From: Polyangiales bacterium
GTDB lineage: Bacteria > Myxococcota_A > Polyangia > Polyangiales > Ga0077539
Length of the DNA: 64,000 nucleotides
Reading direction: 5' to 3'
Assembly: GCA_044229975.1 (NCBI GenBank)
Contig: JBGARZ010000002.1
Coordinates: 768,001 to 832,000, forward strand
The position numbers were made by a program, and so were the translations under genes. The notes beneath the pieces were generated by a model. That model was given only the letters and a program-made list of their open reading frames with translations. It made no database searches and was not told the origin of the DNA. Below are positions 1 through 64,000 of the stretch, one piece after another. Every line of letters starts with the position of its first letter. Position 1 is the first letter of the stretch.

Positions 1-10
1 CTCGGCGTGG

Positions 11-280
11 ATGCTGGGACCCACCGTCGAAGACGCCGCGCGGGACGAGCTCGCCCGTCGGACGACGTTGAGCCCCGCGCTGGTTGGCGACCTCCGCGAC
101 CTCGTCGCGGCCCGATGCAACATGGATGAAGAGGCGACGATCCTCGCCTCGGTCGCGGTGCGGCGAGCGGTGTGGGAGGCGCTGCGATCGATGCCGGGGC
201 GTCGCACGGTGCTCGCGCCTGACGAGCTCGGTGACGCGGTCGCGATCACCGTGCTCGGCGTGCTCGATCCGATGCTGTGA
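11..280 (+). CDS. hypothetical protein, probably 5'-truncated by the window edge
   Basis: GC3-rich frame open back to the window start; stop at 278-280 converges on the next gene; no motif recognised. Confidence 0.5.
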   Translation: MLGPTVEDAARDELARRTTLSPALVGDLRDLVAARCNMDEEATILASVAVRRAVWEALRSMPGRRTVLAPDELGDAVAITVLGVLDPML

Positions 281-301
281 GAGGGAGAAGAACGGGCGGG
301 A

Positions 302-1501
302 TCAGTATCCGCGGCGCATCACGACAGGGGCGCCGTTTTCGATCTCGCGAGCGCTGAGGTTCACGAGGCACACCGCGGTGCGCGGATGCACGGCCACCAC
401 CATCAGCTCACCCGCGACTTCCACCGGGAGCTCCTCGTTGGGGCGCTGGTTGTCCGCCTCGGGGGGATAGTCGACCGTGCCGTCGCCGTCGCGGTCGATC
501 TCCTGCACCCGGATGCGGCGGCTCTGGTTCTCGACCGACACCCGCCACGGGTCGCCGCGCTGGGTCAGGAACAACCGATTGCCGAGGCGCAGGCCGTCCT
601 GCGAGCCGCGGTCGATGATGACCACGAAGTTGTTGCCCACGATCTCGCGCGGGGTCGGGGTCGCGACGACGTGCGCCGTGAGGTCGCGGTCGTTGGGCGT
701 CGGCGGCACCGGGAGAAACTGCCGCTGGATCACGGCCACACGCTCACCGCGCTCGATGGGTTCGAGCGACTCGGTGATGCGCGCCGTGGCGATGTGCCGA
801 CGAGCGTCCCAGGCGTCGACGATGACCGTGCCCAGCACACGCACCACGCGGCCCGAGTCGCGGTCCGAACCGCTGGTCTCCTGGGCGTTGGAGTAGATGG
901 TGTACGTCTCGCCGACGTTGGGCGCGCGGCGCGGAAACTCGATGTACGCCTGGTCGCCTTCCGACAGGAGCATGTTGTCCTCGGGCGCGCCCACGATGGC
1001 GCCCGAGGCCGAGGTCTCCTCCGCCGTCGCCCACGCCTCCTCGCGGAGGAACACCGTCCCCCGCGGGTAGCGCGAGCGACCACCGTTCACCACGACGCCA
1101 CGCGGCGTGGAGATGATGGACGTCGACGGCGTGCCCGCGGTCACCTCATTGGGCAGCAGCAGCCGCACCTGGTCGCGCGGGAAGATCCAGTGGGGGTTGG
1201 TGATCTGCGGGTTGCGCGCCCACACCCGCGGCCAGTACCAGGGGTTTTCGAAGTAGTACCCGGAGATATCCCACAGGGTATCTCCGGAATTTACGACGTG
1301 AAACTCCGGGACGAACCCCCCGCTGCGCTGCGCGGGGCTCGCCGTGCCCGACGAGAGGGTGATCGTCGAGCGCGGTCGCGACCCTACGGTCGCGGGCGTC
1401 GCGCCATCGTTCACCGTCACCTGCGCGCTCGCGATCGTCGGCACTGCCAGAACGGTCGCGACCCACGGCCATCGCCAGAAGAACCTCATCGTCAATCTCA
1501 C
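302..1501 (-). CDS. tsaP: LysM peptidoglycan-binding protein, TsaP-like (type IV pilus secretin-associated)
   Basis: Signal peptide (…IASA/Q); LysM HVVNSGDTLWDISGYYFENPWYWPRVWARNPQITNPHWIFP; beta-rich C-terminal part; close to dprA; GTG start overlaps the cpoB stop. Confidence 0.75.
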   Translation of the reverse strand: MRLTMRFFWRWPWVATVLAVPTIASAQVTVNDGATPATVGSRPRSTITLSSGTASPAQRSGGFVPEFHVVNSGDTLWDISGYYFENPWYWPRVWARNPQITNPHWIFPRDQVRLLLPNEVTAGTPSTSIISTPRGVVVNGGRSRYPRGTVFLREEAWATAEETSASGAIVGAPEDNMLLSEGDQAYIEFPRRAPNVGETYTIYSNAQETSGSDRDSGRVVRVLGTVIVDAWDARRHIATARITESLEPIERGERVAVIQRQFLPVPPTPNDRDLTAHVVATPTPREIVGNNFVVIIDRGSQDGLRLGNRLFLTQRGDPWRVSVENQSRRIRVQEIDRDGDGTVDYPPEADNQRPNEELPVEVAGELMVVAVHPRTAVCLVNLSAREIENGAPVVMRRGY

Positions 1502-2427
1502 CTCTCATCGCGAAGCCGACGCGCGGCCTCGGAGTCTGGATGCTCGGTCAACAGTCGTCGGCCGGCCTGCTCGGCCCCGGCCGCGTCGCCCGCGCGCAGG
1601 AGCGCCGTGCGCAGCGTGAAGAGCGCGTCGGGCACCTTGTTGCCCACGGGAAATCTCTCCAACAGCCCCTGGAGTTCACGGACCCCGCGGGCGCCATCAC
1701 CAGAGCGCAGGAAGCACTCGGCCCGCCAGTACATCGCGTTGTCCGCGTGGGGGTGCGCGGGCCAGCGCACGAGGAAGCCCGCGAAGGATTCCACCGCCTC
1801 GGTGCAGCGCCCCGAGCGCGCCATGGCCAGGGCCTCGTCGTAGGCGGTCGCCGCGCGCGGATCGAGGGTGCCCGAGCCGACATCGACGACGGGCATCACG
1901 GCGTGGCCGTTGCGCGGAGGCGTGATGCCTGCGGGCGGTGGCGCCGTGACGGGAGGAGCCGTCGTCGGAGCGCGCGGCGCGGCGCCCGGAGGCGGCGGCG
2001 GAGCGACGGGCACCACCGGAAGGCGCTCGTTGGCGTGGACCACGAAGGGCTCGCGCTCGGGTATGCGCTCGTTGCGGGAGATGCGCACCGCGGGAAGGTT
2101 GGACTCGTCGGGGGCTTCGACGTCGCCCTCCCCCGCGCGCACCGACGTGCTGTCGACGCGGATGGGCTCGATGCGCGAAGGCTCCGCGCCGAGCCGGATG
2201 GTCGCCTGATGTGAGTCGCGCGCCACGACGGCGCGGCGCGCCTGCTGGGCTGCGTCTTCGGTCAGCACGACGCGGTGCTGAAGGAGGTCGAGCGCCGACG
2301 CCTGCCGCTCCTGCTCGCTGCGCATGCGGCGCATCTCGTTCTCCATGCGGGTCAGGGTGGCGCTGGTGTTGGCGCTGCATCCCCATCCGGCGAGCGAGAG
2401 CGTGAGCGCGAGTGCCTTGGTTCGCAT
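1498..2427 (-). CDS. cpoB: Tol-Pal/cell-division coordinator CpoB (YbgF)-like TPR lipoprotein
   Basis: Lipobox-like LAGWGC, coiled coil, Pro-rich linker, TPRs AVESFAGFLVRWPAHPHADNAMYWRAE and FPVGNKVPDAL…HPDSEAA. Confidence 0.8.
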   Translation of the reverse strand: MRTKALALTLSLAGWGCSANTSATLTRMENEMRRMRSEQERQASALDLLQHRVVLTEDAAQQARRAVVARDSHQATIRLGAEPSRIEPIRVDSTSVRAGEGDVEAPDESNLPAVRISRNERIPEREPFVVHANERLPVVPVAPPPPPGAAPRAPTTAPPVTAPPPAGITPPRNGHAVMPVVDVGSGTLDPRAATAYDEALAMARSGRCTEAVESFAGFLVRWPAHPHADNAMYWRAECFLRSGDGARGVRELQGLLERFPVGNKVPDALFTLRTALLRAGDAAGAEQAGRRLLTEHPDSEAARRLRDER

Positions 2428-2515
2428 GGTCACGGCGAGCCTAGAGCGGACCGTGGTGCGCCGCCAAGAAAGTGCCGCACGCAACCTCACTCAATCGTCC
2501 GTCGACAACGCTCCC

Positions 2516-3457
2516 ATGTCCGACCCAACCCCCTACGCCCCCCTCTCGCTCCCCGTCGCCGGCCGCCTCGACCCACGATGGGACCCCCTCTGGATCCACG
2601 GCGATCCCTCAGCCCTCGCCCCTCCCCTCGTCGCCATCATCGGAACCCGCATGCCCGACCCCGCGGCGCGCGCGCTCGCCCACGCCCTCGCCCGCGACCT
2701 CTGCCTCCGCGGCATCCAGGTGCTCTCCGGCGGTGCGCTTGGCATCGACGCCGCCGCTCACCAAGGAGCGCTTGACGGCAAGGGACGCACGGCGGTGGTG
2801 CTCCCGTGCGGGCTCCAGCATTGGTACCCGCGACGTCACGGAAGTCTGTACCGCGCCATCATCGAGTCGGGCGGCGCGCTCGTGTCGCAGTTTCCTCCAG
2901 AGACCCCGCCGACCCAGTGGACCTTCCCCCGACGCAACGAGCTCGTCGCCGCACTCGCGGACATCGTGGTGGTCGTCCAGGCGCCCGATCCGTCCGGGGC
3001 ACTCATCGCGGCGGAGGCGGCACGACGAGCGGGCAGGCGACTGATGGCGGTGCCAGCATCACCGTTCGATCGACGGGCGCGAGGCAACGTCCGTCTCCTG
3101 CGTGCCGGCGCGCGCCCCTGCGTGACGGCCGACGATGTGTTGGCGATGCTCTCCGAAACAGAGGGTGATCTCTTCGCGCGCGACGCCTCACGTGCGCGCT
3201 CGTCACGCACGCAGACGACGCACCCGCGGACACCGGAGCGCGTGCCCGCGCGCCCGCGAGGCCCCGACCCGCTCACGCTGGACGAGGCCGGATCGCTCGT
3301 GTACGAAGCGCTCGCCGCCGGGCCGCGGCACATCGAAGAGGTGGCGCGCGCGGCGGCCATGACGACCTCGCGAGTGCAGCAGGTTCTCTTGACGCTCGTG
3401 CTGGCAGGATTCATCGAAGACCGCGGCGGAGGGATGTTCACCCGCGCAGATGCGTAA
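2516..3457 (+). CDS. dprA: DNA-processing protein DprA
   Basis: VAIIGTR, LSGGALGIDAAAH, FPRRNELVA, SGALIAA motifs; C-terminal winged helix; start trimmed to ATG 2516. Confidence 0.92.
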   Translation: MSDPTPYAPLSLPVAGRLDPRWDPLWIHGDPSALAPPLVAIIGTRMPDPAARALAHALARDLCLRGIQVLSGGALGIDAAAHQGALDGKGRTAVVLPCGLQHWYPRRHGSLYRAIIESGGALVSQFPPETPPTQWTFPRRNELVAALADIVVVVQAPDPSGALIAAEAARRAGRRLMAVPASPFDRRARGNVRLLRAGARPCVTADDVLAMLSETEGDLFARDASRARSSRTQTTHPRTPERVPARPRGPDPLTLDEAGSLVYEALAAGPRHIEEVARAAAMTTSRVQQVLLTLVLAGFIEDRGGGMFTRADA

Positions 3458-3494
3458 GGGTGTAACCCCTCTCCCCCGTTCGTAAGGAGCAACG

Positions 3495-5975
3495 ATGTCG
3501 AAGGCGCTGATCATCGTAGAGTCACCGGCGAAGGCCAAGACGATCCAGAAGTACCTGGGGAAGGACTTCGAGGTGCTCGCGAGCAAGGGGCACATCCGCG
3601 ATCTGCCCAAGTCGGGCCTGCAGGTGGACGTCGAGAAGGACTACGAGCCCCACTACGAGGTGCTCGACGACCACAAGTCGCTCGTGACGGACATGCGTCG
3701 CGCAGCGAAGGAAGCCGACGAGATCTTCCTCGCGCCCGACCCCGACCGCGAGGGCGAGGCCATCGCGTGGCACATCGCCCACGAGCTGCGCTCGGCGAAG
3801 AAGCCGATGCACCGCGTGGAGTTTCACGAGATCACCAAGAAGGGTGTGCAGCTCGGACTCGCCAACCCCCACGAGGTTAACCAGAACCGCTTCAAGGCCC
3901 AGCAGGCGCGGCGCATCCTCGACCGCCTCATCGGCTACGAGCTGTCGCCGGTGCTGTGGAAGCGCCTCTGCCGCCAGGTCAACGGGCACTACCTCTCGGC
4001 GGGGCGTGTGCAGTCCGCAGCACTGCGACTCATCGTCGATCGCGAGGACGAGATCCTCGCCTTCAAGCCGCAGGAGTTCTGGCCCGTGGGCGTCGAGCTC
4101 CTCGGGAAGAAGCAGCCGACCTTCCGCGCGAGCCTCATCGAGAGCGACGGTCGCAAGCTCGTCACGCCGACCCGCGAGCGCACCCCGAAGGCGGGCGACT
4201 ATGTCCTCGCCAACGCGGCCGACGCTGCGGCGGTCGCTGCCGACCTGAAGAGCGCGCGCTTCAAGGTGGCCAGCGTCGAGCGCAAAGAGCGTCGTCGTCG
4301 GGCGCCGCCGCCGTACATCACGTCGTCGCTCCAGCGCGACGCGTCGAGCCGTCTCGGGTTCTCGGCCTCGCGCACGATGCAGAACGCGCAGCGGCTCTAC
4401 GAGGGCATCGACGTCGGCGCCGAGGGGCCCGTCGGTCTCATCACCTATATGCGTACGGACTCGACCCGCATGAGCGCCGAGGCCGTGGACGGAGCGCGGA
4501 CCTATGTGGCGCAGCGCTTCGGCAAGGAGTTCGTCCCGGAGAAGCCCAACTTCTTCAAGACGAAGGGCAACGCGCAGGACGCCCACGAGGCCATCCGGCC
4601 GACGTCGATGGAGCTGCACCCCGACGCGATCAAGAAGTTCCTGAAGACCGACGAGTTCAAGGTGTACCGGCTCATCTGGGAGCGCTTCGTGTCATGCCAG
4701 ATGGCCGACGCGCTCTATGACCAGACGACGGTGACCATCGAGGCGGCAGGCGCGAAGAAGCACCTGCTGCGCGCGTCGGGTCAGGTGCTGAAGTTCGCCG
4801 GCTGGCTCGACGCCCAGGGCGCGAGCGAGCGGGCCGAAGAGGTCGCGGGCGAGGAGTCGGTGCGCGACGCCGCGGCCACCGGCGATGGCGACGAGGAGAA
4901 GACGCTCCCCGCGCTGACCGAGGGCGAGGCGCTCAACGTGGTCGACCCGCCGGGCATCGTGACGGAGCAGAAGTTCACGCAGCCCGCCGCCCGCTACAAC
5001 GAGGGCTCGCTGGTGAAGGCGCTGGAAGACCTCGGCATCGGGCGCCCCAGCACCTACGCCGAGATCGTGAGCAAGGTGCTCTCGCGCGACTACGTGCAGA
5101 AGCAGGACAAGCAGCTCGTTCCGACGAAGCTGGGCACCACGAAGACGCACGGTCTCCAGGCGCGCTTCCCGACGGTGGTGGACTACGAGTTCACCGCGAA
5201 GATCGAGAAGGACCTCGACGCCGTGGAGTCGGGCGAGGCCGACTGGGTGAAGCTGGTCGACGCGATCTACAAGCCCTTCAAGAAGATCGTCGTCGCCGAG
5301 ATGAGCGCCAAGGAGCCCGGCGAGGGCTGGCCGCGCGCCGAGCCGTCGGACCGCATCTGCGACAAGTGCGGCTCCGCGATGGTCAAGCGCTGGGGGCCCA
5401 ACAGCAACTACTACGCGTGCACGGCGTACCCGAAGTGCAAGAACATCGTCGACGAGAACCCCGCGGCGCCGCCCGAGATCTACGCCGACCGCAAGTGCCC
5501 CAAGTGCGGGCGCGACCTGCTGGTGAAGACCCGTCGCGGCACCGACGAGCAGTTCTTGTCGTGCAGTGGCTGGCGCAAGAAGGAGCCGCTCTGCGACTAC
5601 ACCGCGCCGATGCCCATCGGCATCCGCTGCCCGAAGTGCAGCGACGGTGAGGTCATCAAGGTCGGCGCCGCCAAGGGCCGCCGCCCGTTCTGGGGTTGCA
5701 GCAACTACGCGACCGACCTCAAGTGCGACTTCCGGTTGTTCCAGGCGCCCGTGAAGGAGCCGTGCCCGCAGTGCGGCGCGACCTTCCTGGTGCAGGCCGG
5801 CGGCAAGTCGCGCCCGGTGCTCAAGTGCCTCACCGAGGGCTGCGGCTTCGAGCGTCCGCTCGCGGGCGACGGCGGCGACGACGACGGCGGCGAAGAGGCA
5901 CCGGCGCCGACGAAGTTCCGCGGCGGCGCGAAGAAGAAGCCCGCGGGCAAGTCCGGCTCCGACGCGAGCGCCTGA
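3495..5975 (+). CDS. topA: DNA topoisomerase I with four C-terminal zinc ribbons
   Basis: [37 protein letters not shown] (catalytic Tyr), [16 protein letters not shown] upstream. Confidence 0.98.
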
Positions 5976-6009
5976 CCCTCCACTCCCCTCTCAGGAACCT
6001 CTTATCCCC

Positions 6010-7413
6010 ATGACGGATCGCAGCGCGGTGACGGTCGTCGGCGGCGGCCTCGCCGGGTGCGAGGCAGCCTGGCAGCTCGCTTGTCGTGGCGTCCCCGTCG
6101 CGCTCATCGAGCAGAAGCCGCACAGGCGCACCGCCGCGCAGAACGGCGACGCTCTCGCGGAGCTTGTGTGTTCCAACTCCCTCCGCGGGGCGGCGCTCTC
6201 CAACGCCGTCGGTCTTCTCAAGGAAGAGCTGCGCCGCGCGGGCTCGCTCATCATCACGGCGGCCGACCTCACGGCCGTGCCGGCGGGCGGGGCGCTCGCG
6301 GTCGACCGTGATCGCTTCAGCGCGACCATCACCGCCGCCATCGACGGGCACCCGCTCATCGAGCGCATCGCCGCCGAGGTGACGGAGATTCCGCCGGGGC
6401 GCCCGGTCATCCTCGCGACGGGTCCGCTCACGGGCGACGCCCTCGCGCAGGACCTTGTGCGCGCCCTCGGCGAAGACCAGCTCGCGTACTACGACGCCAT
6501 CGCGCCCATCGTGTCGGCGGAGTCGATCGACGCGGAGAAGACCTTCCGCCAGTCGCGCTACGACAAGGGCGGCGACGACGCGTACATCAACTGCCCGATG
6601 AGCGCCGAGGAGTACTACGCGTTCATCGAGGCGATGATCGCGGCCGAGAAGGTCGCGCCGCGGGCCTTCGAAGAGGCGCGCTACTTCGAAGGATGCCTGC
6701 CCGTCGAGGTCATGGCCTCGCGCGGCAAGGACACCCTCGCCTACGGTCCCATGAAGCCCGTCGGGCTCGTCGACCCGCGCACTGGCAAGTCACCTCACGC
6801 GGTGGTGCAGCTCCGGCAGGAGGACTTCGCCGCGACGGCCTACAACCTCGTCGGGTTCCAGACGCGCATGACCTACGGGTCGCAGGCGCAGGTGTTCAAG
6901 ATGATCCCCGGCCTCGAAGCGGCGGAGTTTCTCCGCTTCGGGTCGGTGCATCGCAACACCTTCGTCAACGCGCCACGCGTGCTCACGCCGACCATGGAGC
7001 TCAAGGCGCTGCCGGGAGTCTTCCTCGCGGGTCAGATCACCGGCGTCGAGGGCTACGTCGAGAGCGCGGGCGGCGGCTTCGTCTGCGCGATCCTCCTGGC
7101 TCAGCAGCTACGCGGCGCGACGGTGACGCCCCCTCCAGTGACCACGGCGCTCGGCGGCCTGCTCACGCACCTTCAGACGCCGCGCGACGACTTCCAGCCG
7201 AGCAATCTCACGTGGGCGCTGCTACCGCCGGTGACCGATCCGAAGGTGAAGAAGCTGCCCAAGCGCGAGCGCCTCGAACGTGGTTCGCAGCGGGCGCTCG
7301 ACGACCTCGCCGGGTGGTTGCCTGCGGTGGCGGAGGGGTTCGTCGCACGCACCATCAGCGCGGTGGAGCCGACGGTCTCGACGCTCCCGTCGGCGCGCTG
7401 CGCGACGGACTGA
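6010..7413 (+). CDS. trmFO: methylenetetrahydrofolate-tRNA-(uracil-5)-methyltransferase TrmFO
   Basis: [48 protein letters not shown]; typical position after topA. Confidence 0.97.
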
Positions 7414-7416
7414 TTG

Positions 7417-8754
7417 TCACTCCTGCGGGGGCGCGCCATCGCGCGGACACGTCCAGCGATGGAGCTGATCGTGGCCATCGAGCGCGACGAGCGCGCGTCC
7501 AACCCAGGCCATCGGCGGGTTCCAGCTCGGGTGGTTCTCGCGTCCAGCGAGGCCCGACAGCGAGAGCGGAACCCAGCGCGACAAGTCCATCGAGGTGCCC
7601 GGCGCAGTGGGGTCGAGCTCGATGTTGCCGCCGCGCCACGCGACGCGCAGCACCGGGTGATGTCCGACGCAGCGCCAGGTGCGCTCCGTGACGACCGGCC
7701 AGCGCACGACTTCGGGATCGTCGCCCGGTCGGGGGCGCGTCGGCGATCGACGGTTTGGTGAGGTGACCCGCACGACCACGCGAGGCTGGACGGCTTCGGG
7801 GGAGCGCTCCTCGCCGAGCGCCACGAGCGCGCCGTCGCTCCACGCGAGGGTGCCGGTCGTCCAGTCGGTGAGGGTGTCGAACATCGCCGCCGGGAGCGAC
7901 GCCACGCCAGCGCCCGGCGCCCGCACGAGCGACGTGTGGAGGACGTTGCGAACGGCGTCGGCGCCGTAGAGGTAGACGAGGTCGTCGCCGACGCGCACGA
8001 GCCCTTGGGGTTCGAGCGAGGGCGTCCCGGTCGAGTCGTGGCGCACACGTCGCGAGGTTCCGTCGGAGGCGACGGAGAACACCGACCACGTCGCGCACCG
8101 CATCGTCCCCTGCGGGCATGCCTCTTCGGCGTCGGTCGCGAGAACGAACAGAGTCCCGTCGGGCCCCGCGGCGACCTCGACGTGGGAGCGCACCCATCCC
8201 CGCCCGTTGCCGTTGCTGCGGGGGACGGCCGCACCGCGGTTTACCACCAGCGGTAAACCGACCGGCGCGAGGGAGGCGTCGAGGGAGAGCACCGACAGCT
8301 CGCGGGTGCCACCGCCGCGGTCGGCCGACTCGTCATTGCGCTCGGCGCCTTCGCCGACGTGGGCGATCCACGCGACGCGCACGCCATCCGTCACCGACGT
8401 GGCCGAGAGGGACAGCACGTTGCCCGTGACCCGCCGCAATCGCGCCCGCCGCCCGACGGCCATGCCGTCAGCGTCGAGAGGCTGCACGAGGAGGTCCGTC
8501 GCGTTGACCTGCGGGTCGAAGCACGCGTCGACGACCGCGCCGCCGGTCGCGGTGGCGATCACGGTCGCCGGATGGCAGTAGCCGTCGGGAACGCGCTGTT
8601 CCTCGGTGTCGGCATCGGGACGGGCGGCGCTCGGACCGGCGTCGGCGGCGCGCCGTTGGAGCACAGAGACGGCCCGCGGGACCGCATCGGGCGTGCGGTC
8701 ACACGCAGCGAGGAGCCCGATGACGATCCATGGAGTCGGCGCGGTCAGTCTCAC
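7417..8754 (-). CDS. hypothetical lipoprotein with beta-repeat motifs
   Basis: LLAAC lipobox; repeated (L/V)xxLDxxG-like units; fills the gap between trmFO and the VOC gene. Confidence 0.6.
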   Translation of the reverse strand: MRLTAPTPWIVIGLLAACDRTPDAVPRAVSVLQRRAADAGPSAARPDADTEEQRVPDGYCHPATVIATATGGAVVDACFDPQVNATDLLVQPLDADGMAVGRRARLRRVTGNVLSLSATSVTDGVRVAWIAHVGEGAERNDESADRGGGTRELSVLSLDASLAPVGLPLVVNRGAAVPRSNGNGRGWVRSHVEVAAGPDGTLFVLATDAEEACPQGTMRCATWSVFSVASDGTSRRVRHDSTGTPSLEPQGLVRVGDDLVYLYGADAVRNVLHTSLVRAPGAGVASLPAAMFDTLTDWTTGTLAWSDGALVALGEERSPEAVQPRVVVRVTSPNRRSPTRPRPGDDPEVVRWPVVTERTWRCVGHHPVLRVAWRGGNIELDPTAPGTSMDLSRWVPLSLSGLAGRENHPSWNPPMAWVGRALVALDGHDQLHRWTCPRDGAPPQE

Positions 8755-8797
8755 GGCGATGAGGTGAGTACCTCATCCGCCGCGGGTCGTGTGGGTG

Positions 8798-9403
8798 TCA
8801 GGCGAAGGCGGAGGAGAGCGACCAGCGATGACCGAAGGGGTCTTCGACGACGCCGTGGCAGCGCCCCGGCCCGATGTCCTGAAGGGCCTGGAGGATGCGA
8901 GCGCCCGACTGCACGGCGCGGAGGAAGAATGCTTCGACGCCGTCGACCGCGAGGTGGAGCGTGACGGGCGTTCCGCCGAGGTTGGCCGGGGAGGCAGAGC
9001 GGCCGAAGCGGAGCTCGGGGAGGTCGTCGCAGATCACCATGGAGACACCGCCGATGGCGACGGCGACCCAGCCCACGCGTCCATCGATCTGGGCTTCGCG
9101 ATAGGTCTCGGTCGCGCCAAAGGCCCGCTCGTAGAAGGCAAGCGCGGCGTCGGCGTCGTGGACGACGAGGTGGGGCGCGAGGCTGACGACGGTCGGGACG
9201 GGGGTGAGGCGCGGCAAGGCGCTCCAGCGGGAAGGCGTGCTCAGGTCGAACTCCAGAGACTCGGCGGAAGCAGGAGGGAGCGGCGGCGGTCGAGTAGGGG
9301 GCGCTTCGGCAACGAAGGCGGCGACGACGTCGGTCACGTCGGGCACGAACATCTCGGCGAAGAGGTCTTCGAGCAGATCCAGTTCATCACAGAGCAGCGA
9401 CAT
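8798..9403 (-). CDS. VOC/glyoxalase (PhnB-like) family protein with acidic/Pro-rich N-terminal extension
   Basis: LAPHLVVHDADAALAFYERAFGA…GVVEDPFGHRWSL; AAAGGAG SD upstream. Confidence 0.85.
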   Translation of the reverse strand: MSLLCDELDLLEDLFAEMFVPDVTDVVAAFVAEAPPTRPPPLPPASAESLEFDLSTPSRWSALPRLTPVPTVVSLAPHLVVHDADAALAFYERAFGATETYREAQIDGRVGWVAVAIGGVSMVICDDLPELRFGRSASPANLGGTPVTLHLAVDGVEAFFLRAVQSGARILQALQDIGPGRCHGVVEDPFGHRWSLSSAFA

Positions 9404-9487
9404 GGCCGTTCTCCTTTCGGGGGATAGGAAGGGCGAGCGGTGGGCTTGTCGGCAGCAGCAGTGACGATGGTTGCGTGAGAGACGATT

Positions 9488-10441
9488 TCAGTCGGACAGG
9501 GCGCGAATGACCGGGGACCAGAGCCAGAGCGCGGGGACGGCGAGGGCGATGGTGCTCATCACGATGGCGGCGGCGAGGCGTTCGTCGCAGCGCTCCTGGG
9601 CGGCGATGGCAGCGGCGATGACGGCCGCGGGCATGGACGACTGGAGCACCGACACCGCGATGGGTGCGCCGTGGAGGTGAAGCGCCCGCGCGAGGAGGAG
9701 CGCGACGACAGGCGAGAGCACGAACTTGATACCGAGGGAGACGAGCAGTGGCGTGCGCTGGCCGCGGAGAACAGACGGGTCGAGGCGCATGCCGAGGGCG
9801 AGGAAGACCAGCACGGAGGTCGAGGCGCCGACCCACTGGAGGAGCGAGAGAAGAGCGGCCGGGGTGTGCACGCCGCCGAGGTTGAGCGCGAGGCCGACGA
9901 TCACCGCGAGGGTCGCCGGGCGCAGGAGCACGTCACGAGCGCGAGGGGAGACGCCAGCCGCGCCACGGCGGTCGCCGAAGGCGTGGGCGATGGCGACGCC
10001 GACGGTCCAGAGGAGCGCGGTGGTGTCGATGGTGTCGATGAGGACGGCCGCCTGCGCGGCGTCGGCGCGCGTCGGGAAGAGCGCGCGCGTCACCGGGACG
10101 CCCAGGAAGCTCGTGTTGCAGAACGACGCGCAGAGCATCACGGCGCCGCGCACCGGGCGGCTCCAGCCCGCGAGGGTGGACAGCGCCCATGCCGCGCCGA
10201 TGCAGACGAAGAGCGCCGCCGTGCTGGGCACGAGCGACCACGCGACGGCGACGGTGAGGCGCTCGCGGAGGAGCACGTCGAGGGTGAGCGCCGGGAGCGT
10301 CACGTCGACGACGAGCGCGGTGAGCGCGGCGGCGGCCCGATCAGCGGGCACCCCGAGGCGACCCGTGCGACCGAGGAGCGCGCCGATGGCGACGAGGGCG
10401 AGCAGGCCGAGGAGCGTGGGGACGAGAGCCGCGACGGACAC
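9488..10441 (-). CDS. AEC (auxin efflux carrier) family membrane transporter
   Basis: About 10 hydrophobic segments; VTLPAL, NTSFLGVPV, KFVLSP, SSMPAA motifs. Confidence 0.88.
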   Translation of the reverse strand: MSVAALVPTLLGLLALVAIGALLGRTGRLGVPADRAAAALTALVVDVTLPALTLDVLLRERLTVAVAWSLVPSTAALFVCIGAAWALSTLAGWSRPVRGAVMLCASFCNTSFLGVPVTRALFPTRADAAQAAVLIDTIDTTALLWTVGVAIAHAFGDRRGAAGVSPRARDVLLRPATLAVIVGLALNLGGVHTPAALLSLLQWVGASTSVLVFLALGMRLDPSVLRGQRTPLLVSLGIKFVLSPVVALLLARALHLHGAPIAVSVLQSSMPAAVIAAAIAAQERCDERLAAAIVMSTIALAVPALWLWSPVIRALSD

Positions 10442-10453
10442 GGGCGCGGGCGC

Positions 10454-10618
10454 TCAGCGCTGGCGACGGTCGACGTAGAACATGTACCCGACGAGGCACG
10501 CGACACAGAAGACGACGATGCCCACGACGATGGCGACGAGCACGAGGGCGATGCGCGCGCCGGAGGGCGCGACGTAGTTCTCGCGGGTGGGCTGGAGGTC
10601 GTCGGAGGGGGCGCTCAC
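10454..10618 (-). CDS. 54-aa single-pass membrane protein (absent from the ORF track)
   Basis: GTG…TGA frame MSAPSDDLQPTRENYVAPSGARIALVLVAIVVGIVVFCVACLVGYMFYVDRRQR; GC3-rich; fills the gap between co-oriented genes. Confidence 0.65.
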   Translation of the reverse strand: MSAPSDDLQPTRENYVAPSGARIALVLVAIVVGIVVFCVACLVGYMFYVDRRQR

Positions 10619-10652
10619 GGCGGAAGGTATAGGTCCGCGCGAGGGGCCGCGG

Positions 10653-11288
10653 CTAGCGGCTGCAGCTCCAACCGCGACGCGGCGGCTGAAACGCGGGTGG
10701 GCGGACGACCGGGTGCGGCTGCGGGGGCGGGTCGAAACAACGGATGCGGCGGAACACCGTGGGTTCGTCGATCTGGAGGCCGCCGTCGTTGTTGACCGAC
10801 TGGAACTCCTGAAGCGCCGTGTCGATGACGCCGCTGAAGTTGTCGAGGTTGTAGCCCTCGGGCCGCTCGCCGCACATCACCTGGCGTACCGCCCAACGCG
10901 TGCCGTGGAAGTTGAGGCGCAGGCCATCGGCGGTGCCATCGGCCGTCTGCGTGATGACCCAGTGCCGGAGCCCAGGCATGCACGGTCCCGGCTCGCTGAC
11001 GTTGGGCGGGGTGTCCCAGGAGTACGCGTCGATCTGGCCGGTGAGGTGGTTGCCGTTGACGTGGATCTCCAGCACGAACGAGTACCAGGCCTCGTTGCCG
11101 GGATACCAACGGAGCGACTTCCAGACGCCCTCGATGGGGTTGGCGCAGCGGCTCGGGTCGGCGGGTGGAGGAAGGCGGGCGCGCTGCTCTTCGACCGTCG
11201 CGGGCGCGAGCGAGGGCAGGAGCACCAGCGCGGCGAGCAACGAGACGCTGCCGACGAGGGTGTAGCGACGACGCTGACGGGCGTTCAT
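10653..11288 (-). CDS. secreted Cys-containing hypothetical protein, paralog A
   Basis: Signal peptide ending LLPSLAPA; strong similarity to 11285-11950; ATGA overlap with that gene's stop. Confidence 0.8.
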   Translation of the reverse strand: MNARQRRRYTLVGSVSLLAALVLLPSLAPATVEEQRARLPPPADPSRCANPIEGVWKSLRWYPGNEAWYSFVLEIHVNGNHLTGQIDAYSWDTPPNVSEPGPCMPGLRHWVITQTADGTADGLRLNFHGTRWAVRQVMCGERPEGYNLDNFSGVIDTALQEFQSVNNDGGLQIDEPTVFRRIRCFDPPPQPHPVVRPPAFQPPRRGWSCSR

Positions 11289-11950
11289 CGCGAGCACCCG
11301 GAGCGACGGGGGGGATGAAAGGCGGGAGGTGCCACGACGGGGTGCGGGACGGCCGTGGGCTCGTAGCAGCGCACGCGGCGAAACACCGTGGGGTCGTTGA
11401 TGGCGCGGCCGCCGTCGTTGTTCACCGACTGGAACTCCTGGATCGCCGGGTCGATCACGCCCGTGAAGTGGTCGAGGTTGTAGCCAAACTCCCGAGAGCC
11501 GCACCACACGGTCTCCACCGCCCAACGAGTCCCCCAGAACTCGATGCGGCCGCCGTCGGAGTAGCCCTCGCCGGACATTCCAACCTGCCAGTGATGGATC
11601 CCGATCGTACACGCGGGCGCCGCCGAACCCTGTGGCCCCGCACCAAACCATGCGTGCGCCGTGATGCGCCCCACCAACGGAATACGGCCGGGCACGCCGC
11701 GCATGTTGGGCGAGGCAGCGCCGCGAGGGTCGCGCCGGAGGTCGACGGTGAAGATCATCCACTCGTCGTACGGGGCCTCGTACTTGTGCGAGACCCAGAC
11801 GCCCTCCAGCGGGTCGGCGCACACCGCGGGAGGCGGCAGGCGGGCGCGCTGCTCCTCCACGGTCGCGGGCGCGAGGGAGGGCAGGAGCACCAGCGCAGCG
11901 CCGAGGCCAACGAGGGCGCTCAAGACGCCGCGCCGACGCGAGCGAGTCAT
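11285..11950 (-). CDS. secreted Cys-containing hypothetical protein, paralog B
   Basis: Shares LVLLPSLAPATVEEQRARLPPPA, EGVW, GYNLD, QEFQSVNNDGG, PTVFRR and terminal CSR with paralog A; ATGA overlap. Confidence 0.8.
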   Translation of the reverse strand: MTRSRRRGVLSALVGLGAALVLLPSLAPATVEEQRARLPPPAVCADPLEGVWVSHKYEAPYDEWMIFTVDLRRDPRGAASPNMRGVPGRIPLVGRITAHAWFGAGPQGSAAPACTIGIHHWQVGMSGEGYSDGGRIEFWGTRWAVETVWCGSREFGYNLDHFTGVIDPAIQEFQSVNNDGGRAINDPTVFRRVRCYEPTAVPHPVVAPPAFHPPRRSGCSR

Positions 11951-13983
11951 GGGGTGACTCCGGGGCCGGCGATGTCGCGGAGCACGCCGTTCATCTGCTC
12001 GCGGGCCGCGGCGTCGTCGGTGGTGGTCGAGCCGTCGAGCGAGCGGACGTCCGTGGTCGACAGGCCCACCCGCGTCGCGAAGGCCTGCGAGTGAAACGCC
12101 AGCACCGCGCGCGACGCGAAGGTGTCGGACGACTCGTTGCGCTGGCGCGGCACCTCCGCGCACGAGAGCTGCGCTCCGAGAGGCGAGCGCAAGCAGAGCC
12201 GCAGCGCCTGGTCGGTTCCACTGACCAGCACCTCGAAGCCGCGATCGTCGGAGCGCAGCCGCGGCGAGCGTCCGAGCAGCGTGCTCACCCGCGACACCAC
12301 TTCACCCGAACCCGCGGCACGGACGTGAGCCGGCAGCGCGAGACCCAGTCGTCGGAGCGTGCCTGCGTCGCGCTGCAACGAGCGCTCGTAGTAGCCGTAC
12401 GCCGCCGAGTCGCGACCCAGCGCCCGCGCGGCTTCGGCCGCCACCGCCGCCACCCTCGCTTGGAGCAAGACCTCGGCGGACGGGAGCGCTCGCAGCGACT
12501 GCTCGGCCAGCGTGAGGGCGCGGGACTCGTCGCCCTGTGCGAGCCGCACCTCAGCCTCCAGCGCGTCGTGCAGCGGGCGGATGGCCGGGAAGGTGCGCTC
12601 TTCACGTCGCGCGTCGCGCAGCGCCACCGAGACCACGCCCGCGCCCAGCACCCGAACCAGATCGCCTACCAGCCACGACGGCACCGGCTCGATGCCACGC
12701 CGCACGTACAGCTGGAGCGTCGCTTCGAGGCGCAGTTCGTCCGTGAGCGTGTTGGTCACGCGCTCGTCATCGGGCCATGCGCCCGCCCGGGACGCGAGGC
12801 TCTGCGTGGCGCCGCTCACACGTTGCGTGAAGCCCGAGGCGCTCGCCCGCTCGGCCTCTAGTTCCGCCTGGAGTGCGCGCAGCGAGCGACGGAGGAGAGC
12901 GTGCGCGCCGAGGGCCTGCTCCTGGTCGCTCGCGACGAGGCCGCGGCGATCGGGGCGCTCGATGGCGCGGTCGATGAAGCGAAGACCCATGGCCCCTTCG
13001 CCCGCGACGAGCAGCACCGTGGCGACGGCGACGTCGGTCTCCGCGTGGTCCTGATCGCGCAGGTTGGCGGGCTGCCGAACGCGCCAGCGCTGCATCTCCC
13101 GCAGCGCGTCGACGGCCTGCACCGTGCGACCCGTGTCGAGGTAGAGCCGCGACAGCAATCGCCACGGGTTGGCGGTGGTGAACTCCAGGCGGTGCGATCC
13201 GTCGAGGAGCATCCGCTCGGCCTCGTCGTAACGGAGCACCGCGAGCGCACCGAGGGCCGCGTTGTAGGCGTGCACCGTGACGTGCGGCGCCGTGGCGGGG
13301 TTGGTGTCGGTGGCCCCCTGCGCGCGACGCTGCGCGAACTGATACGCGTCGAGGCAAGCCTGGTACTGCGGCTGGCGCGAGCGGGCGGCGCCCTCGACGG
13401 CGCACAGGGCGTTGCGACCGAGGGACTGCTGCCACGGGTCGTTCATGCGAATGGCCCGCTGAGCGAAGTCCCGCGCTTCGCGCAATCGGTCGAGGTGCAC
13501 CAGCGGCCACGCGTGCTCGGCGAGGAGATCCGGGTCGTAGAGGTAGTCGTGAAACTCCTGCACCTGGATCTGGAACTCGTACTCCTCCATCTCGCCCGCG
13601 AGCGCCTGCGTCGCGAAGAGGATGTCGCGGTGGATCTGCCACGGCGCCCCGGCGATGCGCGTGGTGCCGTAGCGGACCTCGTACACCTCGCGCGCGTGAC
13701 CGAGGTGGTACATGGCGCGCGGGAGCGACCCCTCGGCCTCGCGCAACGCGCAGCCGAGCACATAGTTGCCGACGATGGAGTCGGGGTTGTCGCGGAGGAT
13801 GGCCTCGGCCTTGGCGCGCGCGGTGACGAGGCGGTTTTCGTTGTAGAGCCGCAGCGCCTCGGCTTCGAGGGCGGCCGTCGTCGGCGGAACCTGCTGGGCC
13901 ACGCCCGCGCGCCCGCCGGACAACGCCAGCGCGCCCGCGAGCACCCACCACAGTCCCCGTCGTCGGCCGCCGGCGTGGGTCAT
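11947..13983 (-). CDS. secreted TPR-like alpha-helical protein
   Basis: N-terminal signal; Ala/Leu-rich helical repeats (AEAILRDNPDSIVGNYVLGCAL); ATGA overlaps at both ends. Confidence 0.7.
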   Translation of the reverse strand: MTHAGGRRRGLWWVLAGALALSGGRAGVAQQVPPTTAALEAEALRLYNENRLVTARAKAEAILRDNPDSIVGNYVLGCALREAEGSLPRAMYHLGHAREVYEVRYGTTRIAGAPWQIHRDILFATQALAGEMEEYEFQIQVQEFHDYLYDPDLLAEHAWPLVHLDRLREARDFAQRAIRMNDPWQQSLGRNALCAVEGAARSRQPQYQACLDAYQFAQRRAQGATDTNPATAPHVTVHAYNAALGALAVLRYDEAERMLLDGSHRLEFTTANPWRLLSRLYLDTGRTVQAVDALREMQRWRVRQPANLRDQDHAETDVAVATVLLVAGEGAMGLRFIDRAIERPDRRGLVASDQEQALGAHALLRRSLRALQAELEAERASASGFTQRVSGATQSLASRAGAWPDDERVTNTLTDELRLEATLQLYVRRGIEPVPSWLVGDLVRVLGAGVVSVALRDARREERTFPAIRPLHDALEAEVRLAQGDESRALTLAEQSLRALPSAEVLLQARVAAVAAEAARALGRDSAAYGYYERSLQRDAGTLRRLGLALPAHVRAAGSGEVVSRVSTLLGRSPRLRSDDRGFEVLVSGTDQALRLCLRSPLGAQLSCAEVPRQRNESSDTFASRAVLAFHSQAFATRVGLSTTDVRSLDGSTTTDDAAAREQMNGVLRDIAGPGVTP

Positions 13984-15017
13984 CGCTTCATCGTGCTCCG
14001 GGCGAGGCGCTCCAGCGGATCGGTGAGGCACTCGCGCAACACCGCGTCGACGTTGTCGGTGCCGGGCGCGAGCTCAAGGCGGTGGCCGAAGATGAAGGTC
14101 GACAGCGCCTCGACGTCCTCGGCGTTGACGTAGTCGCGCACCCGGGTGAGCGCGCGCGCCTGTAGCGCCGGGATCATCAGCACCAGCGATCGCGTCGAGG
14201 CCCCCTGGAGAATGCGCGGGTCGGAGCGGGTGCGGCCGGCGATGTCGACGAGGCACTCGCGCACCTCGGGGGCGACGTGGATCTGCCCCTCGACGACGTT
14301 GCGCGCGTCGACGATCTCGGTGCGCGTGACGCGGGCGAGGTCGCTCCCGGCGCCGGCGCGGCGAGCCTTGAAGCTCGCGAGCACCTCAAGCTCCGCCTCG
14401 CGATGGATGTGGTGCATCTTCACCTTGAAGAGGAAACGATCGAGCTGCGCCGAGGGGAGCGGGAACGTGCCCGCGAGGTCGAGCGGGTTCTGCGTCGCGA
14501 TGACGAAGAAGAGCTCGTCGAGCTTGCGGGTGCGGTTGTCGACGGTGGTCTGCTTCTCGGCCATCGCTTCGAGCATGGCGGACTGCACCTTCGGCGAGGT
14601 GCGGTTGATCTCGTCGGCCAGCACCACGTGCGCGAAGATGGGCCCCGCGCGGAAGAAGAACTTGTTGGTGTTGGGGTCGAAGATGGTTGTCCCGGTGACG
14701 TCGCTCGGCAGCAGGTCGGGCGTGAACTGGATGCGCCGGAAGGTCGAGATGTCGTCGTCGGGTTTGTCGTCGATGATGCAGTCGCCGAGGGCCTTGGCGA
14801 GCGTCGTCTTGCCCGACCCGGGGTAGTCCTCCAGCAGCATGTGGCCGTCGGCGAGGAGGGCGATCACCAGCAGGTCGATGACCTCGTCGCGGCCGCGCAC
14901 CGCCGTCTGAAGACGAGTGCGCAGGCGCTGCACGACGCTGTACGCACCGTTGAGGTCGGTGATGGGCGGCGCCAGCGTGTGGGTGACGTGTTCGCTCTGG
15001 ATGAAGTCGCTGTCCAT
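13980..15017 (-). CDS. moxR: MoxR-family AAA+ ATPase
   Basis: Walker A DYPGSGKT, RIQFTPDLLPSDVTG, Walker B LADEINR, ATQNP, AQLDRF. Confidence 0.95.
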   Translation of the reverse strand: MDSDFIQSEHVTHTLAPPITDLNGAYSVVQRLRTRLQTAVRGRDEVIDLLVIALLADGHMLLEDYPGSGKTTLAKALGDCIIDDKPDDDISTFRRIQFTPDLLPSDVTGTTIFDPNTNKFFFRAGPIFAHVVLADEINRTSPKVQSAMLEAMAEKQTTVDNRTRKLDELFFVIATQNPLDLAGTFPLPSAQLDRFLFKVKMHHIHREAELEVLASFKARRAGAGSDLARVTRTEIVDARNVVEGQIHVAPEVRECLVDIAGRTRSDPRILQGASTRSLVLMIPALQARALTRVRDYVNAEDVEALSTFIFGHRLELAPGTDNVDAVLRECLTDPLERLARSTMKR

Positions 15018-15044
15018 GGTGTTTCGCTCTCGTCTCCTCTGCGA

Positions 15045-17480
15045 TCAACGCGCGTCGAGCCAGGACGCCGGGTTCAACCACCCCAGCACCCGCCGCGACC
15101 GCTTCGTCCCGGTGCCCAGCTCGCGCCGCAGCGCCCGCAACCCATCGCGCCACGCCGTGCGCTTGAACGCCTCGGCGTCGGGCTCAGGTCGACCCAGTCG
15201 CGCCTCCATGTGCATCGCGGTCAGCTTGCCGAAGGTCGGCGCCACCGCCGCCACCCGCGACGCGAAGCGCTCCCGCGGCTCACCGTGCTCACGCGAGAGG
15301 CCCGCCTCGGCGAGCAGGTCGAGCGCCTTGCGGTAGCCCACGCGCGGCAGTGATCGGGCGCCGGAGAGCACCACCCGCACGCGACGCCAGAGCTTGATCG
15401 CATACAGCACACCGAGCACCACGCCGAGCACGGAGAGGAGCCCGTAGCCGAAGTCGCGGCCGTAATGGTGCTGCGGCGGCCGGTCGCGTGGGCGCGGCTG
15501 GTCGGGCACCGGCGGTTGCTGCCGAGCCATTTCGCCGAGGATGCGCTGGAGGTCGTCGTCGGTGCCCTGCCCCGGCGGGTCGAGGTTTCGCTCGGCCGCG
15601 ATGTCGAGGACGATCCAGCCGTAGCCCGTCACGTAGAGCTCGGGCCACGCGTGCGCGTCGCCGCCGCGGAGCAGCACCGTCGAGCCGCCGCGGCGGTTGC
15701 TCTCGTCGGAGTGGTAGCCCGCGCTGATGCGCGCCGGGATGCCCAGCGAGCGCCACAAGAAGACCGCGCTGTGGGCGAAGTGGACGCAGTATCCGGTGCG
15801 GTTGCCGAAGAGGAAGTCCGACGTGGGGTCGGGGACGTTCTGGCGGCGCGCGCGGGTCGAGTAGATGAGCTCGTGGTCGAGGTAGAGCTTGATCGCGAGC
15901 GCCTGCGCGAAGGGGTCGTTGCGCAGGCGCTGCGGCAGGCGCTGGTTGACCACGCGCTGGGCGAGCTCGCGGTAGCGCGGGTCGGGGTGAGTCGCGGTGA
16001 AGTACGCGCGCACCTCGGGGGACCAACGCGGGTCGCCCGCGGTGTGGCCGGTGAGCCGACGGTAGTCGACGGTCTGCGACAGCGACTCGAAGCGCCACGC
16101 CCGGCGGAAGCGCTGCGGGTTGGGGTTGGCCGCGGGCAGGTAGCGCACCGGCGACTCCAGCGCGAAGGGATGCGTGTGCTCGGCGATGGCCGCGATGAGT
16201 CCGTGCACGCGGGTGCGACCCGTGACGGCCACCTCGTCGCGGACGCGAGTGTCCATCGTCGGGAAGTCGTCGACCACGTCGCCATCGACGTCGGTGCGCG
16301 TCGTCGGCAGGAGGCGCGTCCCGTTGAACTGGCTCCACACCTCCTGGCGGAAGTAGTAGGCGCCCGACGGCGGCGAATAGTCGTCGTCGAAGACCACCAC
16401 GGCCATCGGGGCGGGAGAGTTGCTCGGTGACTGATCGTCGCTCAGCCGCTCGCTCGCCGAAGGAGGAGGCGGGCGCCCGCTGTCGGAGCCTCCGCTCGAA
16501 CCGCCGCCGTCGAGGTCGATGAGGTTGGGCATCGCCGCGTCGCCCCCGTCGCCGGCGCCGCCCACACCGCCGTCGCCGCCGTCACCGCCGCCGCTCGTTC
16601 CGCCGGCGTCGCCCCCGTCGCTGCCCTGAGCACCGCCGCCGTCCAGGCTGGCATCACTGCCACCGCCGCCGCCCTGCCCCGCATCGCCGCGACGACCGCC
16701 GCCACCACCGCCACCGTCGGGGCCGCCGTGGGGCCCATGTCCGTTGCCCGCGTCGGTCTGCCGAGGCGGCTGGCCAGGGCCCGCGTCGGTCATGCCGAGC
16801 TCGCTCATGGAATCCGGCGTGGGCGTCCCGACCACCTGCACGAGGCCCACCGCCGAGAGGGCGAGCATCACGAGCATCACCAGCGACGAGAGCGCGCGGC
16901 CCGAGCGCGTCTCCGCCACGAGCAAGACGGCGAGCAGCGTCACGGCCGCGCCACCGATGCAGAGCAGCACCTGCGCCGGGTCGATGCCCTGCTGCCACGC
17001 CCAGTCCGACAGCCAGAGCGGGCGCGCGATGACGCCCTCGCGGTGCGACGCGAACACCGACGTGAACGCCACCGTCACCAGGCCCAGCTCCAGGGCCATC
17101 ACCGTCGGCCGTCGCACCGCGGCCATGCGAAGCGCGGCGACGGAGGCGAAGGCCAGCGAGCCGAAGCGCAGCACGCTCGCCGTGACCAGCGCGTTGGCGG
17201 GCCCGGCGATCGACGCGAGGAACTCCGTTCCGACCGCGACGGACGCGACACGCCACAGCGTGAACGCGAGCAGACCGAGACCACCCAGACCCACCGCGGT
17301 GCGAACGCGTGAGCGACCCAGCAGCTCGCCCGCGACCACGCCCAGGACGGCGCCGATCATGGCGGCGGCGAGTGCCTCTCCGAGCGCGACACCCCAGCTC
17401 AACGAGAAGGCCGCGAGAGCCATCGCGAGGGCGCGGGTCGGGTGGCGCCAACCGCCGAGGACGCGTCGCAGCCGCGTCAT
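15045..17480 (-). CDS. membrane-anchored transglutaminase-like protein (TgpA-like)
   Basis: Multiple N-terminal TMs, Gly/Asp-rich linker, triad GYCVHFA / DAHAWPE / WIVLD, C-terminal TM. Confidence 0.88.
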   Translation of the reverse strand: MTRLRRVLGGWRHPTRALAMALAAFSLSWGVALGEALAAAMIGAVLGVVAGELLGRSRVRTAVGLGGLGLLAFTLWRVASVAVGTEFLASIAGPANALVTASVLRFGSLAFASVAALRMAAVRRPTVMALELGLVTVAFTSVFASHREGVIARPLWLSDWAWQQGIDPAQVLLCIGGAAVTLLAVLLVAETRSGRALSSLVMLVMLALSAVGLVQVVGTPTPDSMSELGMTDAGPGQPPRQTDAGNGHGPHGGPDGGGGGGGRRGDAGQGGGGGSDASLDGGGAQGSDGGDAGGTSGGGDGGDGGVGGAGDGGDAAMPNLIDLDGGGSSGGSDSGRPPPPSASERLSDDQSPSNSPAPMAVVVFDDDYSPPSGAYYFRQEVWSQFNGTRLLPTTRTDVDGDVVDDFPTMDTRVRDEVAVTGRTRVHGLIAAIAEHTHPFALESPVRYLPAANPNPQRFRRAWRFESLSQTVDYRRLTGHTAGDPRWSPEVRAYFTATHPDPRYRELAQRVVNQRLPQRLRNDPFAQALAIKLYLDHELIYSTRARRQNVPDPTSDFLFGNRTGYCVHFAHSAVFLWRSLGIPARISAGYHSDESNRRGGSTVLLRGGDAHAWPELYVTGYGWIVLDIAAERNLDPPGQGTDDDLQRILGEMARQQPPVPDQPRPRDRPPQHHYGRDFGYGLLSVLGVVLGVLYAIKLWRRVRVVLSGARSLPRVGYRKALDLLAEAGLSREHGEPRERFASRVAAVAPTFGKLTAMHMEARLGRPEPDAEAFKRTAWRDGLRALRRELGTGTKRSRRVLGWLNPASWLDAR

Positions 17481-18820
17481 GCAGCCTCCAGCGAGCGGTG
17501 GTGGCCGCCGGGGAAGACCTTGCCACCGACACGATCGACCAGCGTCACCGGCGCGCGGGTGGTGGCGAGCGCCCGGAGCACCGCGGCGACCTCATCGCCA
17601 GGCGCGGGCGTGACGGCGCCAGTCGAGGCAGCGGGGCGCACCTGGAAGGCGAGGCGCGACCACCAGCGGGTCTTCGGCATGGTGGTGATGCCGTCGGTGC
17701 AGACCACGAACTCCACGGGCGATTGCATCTGGTTGGGGGCTGTCCGGGCGCGCACGGTCGCGACGACGCGATCGAGCCACGGCCCCGGTCGACCGGGGAC
17801 GAAGACCACCGCGCGGGCGACACCGCCGGGCGTGGCGCGGGACAGGAAGTCCGACAGCCCCGAGCCCCCCTGTGGGTACGGCGTGAGGGCCGAGCGCGAG
17901 AGCACTTCGAGGGCCTGCGTCGGGGTCTTCGCGTAGGCGTCGTTGCCATCCGCACCGAGCACCCACTCCGAGCCGAGCGCGCCCGTGTCGACGGCCACCC
18001 GAGCGGCCCCGGCAGCGGGCTCGTCGCCTTCGCCGGTCACCAGATACGCGACGGTCTGACGGGTCGGCGCGATGGCGCGCTCGGGCGTTCGGACGACGAG
18101 CTGACGAGAGCGGGCGAAGACCTTCCAGAGCACGAACTTGATGGGGTCGCCGGGCGCGTAGTGGCGAAGGTCGACGCGCTCGCCGTCGGGCGGACCCGCC
18201 GGGTGCGAGATCTCGTCGCCGCCCGCGATGGAGCGCACCACACGCATGGTGCGGAGCGCGCCCATCGAGGGGACGAAGCGCACGACGCGGGTCTCGCGGA
18301 GGGTGAAGGTCACACCGGTGAGACCGAATGCGTCGCTCACCTCGATGCGGCGGACGATCTCTTCGTGCAAACCACGACGCAACGGCGTGACCTCCTCGTG
18401 CAGGCGCCGCTTCAGCGCGACCAATCGGACAGACGCCTCGGGGGACTCCCAGTTCCAGCGGACGCGCACGAAGGGGACGAACCAGAGGTTGGAGAGCGAG
18501 AAACCCGTGCGCGCGGCGTAACCGCACTCGAGCTTGAGCGACTCCTCCTCGCGGCGATGGCGGCCCTGGTACCAGAGCACGATGGCGGTGATGGCCGTCG
18601 TGAGGGTCGCGACCACCCCGAGCGCGAGACCCACCGCCCCGACCACGAGCAACAACAGGTCGATGCGCCGGATGCCGTAGCGAACCATCGCCCACCCGGA
18701 GGCTGCAATCAGGACCAGACCGAGGCCCGTCAGGGGGAAGGCTTCCCTCGCCCGACGCACCAGGGCAGACCCGCGACGGAGGAGCGGCAGCAGGCGTTGT
18801 CGGAGTGGGGCAGGCGGCAT
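17477..18820 (-). CDS. DUF58 family protein
   Basis: Two N-terminal TMs, VSDAFGL, LRHYAPGDPIKFVLWKVFARSRQLVVR; MoxR context. Confidence 0.88.
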   Translation of the reverse strand: MPPAPLRQRLLPLLRRGSALVRRAREAFPLTGLGLVLIAASGWAMVRYGIRRIDLLLLVVGAVGLALGVVATLTTAITAIVLWYQGRHRREEESLKLECGYAARTGFSLSNLWFVPFVRVRWNWESPEASVRLVALKRRLHEEVTPLRRGLHEEIVRRIEVSDAFGLTGVTFTLRETRVVRFVPSMGALRTMRVVRSIAGGDEISHPAGPPDGERVDLRHYAPGDPIKFVLWKVFARSRQLVVRTPERAIAPTRQTVAYLVTGEGDEPAAGAARVAVDTGALGSEWVLGADGNDAYAKTPTQALEVLSRSALTPYPQGGSGLSDFLSRATPGGVARAVVFVPGRPGPWLDRVVATVRARTAPNQMQSPVEFVVCTDGITTMPKTRWWSRLAFQVRPAASTGAVTPAPGDEVAAVLRALATTRAPVTLVDRVGGKVFPGGHHRSLEAA

Positions 18821-18927
18821 CGGATCGGCGGTGCTGAGCGGGTCGGGTCGCGCAGCATGGCACAGCAACCCGCGAGTCGGGGAGGATGATCCGGCCGCGC
18901 GGATTGTGCCCGGAGCGCGGGGACGAT

Positions 18928-19461
18928 TCAGTCGAGGGCGGCCAGCGCGGCGTGCCAGCTCGCGGCGTCGGACTCGTGCAGCGCCACGTCCAGCGGCTGA
19001 GCTGACCCCTCCGACGGAGCTTCGAAGCGGGAGATCGCGAGCAGCGGGACGCGACCGAGCGCCGGGTTGGTGCGGATGGCGCGAGCGAGCGCGTCGGGGT
19101 TGAGCCCCACCATGGCGAGGTCGAGCACCAGGGCCGCGGGGGCACACGCACCGAGCGCCAGCAGCGCGTCGTAGAGATCTTGATGGGGCGTGAGGCTCCA
19201 GCCGTGCGGGAGGGACTCGGCAAAGCGACGGTGCAGGTCGGCGCGCTCAGTGAGGAGAACGACGCGACGGGGTTCGGTCGGGGTTGCGAGCGCGTCGGCG
19301 AGGGTGATGCCGCGAGAGCCCAGGAAGGCTGCCGCGTCGGCGAGGGCGATGCGAACGCTCCGGCCCACGGTGCGCGAGACCCTGATCTCCCCGCGGCGTA
19401 CGGCCTGGAGCACGGTGGTCTTGTGGAGCCCGGCGAGGCGGGCGAGCTCGCCGGCGTGCAT
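18928..19461 (-). CDS. excisionase/MerR-like HTH fused to an atypical receiver-like domain
   Basis: AGELARLAGLHKTTVLQAVRRGEIRVSRTVGRSVRI followed by PAALVLDLAMVGLN…VPLLAIS. Confidence 0.72.
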   Translation of the reverse strand: MHAGELARLAGLHKTTVLQAVRRGEIRVSRTVGRSVRIALADAAAFLGSRGITLADALATPTEPRRVVLLTERADLHRRFAESLPHGWSLTPHQDLYDALLALGACAPAALVLDLAMVGLNPDALARAIRTNPALGRVPLLAISRFEAPSEGSAQPLDVALHESDAASWHAALAALD

Positions 19462-19621
19462 GAGCTTCGGGACAGCCGCGGTCACGGTACGTTCGGCCTT
19501 GCGCGCCCGCGGTCCAGTCACGGCCCGAGACGATAGCCGCTTGGGCGGGGAATGCGGGAGCACAGTCGGGATGCGCCGGAAAGTTGTCTGCCCGACCGCG
19601 AGGGGCCCATGGGAGAAACCC

Positions 19622-19702
19622 ATGGGACTGGTCGTCGTTGCGCTCGTCATCGGCCTCGTCGCGTCGGACCTGCTCGGCCTCATCGGGCGCATCCGAAGCT
19701 GA
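19622..19702 (+). CDS. candidate 26-aa hydrophobic small protein
   Basis: GGGAG six nt before ATG; MGLVVVALVIGLVASDLLGLIGRIRS; mostly G/C-ending codons; upstream of the ECF sigma gene. Confidence 0.45.
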   Translation: MGLVVVALVIGLVASDLLGLIGRIRS

Positions 19703-19796
19703 TCGGGGAGTTCCCTCCGGGGCCCGGATGGAAGACCATGCGGTGCTCCCATGAATGCTCCCGGCGTGTCGTGCATCCATCGCCTCGAACCCCCCG

Positions 19797-20459
19797 ATGG
19801 CGACCATGGCACAACCACTCCACGTCCTGGGTGTCTCCTTGACCCGTGACGACGACAGCGCTCCCGCGTACGTCCAGCGCGCCCGGGAGGGCGACACCCG
19901 GGCGTTCAACGAGCTCTTCCGCAACCACCGGCGCGACGTCGCCCGGCTCGTGGCGAGGCTCCTGGGCCCGCGGCCCGAGGTCGAAGACGTGGTGCAGGAG
20001 GTGTTCATCCAGGTGTTTCGCTCGCTGCCCAACTTCCGGGGCGAGTCGCGCTTCACCACGTGGCTCCACCGGGTCGCCGTCAACGTCACGCTGATGCACC
20101 TCCGCGCCGCCCGCAGCCGACCCCGGCTGGGCAACGAGCTCCTCGACGAACCGGCCGCCCCCGAGGGCAACTCCCCCGTCGACCACGCCGCCCGCAACCA
20201 GCGGCTGCGGGCCCTCTACAAGATCCTCGACACCCTCTCCGAGAAGAAGCGCTCCGTGTTCATCCTGCATGACCTCGACGGGGTCCCGGCCGCGCAGATC
20301 GCGGCCATGGTCGAGAGCCCCGTGCTCACCGTGCGCACCCGGTTGTTCTATGCCCGCCGGGAGGTCTATGCCGCGATGGCGGGCGACCCGACGCTGGAGT
20401 CCATCGCCCGCGAGCTCGCGGCCCCCGATGCCATCCCCGAGACTGTGAGCCCGCGATGA
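19797..20459 (+). CDS. ECF RNA polymerase sigma factor
   Basis: GDTRAFNELF, EDVVQEVF, FRGESRFTTWLHRVAVN (region 2); TVRTRLFYARR (region 4). Confidence 0.93.
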   Translation: MATMAQPLHVLGVSLTRDDDSAPAYVQRAREGDTRAFNELFRNHRRDVARLVARLLGPRPEVEDVVQEVFIQVFRSLPNFRGESRFTTWLHRVAVNVTLMHLRAARSRPRLGNELLDEPAAPEGNSPVDHAARNQRLRALYKILDTLSEKKRSVFILHDLDGVPAAQIAAMVESPVLTVRTRLFYARREVYAAMAGDPTLESIARELAAPDAIPETVSPR

Positions 20460-21937
20460 GCGAACACCCCTCCATCGACGCGCTGCAAGCGCACCTCGAT
20501 GTCCCTGACCCCGAGCTCGATCGTCACTTCGCCGAGTGCGCGACCTGCCGCGATCGTGCGTCGCGCCTCTCCGGTGGCATTGCGCTCATCGACGAGGTGC
20601 GTCGGCTGACGCCCGTTCCGCCGCCCTGGGAGCGGATGGACGAGGTTCTGGCGAAGGAGGCCGAGGCGGTGTCGCGAGACATCCGCGCCGGTCGGCTGCG
20701 CCCGGCGCCGAGGGTCTCCTCGTGGGTAGCGGCCGGGTTCGCCGTAGCCGCGAGCGCGGGTCTCGTGGTGGGTGCCCGGTCGTGGATGAAGTCGCACGAA
20801 GCACCCGTCGTGGCGCCCATCGCGCAACGGGTCGTGACGCCTCCGGTGGTCGAGGCGGTGCTCCCCGCCTACGAGGGCGTCGTGCTCTTGTCGGCGGGCG
20901 GGGCGCGGTACCGCGACGGCGCGAACGCTGAAGGCGCCGTGCTGGCGCGGACGACGAGCCTGCACGAGGGCGGTGGCGTCGAGACGGGTGCGACGGCGCG
21001 CGCGGTGTTCACGGTGCAGAGCGGATGGACGGCGGACGTGCGGAGCGGGTCGTCGGTGCGGCTGTCGCAGCTCCGGACGACGAAGACCACGGTGACGCTC
21101 GACCACGGCGAGCTGGCCCTGGCGCCGACCGCGGGCGAGACCGACGCGGTGCAGGTGCTCCATGGCGGGTGGTCGGTCGAGGCGCACGGTCCGGTGGTGG
21201 CGCGCACCGACGCGACGATGCTGCGGGTGGTGGTGCTCGCGGGTCGGACGGACGTGCGACGTGGGGACGGCGAGGCGCTGTCGGTGACGGGACCGCTGGT
21301 GGTGGAGCTCCCGCTGGATGGGAGCGCTCCGCGGCAGGTGACGGCGGGCGTCGGCGACACCGGGTCCATCGAGCTCGCGGCGCTGGGTGAGCAGGGCAAC
21401 TGGTACGACATCCCGAGCATCGACCCGGCCGCGACGCTGACGCTGATGGGCCACGGCTCGTTGCCATCGGCGCTCGAAGCGGTGCGACTGACGGGGCCGG
21501 GGACGATCCAAGCGCGCATCGGTCGCACCGAGATGCGACTGGAGCTGGGTGTTGGGGGGACGCCGCGGTGGGCGGTGTTCCACGCGCCGGCCGGGCCGGT
21601 GGTCGCGCTCAATCGGGTCAACGCAGTGGCTGCGGCGCAGTCGGAGTCCCAGGCTCCAGATCTCAATCCGGGGCAGTTGCAGGCACTTTCGAACCGTACC
21701 GCAGCACGTATTCGCCACTGCTTTGCGGTGTGCCTGGAGAACAACACGTGCCGTGCTCCTTTGAGTGGCGGCGTCAGGTTCGGCGTCTCCGCGGAGGGGC
21801 GTGCGACGGTTGCCTCTCTCGATCCGTCTCTTGAAGGCGCACGACGATGCCTCGAGATCGACGCGCGATCCCTGCCGATGGCCGCGACCGGGACCCCCTA
21901 CGATCTACGCATCGCCGTGGGCAACGGCAGTCGCTGA
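20456..21937 (+). CDS. anti-sigma factor: zinc-binding N-terminus, TM helix, FecR-like domain, C-terminal TonB_C/AgmX-like domain
   Basis: HFAECATC (HxxxCxxC); TM WVAAGFAVAASAGLVVG; LHEGGGVETGATARA…LDHGEL; ATGA overlap with the sigma gene. Confidence 0.72.
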   Translation: MSEHPSIDALQAHLDVPDPELDRHFAECATCRDRASRLSGGIALIDEVRRLTPVPPPWERMDEVLAKEAEAVSRDIRAGRLRPAPRVSSWVAAGFAVAASAGLVVGARSWMKSHEAPVVAPIAQRVVTPPVVEAVLPAYEGVVLLSAGGARYRDGANAEGAVLARTTSLHEGGGVETGATARAVFTVQSGWTADVRSGSSVRLSQLRTTKTTVTLDHGELALAPTAGETDAVQVLHGGWSVEAHGPVVARTDATMLRVVVLAGRTDVRRGDGEALSVTGPLVVELPLDGSAPRQVTAGVGDTGSIELAALGEQGNWYDIPSIDPAATLTLMGHGSLPSALEAVRLTGPGTIQARIGRTEMRLELGVGGTPRWAVFHAPAGPVVALNRVNAVAAAQSESQAPDLNPGQLQALSNRTAARIRHCFAVCLENNTCRAPLSGGVRFGVSAEGRATVASLDPSLEGARRCLEIDARSLPMAATGTPYDLRIAVGNGSR

Positions 21938-21938
21938 G

Positions 21939-23927
21939 CTACCTCACCTCGTAGACCACTCCCCCAAACACCGCCCTCCCCGGTAGCGGGTACCCCAGGA
22001 AGTCCTGAATCGGTGACGTCACGGACGTCACCTGCCCGATCGGGTTGCACAGCGGCTGTTGTGCCGTTCGCTGGTCGAGCAGGTTGGTCACCTCCAGCGT
22101 CGCGCCCCACCCGCGGAGAAACGCTGGCATCCACCCGACGCGCAGGTCCACCAAGGCCCTCGCTGGAATCGCGGTGCAGTTCGATCGGTCGAGCCACGCG
22201 GGTGACACCACCGAGACCGACGCCGCCGCGCGCACGCTCGCCACGCGCCCCTCCACGCTCACCGACAGGTCACCCCACGGCACCCCCGGAACACTCCGCG
22301 TCCGATCACCGCCGTCTCCGACGATGGCCGGATCGAGCACCGCGCCCGCCAACGTCACGCCCACCCGATCGCGCCACCACACGCGCGCGCTCACCTCCGC
22401 GCCCGTGATCAACACGCGTCCGAAGTTCTCCGCGCGAAAGCGCCCAGGGCCCACCTGCACCAGCGCGATCAGGTCGGTCGCGTCGCGCACGTAGCCGCCC
22501 GCCTCCGCCGCCACCGTCCATGCTCCACGACGCGCTGACAGCGCCAGCGACGCGTCCACGAAGCGCGAGCGCTCCGCCCGCAGGCTCGCGTTGCCCACCA
22601 CCACCCCGCGATCACCGAAGCGCTCTGGCAGCGTCGGTGCACGCGCCGAGAGCCCGCCGTGCACCCGCAGCTCCAGACCGCGACCCAGCCCGAGGTGCGC
22701 GCCCACCCGCGGGCTCAACAGACTCATCGAACCGCCCTGCGTTCCCGCATCGTCCGACAGCGCTTCGGCCACCACGCCTGCCGACCAGCGCAGCGCGCCC
22801 ACCGTCATCGTCGACTCGAAGCCCGCCGTGATCGCACGTCGCGTCGCGTCCACCAGCGTCGACCCGGCGCGCGGCGCGAAGCCCTCCGCGCGCCCCCGCA
22901 GCAGCAGCTCGTGCGTCCCCCGACGCCAGTGTCGACGCAGCCTGAGCTCGGCTTGCCCGCGCCAGGTGTCGCTCTCCGCGCGGTAGCCCGTCACCGTCGG
23001 CGCCGCGCTCGCCGTGCGCCCGTCGAAGAGGTCGCCGCGCGCCATGCCCGTCGCCGACACCTCCGCGTCCCAACCATCACGTCGCCACGTCCACGAGGCC
23101 CGCGCGAGGATCCGCCGCTGCTCCTGAAACGGACCCACCACGGCGGTCGTCCCCGGCCCCGCGATGCCACGGTGCAACCAACCGCCGAGCACCAGCAGAC
23201 AGCCCGTCGAGCGCGACGTCGGTCCGCCCACGCACACACGGTAGAGACCATCGAGCGCATCGCCGCCGTTGTTCACGCGGTCGACCACGCGCCCCGTCGA
23301 CGCGCTCCGACTGCCCGGCTCGTAGTAGGGGAAGTCGCCGTCGGTGCCGCGGTAGTTCACCGCGAAGAGCATCCGCAACGACCCGGCGCCCGCGCCCGCA
23401 CCCGCCGACACACGTCGCGCACCGAACGACCCCGCGCCTGCCGCAGCCCACGCCACGGGGCGCGTGGTGACGTCCCGCAGCCGCAGGTCGACCGCGCCAC
23501 CCAGGCCGCCGAGACCGAGGCGCACCGGGGTGATGCCGCGATAGACGTCCGCCCTCGCGATGAGCGCGGGAGGAATGAGCGAGAGGTCGACGCCGTCACT
23601 CGCCGCATCGTTGAGAACGACCCCGTCGAGGGCGACGAGCAGGTGCGCCGCCGAAGCTCCGCGCAGCACCAGCGTCTCGGTCGAGAGGTCACCACCAGTG
23701 CGTCGCAGGTGCAGACCAGGGGCCTCGTCGAGGAGCGCGCCGACGCCCGCCGCGAGGCGGCCGCGCTCGGTGAGGTCGATGGAGGTGCTCGCGCCCAGGT
23801 TGTTCGAGGGGTCGTCTGACGAAACGAGACGAGGGGCGCGCACCGTCGGAACGCGCGTCTGCGCCGACGCGCCCGCGGCGAAGAGCAGCACGACGAGCGA
23901 GGCGCGTGAGAGGGCTTGGGTCATCAC
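21939..23927 (-). CDS. TonB-dependent outer membrane receptor
   Basis: Signal peptide; plug LLDEAPGLHLRRTGG…LRGA…LDGVVLND; NASLRAERS; NLLD…YPLPGRAVFGGVVYEVR C-terminus. Confidence 0.9.
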   Translation of the reverse strand: MMTQALSRASLVVLLFAAGASAQTRVPTVRAPRLVSSDDPSNNLGASTSIDLTERGRLAAGVGALLDEAPGLHLRRTGGDLSTETLVLRGASAAHLLVALDGVVLNDAASDGVDLSLIPPALIARADVYRGITPVRLGLGGLGGAVDLRLRDVTTRPVAWAAAGAGSFGARRVSAGAGAGAGSLRMLFAVNYRGTDGDFPYYEPGSRSASTGRVVDRVNNGGDALDGLYRVCVGGPTSRSTGCLLVLGGWLHRGIAGPGTTAVVGPFQEQRRILARASWTWRRDGWDAEVSATGMARGDLFDGRTASAAPTVTGYRAESDTWRGQAELRLRRHWRRGTHELLLRGRAEGFAPRAGSTLVDATRRAITAGFESTMTVGALRWSAGVVAEALSDDAGTQGGSMSLLSPRVGAHLGLGRGLELRVHGGLSARAPTLPERFGDRGVVVGNASLRAERSRFVDASLALSARRGAWTVAAEAGGYVRDATDLIALVQVGPGRFRAENFGRVLITGAEVSARVWWRDRVGVTLAGAVLDPAIVGDGGDRTRSVPGVPWGDLSVSVEGRVASVRAAASVSVVSPAWLDRSNCTAIPARALVDLRVGWMPAFLRGWGATLEVTNLLDQRTAQQPLCNPIGQVTSVTSPIQDFLGYPLPGRAVFGGVVYEVR

Positions 23928-24046
23928 GGAGGGGGCGCCGTTGATGTACCCCGCGGAGCGCGGCGTCGGGACGAGGAGACGCCCGGGAAGCGAAAGGTTT
24001 CCGTTGCGCCGCCGATGACGAGTGGGGCAACCTGCCAGACAATCGG

Positions 24047-25480
24047 ATGCGGCGGGTTCTCCTGGTTGACGACAGCCCTGCGCTTCAAGCCGCGGTGGCT
24101 CGGAAACTCCAGGCCAACGGGTGGGACGTTCGTCTCGCCGCCGACGCCGAGGAGGGGCTCATGTCCGCCCTTGCCTCGCCCCCCGACGCCGTCATCAGCG
24201 ACCTCTGGATGCCCGGCCTCTCGGGGCTCCAGCTCTGCCAGCTTCTGCGGGGCGATCCTGCGACGGCCCATGTCCCGGTGCTGCTCTGCACGGGCACCGC
24301 CGATCGCCGGTCGCGCTTCTGGGCGCACCGCTCGGGGGCCAACGCCTTCCTCGACCGCAACGACCCCGACGGCGTCCTCGCCGAGCTCAACGCCCTGGTG
24401 CCCGTCACCGAGGAGACCCTCCGGCGCGATCCCTCCACGGAGTTCGATCCGTCGCTGCGACGCAGCACCATTCCGGGTCGCCTCTCCATGCTCCTCGATC
24501 GCGCGCTCTTCGAAGCCGTCGTGGTCGGCGAGCTGCGCTCCCTCGCCTTCGACGCCGCCGACGTCGACGGGCTCTTCCTCGCCTTCTCCCGGCTGATGAC
24601 GGACATCGTCGCCTACCCCTGGATCGCCCTCTCGGTGCCGCGCCGCAACGGCGTGCGGGTGTTTGTCCATCAGCACCCGCGCCACGACGGTCGCGCCATC
24701 CCCGCGGCCGTGCAGTCCGTGGTGTCGCCCTCCGACGGGCCCGTCGAGCTCCACGTCATCTCCGATCCGCTCGCCTCCGACGAGCTCCCCGAGGGCACCG
24801 TGTCCGCGCACCCGGTGCTGCTCCGCGGTCGCCTGCTCGGGCGCGTCGGCATGTGCGCCTCGCGCTCGTCGCTGAGCCGCGATGAGCCCGCGGTGCTCGC
24901 CCTCGCAGCCCGCGAGCTCGCCCTCCCCCTGCACGCCGTCGGCCTCCTCGAAGAGACGCGGCGGCTCGCCTCGACCGACGCGCTCACAAACCTCGCCAAC
25001 CGCCGCGCGGCGACGCTGCGCCTCAACGACCTCGCCAACCGCGACGTCGACGCGGGCGCGCTCTCCATCGCCCTCATCGACATCGATTTCTTCAAGAGCA
25101 TCAACGACACCCACGGCCACGCCTCGGGCGATCGCGCGCTCTGCCACGTCGCCGAAATCCTCCGGGCCGTGGCGCGCGGCAACGACCTCACGGCGCGCTG
25201 GGGCGGCGAGGAGTTTCTCCTCGTGCTCGACGGAACCTCCGCGGCCACGGCGCGCGTCGTGGCCGAGCGAGTACGCGGATCCATCGCGCGGACGCCCTGC
25301 GTGCTCGACAGTGGGAAGAGCGTTCCGCTGACGGTGAGCATCGGCGTGGCGACCTTCGACGGACGCGGGCTCGACGCCTTCCTCGACGAGGCCGACCGCG
25401 CGCTCTACCGGGCCAAGAGCCGCGGCCGCAACCGCGTCGAGGTCGCCGGCGACGCGCTCACTCCGCCAGAACGAACGTAA
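24047..25480 (+). CDS. response-regulator diguanylate cyclase (REC, GAF-like, GGDEF)
   Basis: VLLVDD…ISDLWMP; TDALTNLANRR, DIDFFKSINDTHGH, I-site RGND, active site GGEEF. Confidence 0.93.
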   Translation: MRRVLLVDDSPALQAAVARKLQANGWDVRLAADAEEGLMSALASPPDAVISDLWMPGLSGLQLCQLLRGDPATAHVPVLLCTGTADRRSRFWAHRSGANAFLDRNDPDGVLAELNALVPVTEETLRRDPSTEFDPSLRRSTIPGRLSMLLDRALFEAVVVGELRSLAFDAADVDGLFLAFSRLMTDIVAYPWIALSVPRRNGVRVFVHQHPRHDGRAIPAAVQSVVSPSDGPVELHVISDPLASDELPEGTVSAHPVLLRGRLLGRVGMCASRSSLSRDEPAVLALAARELALPLHAVGLLEETRRLASTDALTNLANRRAATLRLNDLANRDVDAGALSIALIDIDFFKSINDTHGHASGDRALCHVAEILRAVARGNDLTARWGGEEFLLVLDGTSAATARVVAERVRGSIARTPCVLDSGKSVPLTVSIGVATFDGRGLDAFLDEADRALYRAKSRGRNRVEVAGDALTPPERT

Positions 25481-26324
25481 AGCAGAACTGCCGCGCCCCC
25501 GCGTCGGGTGTGGTCACGGTCATGGTCGCCTCGCCCGGCGCCGACGGCAGCGCGAGGCGGTAACCCACCACACCACGCGGCTGCCCCGTGCGGATGTCGT
25601 GGGTGATCTCGGGATGACCCTGCAATCGCAGCGTGAGGTGGGCCGTCACCACCGCGCCGCCCGCGAACCAACCTGCGTCGTCGATGCCGACCGCCCCGAC
25701 GAGGGAGCGAGCGGGCGGGAGACCGGCGAAGTGGATGGTGAGCGTTCCGTCGGTCTGCGGGTGCGCGTAGACGCAGCGGAGGTCGCCACCGTCGAAGCGG
25801 TGCGGCTCGGCGCGCAGGCGGTTCCACTCGGGGCCGTGGCAGGCGAGGTGCGGGCCTTCGAGGGGACACGGTCCGCCGTCGGCGCCGCCCACGCGCTCGG
25901 CGGTCATGCGGGTGCCGAGCTCATGCGTCGCGTCGAACACCACGTGCCCGAGGTGCCCCGTCTCGATGTCCCAGCGAAGCGCGCGACCGTCGTGGCCGAC
26001 GGGTGTCCCGGTGCCGAAGCGACCAAGGAGGGACGTCAGACCAGGGGCCGTCGGCGCGACGCCATACACCCGCCGAACGCCGCGGATGTCGTCCATCGAG
26101 GCGTTGCCCCAGAGTGCGGGGATGGGCGACGCGAGCGCCACCAGCTCGGGCGCCTCGTCGGTCACCACCACGAGGTCACGCCGGCTCGCCTCGCTGCGAA
26201 TCGCGCGAATCAGCGCGCGCCGCGGGTCGGTCTTCTCGCGCACGCCATCGAGCACGCGGTACGCGCCGACGAGCAGCAGCAGCCCGACGAGCACACCGAG
26301 AGCGTCGCGCGTCAGCGGCTTCAC
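25458..26324 (-). CDS. membrane-anchored hypothetical protein, possible NPCBM-like carbohydrate-binding C-terminus
   Basis: GTG start overlapping the asnB stop; N-terminal TM; YAHP…AVGIDD resembles NPCBM. Confidence 0.6.
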   Translation of the reverse strand: MKPLTRDALGVLVGLLLLVGAYRVLDGVREKTDPRRALIRAIRSEASRRDLVVVTDEAPELVALASPIPALWGNASMDDIRGVRRVYGVAPTAPGLTSLLGRFGTGTPVGHDGRALRWDIETGHLGHVVFDATHELGTRMTAERVGGADGGPCPLEGPHLACHGPEWNRLRAEPHRFDGGDLRCVYAHPQTDGTLTIHFAGLPPARSLVGAVGIDDAGWFAGGAVVTAHLTLRLQGHPEITHDIRTGQPRGVVGYRLALPSAPGEATMTVTTPDAGARQFCFTFVLAE

Positions 26325-28216
26325 CCGGCCTCCAGCCAGCGACGTCGCCAGTGTTCGAGCACCAGCAGCGAGTACAACACCTTGCGATGATCGCGCGCGC
26401 CCGAGAGGTGCTCGTCGAGGAGGCGCTGCACCGCCGCGGGCTCGAACCACCCGGTCGCTCGCAATCGCACCGGCGAGAGGGTGTCGAGCAGCAGCTCGCG
26501 CAATGGGCCGCGCAGCCAGCGACCGACGGGCGCGCCGAAGCCCTTCTTCGGGCGCTCCAGGATCTCCCGCGGAACCCGCGACCCCAGCGCGCGGCGGAGG
26601 AGGTACTTGGTGGTCGTCCCGCGCAGGCGAAGGTGCTCGGGGAGCGCGAGGCAGAAGGTGACCACCTCGGTGTCGAGCAGCGGCGCGCGGGCCTCCAGTG
26701 ACACCTTCATCGTCGCGCGGTCGACCTTCTGGAGAACACCCTCCGCCAGATACACCTGGAGGTAGAACGCCGTCGCCGCGTCGAAGTCCGTCGCCGCCCC
26801 GACGCCCGACGCCCGCGCCGCATCGAGCGCTCCCGAAGCGCCTCCACGCAGGGCCGATCCGAGCAGCGACGGAAGCGCGTCGGGGTCCATCGGCGCGAGC
26901 CAGCGGGCGTGTCGCTCGGCGCCGCGCGCCTTCAATCCCTGCGACATCTGTTGCAGCTTGAAGGCGGTGGAGAAGTTGCCGTCCGTCGCCGGCACGAGGC
27001 GCGCGAGCGTCGCGAGCAGACGGCCCGCGGAGGCGCTGGTCGGGAGACGAGAGAGCACCTGGTCGACCACGAAGGTGGGATAGCCCGCGAGGGTCTCGTC
27101 GCCACCATCGCCGCCGAGGGCCACGGTGACCGAGCGGCGCGCGAGGCGGGCGAGCATCGTCGTCGGGAGGATGGAGCTGTCGGCGTGGGGCTCGTCCATC
27201 GCGTCGAGGGTGGGCTCGACGAGGTCGATGAGCGCGCGCTCGGAGAGCACCTCGGTGACGTGGTCGGTGCCGAGGTGACGCGCGACGAGCTCGGCGTGGG
27301 TGCGCTCGTCGAAGGTCGGATCGTCGAAGCCGATGGCGAAGGTCTTCACCCGCGGGTGCGTCGCCGCCGCGCACGCCGCCACGAAGCTGGAGTCGATGCC
27401 CCCGCTCAGGAACACCCCCACGGGCACGTCCGCCACCAGCCGTCGCGCCACCGCGCGCTCGACCCGTCGCGAGAGCTCCTGCGTCAGCTCGCGCTCGTCG
27501 CCGCGCAGACGAACGCCCGTTCGCGGCGCCCACCAACGCTCGACCGACACGCCGTCGCGGGCCGTCCAGCGGAGGCGCTCGCCGGGGCCGAGCTTGCGCA
27601 CGCCCGCGAGGATGGAGCGCGGCTGCGGGACGAACTCATGTGTGAGGTACTGCGCCACCGCGACAGGGTCGACCTCGCGGCGCGCGTGCACCTCGGGGTG
27701 GACGAGCAGCGCGGCGAGCTCGCTCGCGAAGGCGATGCCGCCGCGACCGGACTCGTCGCCCAACGGTGCGTAGTAGAGGGGCTTCTTGCCGAAGCGATCG
27801 CGCGCGAGGGTGAGCGTGCGGGTCGGGGCGTCGTAGTGACCGAAGGCGAACATGCCATGGACGCGGTCGAGGGCGCGGTGACCCCACGCGTCGAGGGCGT
27901 GCAGCAGCACCTCGGTGTCGCTGCGCGAGCGGAACGTGTAGCCCGCGGCGGTGAGCTCATCGCGCAGCGCGACGAAGTCGTAGATCTCGCCGTTGAAGGT
28001 GAGCATCGACGACCCGTCGGGGCTGCGCATGGGCTGCGCGCCGAGCGGTGAGAGGTCGACGATGGAGAGCCGACGGTGGCCGAAGGTGCAGCCCGGGAGC
28101 GCGTGCACGCCGTGACCGTCGGGCCCGCGGTGCGCGAGGCGGTCACACATCGCCTGCACCAGCGCGGGGTCGGGGAGCGCGTCGTCAGGGAGGGCGAGGC
28201 CGGCGATGCCGCACAT
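26321..28216 (-). CDS. asnB: asparagine synthase (glutamine-hydrolysing) family amidotransferase
   Basis: MCGI N-terminal Cys, HRGPD, FNGEIY, RDRFGKKPLYY, LSGGIDSS, KVDRATM…EARAPLLD. Confidence 0.93.
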   Translation of the reverse strand: MCGIAGLALPDDALPDPALVQAMCDRLAHRGPDGHGVHALPGCTFGHRRLSIVDLSPLGAQPMRSPDGSSMLTFNGEIYDFVALRDELTAAGYTFRSRSDTEVLLHALDAWGHRALDRVHGMFAFGHYDAPTRTLTLARDRFGKKPLYYAPLGDESGRGGIAFASELAALLVHPEVHARREVDPVAVAQYLTHEFVPQPRSILAGVRKLGPGERLRWTARDGVSVERWWAPRTGVRLRGDERELTQELSRRVERAVARRLVADVPVGVFLSGGIDSSFVAACAAATHPRVKTFAIGFDDPTFDERTHAELVARHLGTDHVTEVLSERALIDLVEPTLDAMDEPHADSSILPTTMLARLARRSVTVALGGDGGDETLAGYPTFVVDQVLSRLPTSASAGRLLATLARLVPATDGNFSTAFKLQQMSQGLKARGAERHARWLAPMDPDALPSLLGSALRGGASGALDAARASGVGAATDFDAATAFYLQVYLAEGVLQKVDRATMKVSLEARAPLLDTEVVTFCLALPEHLRLRGTTTKYLLRRALGSRVPREILERPKKGFGAPVGRWLRGPLRELLLDTLSPVRLRATGWFEPAAVQRLLDEHLSGARDHRKVLYSLLVLEHWRRRWLEAG

Positions 28217-28228
28217 GGACGGGCGCGC

Positions 28229-29227
28229 CTACTTCGCGGCGGGCGCAGGCCGATCGAGGTTGACGGTCTCGCCGACGAGGTAGGTCTTCTTCCCCTGGGA
28301 CTCGTGATAGGTGCGGATGAGAATCTCGCCCAGCAGACCCATCAACAAGAACTGCACCCCGAGCGAAAACAGGAACACCCCGAGGAGCAGCAGCGTGACG
28401 GGCTGGATCCACTCGCCGGGGCGGTGGAGCACGTGCTCCTTGATGAACTGCGCGACGAAGACGGCGCCCGAGAGGGTGCCCACCGTGCAGAGCGCGAAGG
28501 CCGGGCGGCCGAAGAAGTAGATGGGCTTGGTGGAGTAGCCGCCGAGGAAGGTGACCGTCAGCAGGTCGAGCAGCACCTTGAAGACGCGGCCGAGGCCGTA
28601 CTTCGAGACGCCCGCGACGCGCGGGTGGTGCGTGACCTCCATCTCGGTGACGCGGGCGCCCGCCCACGACGCGTAGATGGGGATGAAGCGGTGCATCTCG
28701 CCGTAGAGGCCGTAGGGCTCCAGCACCCAGCGACGGTAGGCCTTGAGGGTGCAGCCGTAGTCGTGGATGCGGACGCCCGTGACCCACCCGATGAGCCAGT
28801 TGGCGATGACGCTCGGGAGGCGGCGGGTGAAGGCCTTGTCCTTGCGGTCGCGGCGCCAGCCGGAGACGACCTCGAAGCCCTCGTCGAGCTTCGCGAGGAG
28901 CTTGGGGATGTCGGCGGGGTCGTTCTGGAGGTCGGCGTCGAGGGCGACGATGACGGGGCCGCGCGAGAGGTCGATGCCCGCGGCGATGGCGGCGGTCTGA
29001 CCGAAGTTGCGGCGGAAGCGCACGACGCGCAGCCACGGCCGCGTCGAGGCGGCGGCGCTCATCAGCGCGAAGGATTTGTCGCGCGAGCCGTCGTCGACGA
29101 GCACGGCCTCGGCGGGTTGCGGGAGCGTGGGCATCGCCGTGTCGAGCGCCTTGAACAGCGCCGGGAGCGACTCTTCTTCATTGAAGACGGGGATGACGAG
29201 GCTGAGGGCCGGGGCGTCTGTCGACAC
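28229..29227 (-). CDS. GT2 polyprenol-phosphate glycosyltransferase (ArnC/GtrB-like)
   Basis: VIPVFNEE, VDDGSRD, RNFGQTAA, DADLQNDP, two C-terminal TMs. Confidence 0.92.
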   Translation of the reverse strand: MSTDAPALSLVIPVFNEEESLPALFKALDTAMPTLPQPAEAVLVDDGSRDKSFALMSAAASTRPWLRVVRFRRNFGQTAAIAAGIDLSRGPVIVALDADLQNDPADIPKLLAKLDEGFEVVSGWRRDRKDKAFTRRLPSVIANWLIGWVTGVRIHDYGCTLKAYRRWVLEPYGLYGEMHRFIPIYASWAGARVTEMEVTHHPRVAGVSKYGLGRVFKVLLDLLTVTFLGGYSTKPIYFFGRPAFALCTVGTLSGAVFVAQFIKEHVLHRPGEWIQPVTLLLLGVFLFSLGVQFLLMGLLGEILIRTYHESQGKKTYLVGETVNLDRPAPAAK

Positions 29228-29315
29228 GGGCGGCGGTCTATCACGAAACGCGTCGGGGCCGCGAAGGGACTGTGTGTCCCGGCGCGGCCCCGCAGCGATC
29301 GAGAGTGGTGTGCGA

Positions 29316-30479
29316 TCAGTCGCGCGGAGCGCCGGCGTCAGAGCCGGTCGAGCCGCTGACGCCGCAGTTGCCCGGGGTGCCGGCAGCGGCGCCCATCGGG
29401 GTGAGCGTGGCGGGGCGGGTCGTGAAGCCGAGGCCCACGCCGATGCCGCCCTCGGGGTTGTCACACGACACCGGGGTACCGGTGGCGATGTCGACGAAGC
29501 CCTGGATGAGCGGCGCCGCGGCGTCGCGGAACTGCATCAGCGCCGGGATGGTGGTGAGCGCGGTGATGAGGGTGGTCTGCTTCAGGTAGCCGCCGAGGTT
29601 GCCCTGGCTGCCGTCCGCGAGGTTGAAGCGGAGCTGCGTCTGGAAGAGATCCAGGTTGAGGGTCATGTCCATGATGGACAGCGGGATGGAGAAGTTGGGG
29701 CTGTTGGCGCCGGAGGCCGGCGGCGGGGCCACGCGGAGGCGGCCGTTGACGATGCTGCCCGTGAAGCGGAGGCGCGCCGTCGACAGGTCGCCCGCGGTCA
29801 TGAGCGAGCGGTTGTCGATGGTGTAGCTCTGGTTCGGCATCTGGATGTTGGCGCAGCTCGCGAAGTTCGCGAACGCGTACGGGTACACGAGCACGTTGAC
29901 CGAGGGGTCGTTGAGCGTCGGTCCGAGGGTGCCGTTGACGTCCGTCACGCGCACGACGATCAGGAACTTGCCCGACTCGACCTGCTCGTTGAGCGTGCCC
30001 TGCACGTCGAGCGACGGCTGGAACTGCTGGATGGTCTGCGCGACGTTGGGGAGCTGGTTGTCGACGCCGCCGCGGCAGCCGGTGCCGCCGCCGGCGCTGC
30101 CGGCCGCGCAGGTGCCCATGTTCTGATCGGAGTCGACGACCGAGAAGTAGTCGCCGTGGCTGCAGTCGACCGCGGTCTGCTGCGCGGTGGTGGAGGGCGA
30201 GTTGCGGCCGTCGAGGTTGAAGCCGTAGAAGCCGCGCGTCGCGGGGGGCTCAGCGCCTTCGTCGAGGAGCAGGTGGTTGATGACGTAGTCGTACGTCGCG
30301 CCAGGGCCCGAATCCTGCGGCGTGGGAGGCGTGTCGGTCGTGGGGTTCTGAACGTCGGTGCCGGTCATGCCACCGTCGGCCGGGGGCGTGTTGGTGCTTT
30401 CGCCGCCACACCCGACCGCAAAGGTGCCGATGAGACCGAGAGCTGCGAGCGAACCAAGAATCTTCGTCGAACGTGCCAT
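29316..30479 (-). CDS. hypothetical lipoprotein
   Basis: GAGGAG SD; FAVGC lipobox; Thr/Pro linker; GFNLDG…GVDNQL motif; several Cys. Confidence 0.75.
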   Translation of the reverse strand: MARSTKILGSLAALGLIGTFAVGCGGESTNTPPADGGMTGTDVQNPTTDTPPTPQDSGPGATYDYVINHLLLDEGAEPPATRGFYGFNLDGRNSPSTTAQQTAVDCSHGDYFSVVDSDQNMGTCAAGSAGGGTGCRGGVDNQLPNVAQTIQQFQPSLDVQGTLNEQVESGKFLIVVRVTDVNGTLGPTLNDPSVNVLVYPYAFANFASCANIQMPNQSYTIDNRSLMTAGDLSTARLRFTGSIVNGRLRVAPPPASGANSPNFSIPLSIMDMTLNLDLFQTQLRFNLADGSQGNLGGYLKQTTLITALTTIPALMQFRDAAAPLIQGFVDIATGTPVSCDNPEGGIGVGLGFTTRPATLTPMGAAAGTPGNCGVSGSTGSDAGAPRD

Positions 30480-30725
30480 TTGTCGAACTCCTCTAACGGA
30501 TGGTTGAAGTGCCCGCGGAGCACGCACGCGCTAGGCGTGCGGCCCACCGGGAAAGCAAGCGTTCCCGGATCTCGCACGCCGCGCAGGCCGTGAGCACCCG
30601 ACGACGCGCCCGGCTCTCTAGCATCGAAACTGAAAGCGATTCAACTAGCGGCTGACGCCTGCGGAGCGGCGTCCATGACGCACGGGAAGTTGGGTACGCG
30701 GAGGCTGCGTGCTACCGCGACAGCG

Positions 30726-35726
<5,001 letters not shown>

Positions 35727-35746
35727 TAGAGTCGCCCACCGGGACC

Positions 35747-36865
35747 GTGAGGGCCGATCCGACACTACCGAGGCCGAGGCGTCGGCGACTGCGCGCCCGG
35801 GTGCGCTACCTGCTCGCGCTGCTCAAGCGCTTCCGCTTCACGCTGGCGATGACGGGGGTGTTCTTCGGGGTCATCCCGCTGGTGTTCGCGCGGCTCTACC
35901 TCGGCCCCACCGGGCGGCACATCACCTTCGGCGAGGCGCTGCACCACACGTACTTCCTGATGTTCGGGCAGCCCTCGCTCCCGTACGTGGGCAACCCCTT
36001 CATCGAGCTGCTCAACTTCGCGCTCCCGCCCTTCGGCATCGCCGTCATCGCCGACGGCGTGGTGCGCTTCGCCTTCCTCTTCTTCGCCCGACAAAACCAC
36101 GACAAGGAGTGGATCGCCGTGATGTCCGAGACCCTCCGCGCGCACGTCATCGTCTGCGGCGCCGGCCGCGTGGGCTACCGCGTCGCCACGCAGCTCATCG
36201 AGCTCGGACACGAGGTGGTGATCATCGAGAAGCGCGCCGACGCGCCCTTCATCGCCGTGCTCCAGGCCGCCGACGTCCCGGTGCTCATCGACGACGTGAA
36301 GAGCCCGCAGGCGCTGCACCGCACCAACGTCGCCCACGCCGCCGCCATCGTGTGCGCGACCGACGACGACCTCGCCAACCTCAACACCGCCCTCGACGCG
36401 CGGCGGCTCAACCCGAAGATCCGCGTCGTGATGCGCCTCTTCGACGACGACCTTGGCGCGAGGGTGCGCGACGCCTTCCAGGCCGAGGTGCTCTCCAGCA
36501 GCGCGCTCGCGGCCCCGGCGCTCGCCCTGTCAGCGCTCGACCCGCGCATCAGCCACAGCTTCCACGTCGGCGAACGGCTGATGGTGGTGTCGGACTTCCT
36601 CGTCACCGACTCGCTCGCCTCGCTCACGGTGTCCGACCTCCAGCATCGCTTTCGCGTGGTGACGCTCTGCGTGCGGATGAAGGGCGAGCCCGACCTGCAT
36701 CCGAAACCCGCGCACCGCTTCCGCGTCGGCGAGCGGGTCACCCTCCAGGGCATGTACCCCGACTACCTTGAGCTGCGATCGTTTACCGGCGAGGGTCATC
36801 CGCCCGTGTCGGCGGTGGGGCGCACGGACTTCGCGCCGCTGGTCACGCCGGGTGACGTGCCGTGA
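35747..36865 (+). CDS. TrkA/RCK-domain membrane protein (potassium channel family-like)
   Basis: Two TMs, HVIVCGAGRVGY Rossmann motif, ATDDDLANL, C-terminal RCK_C-like region. Confidence 0.85.
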   Translation: MRADPTLPRPRRRRLRARVRYLLALLKRFRFTLAMTGVFFGVIPLVFARLYLGPTGRHITFGEALHHTYFLMFGQPSLPYVGNPFIELLNFALPPFGIAVIADGVVRFAFLFFARQNHDKEWIAVMSETLRAHVIVCGAGRVGYRVATQLIELGHEVVIIEKRADAPFIAVLQAADVPVLIDDVKSPQALHRTNVAHAAAIVCATDDDLANLNTALDARRLNPKIRVVMRLFDDDLGARVRDAFQAEVLSSSALAAPALALSALDPRISHSFHVGERLMVVSDFLVTDSLASLTVSDLQHRFRVVTLCVRMKGEPDLHPKPAHRFRVGERVTLQGMYPDYLELRSFTGEGHPPVSAVGRTDFAPLVTPGDVP

Positions 36866-36901
36866 TGCGCGCGCTCGCCCCCGGGGTGCTGAGCCGCGCG
36901 G

Positions 36902-38377
36902 TCAGTGCCGCGCGAAGGGGTACGCCGCGTAGTCGGCGCGCAGGTGCTCCGCGATCCACGGGCACACCTCGGTGACGCTCTTGCCGAGGGCCTGCGCGAC
37001 CTTGCGGTACGCCTCGTGGCCCTGCCGCGCCGAGCGCAGCTCGATGAGGTGAAACATCTCGCGCAGGTTGGCCTGCATCACATACCGGACCCGGTATGCC
37101 AGCGGCACGAGGTACTGCGCCTCCCACGGGTGCCCCGTGGCGATGGAGCGGTGCGGCTCGACGATGGACTCCAGCGCGTCGCGCACCGCCGGGCCGAAGC
37201 CCATGGCATCGAGCTCCTCGGGGAGGACGTAGCCCTCGCGAGTGCCCAGCCGCGGGGTCGTTGCCGACACGAGGCGGTGCCGCTGGAGGTCGCGCCACGC
37301 GCCGTAGTCGCAGCACACCTCGAAGCGAAACTGCACCTGCTCCAGCGCCCGCAGCGGGGCGTCGTGCGAGCCGCGCTCGGCGAGGTAGGCGCGCACCAGC
37401 GAGAGGGCATGCTCGGGGTCGTGCGCCGCGTGCCAAGCCTGCCGCCACGAGGCGCCGAAGAGCTCGCACTGCACCGCCGTCGCGAGCGTACGCAACGGCT
37501 CCGGGCTGTGGTCGATGCGGCGGACGAGAACATCCTCCTGCCGCTCGGGCAGCGCGTGCAGGGCTCCGTGGGCGCGCATCACCCGCTCGTGCACCTGCGC
37601 GCGGTGGGCCGACGGCGCCGTGTACTTCAGCAGCGTGGGGACCATCACCGCCGCCTCGTCCTTCATCGAGCCCGCCATGCGACGCACCTCCGCGAGGGGC
37701 GACGCGAGCAGCTTGCCGATGTGGTGTTCGAGCACGCGCGCGTTGATCGTCACGCCGACGTTGGTGGGGACGCCCGCCGGCAGTAGCCCGCGCAACAGAT
37801 CGCAGCCGTGGGCGCGCAGCGTCGCGGCGTGGGCCTTCGGGTTGACGCCATCGGGCGTCGGGTAGCGCTCGGTGAGGGCGCGCTCGACGCGGTCGAGGAG
37901 CTGGCCATACACGGTGAGCAGGCGGCGGGCGTTGGTCTCGTAGCTGGCCGCGTGATCGCCCGGCAGGCCGATGTCGGTGACGAGCGTTCCCTCGTCGAAG
38001 CGGACGTAGCGGGTGGACTTCTCGGTGTAGGCCGCGAGGCGCGCTTCTTCGAGGGCCTTGGCCGCGAGGATGGAGCAGCGCTCGACGGCGAGGTGCACCA
38101 CGGCGTGCTCGGCGACCGACGAGTGCCCGTAGCCCACGACCCACTTCTCGTGGAAGGCGCGTGCCTTCTCCTGCGCGGTGACGAAGGCGCCGCCCCCCGC
38201 TGGGCCGACCACGTCGAGCTCGCGGTCGTCGAGCAGGCGACGGAGGTTGGTGCGGAGGTCGTCGCGGGAGCGCGAGTAGTACGCGAAGAGCACGGCGATG
38301 ACCTCCTCGGGGAGGTTGCGCAGCGCGAAGACCTCGCGGTCGAGGTTGGTGACGTAGGGAGCGAGACGGTCGTCCAT
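36902..38377 (-). CDS. thyX: FAD-dependent thymidylate synthase, tandem two-domain form
   Basis: GYGHSSVAEH, EKSTRYV, DLLRGLLP…NAR in domain 1; RALE, DLQRHR, NLRE…LIELR in domain 2. Confidence 0.88.
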   Translation of the reverse strand: MDDRLAPYVTNLDREVFALRNLPEEVIAVLFAYYSRSRDDLRTNLRRLLDDRELDVVGPAGGGAFVTAQEKARAFHEKWVVGYGHSSVAEHAVVHLAVERCSILAAKALEEARLAAYTEKSTRYVRFDEGTLVTDIGLPGDHAASYETNARRLLTVYGQLLDRVERALTERYPTPDGVNPKAHAATLRAHGCDLLRGLLPAGVPTNVGVTINARVLEHHIGKLLASPLAEVRRMAGSMKDEAAVMVPTLLKYTAPSAHRAQVHERVMRAHGALHALPERQEDVLVRRIDHSPEPLRTLATAVQCELFGASWRQAWHAAHDPEHALSLVRAYLAERGSHDAPLRALEQVQFRFEVCCDYGAWRDLQRHRLVSATTPRLGTREGYVLPEELDAMGFGPAVRDALESIVEPHRSIATGHPWEAQYLVPLAYRVRYVMQANLREMFHLIELRSARQGHEAYRKVAQALGKSVTEVCPWIAEHLRADYAAYPFARH

Positions 38378-38389
38378 CGCGGTCGGCGC

Positions 38390-39208
38390 TCAGACGCTGG
38401 CGAGGAGGAGGTCGACGTTTTCGCTGTTGGCGAGCGTGCGCGGTCGACGGGTGAGCACCTCGCAGCCGGTGCGGGTCACCACGACGGTGTGCTCGAACTG
38501 CGCGGAGAGGCGCCGATCCTTGGTGCGCACGGTCCACTTGTCGTGCGGGTCGACGTCGACCTCCCAGGTGCCGAGGTTGATCATCGGCTCGATGGTGAAG
38601 GTCATCCCCGCGCGCATGCGGGGGTTGTCCGCGCCAGGCTTCAGCTTGTAGTGCGCCACCTGCGGGTCGGTGTGAAACTTCCGGCCGATGCCGTGGCCCA
38701 CGAAGTCGCGCACCACCGAGCAGCCCTGCGCCTCGGCGTACTTCTGGATCGCCGCGCCGATGTCCCCGATGCGGCCGCCGTCCTTCACCTGCGCGATGCC
38801 GATCTCCAGGCTCTGGCGGGCCACCTCGGTCACGAGCCGGGCCTCGGCCGACGGCTCGCCGATGTAGAAGGTCGCCGACGTGTCGCCGTGGTAGCCGCCG
38901 TAGTAGGTCGTCACGTCGACGTTGATGATGTCGCCGTTGCGGAGCTTCTGCGTCGGCGTCGGGATGCCGTGACACACGATGTCGTTGACGCTGGTGCAGA
39001 CCGACTTCGGGAAGCCGTGATAGTTCAGCGGCGAGGGGATGGCGCCGCGGCGGATGGTGTCTTCGTGCACGAAGACGTTGATGTCCTCCGTGGTGATGCC
39101 CGGGCGGAGCATCTCGCCCACGAGCAGCAGCGTGTCCGCGGCCATCTGACAGGACACGCGCAGGTCGTCCACCTCGCGCGCGGACTTGATCTCGATCACT
39201 CCGGCCAC
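38390..39208 (-). CDS. map: methionine aminopeptidase type I
   Basis: CTSVNDIVCHGIP, DVT…GDTS, GHGIG..FH, FTIEPMIN, SAQFEHT; GAGGAG SD. Confidence 0.97.
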   Translation of the reverse strand: MAGVIEIKSAREVDDLRVSCQMAADTLLLVGEMLRPGITTEDINVFVHEDTIRRGAIPSPLNYHGFPKSVCTSVNDIVCHGIPTPTQKLRNGDIINVDVTTYYGGYHGDTSATFYIGEPSAEARLVTEVARQSLEIGIAQVKDGGRIGDIGAAIQKYAEAQGCSVVRDFVGHGIGRKFHTDPQVAHYKLKPGADNPRMRAGMTFTIEPMINLGTWEVDVDPHDKWTVRTKDRRLSAQFEHTVVVTRTGCEVLTRRPRTLANSENVDLLLASV

Positions 39209-39300
39209 GTCGTCTCTCCTCTACAGAATCCCCCCGCGAACGGAGGGGAGCGCTTCGATTAGTTCGCCCGCCCGAACAGGTCAACCACACCCGCGGCGGG

Positions 39301-39642
39301 TCAGTTCCAGCGCTGGGCCTCTTCGCGCAGGCGGGCGCGCTCTTCGTCGGCGTGGTCGAGGCCCTCCTTCGTCACGATGTAGCTGACGTCGCAGCGTCCG
39401 GTGGGCGCGTCGACCTGCGCCTCGAAGCCGGGCCCGGCGATGGACCCCAGGAGCAGCTCGCGCCCCACCGCCCGCACCGTGCCGACCCCTTCATCGCCCG
39501 AAAAGGGCGCCGACTCCCCGCGCTCGGCGTGCAGCGCCACCGCCGTCTCGTAGAGCCGCAGCGCCAGCTTGGGGTGCAGCGCCCCGGTGCTCTGGAGCAC
39601 CGCGATGAGACGCCACGCCTGGTCTTCCCGCTTCGTCGACAT
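39301..39642 (-). CDS. hypothetical protein (113 aa)
   Basis: GGAG before ATG; GC3-rich; in a co-oriented run. Confidence 0.65.
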   Translation of the reverse strand: MSTKREDQAWRLIAVLQSTGALHPKLALRLYETAVALHAERGESAPFSGDEGVGTVRAVGRELLLGSIAGPGFEAQVDAPTGRCDVSYIVTKEGLDHADEERARLREEAQRWN

Positions 39643-39647
39643 CGGCG

Positions 39648-40778
39648 TCACTCCAGGGGCATGTCGCAGCCGCGAGGGCCCGTCCGTCGCAGCTCCAGCG
39701 CACCGTCGGCGCGCTCCATGGCCAGCACGAAGCCGGCATGCTCCCACCGAAGCGACGGGCGCTCCATCCCCGAATCGTCCTCGACCGCCACCCGCAGCGC
39801 CGAGCCCATGCGCCGACCGCGCGCGTCGACCCGCGCGAGGTACGACCGCGGCGCCCCGCCACCGACGGGCTCCGACCACGCCACACCGAAGTAGCGCCCC
39901 GCCGCGACCACCGACGCCGTCGAGTCGTCCGCGTAGCGGATGGACAGCCGCTGAACGTCCCCGACGTCGCCGCCCGTGAGGTCGGTCGACACGACGTGGA
40001 GCCCGACGTCGCCCGAGCGATGGTCACCCCACGCGAAGAGCAGCCTCCGACGGTTGCGCGCGACGGTCGGCGCGCCCATCACCCCGGACGCCCGCTGCAC
40101 CACGAAGCCCGCGCCCCTCGGCTGCCCGTCGGGCGTGAGCAACTGACCATGCAGCGCCGAGGCGTCACCCTCGCGGGCCGACCACGCGGCCACGAAGCCG
40201 CCGTCGACCGTCGCCAACGCGACGGCGCTCCCCTCCCCCGCGCTCGCGATGGGATGCACCGTCGCCGTGTCGGTCGCCCGCGCGACGAGGCCCGTGGGCG
40301 ACCGGCCCACCCACAGGGCGTAGTCACCAGAGACCGCGACGGACGCGCCCGTGACGCCGTCCCAGCGCTGGGGCGTCCCGAGCGCGGCTTGTGGGGAGAG
40401 CGTTCGGAACGAAGCGCCCTGGGCGTCGCCCCACGAGACGATGGCCACCGAGCGCTGGACCGCCACCGCCGGGCCCTCGGTGACGGGTCCTTCGGACAGC
40501 CGCGCGGGTTCGGTCATGCCTTCCCACCACGCGTAGACCCCGTCGGCTCCGCGCCAGGCGAAGACCCGCTGACCGGGGGTTCCGGCAACGGCGGGTCGGC
40601 GGCCGACGAAGTGACCCGGGACGAGCGCGCCCGTCACGTAGCGCGCGTCGTAACACTGGGTGGCCACCTCGCGGTGCACGGGGGCGTGGGCTTGCGGGTG
40701 TCGACGGCGCCACCAGCGACAGCCGGGGGCGAGCGAGGCCACGACCACGAAGGCGATCAGACGGCGGAGCTGCGCCAC
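39648..40778 (-). CDS. hypothetical lipoprotein with beta-propeller-like repeats
   Basis: LAPGC lipobox-like motif; repeated AW…xxxxDxxG units. Confidence 0.6.
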   Translation of the reverse strand: MAQLRRLIAFVVVASLAPGCRWWRRRHPQAHAPVHREVATQCYDARYVTGALVPGHFVGRRPAVAGTPGQRVFAWRGADGVYAWWEGMTEPARLSEGPVTEGPAVAVQRSVAIVSWGDAQGASFRTLSPQAALGTPQRWDGVTGASVAVSGDYALWVGRSPTGLVARATDTATVHPIASAGEGSAVALATVDGGFVAAWSAREGDASALHGQLLTPDGQPRGAGFVVQRASGVMGAPTVARNRRRLLFAWGDHRSGDVGLHVVSTDLTGGDVGDVQRLSIRYADDSTASVVAAGRYFGVAWSEPVGGGAPRSYLARVDARGRRMGSALRVAVEDDSGMERPSLRWEHAGFVLAMERADGALELRRTGPRGCDMPLE

Positions 40779-42205
40779 GGGGAGTCCTTGCGGGCGGCGA
40801 GGCTGTACACGACGGCGCTCAAGAGGTTGACGGCGACGATGGCGATCCAGAGGCCGCGCGGCGGGGCGTGCAGCCCGACGGCCATCAGCAGCATGAGCGG
40901 GAGCTGCACCGCGATCACGAGCGTCGCGTCGAGGCGCAGCGCGAGGCGGGTGGCGCCGGCGCCGACGAGCGCGTTGCCGAGCACGATGGCGAAGCCGAAG
41001 GCCGTGTACGAGGGGCCGACGAGCGCGAGGTAGTCCTTGGCGCGGGCGACGATGGCGTCCTGCGACGTGAAGAAGCGGAGGAAGTGCTCGCCGAGGCCGA
41101 CGAAGACCGCCGCGAGGAAGGCCATGGTCGCGACGTTGAAGGCGCCGGTGATCCAGGCCGCGCGGCGGGCGCGGTCGAACTGCCCCGCGCCGACGTTGGT
41201 GCCGACGAGGGTCTGCGCGGCGCCGCCCCAGCCCATGGAGACGAAGAGGGCCATGGTCTCCATGCGGAGGCACAGCGCGTAGGCGGTGCCCGCGTCGCTG
41301 TTGGTGGGCGTCGTGTACGCGTGGTGCACCAGCGCGATGACCACCAGCACGGCGCCGATGCGCACCATGAACTGCGTGCTGGTCGGCCACGCCAGATCGA
41401 CGATGCGCCTGAGCACCGCCCGCGACGGGACGAAGGCCGCGCCGTGCGTGGCCACGCCGAGCGATCGCCGCAGGAGGAGCAGCGGCAGCACCATGACGAT
41501 GGCGCGGGCGATGACGGTGGCCCAGGCCGCGCCGACGACGCCCCAGCGCGGGAGCCCCAGCGCCGCCGCGATGGGAGGGCCCCACGCGAAGACGGCCGGG
41601 GCCGGGCCGGGCCCGTAGACCAGCAGCACGGCGAGGAAGAGGTTGAGGATGTTGCCCGCGGCGAAGATCACCAGCGGCGGCTTCGACTGCCCCATGGCGC
41701 GCTGCACCGCCGTCACCTGAAACATCAAGAACACCGTCACGATGCCGCCGACGATGACGCGCAGGTAGGCGGCGGCGAGCGCGCGCACGGCCCCTTTGGC
41801 GCCGAGGAGGTCGTGCACGATGGTGTCGGCGCCGAGCACCGCGACGAGCCCGAAGGCGAGCCCGAGGAGGGTGACGAGCCCGATGCTCCCCCAGGCCACG
41901 TCGGCGACGTCGCGCGAGTCGCCGCGACCGCGGGCCTGGGCCACGAGCGTCGCGGTGGCCGAGGACACGCCGTAGGAGATGATGGTCCCGAGAGCCGCGA
42001 CCATGTCGCAGATGCCGAGCGCGTCGAGCGAGGCGTCGGAGACCGACGCGGGCAGGCGCGCGACCAGGTACTGATCGACGAGGTTGAAGACGACCTGGAG
42101 GACCATCGCCGCGGCGAGCGGGGCTCCGAAGCGGAGCACGGTCCAGGCGAGGGGTCCGTGGAGCAGGCGGTCGCGCGAGGCGTCGCTGGCGGTGCTTTCG
42201 GCCAT
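40757..42205 (-). CDS. MATE family efflux transporter/flippase
   Basis: About 12 TMs; FNLVDQYLV, VAQARG, GVVGAAWATVIA, VGTNVGAG. Confidence 0.92.
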   Translation of the reverse strand: MAESTASDASRDRLLHGPLAWTVLRFGAPLAAAMVLQVVFNLVDQYLVARLPASVSDASLDALGICDMVAALGTIISYGVSSATATLVAQARGRGDSRDVADVAWGSIGLVTLLGLAFGLVAVLGADTIVHDLLGAKGAVRALAAAYLRVIVGGIVTVFLMFQVTAVQRAMGQSKPPLVIFAAGNILNLFLAVLLVYGPGPAPAVFAWGPPIAAALGLPRWGVVGAAWATVIARAIVMVLPLLLLRRSLGVATHGAAFVPSRAVLRRIVDLAWPTSTQFMVRIGAVLVVIALVHHAYTTPTNSDAGTAYALCLRMETMALFVSMGWGGAAQTLVGTNVGAGQFDRARRAAWITGAFNVATMAFLAAVFVGLGEHFLRFFTSQDAIVARAKDYLALVGPSYTAFGFAIVLGNALVGAGATRLALRLDATLVIAVQLPLMLLMAVGLHAPPRGLWIAIVAVNLLSAVVYSLAARKDSPWRSSAV

Positions 42206-42294
42206 CGTGACGGCCGCGCTCTACCCCAGATCGGGCCTCCCCGCGACCCGGCGGTGAAGGTCACCCCCGGAGCGTCGATCGATTTCGCGTCGGC

Positions 42295-43461
42295 TCAAGC
42301 GGCGACGCGCGACGCGGCGGGCGCGGGGTCGCGGTAGACGGCGCACAGCCTGCTCATCACGGCCGACCACGTGTAGCGCTCGATGAGTCGACCGCGACCC
42401 ACGACGCCCAGCGTGCGACGCGCCTCGACGTCGAGGGCGAGCGCCTCGATGAGGGCGTCGCGCAGGGACGACACGTCACCCGCTTCGAAGCACCGACCCG
42501 CCCCGGTGCCGCGGACGAGATCGGACACCGCGCCGCCGTCGGGACCCACGACCAGCGCGCCGCACGCGATGGCCTCGGCGGTGGACAGCGAGAAGGTCTC
42601 CGAGCGGCTGGGCACCACGACCACGTCGCTCGACGCCAGCGTGCGTGCGACCGCAGCAGGCGAGGCCAGGTACGGCCGCACCGTGACGGCCGACCGTGTG
42701 CGGGCGAACTCCTCCAGGCGCGGACGCAGCGGGCCGTCGCCGACGAGGTCGAGGCGAGCGCCCGTCACGGCGTGGACGGCGTCGAAGGCGGCGAGGAGGA
42801 GGGGTAGCTCCTTGTCGGAGGTGAAGCGCCCCGAGTAGCAGATGACGGGCGCCGCGCCGTCCGGGCGCACACCGGCCGCGTCGGGAGTGAACACCTCGAC
42901 GTCGACCCCGAGGCCCACCTCACGAACGCGCGGGAAGCCACGACGGGTGAGCTCGCGCTCCATGGTGGGCGAGGCCACGAGCGTCGCGTCGTACCGCGAG
43001 TGCTGCCGACGGAAGAACGCCCACACCGCCTCGGCGAGGGTGTCTCCGACGTCCCGCACGGGGAGCGAGTGCGTGATGTTTTCGACGACCTGTCGGGGAT
43101 GACTGTGGAAGAAGCCCACCACCTTCGGCGGCCTCGGCAGACGCCGCACCTCGCGCAGCACGATGCCGGGCAGCGCGTAGTGGCTCGCGATCTCGATGAC
43201 GTCGGGCTGGAGCTCACGGATGAGCTCGCCAATGCCGGCGCGCGCGCCAAAGAGACGATAGGCGGGGTTTCCCGGCATCGGCGGACCGGGCAGGCGGTGC
43301 ATGGTGCCGTCGCCGAAGGGCTCGCGAGAGCGCGACGCGCCGGGAACGACGAAGTGGCACTCGACGCCCTCCCGCGGGAGCGCCGCGGCCTTCTCCAGGT
43401 AGTACCGCTTGATGCCGCCGCATGAGTCGGAGAACGCGCTCGTGATGTCGAGCACCCGCAT
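42295..43461 (-). CDS. GT4 glycosyltransferase
   Basis: GGIKRY, LGVD, GRFTSDK, ETFSLSTAE (EX7E); GAAGGA SD. Confidence 0.9.
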   Translation of the reverse strand: MRVLDITSAFSDSCGGIKRYYLEKAAALPREGVECHFVVPGASRSREPFGDGTMHRLPGPPMPGNPAYRLFGARAGIGELIRELQPDVIEIASHYALPGIVLREVRRLPRPPKVVGFFHSHPRQVVENITHSLPVRDVGDTLAEAVWAFFRRQHSRYDATLVASPTMERELTRRGFPRVREVGLGVDVEVFTPDAAGVRPDGAAPVICYSGRFTSDKELPLLLAAFDAVHAVTGARLDLVGDGPLRPRLEEFARTRSAVTVRPYLASPAAVARTLASSDVVVVPSRSETFSLSTAEAIACGALVVGPDGGAVSDLVRGTGAGRCFEAGDVSSLRDALIEALALDVEARRTLGVVGRGRLIERYTWSAVMSRLCAVYRDPAPAASRVAA

Positions 43462-43470
43462 GGTGATCCT

Positions 43471-43645
43471 TCAGTGGGCTGTGGTCGTTGGGGGCGTCGC
43501 TTCGATGCGTCGCCGACGGCCTCATCCGGTTAGCGCGACCGGTGTCTCCTGTCCTTCGAATTCATCGCTTTTCGCAGCGCTGGATGACGTCCCCACTGAG
43601 GTGTTCGCGCCCCATGTGTCGCGTTGTCCACCACGAGCCCACTGA
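43471..43645. ncRNA. candidate rod-shaped structured RNA or inverted-repeat element (175 nt)
   Basis: Nested complementarity: 43471-80/43636-45 perfect, 43481-85/43630-34, 43491-96/43608-13, 43498-507/43594-603 (with G-U), 43515-18/43588-91, 43522-27/43582-87. Confidence 0.35.
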
Positions 43646-43721
43646 CGCACGATCAGTCTGCTTGCGTCATGGCTCCGGTAGCCTCTAGGCTGCGCGCCTC
43701 TTCAGTAGGTGGTGCGGTTCG

Positions 43722-44420
43722 ATGCGCGCAGTCGTGATCCAGTTTCCAGGCTCCAACGCGGACTTCGACGCGCTGCATACGCTGCGCGACGTGGTCGGGG
43801 TGCAGACCTCGTACGTCTTCCACAAGGCCCCGGCGCTCCCCGCGAGCACCGACCTCGTGGTGCTCCCTGGCGGCTTCTCCTACGGCGACTATCTCCGCTG
43901 CGGCGCCATCGCGCGCTTCGCCCCGGTGATGGCCGACGTGCGCCGCCACGTCGAGCGCGGCGGGCTCGTCATCGGCATCTGCAACGGCTTCCAGATTCTC
44001 ACCGAGGCGGGCCTCCTGCCGGGCGCCCTCACCCGCAACGCGCACCTCCGCTTCGAGTGCCGCGACGTGCTCGTCCGCGTCGACGCCGACGGGCCCTTCA
44101 CGCAAGACCTCCGCGGCCGTGTACTGCGCCTGCCCATCGCCCACGCCGAGGGCCGCTACCAGGCCGACGACGCGACGCTCGCGGCGCTGGAGTCGGAGTC
44201 GCGGGTGGCGTTTCGGTACGTGCCCGCGGCGACACCTGATGCGCGCTCGCCCGCCAACCCCAACGGCTCGCTGCACGACATCGCGGGCATCTACGGCGGC
44301 CCGAAGCGCAACGTGCTCGGGCTCATGCCCCACCCCGAGCGCATGTCCGAGCCGCTGCTCGGCGGCACCGACGGCCGCCTGCTCTTCCACTCCGCCGTGC
44401 GCGCCGCCCTCGCGCGCTGA
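43722..44420 (+). CDS. purQ: phosphoribosylformylglycinamidine synthase subunit PurQ
   Basis: [34 protein letters not shown]. Confidence 0.97.
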
Positions 44421-44448
44421 ACCACCCCTTAGAGAGAACGCCACCACC

Positions 44449-46761
44449 ATGTCGTCGTCGCGCGAACCCGCGGTCACCCCCGCCCTGGCCCGCGAGCACG
44501 GTCTCACCGACGAGGAGTACGCCCTCGCCGTGAAGTCCATCGGCCGCACGCCGACCTTCCCCGAGCTCGGGGTGCTGTCGGTGATGTGGTCCGAGCACTG
44601 CTCGTACAAGTCGTCCCGCGTTCACCTGAAGCGCCTGCCCACCAAGGGCCCGCGCGTCATCCACGGCCCCGGGGAAAACGCCGGCGTCGTGGACATTGGC
44701 GACGGCTGGGCGGTGGTCTTCAAGATGGAGTCGCACAACCACCCGTCGTTCATCGAGCCCTACCAGGGCGCGGGCACGGGCGTCGGCGGCATCTTGCGTG
44801 ACGTCTTCACCATGGGCGCGCGCCCCGTCGCGGTGATGGACTCGCTGCGCTTCGGCGAGCCCTCGCACCCGCGCACCCCCGGCCTCGTGCGCGGCGTGGT
44901 CGCGGGCATCGCGGGCTACGGCAACGCGTTTGGCGTGCCGACGGTGGGCGGCGAGGTGCAATTCGACGCGGCCTACAACGGCAACATCCTCGTCAACGCC
45001 TTCGCGCTCGGCCTGTGCCGCAGCGATCGGATCTTCCTCGGCCAGGCCAAGGGCGTGGGCAACCCGATCTTGTACGTGGGCGCGCGCACCGGGCGCGACG
45101 GCATCCACGGCGCGACCATGGCGAGCGCAGAGTTCGAGGACGGCGTCGAGGCCGAGCGGCCGACGGTGCAGGTGGGCGACCCCTTCATGGAGAAGCTTCT
45201 CCTCGAAGGCTGCCTGGAGATCTTCGCCGCCGACGTGCTCGAAGGCGTGCAGGACATGGGCGCGGCGGGCCTCACGTCGAGCACCGTGGAGATGGCCGGG
45301 CGCGCGGGCAACGGCGTGGAGCTGTGGCTCGACCGGCTGCCGCGACGCGCGAAGAACCTCTCGGCCTACGAGATCCTCCTGAGCGAGTCGCAGGAGCGGA
45401 TGATCATGGTGGCGCGCGACGGCGAAGAGCAGCGCGTGCTCGACATCTGCGCCAAGTGGGACCTCGACGCCCAGGTGGTCGGCCGCGTCACCGACACCGG
45501 GCGCTTCGTCATCCGCGCGACCGCCGGCTACGACCCGCTCTCGGGCGACCCGTGGCCCGACGAGTCGCCCGTCGTGGTCGACCTGCCCGTCGGCCTGCTC
45601 ACCGACGAAGCGCCGGTCTACTCGCGCCCGTGCGTCGATGATCCGCGGCTCACCGACCGCTACGACGTCGACGCGACGGGCCTCCCCTTCGACGCGCGCG
45701 CCGACCTGCTGGAGTTGCTCTCGGCGCCCAACGTGGGCAGCCGCGCGTGGATCTACCGCCAGTACGATCACATCGTCCGCGACGGCACGGTGGTGCGCCC
45801 CGGCGCGGCCGACGCGGCGGTGGTTCGTCTCTTCTGCGAGGACGAGCGCGGTCGGCGCGAGAAGCTCATCGCGCTGTCGAGCGACTGCAATGGGCGCTTC
45901 TGCGAGCTCGACCCGCGCACCGGCGCGGCGATGGCGGTGGCCGAGGCGTGCCGCAACCTCGCGTGCGTGGGCGCCGCCCCCATCGGCCTCACCGACTGCC
46001 TCAACTTCGGCAACCCCCAGCGCCCGGAGATCATGGCGCAGTTTCGCGACGCCATCGACGGACTCGCCGACGCCTGCAAGGCGCTCGACGTGCCCATCGT
46101 CTCCGGCAACGTGAGCCTCTACAACGAGACAACCGAGGCGGGCGGTCCGCGCGCGGTGCTGCCGACGCCGACCATCGGCGCGGTGGGTCTCTTCGAGAAG
46201 GTGAGCGACGTCGTGGGCGCGGGCTTCCGCACGGCGGGCGACCACGTCTTCGTGTTGGGTCCGCGCGGCGACGATCGCCTCGGCGGCAGCGAGTGGCTCA
46301 CCCGTCGCACCGGCAAGGTGTGCGGTCGGCCACCGTCCATCGACCTCGCGGCCGAAGCAGCGCTGCAACGCTTCCTCGTGAGCGCGGCGCGCGAGGGCCT
46401 TCTGGCATCCGCGCACGACTGTGCCGAGGGCGGGCTGCTCGTGGCCTACGCCGAGGCGTGCCTGCTCGGGCGCGCGGGCGCGACGCTGCTGCTGCCTCCG
46501 GGTGTGGCCGCGACGCCGGGCGGGCTCTTCGGCGAAGACCCCACGCGCGTCGTGGTGTCGGTGACGCCGTACGTGCTGGAGCTGTTCGCGCGGAGGGTCG
46601 CCGAGGCGGGCGTTCCGTGCGCGGCCGTGGGTCGCGTCGGAGGCGAGTCGCTCACCGTGGAAGGCGTCGCCATCTGGGGGCTCGGCGAGCTCTCGGAGGC
46701 CCACGCGTCGGCGCTCGACGGCATCGTCGGGCGAGACGACGATGCGCGACCGCGATCCTGA
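44449..46761 (+). CDS. purL: phosphoribosylformylglycinamidine synthase subunit PurL (small type)
   Basis: [57 protein letters not shown]. Confidence 0.97.
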
Positions 46762-47155
46762 GCACTGGCTCTATCGCCACACGCCGCGCGAGTGGATTCG
46801 CGCGGCGCTGGGCGAGCTCGATCAGGCGAAGCGGGCCTACGCCGCCCACAACGGGCGCGCGGGGCTCGCAGGCTGCCGACGCGCGGCGGGCGTCGCACTC
46901 AACGGCTGGCTCTCGACGATGGACACACCCGCCGAAGCCTACGGGCGAACGTACATGGACCACCTCGCGGCGCTGAGCGTCGACGCGACGGTTCCGGAAG
47001 AGGTGCGGACGGCGGCGCGGCTGCTGCGACAGACGCCGCTACCGGGCGGGGAGATCGTCGCGCTACGGACGGCCACAACGGACGCTCGGGCACTGGATGC
47101 GGCCGAGACCATCATGGCGCACGCCTACGCCGAGGTGCTACGCGCCGAGCCCTGA
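46742..47155 (+). CDS. hypothetical helical protein, possible HEPN-like fold
   Basis: [12 protein letters not shown]…[13 protein letters not shown] spacing resembles the HEPN N-terminal helices; overlaps the purL end by 20 nt. Confidence 0.6.
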
Positions 47156-47339
47156 CGCGTTGGAGAGCATTCGCTCACGTCAGCCCAACGCCCCCTCACC
47201 GTCGCGAAGCGACAAGGCAACGCGCGGTGGAAAATGGCCGCAAGGGTCGCAGGGGTCAGAGGACCGAGATGAGACGAAGGTCTTTCGCTCGACCGTGTCT
47301 TCCCTTGCGACTTCACCCAGACCTCGTCCCCGTGGCGAG

Positions 47340-48551
47340 TTACCAACCCGCGACAAGCGACGCCATGCGATCGCGCTCGGCGTCGGGAATCTCTGGATAT
47401 ACAGGCAGAAACACCACCTCGGCGCGCCACGACTCGCACTGCGCGGCCCGCAGCGAAGGGCGCTCGACCGCGGTCTCGACGGCCGCGATGGTGCTCGTCC
47501 CGCGCGCCGCATCGAAGCCCGCCGCGCGGAGCGTACGCACCAGCGCATCGGGCGCGGCCACGCGAACCGCGAAGAGCCAATGGGTGCGATCGGGCATCGC
47601 CGACCCGAGCACCGGCACCCTGCCCCCAAGTGCAGCGATCATGTGCTCGCCCGCCGCACGTCGGCGCGCAATGCGCTCGGTTCGCTCGACCATGAGCTGC
47701 GCGTGCAGAGTCGCGCAGAGGGCATCGCACGGCCGCGCACGAATCGCATGGAGCAGTGCCTCGGGCGTCTCCGCCGGGAAGCCCTTGGTCACGCCCGTCA
47801 CCACCGCGTCGACGTCTCTCCCGGCAACGGCAAGCGTCCGCTCGAAGCCCCGATAGCGCCACGGGTCGCGCGGAACCACCAGCGCCAGGTATGTCGCCAG
47901 CTTGCGCGCGTAGCGCCTCGTCGACTGCGCGGGCCACGCGGCGATCACCTCCCGCATCCGTGACCGCAGCACAGTGTCTCGCACCCGCACGAGGCCGCCT
48001 CCGAGAGCCGTCGCCGTCTTGATCGACCCGAAGCTGTGCAGCACCACGTCGGCGCACGCGCTGCCCTCCAGGCGATGGGCGCCGGTGTAGCCCTGGGCGT
48101 CGTCGTCGACCACGACCATGCCCGCGCGGTGAGCGCGTTCGGCGAAGGCATCGAGCGGGGCTCGCGCGCCGAAGAGCTGCGCCATGACCAGCACCCGCGA
48201 ACGCGTCGTGATGGCTGCGTCGAGGGTCTCCAGCGACGGCGCCAGCGTCCCCGGCTCACAGTCGAGCGGAACCGGCACCAGCCCGTGCCCACGCACCACG
48301 CGAGCCATGTCGGGGATGGTCCAACCGGAGAGCAGCACCTCGTCGCCGGGCGCGAGCGCGAGCGCGGTGAGCAGCGCATCGAAGCCCGAGCGCGCGGAGA
48401 GCGTCGCGATGACTTCTCCCGCTGGAGACACGTGGTCTTCGAGCGAGCGCACTGCGTTGCGAGGTGGTCGCGCGGTGTAGCCGAGCGCGCGGACGAGGGC
48501 GGCGGGCTCGATGTCGATGCGGGCCCGCGGGTAGAGGGGGTTCATCGCCAT
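47340..48551 (-). CDS. DegT/DnrJ/EryC1/StrS-family PLP aminotransferase
   Basis: SARSG, PGDEVL, QLFG, DDAQ, SFGSIKT (PLP Lys), LGGG, FLPVYP. Confidence 0.85.
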   Translation of the reverse strand: MAMNPLYPRARIDIEPAALVRALGYTARPPRNAVRSLEDHVSPAGEVIATLSARSGFDALLTALALAPGDEVLLSGWTIPDMARVVRGHGLVPVPLDCEPGTLAPSLETLDAAITTRSRVLVMAQLFGARAPLDAFAERAHRAGMVVVDDDAQGYTGAHRLEGSACADVVLHSFGSIKTATALGGGLVRVRDTVLRSRMREVIAAWPAQSTRRYARKLATYLALVVPRDPWRYRGFERTLAVAGRDVDAVVTGVTKGFPAETPEALLHAIRARPCDALCATLHAQLMVERTERIARRRAAGEHMIAALGGRVPVLGSAMPDRTHWLFAVRVAAPDALVRTLRAAGFDAARGTSTIAAVETAVERPSLRAAQCESWRAEVVFLPVYPEIPDAERDRMASLVAGW

Positions 48552-49336
48552 CGATCGACTCCCCAGGCGACCACGACGCCGAGCGCGACGCCCGCGACGA
48601 CGTCCACCGCATAGTGCTGACGGAGGAGCATCGTCGAGATCGCGATGAGCACCGCGGTCGCCGCGCTCCAACCGGCGAGCAGGCGGCCGTCGTGGCGAAG
48701 ACGCCAGGCGGCGTGGAAGGCCATCGCGCAGTGGGTCGACGGGAGGCAGTTCACGATGGGGTCGCTCCCGCGGATGGAGTTGAGCGACCACGCGCCGAAG
48801 CTCCCTCCAGTGGCCGCCAGCGAGCGCGGAAACGACACCGGCACCGACAGCCACGCGACCACGCTGACGAGCACGATGAGCACGTGGCCGATGGTCACGC
48901 GGCGCAGCGCATCGTCACTGGTCGCTCGCACAAACGGGAGCGCGCTCAGCGGGTGCACGCCCAGGTAGAGCGGCGCCACCGCCGGGACGAAGGGCAGGCG
49001 CGCCGCGAGGCCCTCGGCGAGGACGTGCGCTCGCGACGGGTCGGTGCACGCCGCGACCGCGTAGTAGCTGCCCGCCCAGAGCAGCCACGCGAGCGGCGCG
49101 ACGATGGCGCCCCGCGCGTAGCCCGACCCTTGGACTGCCGCACGAAAGGCCCACGCACCGACCCATGCCGGGACGACGCCCAGCGCGAGCACCAACGTCA
49201 CCGCGGGCGACGGCCAACGGACACCGAGCAGCTCGCCGAGCGCGACCACCTGTCCACCCGCGACGAGCGCGACGAAGACGGCCGTGGCGGCGGAGCGGGC
49301 GCGGTCAGAGGAAGCGGCGGGTCCCGACGGTTCCAT
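48542..49336 (-). CDS. PAP2-superfamily membrane phosphotransferase/phosphatase (AUR1/IPC-synthase-like)
   Basis: Multi-TM; NCLPSTH and RQHYAVDVVAG motifs. Confidence 0.78.
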   Translation of the reverse strand: MEPSGPAASSDRARSAATAVFVALVAGGQVVALGELLGVRWPSPAVTLVLALGVVPAWVGAWAFRAAVQGSGYARGAIVAPLAWLLWAGSYYAVAACTDPSRAHVLAEGLAARLPFVPAVAPLYLGVHPLSALPFVRATSDDALRRVTIGHVLIVLVSVVAWLSVPVSFPRSLAATGGSFGAWSLNSIRGSDPIVNCLPSTHCAMAFHAAWRLRHDGRLLAGWSAATAVLIAISTMLLRQHYAVDVVAGVALGVVVAWGVDRWR

Positions 49337-50267
49337 CGTGGGCGTGGTCGGCGCGGTGTTGGTAGGCGGGCGCGAGGAGGCTGTCGAGGCGCTCCATGAG
49401 GTCGTCGGTGGCGCGCTGGAGGGCGGGGCGATGGGCCTCCTCGTCGTCGGGATCGAAGGCGCGGAATCCAGCCGGAAGCGCCGAGAAGTCGGGTCGATAC
49501 GCTTCACCGAAGCGCACGTCGATGATGCCGCGGCGCGGGACGATGGACTGTCCGTGAAAGGCCTCGCGGCAACCGCTCATCCCCGCGGGCACGACCGGGA
49601 CGCCGAGCGCGTGGGCGAAGAGCATGGTGCCGATGCGACCCCGGCCGAGACGGCTGGCGACGGTTCCTTCGGGGTAGATCTGCACCGACCACCCGGCCGC
49701 GACGGACTCGCGCGCGAAGCGAAGCGCCTCCCCGAGCACCGCGCGATAGGCGTCGCGCCAGCAGTCGCGGAGGGTCGTTCGCGACGGGTCGAAGGGCAGC
49801 CCGAGCACGCTCCGCCGCCGCGACTGGAGCGCGTCGAAGAACGCCGTCGCCGGCAGCGCGTCGCCCCGGTCGAGGTGATCGCGGCACGCGCGGTACTCCT
49901 CCTCGGTGGGTCGCCGACCGGCGGTGCGCGCGGCGTCGACGAGGATCACGTACCCCCGCGACGCGAGCGGAATCACCCCGGTGCGCGCGAGCACGGGCTC
50001 CATGGCGCGCGAGTGATAGCTCTTGGCCTTGGTGACCGTGACCACGCGCTGCCCGATGCGCTCCATCGCCGACCTGAACGTCATGAAGTCGTACTTCTGC
50101 GTCGAGTTGGTCGCGTAGATGACGGGGCTCGCGGGCTGCGCAAACCCGTGGAGCACGACGCGCGCCCCACCGAGCGCCTCGGCCACCTGAAACGCCCCGG
50201 TGACGGCGGCCTCCCAGTGAGCTCGGGGCAGCACCCGATAGCGGGCGAAGTAGTCGAGGTCGAGCAT
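49305..50267 (-). CDS. PlsC-like lysophospholipid acyltransferase family protein, variant motif I
   Basis: YATNSTQKYD in place of NHxxxxD; IYPEGT; VPVVPAG; VRFGE. Confidence 0.75.
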   Translation of the reverse strand: MLDLDYFARYRVLPRAHWEAAVTGAFQVAEALGGARVVLHGFAQPASPVIYATNSTQKYDFMTFRSAMERIGQRVVTVTKAKSYHSRAMEPVLARTGVIPLASRGYVILVDAARTAGRRPTEEEYRACRDHLDRGDALPATAFFDALQSRRRSVLGLPFDPSRTTLRDCWRDAYRAVLGEALRFARESVAAGWSVQIYPEGTVASRLGRGRIGTMLFAHALGVPVVPAGMSGCREAFHGQSIVPRRGIIDVRFGEAYRPDFSALPAGFRAFDPDDEEAHRPALQRATDDLMERLDSLLAPAYQHRADHAHDGTVGTRRFL

Positions 50268-50366
50268 CGGCGGGGCGCGACTATCGCCCCGCGGAAGGGG
50301 GCCGCACAACGGGGCGTGGAGGGTGCGGCGCTCGCGGGCGTGTGGTAGGTGGCGGCGACAAGAGCG

Positions 50367-51104
50367 ATGGCCGACGCAGAGCAAGAGATCGACACCGACG
50401 CCGGGCGCATCCGCGCCAACCCCCTGCTCCATGAAATCTATCGGGACGTCTACGCGCGCATCCTCGACGCGGTGCCGCCGGAGCAGTTTCCGCGGCTGCT
50501 GGAGCTCGGCTCGGGCGGCGGCTTCTTCAGCGAGTTTGCGCCGCACACCATCACCAGCGAGTGCGTCCCGGTGCCGCGCGTCGATCGTGTGGTCGATGCG
50601 TGCAAGATCGACGAGCACTTCGAGCCTGCCTCGCTCGACGCCATCACGGCCTTCAACGTCTTCCACCACCTGCCCGACTGCGAGGGCTTCCTGCGCGGCG
50701 CGCAGACCGTCCTCCGCCCGGGCGGCCGCATCGTGCTCATCGAGCCGTGGTTCACGCCGCTGGGGCAGTGGTTCTACCGGGCGATCCACCACGAGCCCTC
50801 GCTCCTCGACCCCAACGACTGGAACATCTCCGGCGTCGGTCGCCTCGCGGGCGCCAACTCCCGCCTGCCCACCAGCGTCTTCCGCGACGGCGACGCCCGC
50901 TTCGCCCGCAGCTTCCCCGCCTTGCGCGTCGTGAGCCGCGAGCCCTTCCACAAGTGGCTCTACCTCTTCTCCGGGGGCCTCAAGCTCAACACCCGCATCC
51001 CCCGCCCCATCGCCCGCGCGCTGGTCGCGGCCGACCGCGCGGTGCACCCCGGAGACAACGCCGCGGGCCTGTTCGCGCGCATCGTCGTCGAGCGCCTTCC
51101 GTAG
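50367..51104 (+). CDS. class I SAM-dependent methyltransferase
   Basis: LLELGSGGG, NVFHHL, LRPGGRIVLIEP. Confidence 0.88.
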   Translation: MADAEQEIDTDAGRIRANPLLHEIYRDVYARILDAVPPEQFPRLLELGSGGGFFSEFAPHTITSECVPVPRVDRVVDACKIDEHFEPASLDAITAFNVFHHLPDCEGFLRGAQTVLRPGGRIVLIEPWFTPLGQWFYRAIHHEPSLLDPNDWNISGVGRLAGANSRLPTSVFRDGDARFARSFPALRVVSREPFHKWLYLFSGGLKLNTRIPRPIARALVAADRAVHPGDNAAGLFARIVVERLP

Positions 51105-51136
51105 TCCTTCCTTCCCACGAGAGAGCCGACACCACC

Positions 51137-51796
51137 ATGGCCGCTGAGATCACCCTCGACCTCGTCAAGCGCTTCCCCAGCAACGGTCCCACCGACCCCA
51201 TCCGGTACTACCGCAAGCCCCTCACCGGCTGGCTCTTCCGCGAGCGCATCAACCTCGGCCTCCGCATGCTGCGCGACCTGAAGTTCGATCGCGCCCTGGA
51301 GATCGGCTACGGGTCCGGCGCGGTGCAGGTCTCGCTGCACAGCGTCGCCAGGGAGGTGCACGGCATCGACCTCGACGCCGACCCGACGCTCGCCACACGG
51401 GTGCTCGACGCGCTCTCGCTGAAGTCCGAGCTGCGCCAGGGCTCGGTGTACGAGCTCCCCTACGAGGACGCGCACTTCGACCTCGTGGCGTCGTTCTCGA
51501 CCTTCGAGCACCTGCACGAGTTCGACAAGGCGCTCTCCGAGGTGGCCCGCGTGCTGCGGCCCGGCGGGCGTTTCCTCCTCGGCATGCCCGCGGTCAACAA
51601 GATGATGGAGATGTCCTTCCTGGCCATCGGGTTCAAGGGCATCGACGACCACCACGTCACGACCCCGCAGCAGGTGGCCGCGCGCTTCCACGCCCACGGC
51701 TTCATCGTCGACGACCAGGCCCGCCTCACGCTCCCCATCCCCACGGTGCCGGGCGCCACGGTCTACTACGACTGGCTCCTGCGCCGTACGCCCTGA
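51137..51796 (+). CDS. class I SAM-dependent methyltransferase (Methyltransf_11-like)
   Basis: ALEIGYGSG, LPYEDAHFDLV, FEHL, RVLRPGG. Confidence 0.9.
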   Translation: MAAEITLDLVKRFPSNGPTDPIRYYRKPLTGWLFRERINLGLRMLRDLKFDRALEIGYGSGAVQVSLHSVAREVHGIDLDADPTLATRVLDALSLKSELRQGSVYELPYEDAHFDLVASFSTFEHLHEFDKALSEVARVLRPGGRFLLGMPAVNKMMEMSFLAIGFKGIDDHHVTTPQQVAARFHAHGFIVDDQARLTLPIPTVPGATVYYDWLLRRTP

Positions 51797-51858
51797 CCCC
51801 GCCGCTCCTCCCTCCGACCCGTCGCGGGGAACGACCCGTGCAGTGACGAAGCCCCACG

Positions 51859-54450
51859 ATGGTTGACCCTCCCCCCGCGCAGCTCTCCCTCATCGACCGC
51901 GTCCTCGTGTTCTTCGCGCGCCTCGGCGCCCGTCGCCCGCTGCGCGTGCTCCTCGCCACCTTCCTGGTGATCGCGCTCTCGGCCCTCGCCGCCGCGCACC
52001 TGGAGTTTCGCCAGGACTTCATCGAGCTGCTGCCCTCCGAGAGCGTCGGCGCGAGGCTCCTGCGCCGCGCGATGGCCCGCATGGGCGGCGGCAGCGCCAC
52101 CATGTTCGTGGTCGTCTCGTCGCCCGACGCCGACGCCAACCGTCGCATCGTCGACGCGCTCGAACCGCAGCTCCGCGCGCTCCCGTCCAACCTCGTGCGA
52201 ACCGTCGAGCACGGCCCCGAAGAGATCCGCCGCTTCTTCTGGCAGCGCCGCTGGCTCTACGCCGAGGTGGGCGACCTCGAAGAGATCTCGTGCGAGCTCC
52301 AACGCGCGCGCCGTCGGGCGCAGCCGGGCTTCGTCGACCTCGACGACGAGTCGTGCGCCGAGCTCCGCAGCGACCACGGCCACGAGCGCCCCGCGCCCAC
52401 CACCACGGCCAACGACCCACCACCCGAGCCCGAACCCGCCAACGCCTCGGCCGCCGCGCGCCCCTTCTACCGCTTCCGCACGCAGCTCCACGCCCGCTCG
52501 CGCGAGGTCGACCAATACCCCACCGGGTATTTCCGCAACCCCGAGGGCACCCTCTACGCCATCGTGCTGCGCTCGCCCGCCACGGGCACCGGCGACAGCA
52601 CCGGCGACCAGCTCATGACCCGCGTGACGGCGCTCGTGCGCGACGTGCACCCCGAGCGCTTCCACCCGCGCGCCGAGGTGGGCCTCGGCGGCGACATCCC
52701 CAGCGCCATCGCCGAACGTGACGCATTGAAGGAAGAGGCCATCAAGACCTCCGGGCTCGCGGTGGTGCTCATCCTCGGGTCCATCGTGGTGTTCTTCCGG
52801 TCGTTTTCGTCGCTCGCCCACATCGGGCTCGCGATGATCACGGGCGTCGGGCTCGCGTTCGCCGTCGCCTTCTTCGCCTTCGGCTACCTCAACGCGTCGA
52901 CGGCCTTCCTCGGCTCCATCATCGCCGGCAACGGCATCAACTACGGAATCATCTACCTCGCCCGCTACCGCGACCGCCGCGCGCTCGGCGACTCCATCGA
53001 GGAGGCCCTCGTCGACGCCGCCGTCACCTGCCGCCGCGGCACCCAGCTCGCGGCCCTCGCGGCCTCGTTCGCGTACGGCTCGCTGATGCTGACGTCGTTT
53101 CGCGGGTTCTCGCAGTTCGGCCTCATCGGCGGCGTCGGCATGATCTTCTGCTGGTGCGCCACGATGATCGTGGTGCCCGCCACGGTCACCGCCGTCGAGG
53201 GCCTCAAGGCGAAGCTCTTCCCCAACCGCGCCGCCCGCGTGTCGCGCGGCCCCACCCGCACACCCATCAGCGGCGCCATCGCGTGGGCCACCGGGCGCTT
53301 CCCGGTGCAGATCCTCGTGCTCGGCCTCGGGCTCGCGATCTTCTCGGCCGTCGCGCTGCCGAAGTACCTGCGCGACCCCTGGGAGTACAACTTCGCCAAC
53401 CTCGGATCGCGCGGCTCGCGCCACACCGGCGCCGACGCCTGGAGCAGCCGCGCCGGGCGCATCTTCGTCGGCCGCAGCAGCTCGCCCGACATCCTCCTGG
53501 CCGACCGCTTCGAGGACGTCATCGAGCTCTCCGACGCGCTCCTGCGCCGCGACCAGCAGCGCACCGGCGGCCGCTACATCGACCACATCGAGACCGCGTG
53601 GGACCGCCTCGGCGGACAGCCCGCCGCCGTCGCCCGCAAGCTCGAGATCCTGCGCGACATCCGCGCCGACATCGACGCGGTGCTGCCCGAGTTGAGCGGC
53701 GAAGACCTCGCGCTCGCCCGCGAGTGGCGCCCGCCCGAGGACCTCCACGCACCGCAGCCCGACGAGCTCCCGGCGCTGGTGCGCGCGCAGTACACCGAGC
53801 GTTCGGGGCGATTCGGAACGCCCGTGTTCGTCTACTACAAGCCGTGGTTCACGCCGAGCGACGGGCGCAAGCTCATCATCGTCGCCGACCTCACGCAAAA
53901 CGTCCGCCTCGCCGACGGTCGCACCGTGCCCACCGTGAGCCGCTCGACGGTCTTCGCCGAGATGGTTCGCGCCATGAGCACCGACGGCCCGCGCGCGACC
54001 TTCGCGGCCTTCCTCGTGGTGGTGTTCCATTCGCTGCTGGCGACGCGGCGCATCGGGCCGGCGGCCATGGTGCTGGGCGCCCTGCTGTCGGGCGTGCTCT
54101 ACACCGTCGGCGGCGCGGCCCACCTCGGGGTGCGCCTCAACTTCCTCAACTTCGTCGCGCTGCCCCTCACCTTTGGCATCGGCGTCGAGTACGCGATGAA
54201 CCTCTACGACCGCGTCGAGCACTACGGCGGCGATGTGGCCGAAGGCATCAAGTCCGTCGGAGGCGCTGTGACCCTCTGCTCGATGACCACCATCATCGGG
54301 TACGGCTCGCTGCTCGCGGCCGACAACCAGGCGCTGCAATCGTTCGGCTACCTCGCCGTCGCGGGCGAGCTGTCGTGCATCTGCACCGCGATGGTGCTGC
54401 TGCCCGCCGCCATGGTGCTCGCGCGCCGCCGCCGGGAGCGCAAGGCATGA
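51859..54450 (+). CDS. MMPL/RND family lipid transporter (HpnN-like)
   Basis: Two repeats of TM, periplasmic domain and five TMs; GNGINYG and GIGVEYA; FRGFSQFG; ALQSFG. Confidence 0.88.
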   Translation: MVDPPPAQLSLIDRVLVFFARLGARRPLRVLLATFLVIALSALAAAHLEFRQDFIELLPSESVGARLLRRAMARMGGGSATMFVVVSSPDADANRRIVDALEPQLRALPSNLVRTVEHGPEEIRRFFWQRRWLYAEVGDLEEISCELQRARRRAQPGFVDLDDESCAELRSDHGHERPAPTTTANDPPPEPEPANASAAARPFYRFRTQLHARSREVDQYPTGYFRNPEGTLYAIVLRSPATGTGDSTGDQLMTRVTALVRDVHPERFHPRAEVGLGGDIPSAIAERDALKEEAIKTSGLAVVLILGSIVVFFRSFSSLAHIGLAMITGVGLAFAVAFFAFGYLNASTAFLGSIIAGNGINYGIIYLARYRDRRALGDSIEEALVDAAVTCRRGTQLAALAASFAYGSLMLTSFRGFSQFGLIGGVGMIFCWCATMIVVPATVTAVEGLKAKLFPNRAARVSRGPTRTPISGAIAWATGRFPVQILVLGLGLAIFSAVALPKYLRDPWEYNFANLGSRGSRHTGADAWSSRAGRIFVGRSSSPDILLADRFEDVIELSDALLRRDQQRTGGRYIDHIETAWDRLGGQPAAVARKLEILRDIRADIDAVLPELSGEDLALAREWRPPEDLHAPQPDELPALVRAQYTERSGRFGTPVFVYYKPWFTPSDGRKLIIVADLTQNVRLADGRTVPTVSRSTVFAEMVRAMSTDGPRATFAAFLVVVFHSLLATRRIGPAAMVLGALLSGVLYTVGGAAHLGVRLNFLNFVALPLTFGIGVEYAMNLYDRVEHYGGDVAEGIKSVGGAVTLCSMTTIIGYGSLLAADNQALQSFGYLAVAGELSCICTAMVLLPAAMVLARRRRERKA

Positions 54451-55679
54451 GCGAGCCGCGGAAGGTTCTCTTCATCAACGACACGGCGCGCAACGGCGGG
54501 CCGGGCCGCAGCCTCCACGCGATCCTCAGCTTCGTCGACCCGGAGGTCATCCACCGCATGGTCATGCTCCCCCGCGAGGACGCCATCGCGCGGCTGCTGC
54601 GCGAGGCGCGCGTCGTGGACGAGCTCATCATCGAGCACGACCTCATCGAAAACGCGTGGCAGCCGATGGACCGCGCCGTCGAGCGCGCCGACCTCGACGC
54701 CCCGTGGTCGGTGCGCTTCCCCCGCCTCGCCCTCAACGTCGCGCGCATGGGTCGGCTCGCGTTCACGCTCCCTCGCTTGGTGCGCGAGCGCGGCGTCGAG
54801 CTCATCTACTGCAACGGAACCACCGCGGACTTCGTCGGCGGCGTCGTGGGCAACCTCACGCACACCCCGGTGCTCTGGCACGTGCGCTACACGTCCATCC
54901 CCGCCGCGAGCCGCCCGCTGCACAACGCGCTCGCGCGCAGCCGCAACCTGCGCCGCATCGTGTGCGTCTCCCACGCGTCGGCCGCGCTCTTCCCCGACCT
55001 CCCGCACAAGGTGCAGGTCGTCCACAACGCCGTCGACGTCGAGCGCTACCGCCGCGACGCCACCGCCGGATCGCTGCGCGGATCGCTCGTTCCGACCGAT
55101 GCGTTCATCTACGGGAGCATGGGACGCATCCTGCCGCGCAAGGGCTACCCCCACATGATCCGCGCGGCGAAGGCGCTCATCGACCGCTGCACCCCGGAGG
55201 AGAGACATCGTCCGCACTTCGTGGTGCTGGGCGATACGCCCGCCGACCTGCCGGGCGACCACCTCGCCGAGTGCCGCGCGCTCGTCGCGGAGTGTGGGTT
55301 GGAGGGGCGGTTCTTGTTCCCGGGGTTTACCGAGGATGTGAGGCCGTGGTTGCAGGACTTCGACGTGGTGGTGCTCCCGTCGGTGTACCCCGACCCGCTG
55401 CCGCGCACCGTCATCGAGGGCATGGCCTACGAGCGCCCCGTGGTGGCCTTCGACGTCGGTGGCGTCGGCGAGATGGTGCGCGACGGCGTGACGGGATCGC
55501 TGCTCCCACCGTCGCCCTCCACCGATGCCTTCGCCGACGCGATGCTCGCGTACCTGCGCGACCCCGAACGACTACGCCGCGAGGGACTCGCCGCGCGCGA
55601 GGCCGTCATCGAAGGCTTCAGCGGCAGCGCGCACGGCCGGGCGATCCAGGCGCAGATCGCGCTCGCGCTCGCTACCTGA
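54447..55679 (+). CDS. GT4 glycosyltransferase
   Basis: GGPGRS, VHNAVD, GRILPRKG, DPLPRTVIE (DX7E variant); ATGA overlap with the MMPL gene. Confidence 0.9.
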   Translation: MSEPRKVLFINDTARNGGPGRSLHAILSFVDPEVIHRMVMLPREDAIARLLREARVVDELIIEHDLIENAWQPMDRAVERADLDAPWSVRFPRLALNVARMGRLAFTLPRLVRERGVELIYCNGTTADFVGGVVGNLTHTPVLWHVRYTSIPAASRPLHNALARSRNLRRIVCVSHASAALFPDLPHKVQVVHNAVDVERYRRDATAGSLRGSLVPTDAFIYGSMGRILPRKGYPHMIRAAKALIDRCTPEERHRPHFVVLGDTPADLPGDHLAECRALVAECGLEGRFLFPGFTEDVRPWLQDFDVVVLPSVYPDPLPRTVIEGMAYERPVVAFDVGGVGEMVRDGVTGSLLPPSPSTDAFADAMLAYLRDPERLRREGLAAREAVIEGFSGSAHGRAIQAQIALALAT

Positions 55680-56382
55680 AGAGCGAGCCGACGGTGTCGG
55701 TGGTGCGCCCCGCGGCCCACGCGAGCAGCGAGCGCGTCTCGTCGACCAGCATCGGGTGGTGCACGTCGGCCGGATGCAGCGCGATGCGAACGGACAACCC
55801 CGCCGACGGATACAGGCGACCGACCCGCGCGTAGGCCGCGCTGGAGAGCCGACGACCGAGCGTTCGGCTCGCGTAGTTGAGCGCCGGGCAGAGACGACGC
55901 GCGCCCGTCGAGGGCTGGTAGATGAAGAGCTGGTCCTCGCAGTAGTCGAGGCCACGCGAGCGCAGCGCAGGCAGCAGCCACGAGCGCCGCGCCCACGCGG
56001 GCGGGACGAAGCCGCGCATCGGCAGGCCGAGCTCGCGCAGCATCGAGGCGCCCGCGTCGAGCCACCCTTCGCCCACGTCGCGGTCGTAGCTGGCGAACTC
56101 GGCCTCGCCCGCGGAGACCACCCGCTGCGCGACGAAGTGACCGACGCCCGCGCCCGGCAGCGAGCGGTGGAAGTAGCCGTGGAGGAAGATCTCGTGCCCC
56201 TCGACGGAGAGCTCTCGGAGGAAGGACGCGTAGTCGGGGTGGTTGCGCAGCGGACCCTGCTGATGGAAGTCGGGAACCACCAGGAGCCCAGGCTTCACGC
56301 CCACCTCGCGGCACCAGCCGAGGGCGGTCTCGACCTCTGCGCGCCAGCGCGGCGACACGTCGTGGATGGACACGTGGATCAT
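55672..56382 (-). CDS. DUF2334-type polysaccharide deacetylase
   Basis: VSIHDVSP, LHGYFH, EAEF, GFVPPAW, RIALHPAD. Confidence 0.85.
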   Translation of the reverse strand: MIHVSIHDVSPRWRAEVETALGWCREVGVKPGLLVVPDFHQQGPLRNHPDYASFLRELSVEGHEIFLHGYFHRSLPGAGVGHFVAQRVVSAGEAEFASYDRDVGEGWLDAGASMLRELGLPMRGFVPPAWARRSWLLPALRSRGLDYCEDQLFIYQPSTGARRLCPALNYASRTLGRRLSSAAYARVGRLYPSAGLSVRIALHPADVHHPMLVDETRSLLAWAAGRTTDTVGSLFR

Positions 56383-57548
56383 CGCGGTGACCTCAAGGCG
56401 TCTTCGTAGATCATGAAGAGGTCATCGAAGTGCGAGCTCGCGGAGGGGATGAGCGCGGCCCTGGCCACCGCCCCCGCCGAGAGGGCGCCGGGTGGCTGAT
56501 GGAGTAGCCGCTTGATGGCCAGCGCGGCTTCCACCGGCGAGGCCGCCGGGTCGTAGGTCACGCCGCAGGTCTCGTCGACGAGCTCGCCGGCACCACCGGC
56601 CGAGGGGACCACCGCGGGGGTGCCAGAGGCGAGGGCCTCGGCCACGCTGAAGCCGAAGGTCTCGACGGCGCACCCGTGGATGAGGGCGTCGGCGCTGGCC
56701 AGCGTGCGGGCGTAGCGTTCACGGTCCGTGATGAAACCCGTGAACGTGACGCTCAGTCCGAGCGTGCGGGCGCGGGCTTCGAGGCGGGCGCGCTCGGGGC
56801 CGTCGCCCATCACGACCACCGCAACAGGAAGGGTCTTGGCCACCTCGGCGAGCGCGTCGAACACCAGCGCAGCCCGCTTTTCGAGGGCGAGTCGACCGAC
56901 CACCGCGACGAGCCGCGCCCTCGGATCGGACGCGTGCGGGCCCAGCAACGCTGCGCGCAGGGCCTCGTCCCGCAGCGAGGGCGAGAGGCTCGCGCGCTCG
57001 ATGCCGAAGGGCGCCTTGGCGACCCGCGGAACCCCCGCGACGCGGAGCTGCTCGGCCAGCCAGCAGGCGGAGACGATGGTTCGGTCGAAGCGCGAGGCCA
57101 TCGAACGCAGCCCCGCCCAGAGGGGTCGGAGGGCGAGGTCAGCACGGTTTGCCCCGAGCCAGCGGGAGAGAACGGGTCGTGCATAGCTCCCGATCTGATC
57201 GGAATGGAGCACCAGGGCACGCACCCCAACGTCTGGCTGAGTCGCGGCGATGAAGGCCGCGAGGTAGGGCGACGAGGCTTGCAGCACGTCGGGTCGCTCG
57301 TGGGCGATGAGGGCGCGCAGGGCTGGGACGTTCCAGAGGCAGTGGTAGCTGGGGTCGTAGGGCATCGCAGGGCCCTTCACGCGAACCAGCCTCCCACCGT
57401 GCACCGTCGTCTCCTCGGCGCGTGGCCCGGGTGCGACCACCACGACCTGATGGCCACGCGTTGTTCCCTCTCGGAGGAGCTGTGTTAGGTACGCGCGAAC
57501 GCCCCCGCCCCGCTCCGAGAAGAACTCCGTCAGGTCGAGAACCTTCAC
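56379..57548 (-). CDS. GT4 glycosyltransferase, paralog of 42295-43461
   Basis: GGGVRAY, GRLALEK, ETFGFSVAE; overlaps the DUF2334 start. Confidence 0.9.
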   Translation of the reverse strand: MKVLDLTEFFSERGGGVRAYLTQLLREGTTRGHQVVVVAPGPRAEETTVHGGRLVRVKGPAMPYDPSYHCLWNVPALRALIAHERPDVLQASSPYLAAFIAATQPDVGVRALVLHSDQIGSYARPVLSRWLGANRADLALRPLWAGLRSMASRFDRTIVSACWLAEQLRVAGVPRVAKAPFGIERASLSPSLRDEALRAALLGPHASDPRARLVAVVGRLALEKRAALVFDALAEVAKTLPVAVVVMGDGPERARLEARARTLGLSVTFTGFITDRERYARTLASADALIHGCAVETFGFSVAEALASGTPAVVPSAGGAGELVDETCGVTYDPAASPVEAALAIKRLLHQPPGALSAGAVARAALIPSASSHFDDLFMIYEDALRSPR

Positions 57549-57600
57549 GGCGACCGCTTGTACCAGAGCCTTCGGGAATTGCTTCGGCAGGACACCACCT

Positions 57601-59067
57601 ATGAACGCACCCAGCACCCCTCGCCCCCGACCGCGCGCGGCGACCGCCCAGTGGCCCCGGCGCATCGCGATCCTGAGCGACTACGTCCGGCTGCCGTACG
57701 CCAACGGCGCCACCTTCGCGACGCAGTTTCTCTACCGCGAGCTCACCCGCCGCGGGCACGAGGTGACCGTCATCGGCCCGCGCGACCCCGACGCGAAGCC
57801 CGAAGACCTCCCCGAGCGGCACATCTGCCTGCCGAGCGTTCCGCTCAACAACCACCCCGGCGTGTACATCCCGCTCCCGCTCGAAGGCATCCTCCGCGAG
57901 AAGCGCGACTGGGATTTCGACGTGGTGCTCGGCCAGACCGCCACCGAGCTCATGGAGCTCGGCCTCTGGCTCCGCGCGACGCGAGGCATCCCCCTCGTGG
58001 CCGTCAACACGGTGCACCTCCCGAGCGTCTACCCCGTGGTGATGCCCGACTCGATGCAGGACTCGAAGACCGCCCACTGGCTCTTCCAGAAGTCCTTCCT
58101 GAAGCTCGCGGAGGGCACCTCGGCCAGCGCCTACAACGGCTGCGACGGCCTCGTGGTGCTCTCCAACGGCCTGAAGAACTACTGGGAAGAGCGCGGTGTC
58201 ACGACCCCCATCCACGTCGTGCCCCGCTGCGTGGAGCCCCGCATCTTCGACACCGCCCCCGGCGCTGACCCCTTCCCTCGCGGCTTCCGCAAGGGTGCCC
58301 GCCTCCTCGTCGTGTGCCGTCACACCCGCGAGAAGGCCGTCGAGCGCCTGCTCGAAATCTTCGCGCGCTACGTCGCCCCGGCCAACCCCGACGCGACGCT
58401 CACGCTCCTCGGTGACGGCCCCGACCACGACCTCTTCCGCCGCACCGCGGAGGAGCTCGGCATCCGCGAGAAGACCCACTTCCCCGGTGAGTTTCCGCTG
58501 GGCGCGCTGCCGACCTGGTATCACCACGCCGACCTCTTCACGTACACGTCCCTCTCGGAGACCTACGGCCAGGTCGTGAGCGAGGCCCTCTGGTCGGGCC
58601 TGCCAGTGGTCGCCTTCGCCGACGGCATGGGCGTCTCGCAGCAGGTCGAGCACGACCTCACCGGCCTGCTCGTCGAGCCCGGCCCCGACGCCGAGATGGC
58701 CGACTGGCGCTTCGCCCGCGCGGTGGTCTCGCTGCTGCGCAACCCGCGCCGTCGACAGGCGCTCGCCACGCAGGCCGCCGCTCGCGCGCACGATCGATCG
58801 GCGCCCCACAAGATGCTCGAAGGCTTCCTCGGTGCGTTCGAAGCGGCGCGCGCGCACCGCGACGCCCATCCCCCGGACATGAGCAGCCCGCGGCTCGCGA
58901 CGGCGTTTCATGGCGGCCGCTGGATGGCCATCAACAGCATCGTGTACGGCCTCGGCCACCTGAAGCCCCCGGCCGTCGTCAACCGCCACGGCCGTCGCCA
59001 GCCCGCCTGGAACGACCTCCCCGACGTCCCCGCCACCCGCCCCGCCGCGCACGCCCGCCTCGGCTGA
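57601..59067 (+). CDS. GT4 glycosyltransferase (glycolipid synthase-like)
   Basis: ILSDY…NGA, RHTREK, GDGPD, ETYGQVVSE. Confidence 0.88.
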   Translation: MNAPSTPRPRPRAATAQWPRRIAILSDYVRLPYANGATFATQFLYRELTRRGHEVTVIGPRDPDAKPEDLPERHICLPSVPLNNHPGVYIPLPLEGILREKRDWDFDVVLGQTATELMELGLWLRATRGIPLVAVNTVHLPSVYPVVMPDSMQDSKTAHWLFQKSFLKLAEGTSASAYNGCDGLVVLSNGLKNYWEERGVTTPIHVVPRCVEPRIFDTAPGADPFPRGFRKGARLLVVCRHTREKAVERLLEIFARYVAPANPDATLTLLGDGPDHDLFRRTAEELGIREKTHFPGEFPLGALPTWYHHADLFTYTSLSETYGQVVSEALWSGLPVVAFADGMGVSQQVEHDLTGLLVEPGPDAEMADWRFARAVVSLLRNPRRRQALATQAAARAHDRSAPHKMLEGFLGAFEAARAHRDAHPPDMSSPRLATAFHGGRWMAINSIVYGLGHLKPPAVVNRHGRRQPAWNDLPDVPATRPAAHARLG

Positions 59068-59103
59068 ACTTCTCTCCCCGCGCGCTGCTAGTCTGCGCGC
59101 CCG

Positions 59104-60042
59104 ATGAAGCTCTGCGCCGTCTCCGTCGACCTCGACGAGGTCCCTTGCTACCACGCCATCCACGGGCTCCCGATGCCCGCCGACGACACCGCCCACGCGG
59201 TGTACATCCGCGCTGTCCCGCGCCTCGCCGAGCTCTTCGCCGACCTCCGCCTCCCCGCCACCTTCTTCGTCATCGGACGTGATCTCGACGCGCCCGTCGC
59301 GCTCGCGGCGGCCCGTGGTCTCGCGCGGTCGGGTCACGAGCTCGGCAACCACAGCCAGCACCATCGCTACGATCTGGTGCGCCTCTCCGCCGATGCGATG
59401 CGCGCCGAGGTGCGCGACGCCGCCGACGCCATCGCCCGCGCGCAGGGTCATCGCCCGGTGGGCTTCCGCGCGCCCGGCTACACCATCACCGACGCGCTCT
59501 TCGACGTGCTCGCCGCCGAGGGGGTCGCCTACGACAGCTCGGTGTTTCCGTGCCCCGCGTACTACGGCGCGAAGACAGCCATGATCGGCCTCATCGCCGC
59601 GCGCGGCCGCACCAGCCGCTCGGTGGTCGACACGCCCGCGGTGCTGCTCGCGCCCGCTGATCCGTACCTCCCGTCGCGCCCGTACTGGCGTCGCTCCGCC
59701 CATGGCGCCTCGCTCGTCGAGCTGCCCATCGGCGTCACGCGCGGCGCGCGGCTCCCCTTCATCGGCACCACGCTAGCGGGCCTCGGCCCCACCGGCAGTC
59801 GCCTGCTCGCGAAGCAGATGCTCGGTCGCCCGCTGGTGAACCTCGAACTGCACGGGCTCGACCTCCTCGACGCCCAGGACGGACTGCACCCGCTGGCCGA
59901 GCACCAGCCCGACCTGCGCGTCCCGGTGAGTCGGAAGAGCGCCGCGCTGCGCGCCGTGGTCGAGACCCTGCGAGACGACGGATATGAGTTCGTCACGCTG
60001 CGCGACGCGGCCGCGACCTTCGCTCACCGCCTCGCGGGCTGA
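59104..60042 (+). CDS. CE4 polysaccharide deacetylase family protein
   Basis: SVDLDE, ATFFVIG, GHELGNHSQHH, GFRAPGY, YDSS. Confidence 0.9.
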   Translation: MKLCAVSVDLDEVPCYHAIHGLPMPADDTAHAVYIRAVPRLAELFADLRLPATFFVIGRDLDAPVALAAARGLARSGHELGNHSQHHRYDLVRLSADAMRAEVRDAADAIARAQGHRPVGFRAPGYTITDALFDVLAAEGVAYDSSVFPCPAYYGAKTAMIGLIAARGRTSRSVVDTPAVLLAPADPYLPSRPYWRRSAHGASLVELPIGVTRGARLPFIGTTLAGLGPTGSRLLAKQMLGRPLVNLELHGLDLLDAQDGLHPLAEHQPDLRVPVSRKSAALRAVVETLRDDGYEFVTLRDAAATFAHRLAG

Positions 60043-60335
60043 GATCCCGTCGATGAGAGCTCCGCGATTCGTCGGGCGCCGCGCACGCCCGTCGCGGGGC
60101 GCCCTCCGCGGCCGACGAGTGCGCCGTGGCAGAACAGGAAACCCGTGCAATTCCCGCGGTTTTCTTCCGACAGGCGCGGACGGCGGTGGGAGCGCCGAGA
60201 GCGATTGTGCTCAATGAGCGCCCCGGAAATCAGCGGGATCGTGCACGCAGATACTACCCAAGCGCGTTGGAGGATGTATCGTCGGCCCCGTCATTCGATC
60301 CGATGGGGGATCGAAACCAGCAGAGGTGATGAGCG

Positions 60336-60686
60336 ATGGCGAAGGCAAAGGCACCGGCCAAGAAGGCCGGCAAGGGCGGAGCGAAGAAGTTGACCAAGGC
60401 CGGCCTGGTGCAGGCGCTTCAGGAGAGCATTGGGGACAGCGTCTCCAAGGCTCAGGTCAAGCAGGTTCTCGACGCTCTGACCAGCGTGGGTGAGAAGGAG
60501 CTCAAGAAGAGCAAGGTGTTCGTGCTCCCGGGCTTCGCGAAGTTCGTCGTCGCGGAGAAGCCGGGCCGCCCCGCCGGTGAGTTCCTCAACCCGTTCACCA
60601 AGAAGAACGAGCACCGCGACGCGAAGCCCGCGTCGAAGACCGTTCGCGCCCGGCCGATCAAGGCCCTCAAGGACGCGGTCAACTGA
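60336..60686 (+). CDS. HU/IHF-family DNA-binding protein with Lys/Ala-rich N-terminal tail
   Basis: LTKAGLV, LPGFAKF, NPFT, AKPASKTVRARPIKALKDAV; GAGGTG SD. Confidence 0.92.
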   Translation: MAKAKAPAKKAGKGGAKKLTKAGLVQALQESIGDSVSKAQVKQVLDALTSVGEKELKKSKVFVLPGFAKFVVAEKPGRPAGEFLNPFTKKNEHRDAKPASKTVRARPIKALKDAVN

Positions 60687-60692
60687 GTCCCC

Positions 60693-60714
60693 CGACCAGC
60701 GTTCGCGCTGGTCG
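60693..60714 (+). terminator. hairpin after the HU gene (possible terminator or stabiliser)
   Basis: CGACCAGCG-TTCG-CGCTGGTCG, perfect 9-bp stem just after the stop; no U-tract. Confidence 0.5.
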
Positions 60715-60740
60715 ATGGCCTCCGTAGTTCTTCAAACACC

Positions 60741-60810
60741 CATCGAGCGACGTCGGTTGTCTGGTAGCTTCCTCCGGGAAGCTCACATGACACTCGAACG
60801 TCGCTCGATG
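60741..60810 (+). promoter_or_regulatory. long hairpin covering the SD and start codon of the LEA_2 gene
   Basis: 60741-53/60798-810 perfect 13 bp; AGCTTCC-TCCG-GGAAGCT at 60766-83; TGTC/GACA. Confidence 0.5.
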
Positions 60811-61281
60811 CTATTTGGCGCTGCCCTGCTCGCGCTCGGCTGCTCCCGCCCGCAGCCCCCGCGCATCACGCCCCGCTCCGCGGAGGTCATCGGCGCCAAT
60901 AGTCAAGGCCTCGGGCTGCGCATCCACTGCGTCGCCCGAAACACCAACGGCTTCCCGTTGACGGTTCAACGGGTGTCCGTTCGCCTCACCCTCGCCAGCC
61001 GCGACCTCGGCGTCACCGAACTCCCCAGCGCGCTGCGGCTTCCCTCCAACGTCGATGTGCCGATGGACATCGAGGTCCGCGCGCCGTGGGGAGACCTCCC
61101 CGGCATCATCGCGGTCTCCCTCTTCAATGAGAATGTCCCCTATCGACTCGACGGCACGGCCCGCGTCGGCAGCCCCAGGCTCAACGTCGATGTGCCGTTT
61201 ACCCTGGAAAGCACCCTTCCCCGACGCGTTCTCACCGGGGCGGTCAGCAATTCCGCCCCGGGGTTGCCCCCCCTGCACTGA
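60787..61281 (+). CDS. LEA type 2 (WHy domain) lipoprotein
   Basis: LALGC lipobox; NTNGFPL (NPN-like motif); VPYRLDG…VPF. Confidence 0.8.
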   Translation: MTLERRSMLFGAALLALGCSRPQPPRITPRSAEVIGANSQGLGLRIHCVARNTNGFPLTVQRVSVRLTLASRDLGVTELPSALRLPSNVDVPMDIEVRAPWGDLPGIIAVSLFNENVPYRLDGTARVGSPRLNVDVPFTLESTLPRRVLTGAVSNSAPGLPPLH

Positions 61282-61305
61282 AGTCCCTTCAAGGGACTCC
61301 GCGCG

Positions 61306-63999
61306 TCAGACCGAGTCGCGACGGCGCAGCATCACGCCCATCCCGATCAGGAACACCAGCATCATCACGAAGAGCACCCCGTTGTGAAACGCGGGCTGGT
61401 CCCACGTGGAGAAGCCCCACGCGCCCGAGCGCTCGGCGGTGCGGGAGATCTCCTCGACGGCGCAGTCGAAGTAGTTCAGGCCTCCGCGGACGTTGACCCC
61501 GTTGGATCCGGCCGGGGCGCAGGTCTGGATGCGCCAGCTCGGCACGAGCGTGTCGCGCTCGGCGGACATCACGCCCTCGAACGACCAGCGCGACGGCATG
61601 ATGGCCATGAGGGCCTTGAGCCAGCTCTTGTTGGTCATCGGAACGAGCAGACCACCGAGCACCACCTGCGGGATGAGCGCGATGGGGGTGAGCGCCATCG
61701 CGGCCTCGGATGAGGTGACCGCCGTCGAGATGACGAGCCCGAGCGCGACGCCGCTCATGGAGGTGAGAACCATGCTCCCGAGCATCGGGAGGAACGCGTC
61801 GGCCGTGCCGTGCCCGAGCTTCAGCGAGAAGTACACGATGGTCAGCAGCACCGTGCACTGGAGCACGCAGAGCAGCGCCAGCAGCACGAACTTCGACATC
61901 ATGTAGTTGAAGATGGAGAGGTTCACCATGCGCTCGCGGCGGTAGATGGCGATCTCCGAGACGACCTCGCGCGCGGCGTTGCTCACGCCGAACCAGAGCG
62001 AGCCGACGGTGAGGAAGAAGATGGCGCCCTTGAAGTCGTCGACCTCGACGAAGCGCGTCTGCGGGAGCGCGCACATCTGCTGGGTCGTGCGCGCGACGAC
62101 GGCCTCCATCGCGAGCACCTGGTTCTGGCACCAGAGGTTGGGGAGCTTCGGCGAGTCGAAGAACACCGCCGCCAGCAGGCCGCCGATGATGGGCGCCTGG
62201 AGCAGCATGATCATGAGCCCGGAGACGTCGCGGGATTTGATCTTGGCGTAGCGCGAGAGCAGCAGCCCGAACTGCCGGATGAGCGGCACCGCCGAGCGCG
62301 TGGGTGGTCGCGACTGGCCGGGTTTACCGGGCTCGCGTTTACCCGAGTACATACTCCGGAAGACGCTGTTGTCGGGGCGATAGAACTCCGCGCGCCACTC
62401 CCGCGCCGCGCCCAGTCGCGCCTCGGACTTGTTGGCGAACTGCCCTCGCGCGACCACCGCCTCCTCGCGGATCTTGAGCTGGTCGAACATGTCGCGGGGG
62501 TTGTCGATGGGCTGCCCCCGGTAGCGCGCGAAGAACTCGTAGGAGTCCTTGCCGGACGGGCCGAAGTACACGGGCTCGCCGCCGAAGCCCATGATGAAGG
62601 CGAGGTTGAACTTCTCGAACTCCTCCTTCGCGGGCTGGTGGATCGTGACGATGATCGTCTTGCCGTAGCGCTTGGCGAGGTTGGACAGCAGGTCGATCAG
62701 CGCCACCGTGTCGTCGGCCGCGAGGCCCGAGGTGGGCTCGTCGAGGAACATCAGCGCGGGGTCGGTGACCAGCTCCAGCGCGATGTTGACGCGCTTGCGC
62801 TGACCGCCCGAGAGCACCTTCTTGATGGGCGACCCGATGATGGTGTTGGCGAGGTGGTCGAGGCCGAGGTCCTTCATCGTCTGCTGGACGCGGCGCTCGA
62901 TCTCCTCGTCGGAGTAGTCGCTCGGCAGGCGGAACTTCGCGCTGTACCCGATGGCCTCCTTCACCGTGAGCTCGGGGTGCAGCAGGTCGTCCTGCGGCAC
63001 GTACCCGATGCTCCCGCGGAGCGCGTCGTAGATGGCGTAGAGGCTCTCGCCGTTGACCCTGACCTCGCCCGACGTCGGGCGGAGGTAGCCGTTGAGCACC
63101 GTGAGCAGCGTGGTCTTGCCGGCGCCCGACGGGCCCATGAGCGCGATGAGGTCGCCCGGCAGCGCCTTGAAGGTGACCTTGTTGAGGAGAATCTTGTCGG
63201 TGCCCGGCTTGTCGCGGTCGGGCACCTGGAGGAAGAGGTCGAGCGCCTCGATCTCGACGAGGTTGGCGCTCTCGAACTGGTTCTCCTGCTCGATGTACGC
63301 GGTGATGGCGTTGTTCTGGATGTCGACGACGACGGCGTAGGGGCCGATGAAGACCTTCGTCTTCGGGGGCACCGCGACGGTCTGCCCCGGCACGAGCCGC
63401 TGACCGTTGACGTAGGTGCCGTTGGTGCTGCCGAGATCGCTGACGACGATGGAGCCGTCGGGCGCGCGCATCACCGACGTGTGACGGCTCGACACCTGCG
63501 GGTACGGCAGGACGATGTCGCAGCTCGGGAGGCGGCCGATGATCGCGAGCGCCTTGCCACCACCGCTCAGATCGAAGGACCCGAACATGGTCTTGTGTGC
63601 GCCGCCCTGGGGTTGCGCCTGCTGCGGCGGAGGCGTGGGCATCGACATGGGCCCGCCCTGCACCGACTGCATCGGGTTGTGCCCCTGCGCCGACTGCATC
63701 GGGTTGTGGCCCTGCGACGCGGGGGCGCCCTGCATCGATTGCATGGGGCTGTAACCGCCGCTCATCCCGGCGTTGGGCTGACCGCCCATCGGCCCTTGCG
63801 AGGTCATCGGGACGGGGCCCGCGCCCACGGCCTGACCCGACGGCGCACCGGCGAGCTCCATCAGCACGGCGCTGGGGATCCACACGGCGCCGAGCGAGTA
63901 GCCACCCGCGACGTCGATGGGCACGGGCTGGTTGGCCGGGAGGCGCTGCGAGTTGCGATCGAAGGTGCCGGAGCGGCTGCCGAGGTCGGTGACCGTGCG
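61306..63999 (-). CDS. FHA-domain ABC transporter, ATPase/permease fusion (Rv1747-like), 5'-truncated
   Basis: Partial FHA (DLGSRSGT) at the window edge, FHA IGR…VSSRH…DLGSTNGTYVNG, GPSGAGKT, LSGGQRKR, FLDEPTSG, ABC-2 type TMs. Confidence 0.93.
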   Translation of the reverse strand, partial: RTVTDLGSRSGTFDRNSQRLPANQPVPIDVAGGYSLGAVWIPSAVLMELAGAPSGQAVGAGPVPMTSQGPMGGQPNAGMSGGYSPMQSMQGAPASQGHNPMQSAQGHNPMQSVQGGPMSMPTPPPQQAQPQGGAHKTMFGSFDLSGGGKALAIIGRLPSCDIVLPYPQVSSRHTSVMRAPDGSIVVSDLGSTNGTYVNGQRLVPGQTVAVPPKTKVFIGPYAVVVDIQNNAITAYIEQENQFESANLVEIEALDLFLQVPDRDKPGTDKILLNKVTFKALPGDLIALMGPSGAGKTTLLTVLNGYLRPTSGEVRVNGESLYAIYDALRGSIGYVPQDDLLHPELTVKEAIGYSAKFRLPSDYSDEEIERRVQQTMKDLGLDHLANTIIGSPIKKVLSGGQRKRVNIALELVTDPALMFLDEPTSGLAADDTVALIDLLSNLAKRYGKTIIVTIHQPAKEEFEKFNLAFIMGFGGEPVYFGPSGKDSYEFFARYRGQPIDNPRDMFDQLKIREEAVVARGQFANKSEARLGAAREWRAEFYRPDNSVFRSMYSGKREPGKPGQSRPPTRSAVPLIRQFGLLLSRYAKIKSRDVSGLMIMLLQAPIIGGLLAAVFFDSPKLPNLWCQNQVLAMEAVVARTTQQMCALPQTRFVEVDDFKGAIFFLTVGSLWFGVSNAAREVVSEIAIYRRERMVNLSIFNYMMSKFVLLALLCVLQCTVLLTIVYFSLKLGHGTADAFLPMLGSMVLTSMSGVALGLVISTAVTSSEAAMALTPIALIPQVVLGGLLVPMTNKSWLKALMAIMPSRWSFEGVMSAERDTLVPSWRIQTCAPAGSNGVNVRGGLNYFDCAVEEISRTAERSGAWGFSTWDQPAFHNGVLFVMMLVFLIGMGVMLRRRDSV
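63663..63716. repeat. 27-nt tandem duplication encoding QGHNPMQS twice
   Basis: ccgactgcatcgggttgtgcccctgcg and ccgactgcatcgggttgtggccctgcg, 26/27 identical. Confidence 0.9.
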
Positions 64000-64000
64000 G

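Follow-up and report, generated by a model that had tools for sequence, protein, structure and literature searches.

Gene content and layout of the locus

Eleven intact genes arranged in four units occupied positions 47340 to 60042 of the window (the whole stretch of DNA analysed, 64,000 nucleotides long, from a Polyangiales genome referred to here as G000), as an earlier note on this DNA had described, and the Pfam labels obtained for them agreed with those given there. They are listed below with two genes lying upstream.

40757-42205: MATE gene
42295-43461, minus: GT4x, second GpgS-like glycosyltransferase (NF053787, 163 bits, cut-off 480)
47340-48551, minus: DegT-type PLP enzyme
48542-49336, minus: PAP2, lineage-specific (PAP2_3, 29.1 bits, cut-off 27, marginal)
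49305-50267, minus: acyltransferase-fold gene, His-less (Pfam, 23.6 bits, cut-off 23, marginal)
50367-51104, plus: MT1, class I SAM methyltransferase (Pfam)
51137-51796, plus: MT2, class I SAM methyltransferase (Pfam)
51859-54450, plus: MMPL/HpnN-like RND transporter, 863 aa (PF03176)
54447-55679, plus: GT4a, retaining GT-B glycosyltransferase, 410 aa (PF00534; D-X7-E motif)
55672-56382, minus: DUF2334 de-N-acetylase of the GpgD kind, 236 aa (PF10096; NF053788, 121 bits, cut-off 280)
56379-57548, minus: GT4b, GpgS-like glycosyltransferase (NF053787, 140 bits, cut-off 480)
57601-59067, plus: GT4c, 488 aa (PF00534/PF13439; E-X7-E motif)
59104-60042, plus: CE4 deacetylase, 312 aa (PF01522; motifs intact)

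The genes of the DegT/PAP2/acyltransferase unit overlapped by 10 and 32 bases, and MMPL and GT4a by 4 bases. GT4b and DUF2334 were co-oriented with a 4-base overlap, a pair that was found across the host's family, and GT4c diverged from GT4b with 52 bases between them. None of the eleven proteins matched Wzx, Wzy, Wza, PKS or NRPS families, in agreement with the earlier note. A scan for promoters and terminators gave nothing above chance, and no account of the locus was found in the open-access literature. The fourth GT4 gene (GT4x) and the MATE gene, situated 4-7 kb upstream, had been overlooked in the first reading.

Conservation of the core and its variable neighbours

Linkage was analyzed in 80 MMPL loci (25 in the host's family and 55 outside), the counts being drawn from related genomes, which are not independent samples. 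Judged by synteny, the eleven genes are real but they are not one pathway, and five of them, MMPL, GT4a, DUF2334, GT4b, and GT4c (51859-59067), are a core conserved across Polyangiales. It was found again, its genes in no fewer than six different orders, in Sorangium, other Polyangiaceae, and Sandaracinaceae. The co-occurrence search that had been proposed for the whole locus favoured the core, as at least one orthologue of GT4a, GT4b, GT4c, or DUF2334 accompanied MMPL in 39 of the 55 outside-family loci (22 of 37 with Sorangium excluded; no partner within 8 kb in the other 16), but not the acyltransferase-PAP2-DegT unit, which lay beside none of the 80 MMPL loci. Scattering of the genes in relatives, which the note had named as counter-evidence, was observed for a part of the locus: the five core genes were linked, whereas the acyltransferase-PAP2-DegT unit and, outside the family, MT1, MT2, and CE4 were not.

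Core members differed in frequency. An MMPL orthologue was present in 23 of 30 family genomes, GT4c in 21, GT4a in 20, DUF2334 in 18, and GT4x in seven, and all family carriers of GT4a, GT4c, DUF2334, or GT4x also carried MMPL; two genomes (G014 and G020) kept MMPL without GT4a, GT4c, and DUF2334. Outside the family, GT4b and GT4c each adjoined MMPL in 31 of 55 loci and GT4a in eight. In Sorangium cellulosum So ce56 the genes GT4c, MMPL, GT4b, and a further GT4 stood in one row (NC_010162.1, about 1453600-1460500; locus L262), and in genomes G161 and G178 GT4b and GT4c flanked an MMPL of another clade. DUF2334 is an optional member of the core, and two complete Sorangium genomes yielded no match to it. 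GT4x lay directly upstream of MMPL in two loci (L055 and L220), and the three same-genus genomes without DUF2334 all had GT4x, which is possibly a stand-in for the GT4b-DUF2334 pair.

These data bear on whether the sugar transferases and the transporter share a substrate. They could be old neighbours in one envelope region, with the GT4 enzymes acting on a polysaccharide, a protein, or a soluble molecule and MMPL moving another lipid; the closest solved relative of GT4a was Alr3699, matches of GT4c to solved structures were weak and mixed, MMPL orthologues also occurred without GT4s, and other genera had a GT4-methyltransferase-GT4-methyltransferase-Wzx operon near CE4. We consider this doubtful, since the linkage outlasts the rearrangements mentioned above and is seen again beside MMPLs of a second clade, each family carrier of the transferases or of DUF2334 possesses MMPL, and MMPLs of a sister clade are paired with other lipid head-group modules (inositol-lipid head-group genes alongside in seven of ten loci). 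The conserved linkage thus upheld the proposal that the locus serves glycolipid head-group synthesis and has a dedicated MMPL exporter; from gene content and synteny, synthesis and export of a glycolipid by the core are likely.

The remaining genes showed narrower or different distributions. MT1 and MT2 were present in 8 and 10 of the 25 family MMPL loci, respectively, and in none of the 55 outside, and they stayed with GT4a where MMPL had moved (L152 and L161); they are family-level accessories, with O-methylation of the head group as a possible function. CE4 was found in 29 of 30 family genomes, among them all seven without MMPL, and in none of the 55 outside-family MMPL loci, its linkage being restricted to the family; it is a neighbour of GT4c in this family, probably with a wider role.

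The acyltransferase-PAP2-DegT unit (47340-50267) lies, by the same synteny, outside the conserved core, as an insertion without relation to it at a site of variable content. It was not at this site in any of seven same-genus loci, four of which had unrelated inserts there and three nothing. PAP2, whose translation displayed PS-x-H and H-x3-D, motifs of AUR1/IPC-synthase-like PAP2 enzymes, and five hydrophobic segments, had no match in 60 relatives and so offered no conserved context for a putative head-group transfer to ceramide. Elsewhere, among the 14 closest loci, 13 had the acyltransferase-DegT pair without it. The top fold matches of the acyltransferase were PlsC (5kym) and GPAT (E 3e-5 to 3e-4). 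The catalytic His of its HX4D motif was replaced by Ser, a substitution overlooked in the first reading; Ser or Ala occupied the position across this protein and its 11 closest relatives, and His was present in eight more distant ones.

Cooperation of all eleven genes in G000 alone, the three inserted enzymes contributing an acyl, phospho, or amino group to the glycolipid, would fit the position of the insertion, adjacent to and divergent from MT1, the confinement of the His-less acyltransferase to family genomes with MMPL (12 of 12), and the occurrence of PAP2 and aminotransferase genes in sister MMPL loci (L301, L308, L315, and L325), G000 itself being devoid of a sister locus. It is nevertheless very unlikely given the lack of linkage, the unrelated inserts, the want of a PAP2 match in relatives, and the missing HX4D His, and the sister loci had DegT enzymes of another type (266-277 Pfam bits vs. 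89 for that of the window). Synteny therefore spoke against the single eleven-gene pathway of the earlier note, and the phospho-lipid product which it had expected from PAP2, aminotransferase, and acyltransferase was left unsupported.

Transporter, sugar transferases, and deacetylase compared with known systems

MMPL resembled HpnN, the Burkholderia hopanoid transporter, and MmpL3 in being a stand-alone RND protein of about 860 aa. HpnN was its best NCBIfam model (TIGR03480, 178 bits, cut-off 752; the score on NF052374 was 119 bits, cut-off 1100) and the top fold match of its structural model (pLDDT 81.8; 5khn, E 7e-27, TM 0.67, 19% identity), and on this basis MMPL is predicted to be the exporter of the finished glycolipid. 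It differed from HpnN in the low identity, in scores below the cut-offs, in having sugar transferases as neighbours, and in a genome where no squalene cyclase was found. Although HpnN was the best profile and fold match, export of a glycosylated hopanoid or sterol in the manner of HpnN or BstA is hardly credible: MMPL scored far under the cut-offs of both, and the lone squalene-cyclase-domain match in G000 (93% complete) was a 654-aa repeat protein (41 bits). The hopanoid or sterol backbone was rejected for want of a cyclase in G000, which also disfavours it among the backbones that the note had listed.

An MmpL adjoining spt in Myxococcus xanthus has been hypothesised to be a myxobacterial sphingolipid exporter (preprint 10.64898/2026.04.12.717747, discussion). 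The present MMPL is comparable as a proposed exporter of this kind, but it was tied to head-group genes and not to spt: no spt was found beside MMPL in 40 further MMPL loci, the one exception being G161, where an oxoamine synthase fused to a PKS lay at a distance of about 13 kb. In Caulobacter, sphingolipid export uses LptF2G2 (same preprint), which was not found here, and the sphingolipid route to the Gram-negative surface outside Caulobacter was stated to be open in that 2026 preprint.

In Caulobacter and Bacteroides, ceramide is a substrate of GT4 glycosyltransferases (PMC6445935, PMC9692976). The locus shares with Caulobacter Sgt1/Sgt2 and with the sphingomonad glycosphingolipid GT4s (PMC6445935, PMC13318209) several GT4s whose predicted role is the successive glycosylation of a lipid, and an SPT-like gene in the cell; the E/D-X7-E motif of the GT4 family was present in its transferases, whereas GT4a and GT4c had no Sgt1-like match. 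In plasmid records, eight of ten matches of GT4b were from Sphingomonadaceae. GT4b was 32-36% identical over its full length to a glycosyltransferase of a sphingomonad deacetylase-GT-DUF2141-GT cluster (complete order deacetylase-GT-hypothetical-DUF2141-GT, in four sphingomonad records), the function of which is only putative. Its closest sphingomonad transferase had the same length (383 aa) and label as the Novosphingobium 'Sgt2' (Table S9, PMC13318209), a hint of a possible orthology. A profile of six sphingomonad sequences gave GT4b 285 bits vs. 140 on GpgS, a value biased upward because the profile was built from the best plasmid matches to GT4b, in a collection without Pseudomonas.

The other two GpgSD-like proteins behaved differently from each other. 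GT4x leaned to GpgS (163 bits vs. 124 for sphingomonads), and a search for its homologues returned generic names only. DUF2334 was equidistant (115 bits sphingomonad vs. 121 GpgD) and shared the motifs HD, HGxxH, FxPP, and HPxD with its sphingomonad homologue; a deacetylase tree, with the GpgD-like row on a very long branch, gave no placement of the window DUF2334 between GpgD and the sphingomonad group.

In the gpgSDF system of P. aeruginosa, GpgS and GpgD have been shown to make an amino-sugar lipid, glucosaminyl phosphatidylglycerol, and C. difficile hexSDF is cited there as a related system (PMC12713373). The locus resembles gpgSDF in having a GT4 followed by an overlapping DUF2334/COG3233 deacetylase, with NF053787 and NF053788 as best curated matches, so that the amino sugar which the earlier note had derived from a transferase plus deacetylase pair found support in a pair of the kind shown to make such lipids. 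It differs in that all these matches (140-163 of 480 bits for GT4b and GT4x, 121 of 280 for DUF2334) were below the cut-offs, no GpgF flippase was found in or near the locus, the deacetylase was optional, and two more GT4s and MMPL were present. From these relations, GT4b is predicted to add a HexNAc or a hexose to a lipid, and DUF2334 to turn a GlcNAc head into GlcN. GT4c is a candidate for the first sugar transferase; in the distant locus of G161 it headed an operon with genes for an SDR reductase, acyl ligase, and ACP and for a PKS-oxoamine synthase fusion protein.

The lipid acceptor and the outer membrane

The earlier note held that the lipid backbone could not be determined from the window. 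Evidence from outside the window narrowed it towards ceramide, although this is still putative. G000 contained an SPT-like gene (C35) accompanied by an ACP and two ketosynthases and matched at 62-90% in 56 of 61 genomes. It displayed the TFSK motif and had SPT as top PDB match, with 317 of 640 bits, below all SPT cut-offs, and 311 on the BioF model. Orthology to the SPT candidate of So ce56 was rejected as identity was only 39%, and we therefore keep the name 'SPT-like'. Ceramide synthase (cerS) and cerR were not identified in G000; two 379-aa proteins of locus L323, considered as ceramide synthases, had neither a family match nor a G000 homologue.

The main rival is a glycerolipid acceptor. 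In that case phosphatidylglycerol, diacylglycerol, or an ether lipid would be turned into a glyco-glycerolipid by the core: GT4b (or GT4x) and DUF2334 would act as GpgS/GpgD or HexS/HexD do, and MMPL would replace GpgF, of whose type the locus has no gene and the genome seven elsewhere (PF03706). GpgS and GpgD as best curated matches, the membership of diacylglycerol glycolipid synthases in the GT4 family, and the only putative SPT identity of C35 all favour this possibility. We regard it as unlikely, though to be taken seriously, because all the scores were far under the GpgS/GpgD cut-offs, GT4b was nearer to the sphingomonad enzymes, and in G161 GT4c shares its operon with an oxoamine synthase. 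If the core does make and export a glycolipid, its acceptor is somewhat more probably ceramide than another lipid; the reading that we prefer, in which ceramide receives a sugar head group containing one amino sugar and is then exported by MMPL, is taken as a whole an evenly balanced proposition.

According to this ceramide reading, cytoplasmic GT4s would add sugars one by one, in series, to a membrane lipid, probably ceramide. GT4c may act first, a guess based on its conservation and on the G161 operon. Where DUF2334 is present, GT4b would transfer GlcNAc and DUF2334 would unmask one amino sugar; where DUF2334 is missing, as in Sorangium, the sugar transferred by GT4b would be a neutral hexose or a HexNAc left uncleaved. 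Methyltransferases may tailor the sugar in the host's family only, and MMPL, like HpnN with hopanoids, would move the product outward from the inner membrane, so that the glycolipid might reach the outer membrane in cells in which no LPS/Lpt genes were found.

Indeed, lpxC, lpxB, and lptFG were not found in G000; among the related genomes lpxC occurred in 5 of 61 and lptFG in 1 of 61, G161 having both. Neither lpxC nor lptFG was found in the two complete Sorangium genomes, and Sorangium is called LPS-lacking in the title of one paper. Seven family genomes without an MMPL orthologue were likewise without lpxC and lptFG; the locus is hence not a universal replacement of LPS, and a clean trade-off between locus and LPS genes was rejected on the same grounds. 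Tentatively, Polyangiales, which mostly show no lipid A/Lpt genes, might fill their outer membrane through the MMPL family in an Lpt-independent export, each MMPL being served by a separate cassette for sphingolipid head groups, which here would be GT4 sugars with or without an amino sugar and, in the sister clade, inositol phosphates.

With a glycerolipid as acceptor, the locus would be no more than a known pathway in a new arrangement. The ceramide reading suggests a GpgD-like deacetylase supplying the glucosamine of bacterial glycosphingolipids, and the locus names candidate head-group enzymes and an exporter in a cultured strain, S. cellulosum So ce56.

Gene content and linkage of the locus

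The eleven genes that the earlier note had arranged in four units were all present and intact in the genome holding the window (G000; 10.0 Mb, 93% complete), and a fourth GT4 gene (GT4x) and a MATE gene were located upstream, past purQ-purL.

42295-43461 (-), GT4x, extra GT4
47340-48551 (-), DegT
48542-49336 (-), PAP2
49305-50267 (-), acyltransferase
50367-51104 (+), MT1, methyltransferase
51137-51796 (+), MT2, methyltransferase
51859-54450 (+), MMPL, HpnN-like transporter
54447-55679 (+), GT4a
55672-56382 (-), DUF2334
56379-57548 (-), GT4b
57601-59067 (+), GT4c
59104-60042 (+), CE4, deacetylase

No description of this locus was found in the open-access literature. MMPL orthologues occurred in 23 of the 30 family genomes, GT4c in 21, GT4a in 20, DUF2334 in 18 and GT4x in 7, and MMPL was present in every carrier of any of the other four; since kin are not independent, these counts show nesting, not co-evolution. 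CE4 was found in 29/30, among them all 7 without MMPL.

MMPL loci were scanned in one genome per species and the best 80 of 171 were taken, 55 of them from outside the family (MMPL identity <57%), with partners counted within 8 kb. GT4b and GT4c orthologues each accompanied MMPL in 31 of these 55 loci, GT4a and DUF2334 each in 8, and at least one of the four in 39 (22/37 without the 18 Sorangium loci); no core partner was found in 16. MT1, MT2 and CE4 occurred in 0/55 of these loci, and acyltransferase, PAP2 and DegT in 0/80 overall. As counter-evidence to linkage, besides the 16 loci without a partner, two genomes (G014 and G020) kept MMPL without GT4a, GT4c or DUF2334.

Gene order of the core in other genomes
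Sorangium: GT4c-MMPL-GT4b
L228, L231, L237, L238, L267: GT4c divergent from GT4b-MMPL
L230, L280: GT4b-DUF2334-MMPL
L243, L258: GT4a-MMPL facing DUF2334-GT4b, then GT4c
L240, L272: DUF2334-GT4b, GT4c, two genes, MMPL
L288: GT4c divergent from MMPL-GT4b

A phylum-wide search supplied 20 distant MMPL loci; in two of them (genomes G161 and G178), GT4b and GT4c (39-42%) adjoined an MMPL only 23-25% like that of the window. The MMPL of G178 fell in another clade of the MMPL tree (FastTree, 52 rows; L323 left out because its alignment was too short), and that of a same-order genome grouped with Sorangium and Labilithrix; the family is accordingly treated as an uncultured one within Polyangiales.

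The eleven-gene locus is a composite. Acyltransferase, PAP2 and DegT, formerly counted as pathway members, were missing not only from the 80 MMPL loci but also from the site upstream of MT1 in 7/7 same-genus loci (L045-L048, L050, L051, L152), which was empty in 3 and held unrelated genes in 4. The acyltransferase was matched in 15/30 family genomes; among the 14 closest loci, DegT followed it directly, with no PAP2 between, in 13, and among 5 more distant ones in none. PAP2 had no match at E 1e-12 across 60 relatives. Structure comparison gave the acyltransferase a PlsC fold; the HX4D His was Ser or Ala in this protein and its 11 closest relatives and was kept in 8 more distant ones, and the PLP Asp and Lys were kept in DegT. 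The acyltransferase-DegT pair is a separate module, possibly for amino lipids or acyl binding. A close pairing of a His-less PlsC-fold protein and a divergent DegT-type PLP enzyme recurred across the family (window 47340-50267; L066-L079), with His-bearing versions of the pair in L078 and L079. A 137-aa gene without Pfam match (window 46742-47155) overlapped the purL end and was kept at the same place across the genus, with the variable insertion site directly behind it.

Transporter and glycosyltransferases

The MMPL model was closest to HpnN by structure comparison, and its sequence scored under the HpnN and BstA cut-offs. MmpL3 and HpnN carry Asp-Tyr pairs at both helix motifs for proton relay; in alignment A1, the window MMPL had an invariant Asn-Tyr in the first motif (residues 357-362) and Glu-Tyr in the second (residues 773-778).

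The best model was GpgS for GT4b and GT4x and GpgD for DUF2334, all far under cut-off. In P. aeruginosa, as described in PMC12713373, GpgS puts GlcNAc on phosphatidylglycerol and GpgD takes the acetyl group off. The third gene of gpgSDF, a flippase, has no counterpart in the window locus. Sphingomonadaceae gave 8 of 10 GT4b matches in plasmid records, and in 4/6 annotated sphingomonad stretches the homologue lay in a deacetylase-GT-hypothetical-DUF2141-GT cluster (L363, L365, L366 and L370; in L370 an LptF/G gene comes next). This cluster is a candidate for carrying out the glucosamine step in Sphingomonas glycosphingolipid synthesis. On a profile of six sphingomonad sequences GT4b scored 285 bits vs. 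140 on GpgS, a gap overstated because the profile came from hits picked for GT4b likeness and Pseudomonas was outside that collection; GT4x scored 124 vs. 163, and DUF2334 115 on the sphingomonad profile vs. 121 on GpgD.

Two GT4 enzymes of Caulobacter, Sgt1 and Sgt2, glycosylate ceramide in turn, and glucosamine is among the Sphingomonas glycosphingolipid sugars (PMC6445935); GT4 is a retaining family with acceptors including ceramide and diacylglycerol (PMC9692976). Equating the sphingomonad gene with Sgt2 relies only on shared length and label (PMC13318209). The window core would work like gpgSD and Sgt1/Sgt2 but by the tests run could be assigned to neither.

Lipid backbone and proposed pathway

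A hopanoid or sterol backbone, considered in the earlier note, was set aside, as no squalene cyclase was found in G000 (93% complete). Three oxoamine-synthase genes were found in this genome, two of which look like Kbl and BioF by their motifs. The third (contig C35:47888-49120) had a TFSK motif and clustered with two ketosynthase genes and an ACP gene; it was matched at 62-90% in 56/61 genomes. Its best structure matches were serine palmitoyltransferase (SPT); it scored under SPT cut-offs and was 39% like the SPT candidate of Sorangium cellulosum So ce56, yet it was that candidate's best match in G000. The arrangement (C35:44742-49120, L389; L387:8332-15329) was kept in most Polyangiales searched and possibly holds a second kind of bacterial SPT. 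Labilithrix also had a match, surrounded by an acyl ligase and three ACPs, a setting as described for sphingolipid-type AasR/AcpR homologues of myxobacteria (PMC9386255). In G161, GT4c headed a row that also comprised genes for an SDR, an acyl ligase, an ACP and a 2170-aa fusion of a KS-AT-KR-DH polyketide synthase with an oxoamine synthase, plausibly a long-chain-base line; this row, divergent from GT4b-MMPL-GT32, makes L385:695-11825 a candidate one-locus glycosphingoid pathway. The Sorangium outer membrane is reportedly sphingolipid-rich, a finding attributed to Keck et al. in 2011.

Most likely, soluble GT4 enzymes on the cytoplasmic side of the inner membrane would add sugars to ceramide in turn, GT4b adding a HexNAc that DUF2334 would deacetylate to a cationic or zwitterionic head, and MMPL would carry the finished product outward; we infer every chemical step. 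No DUF2334 match was found in two complete Sorangium genomes, so the amino sugar would be optional. GT4x was present in all 3 genus genomes without DUF2334, which hints that GT4x and GT4b-DUF2334 are interchangeable caps. With ceramide as the probable backbone, the locus offers a way to test an open question about the envelope in a cultured strain.

No lpxC, lpxB or lptFG was found in G000, with search controls matching in 4 to 7 of 14 genomes. Among 61 related genomes, lpxC occurred in 5 and lptFG in 1; 4 genomes with lpxC but without lptFG caution that divergent lptFG copies may have been missed. Labilithrix had lpxC alone, G161 had both, and neither was found in two complete Sorangium genomes. 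As almost every genome of the Polyangiales searched lacked both lpxC and lptFG, LPS loss may be order-wide. The core cannot be the only route to an LPS-free outer membrane, because 7 family genomes without the locus also lacked lpxC and lptFG.

Sister transporter loci and other window genes

That an MmpL takes part in sphingolipid transport in myxobacteria was already proposed in a preprint (10.64898/2026.04.12.717747). In 7/10 loci, the MMPL of a sister clade adjoined genes for inositol-phosphate synthase, CDP-alcohol phosphotransferase, aminotransferase or PAP2; this sister locus is absent from G000. A further, more distant MMPL lay ahead of a lipid kinase. The sister loci (L301:991-9348 of genome G001, L307, L308, L309, L315-L317, L333, L334), with a gene set of inositol-phosphate synthase, inositol dehydrogenase-like protein, CDP-alcohol phosphotransferase, aminotransferase and AUR1-like PAP2, make up a candidate pathway to an amino-inositol phospholipid, which would have an exporter of its own.

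Elsewhere in the window, one minus-strand row (26321-30527) of an asparagine-synthase-like amidotransferase, an ArnC-like GT2 and an unknown 403-aa gene is another envelope module. The dnaE gene (DNA polymerase III alpha, 30675-35726) harboured an intein that includes a LAGLIDADG homing endonuclease, and ThyX (36902-38377) had two Thy1 domains.
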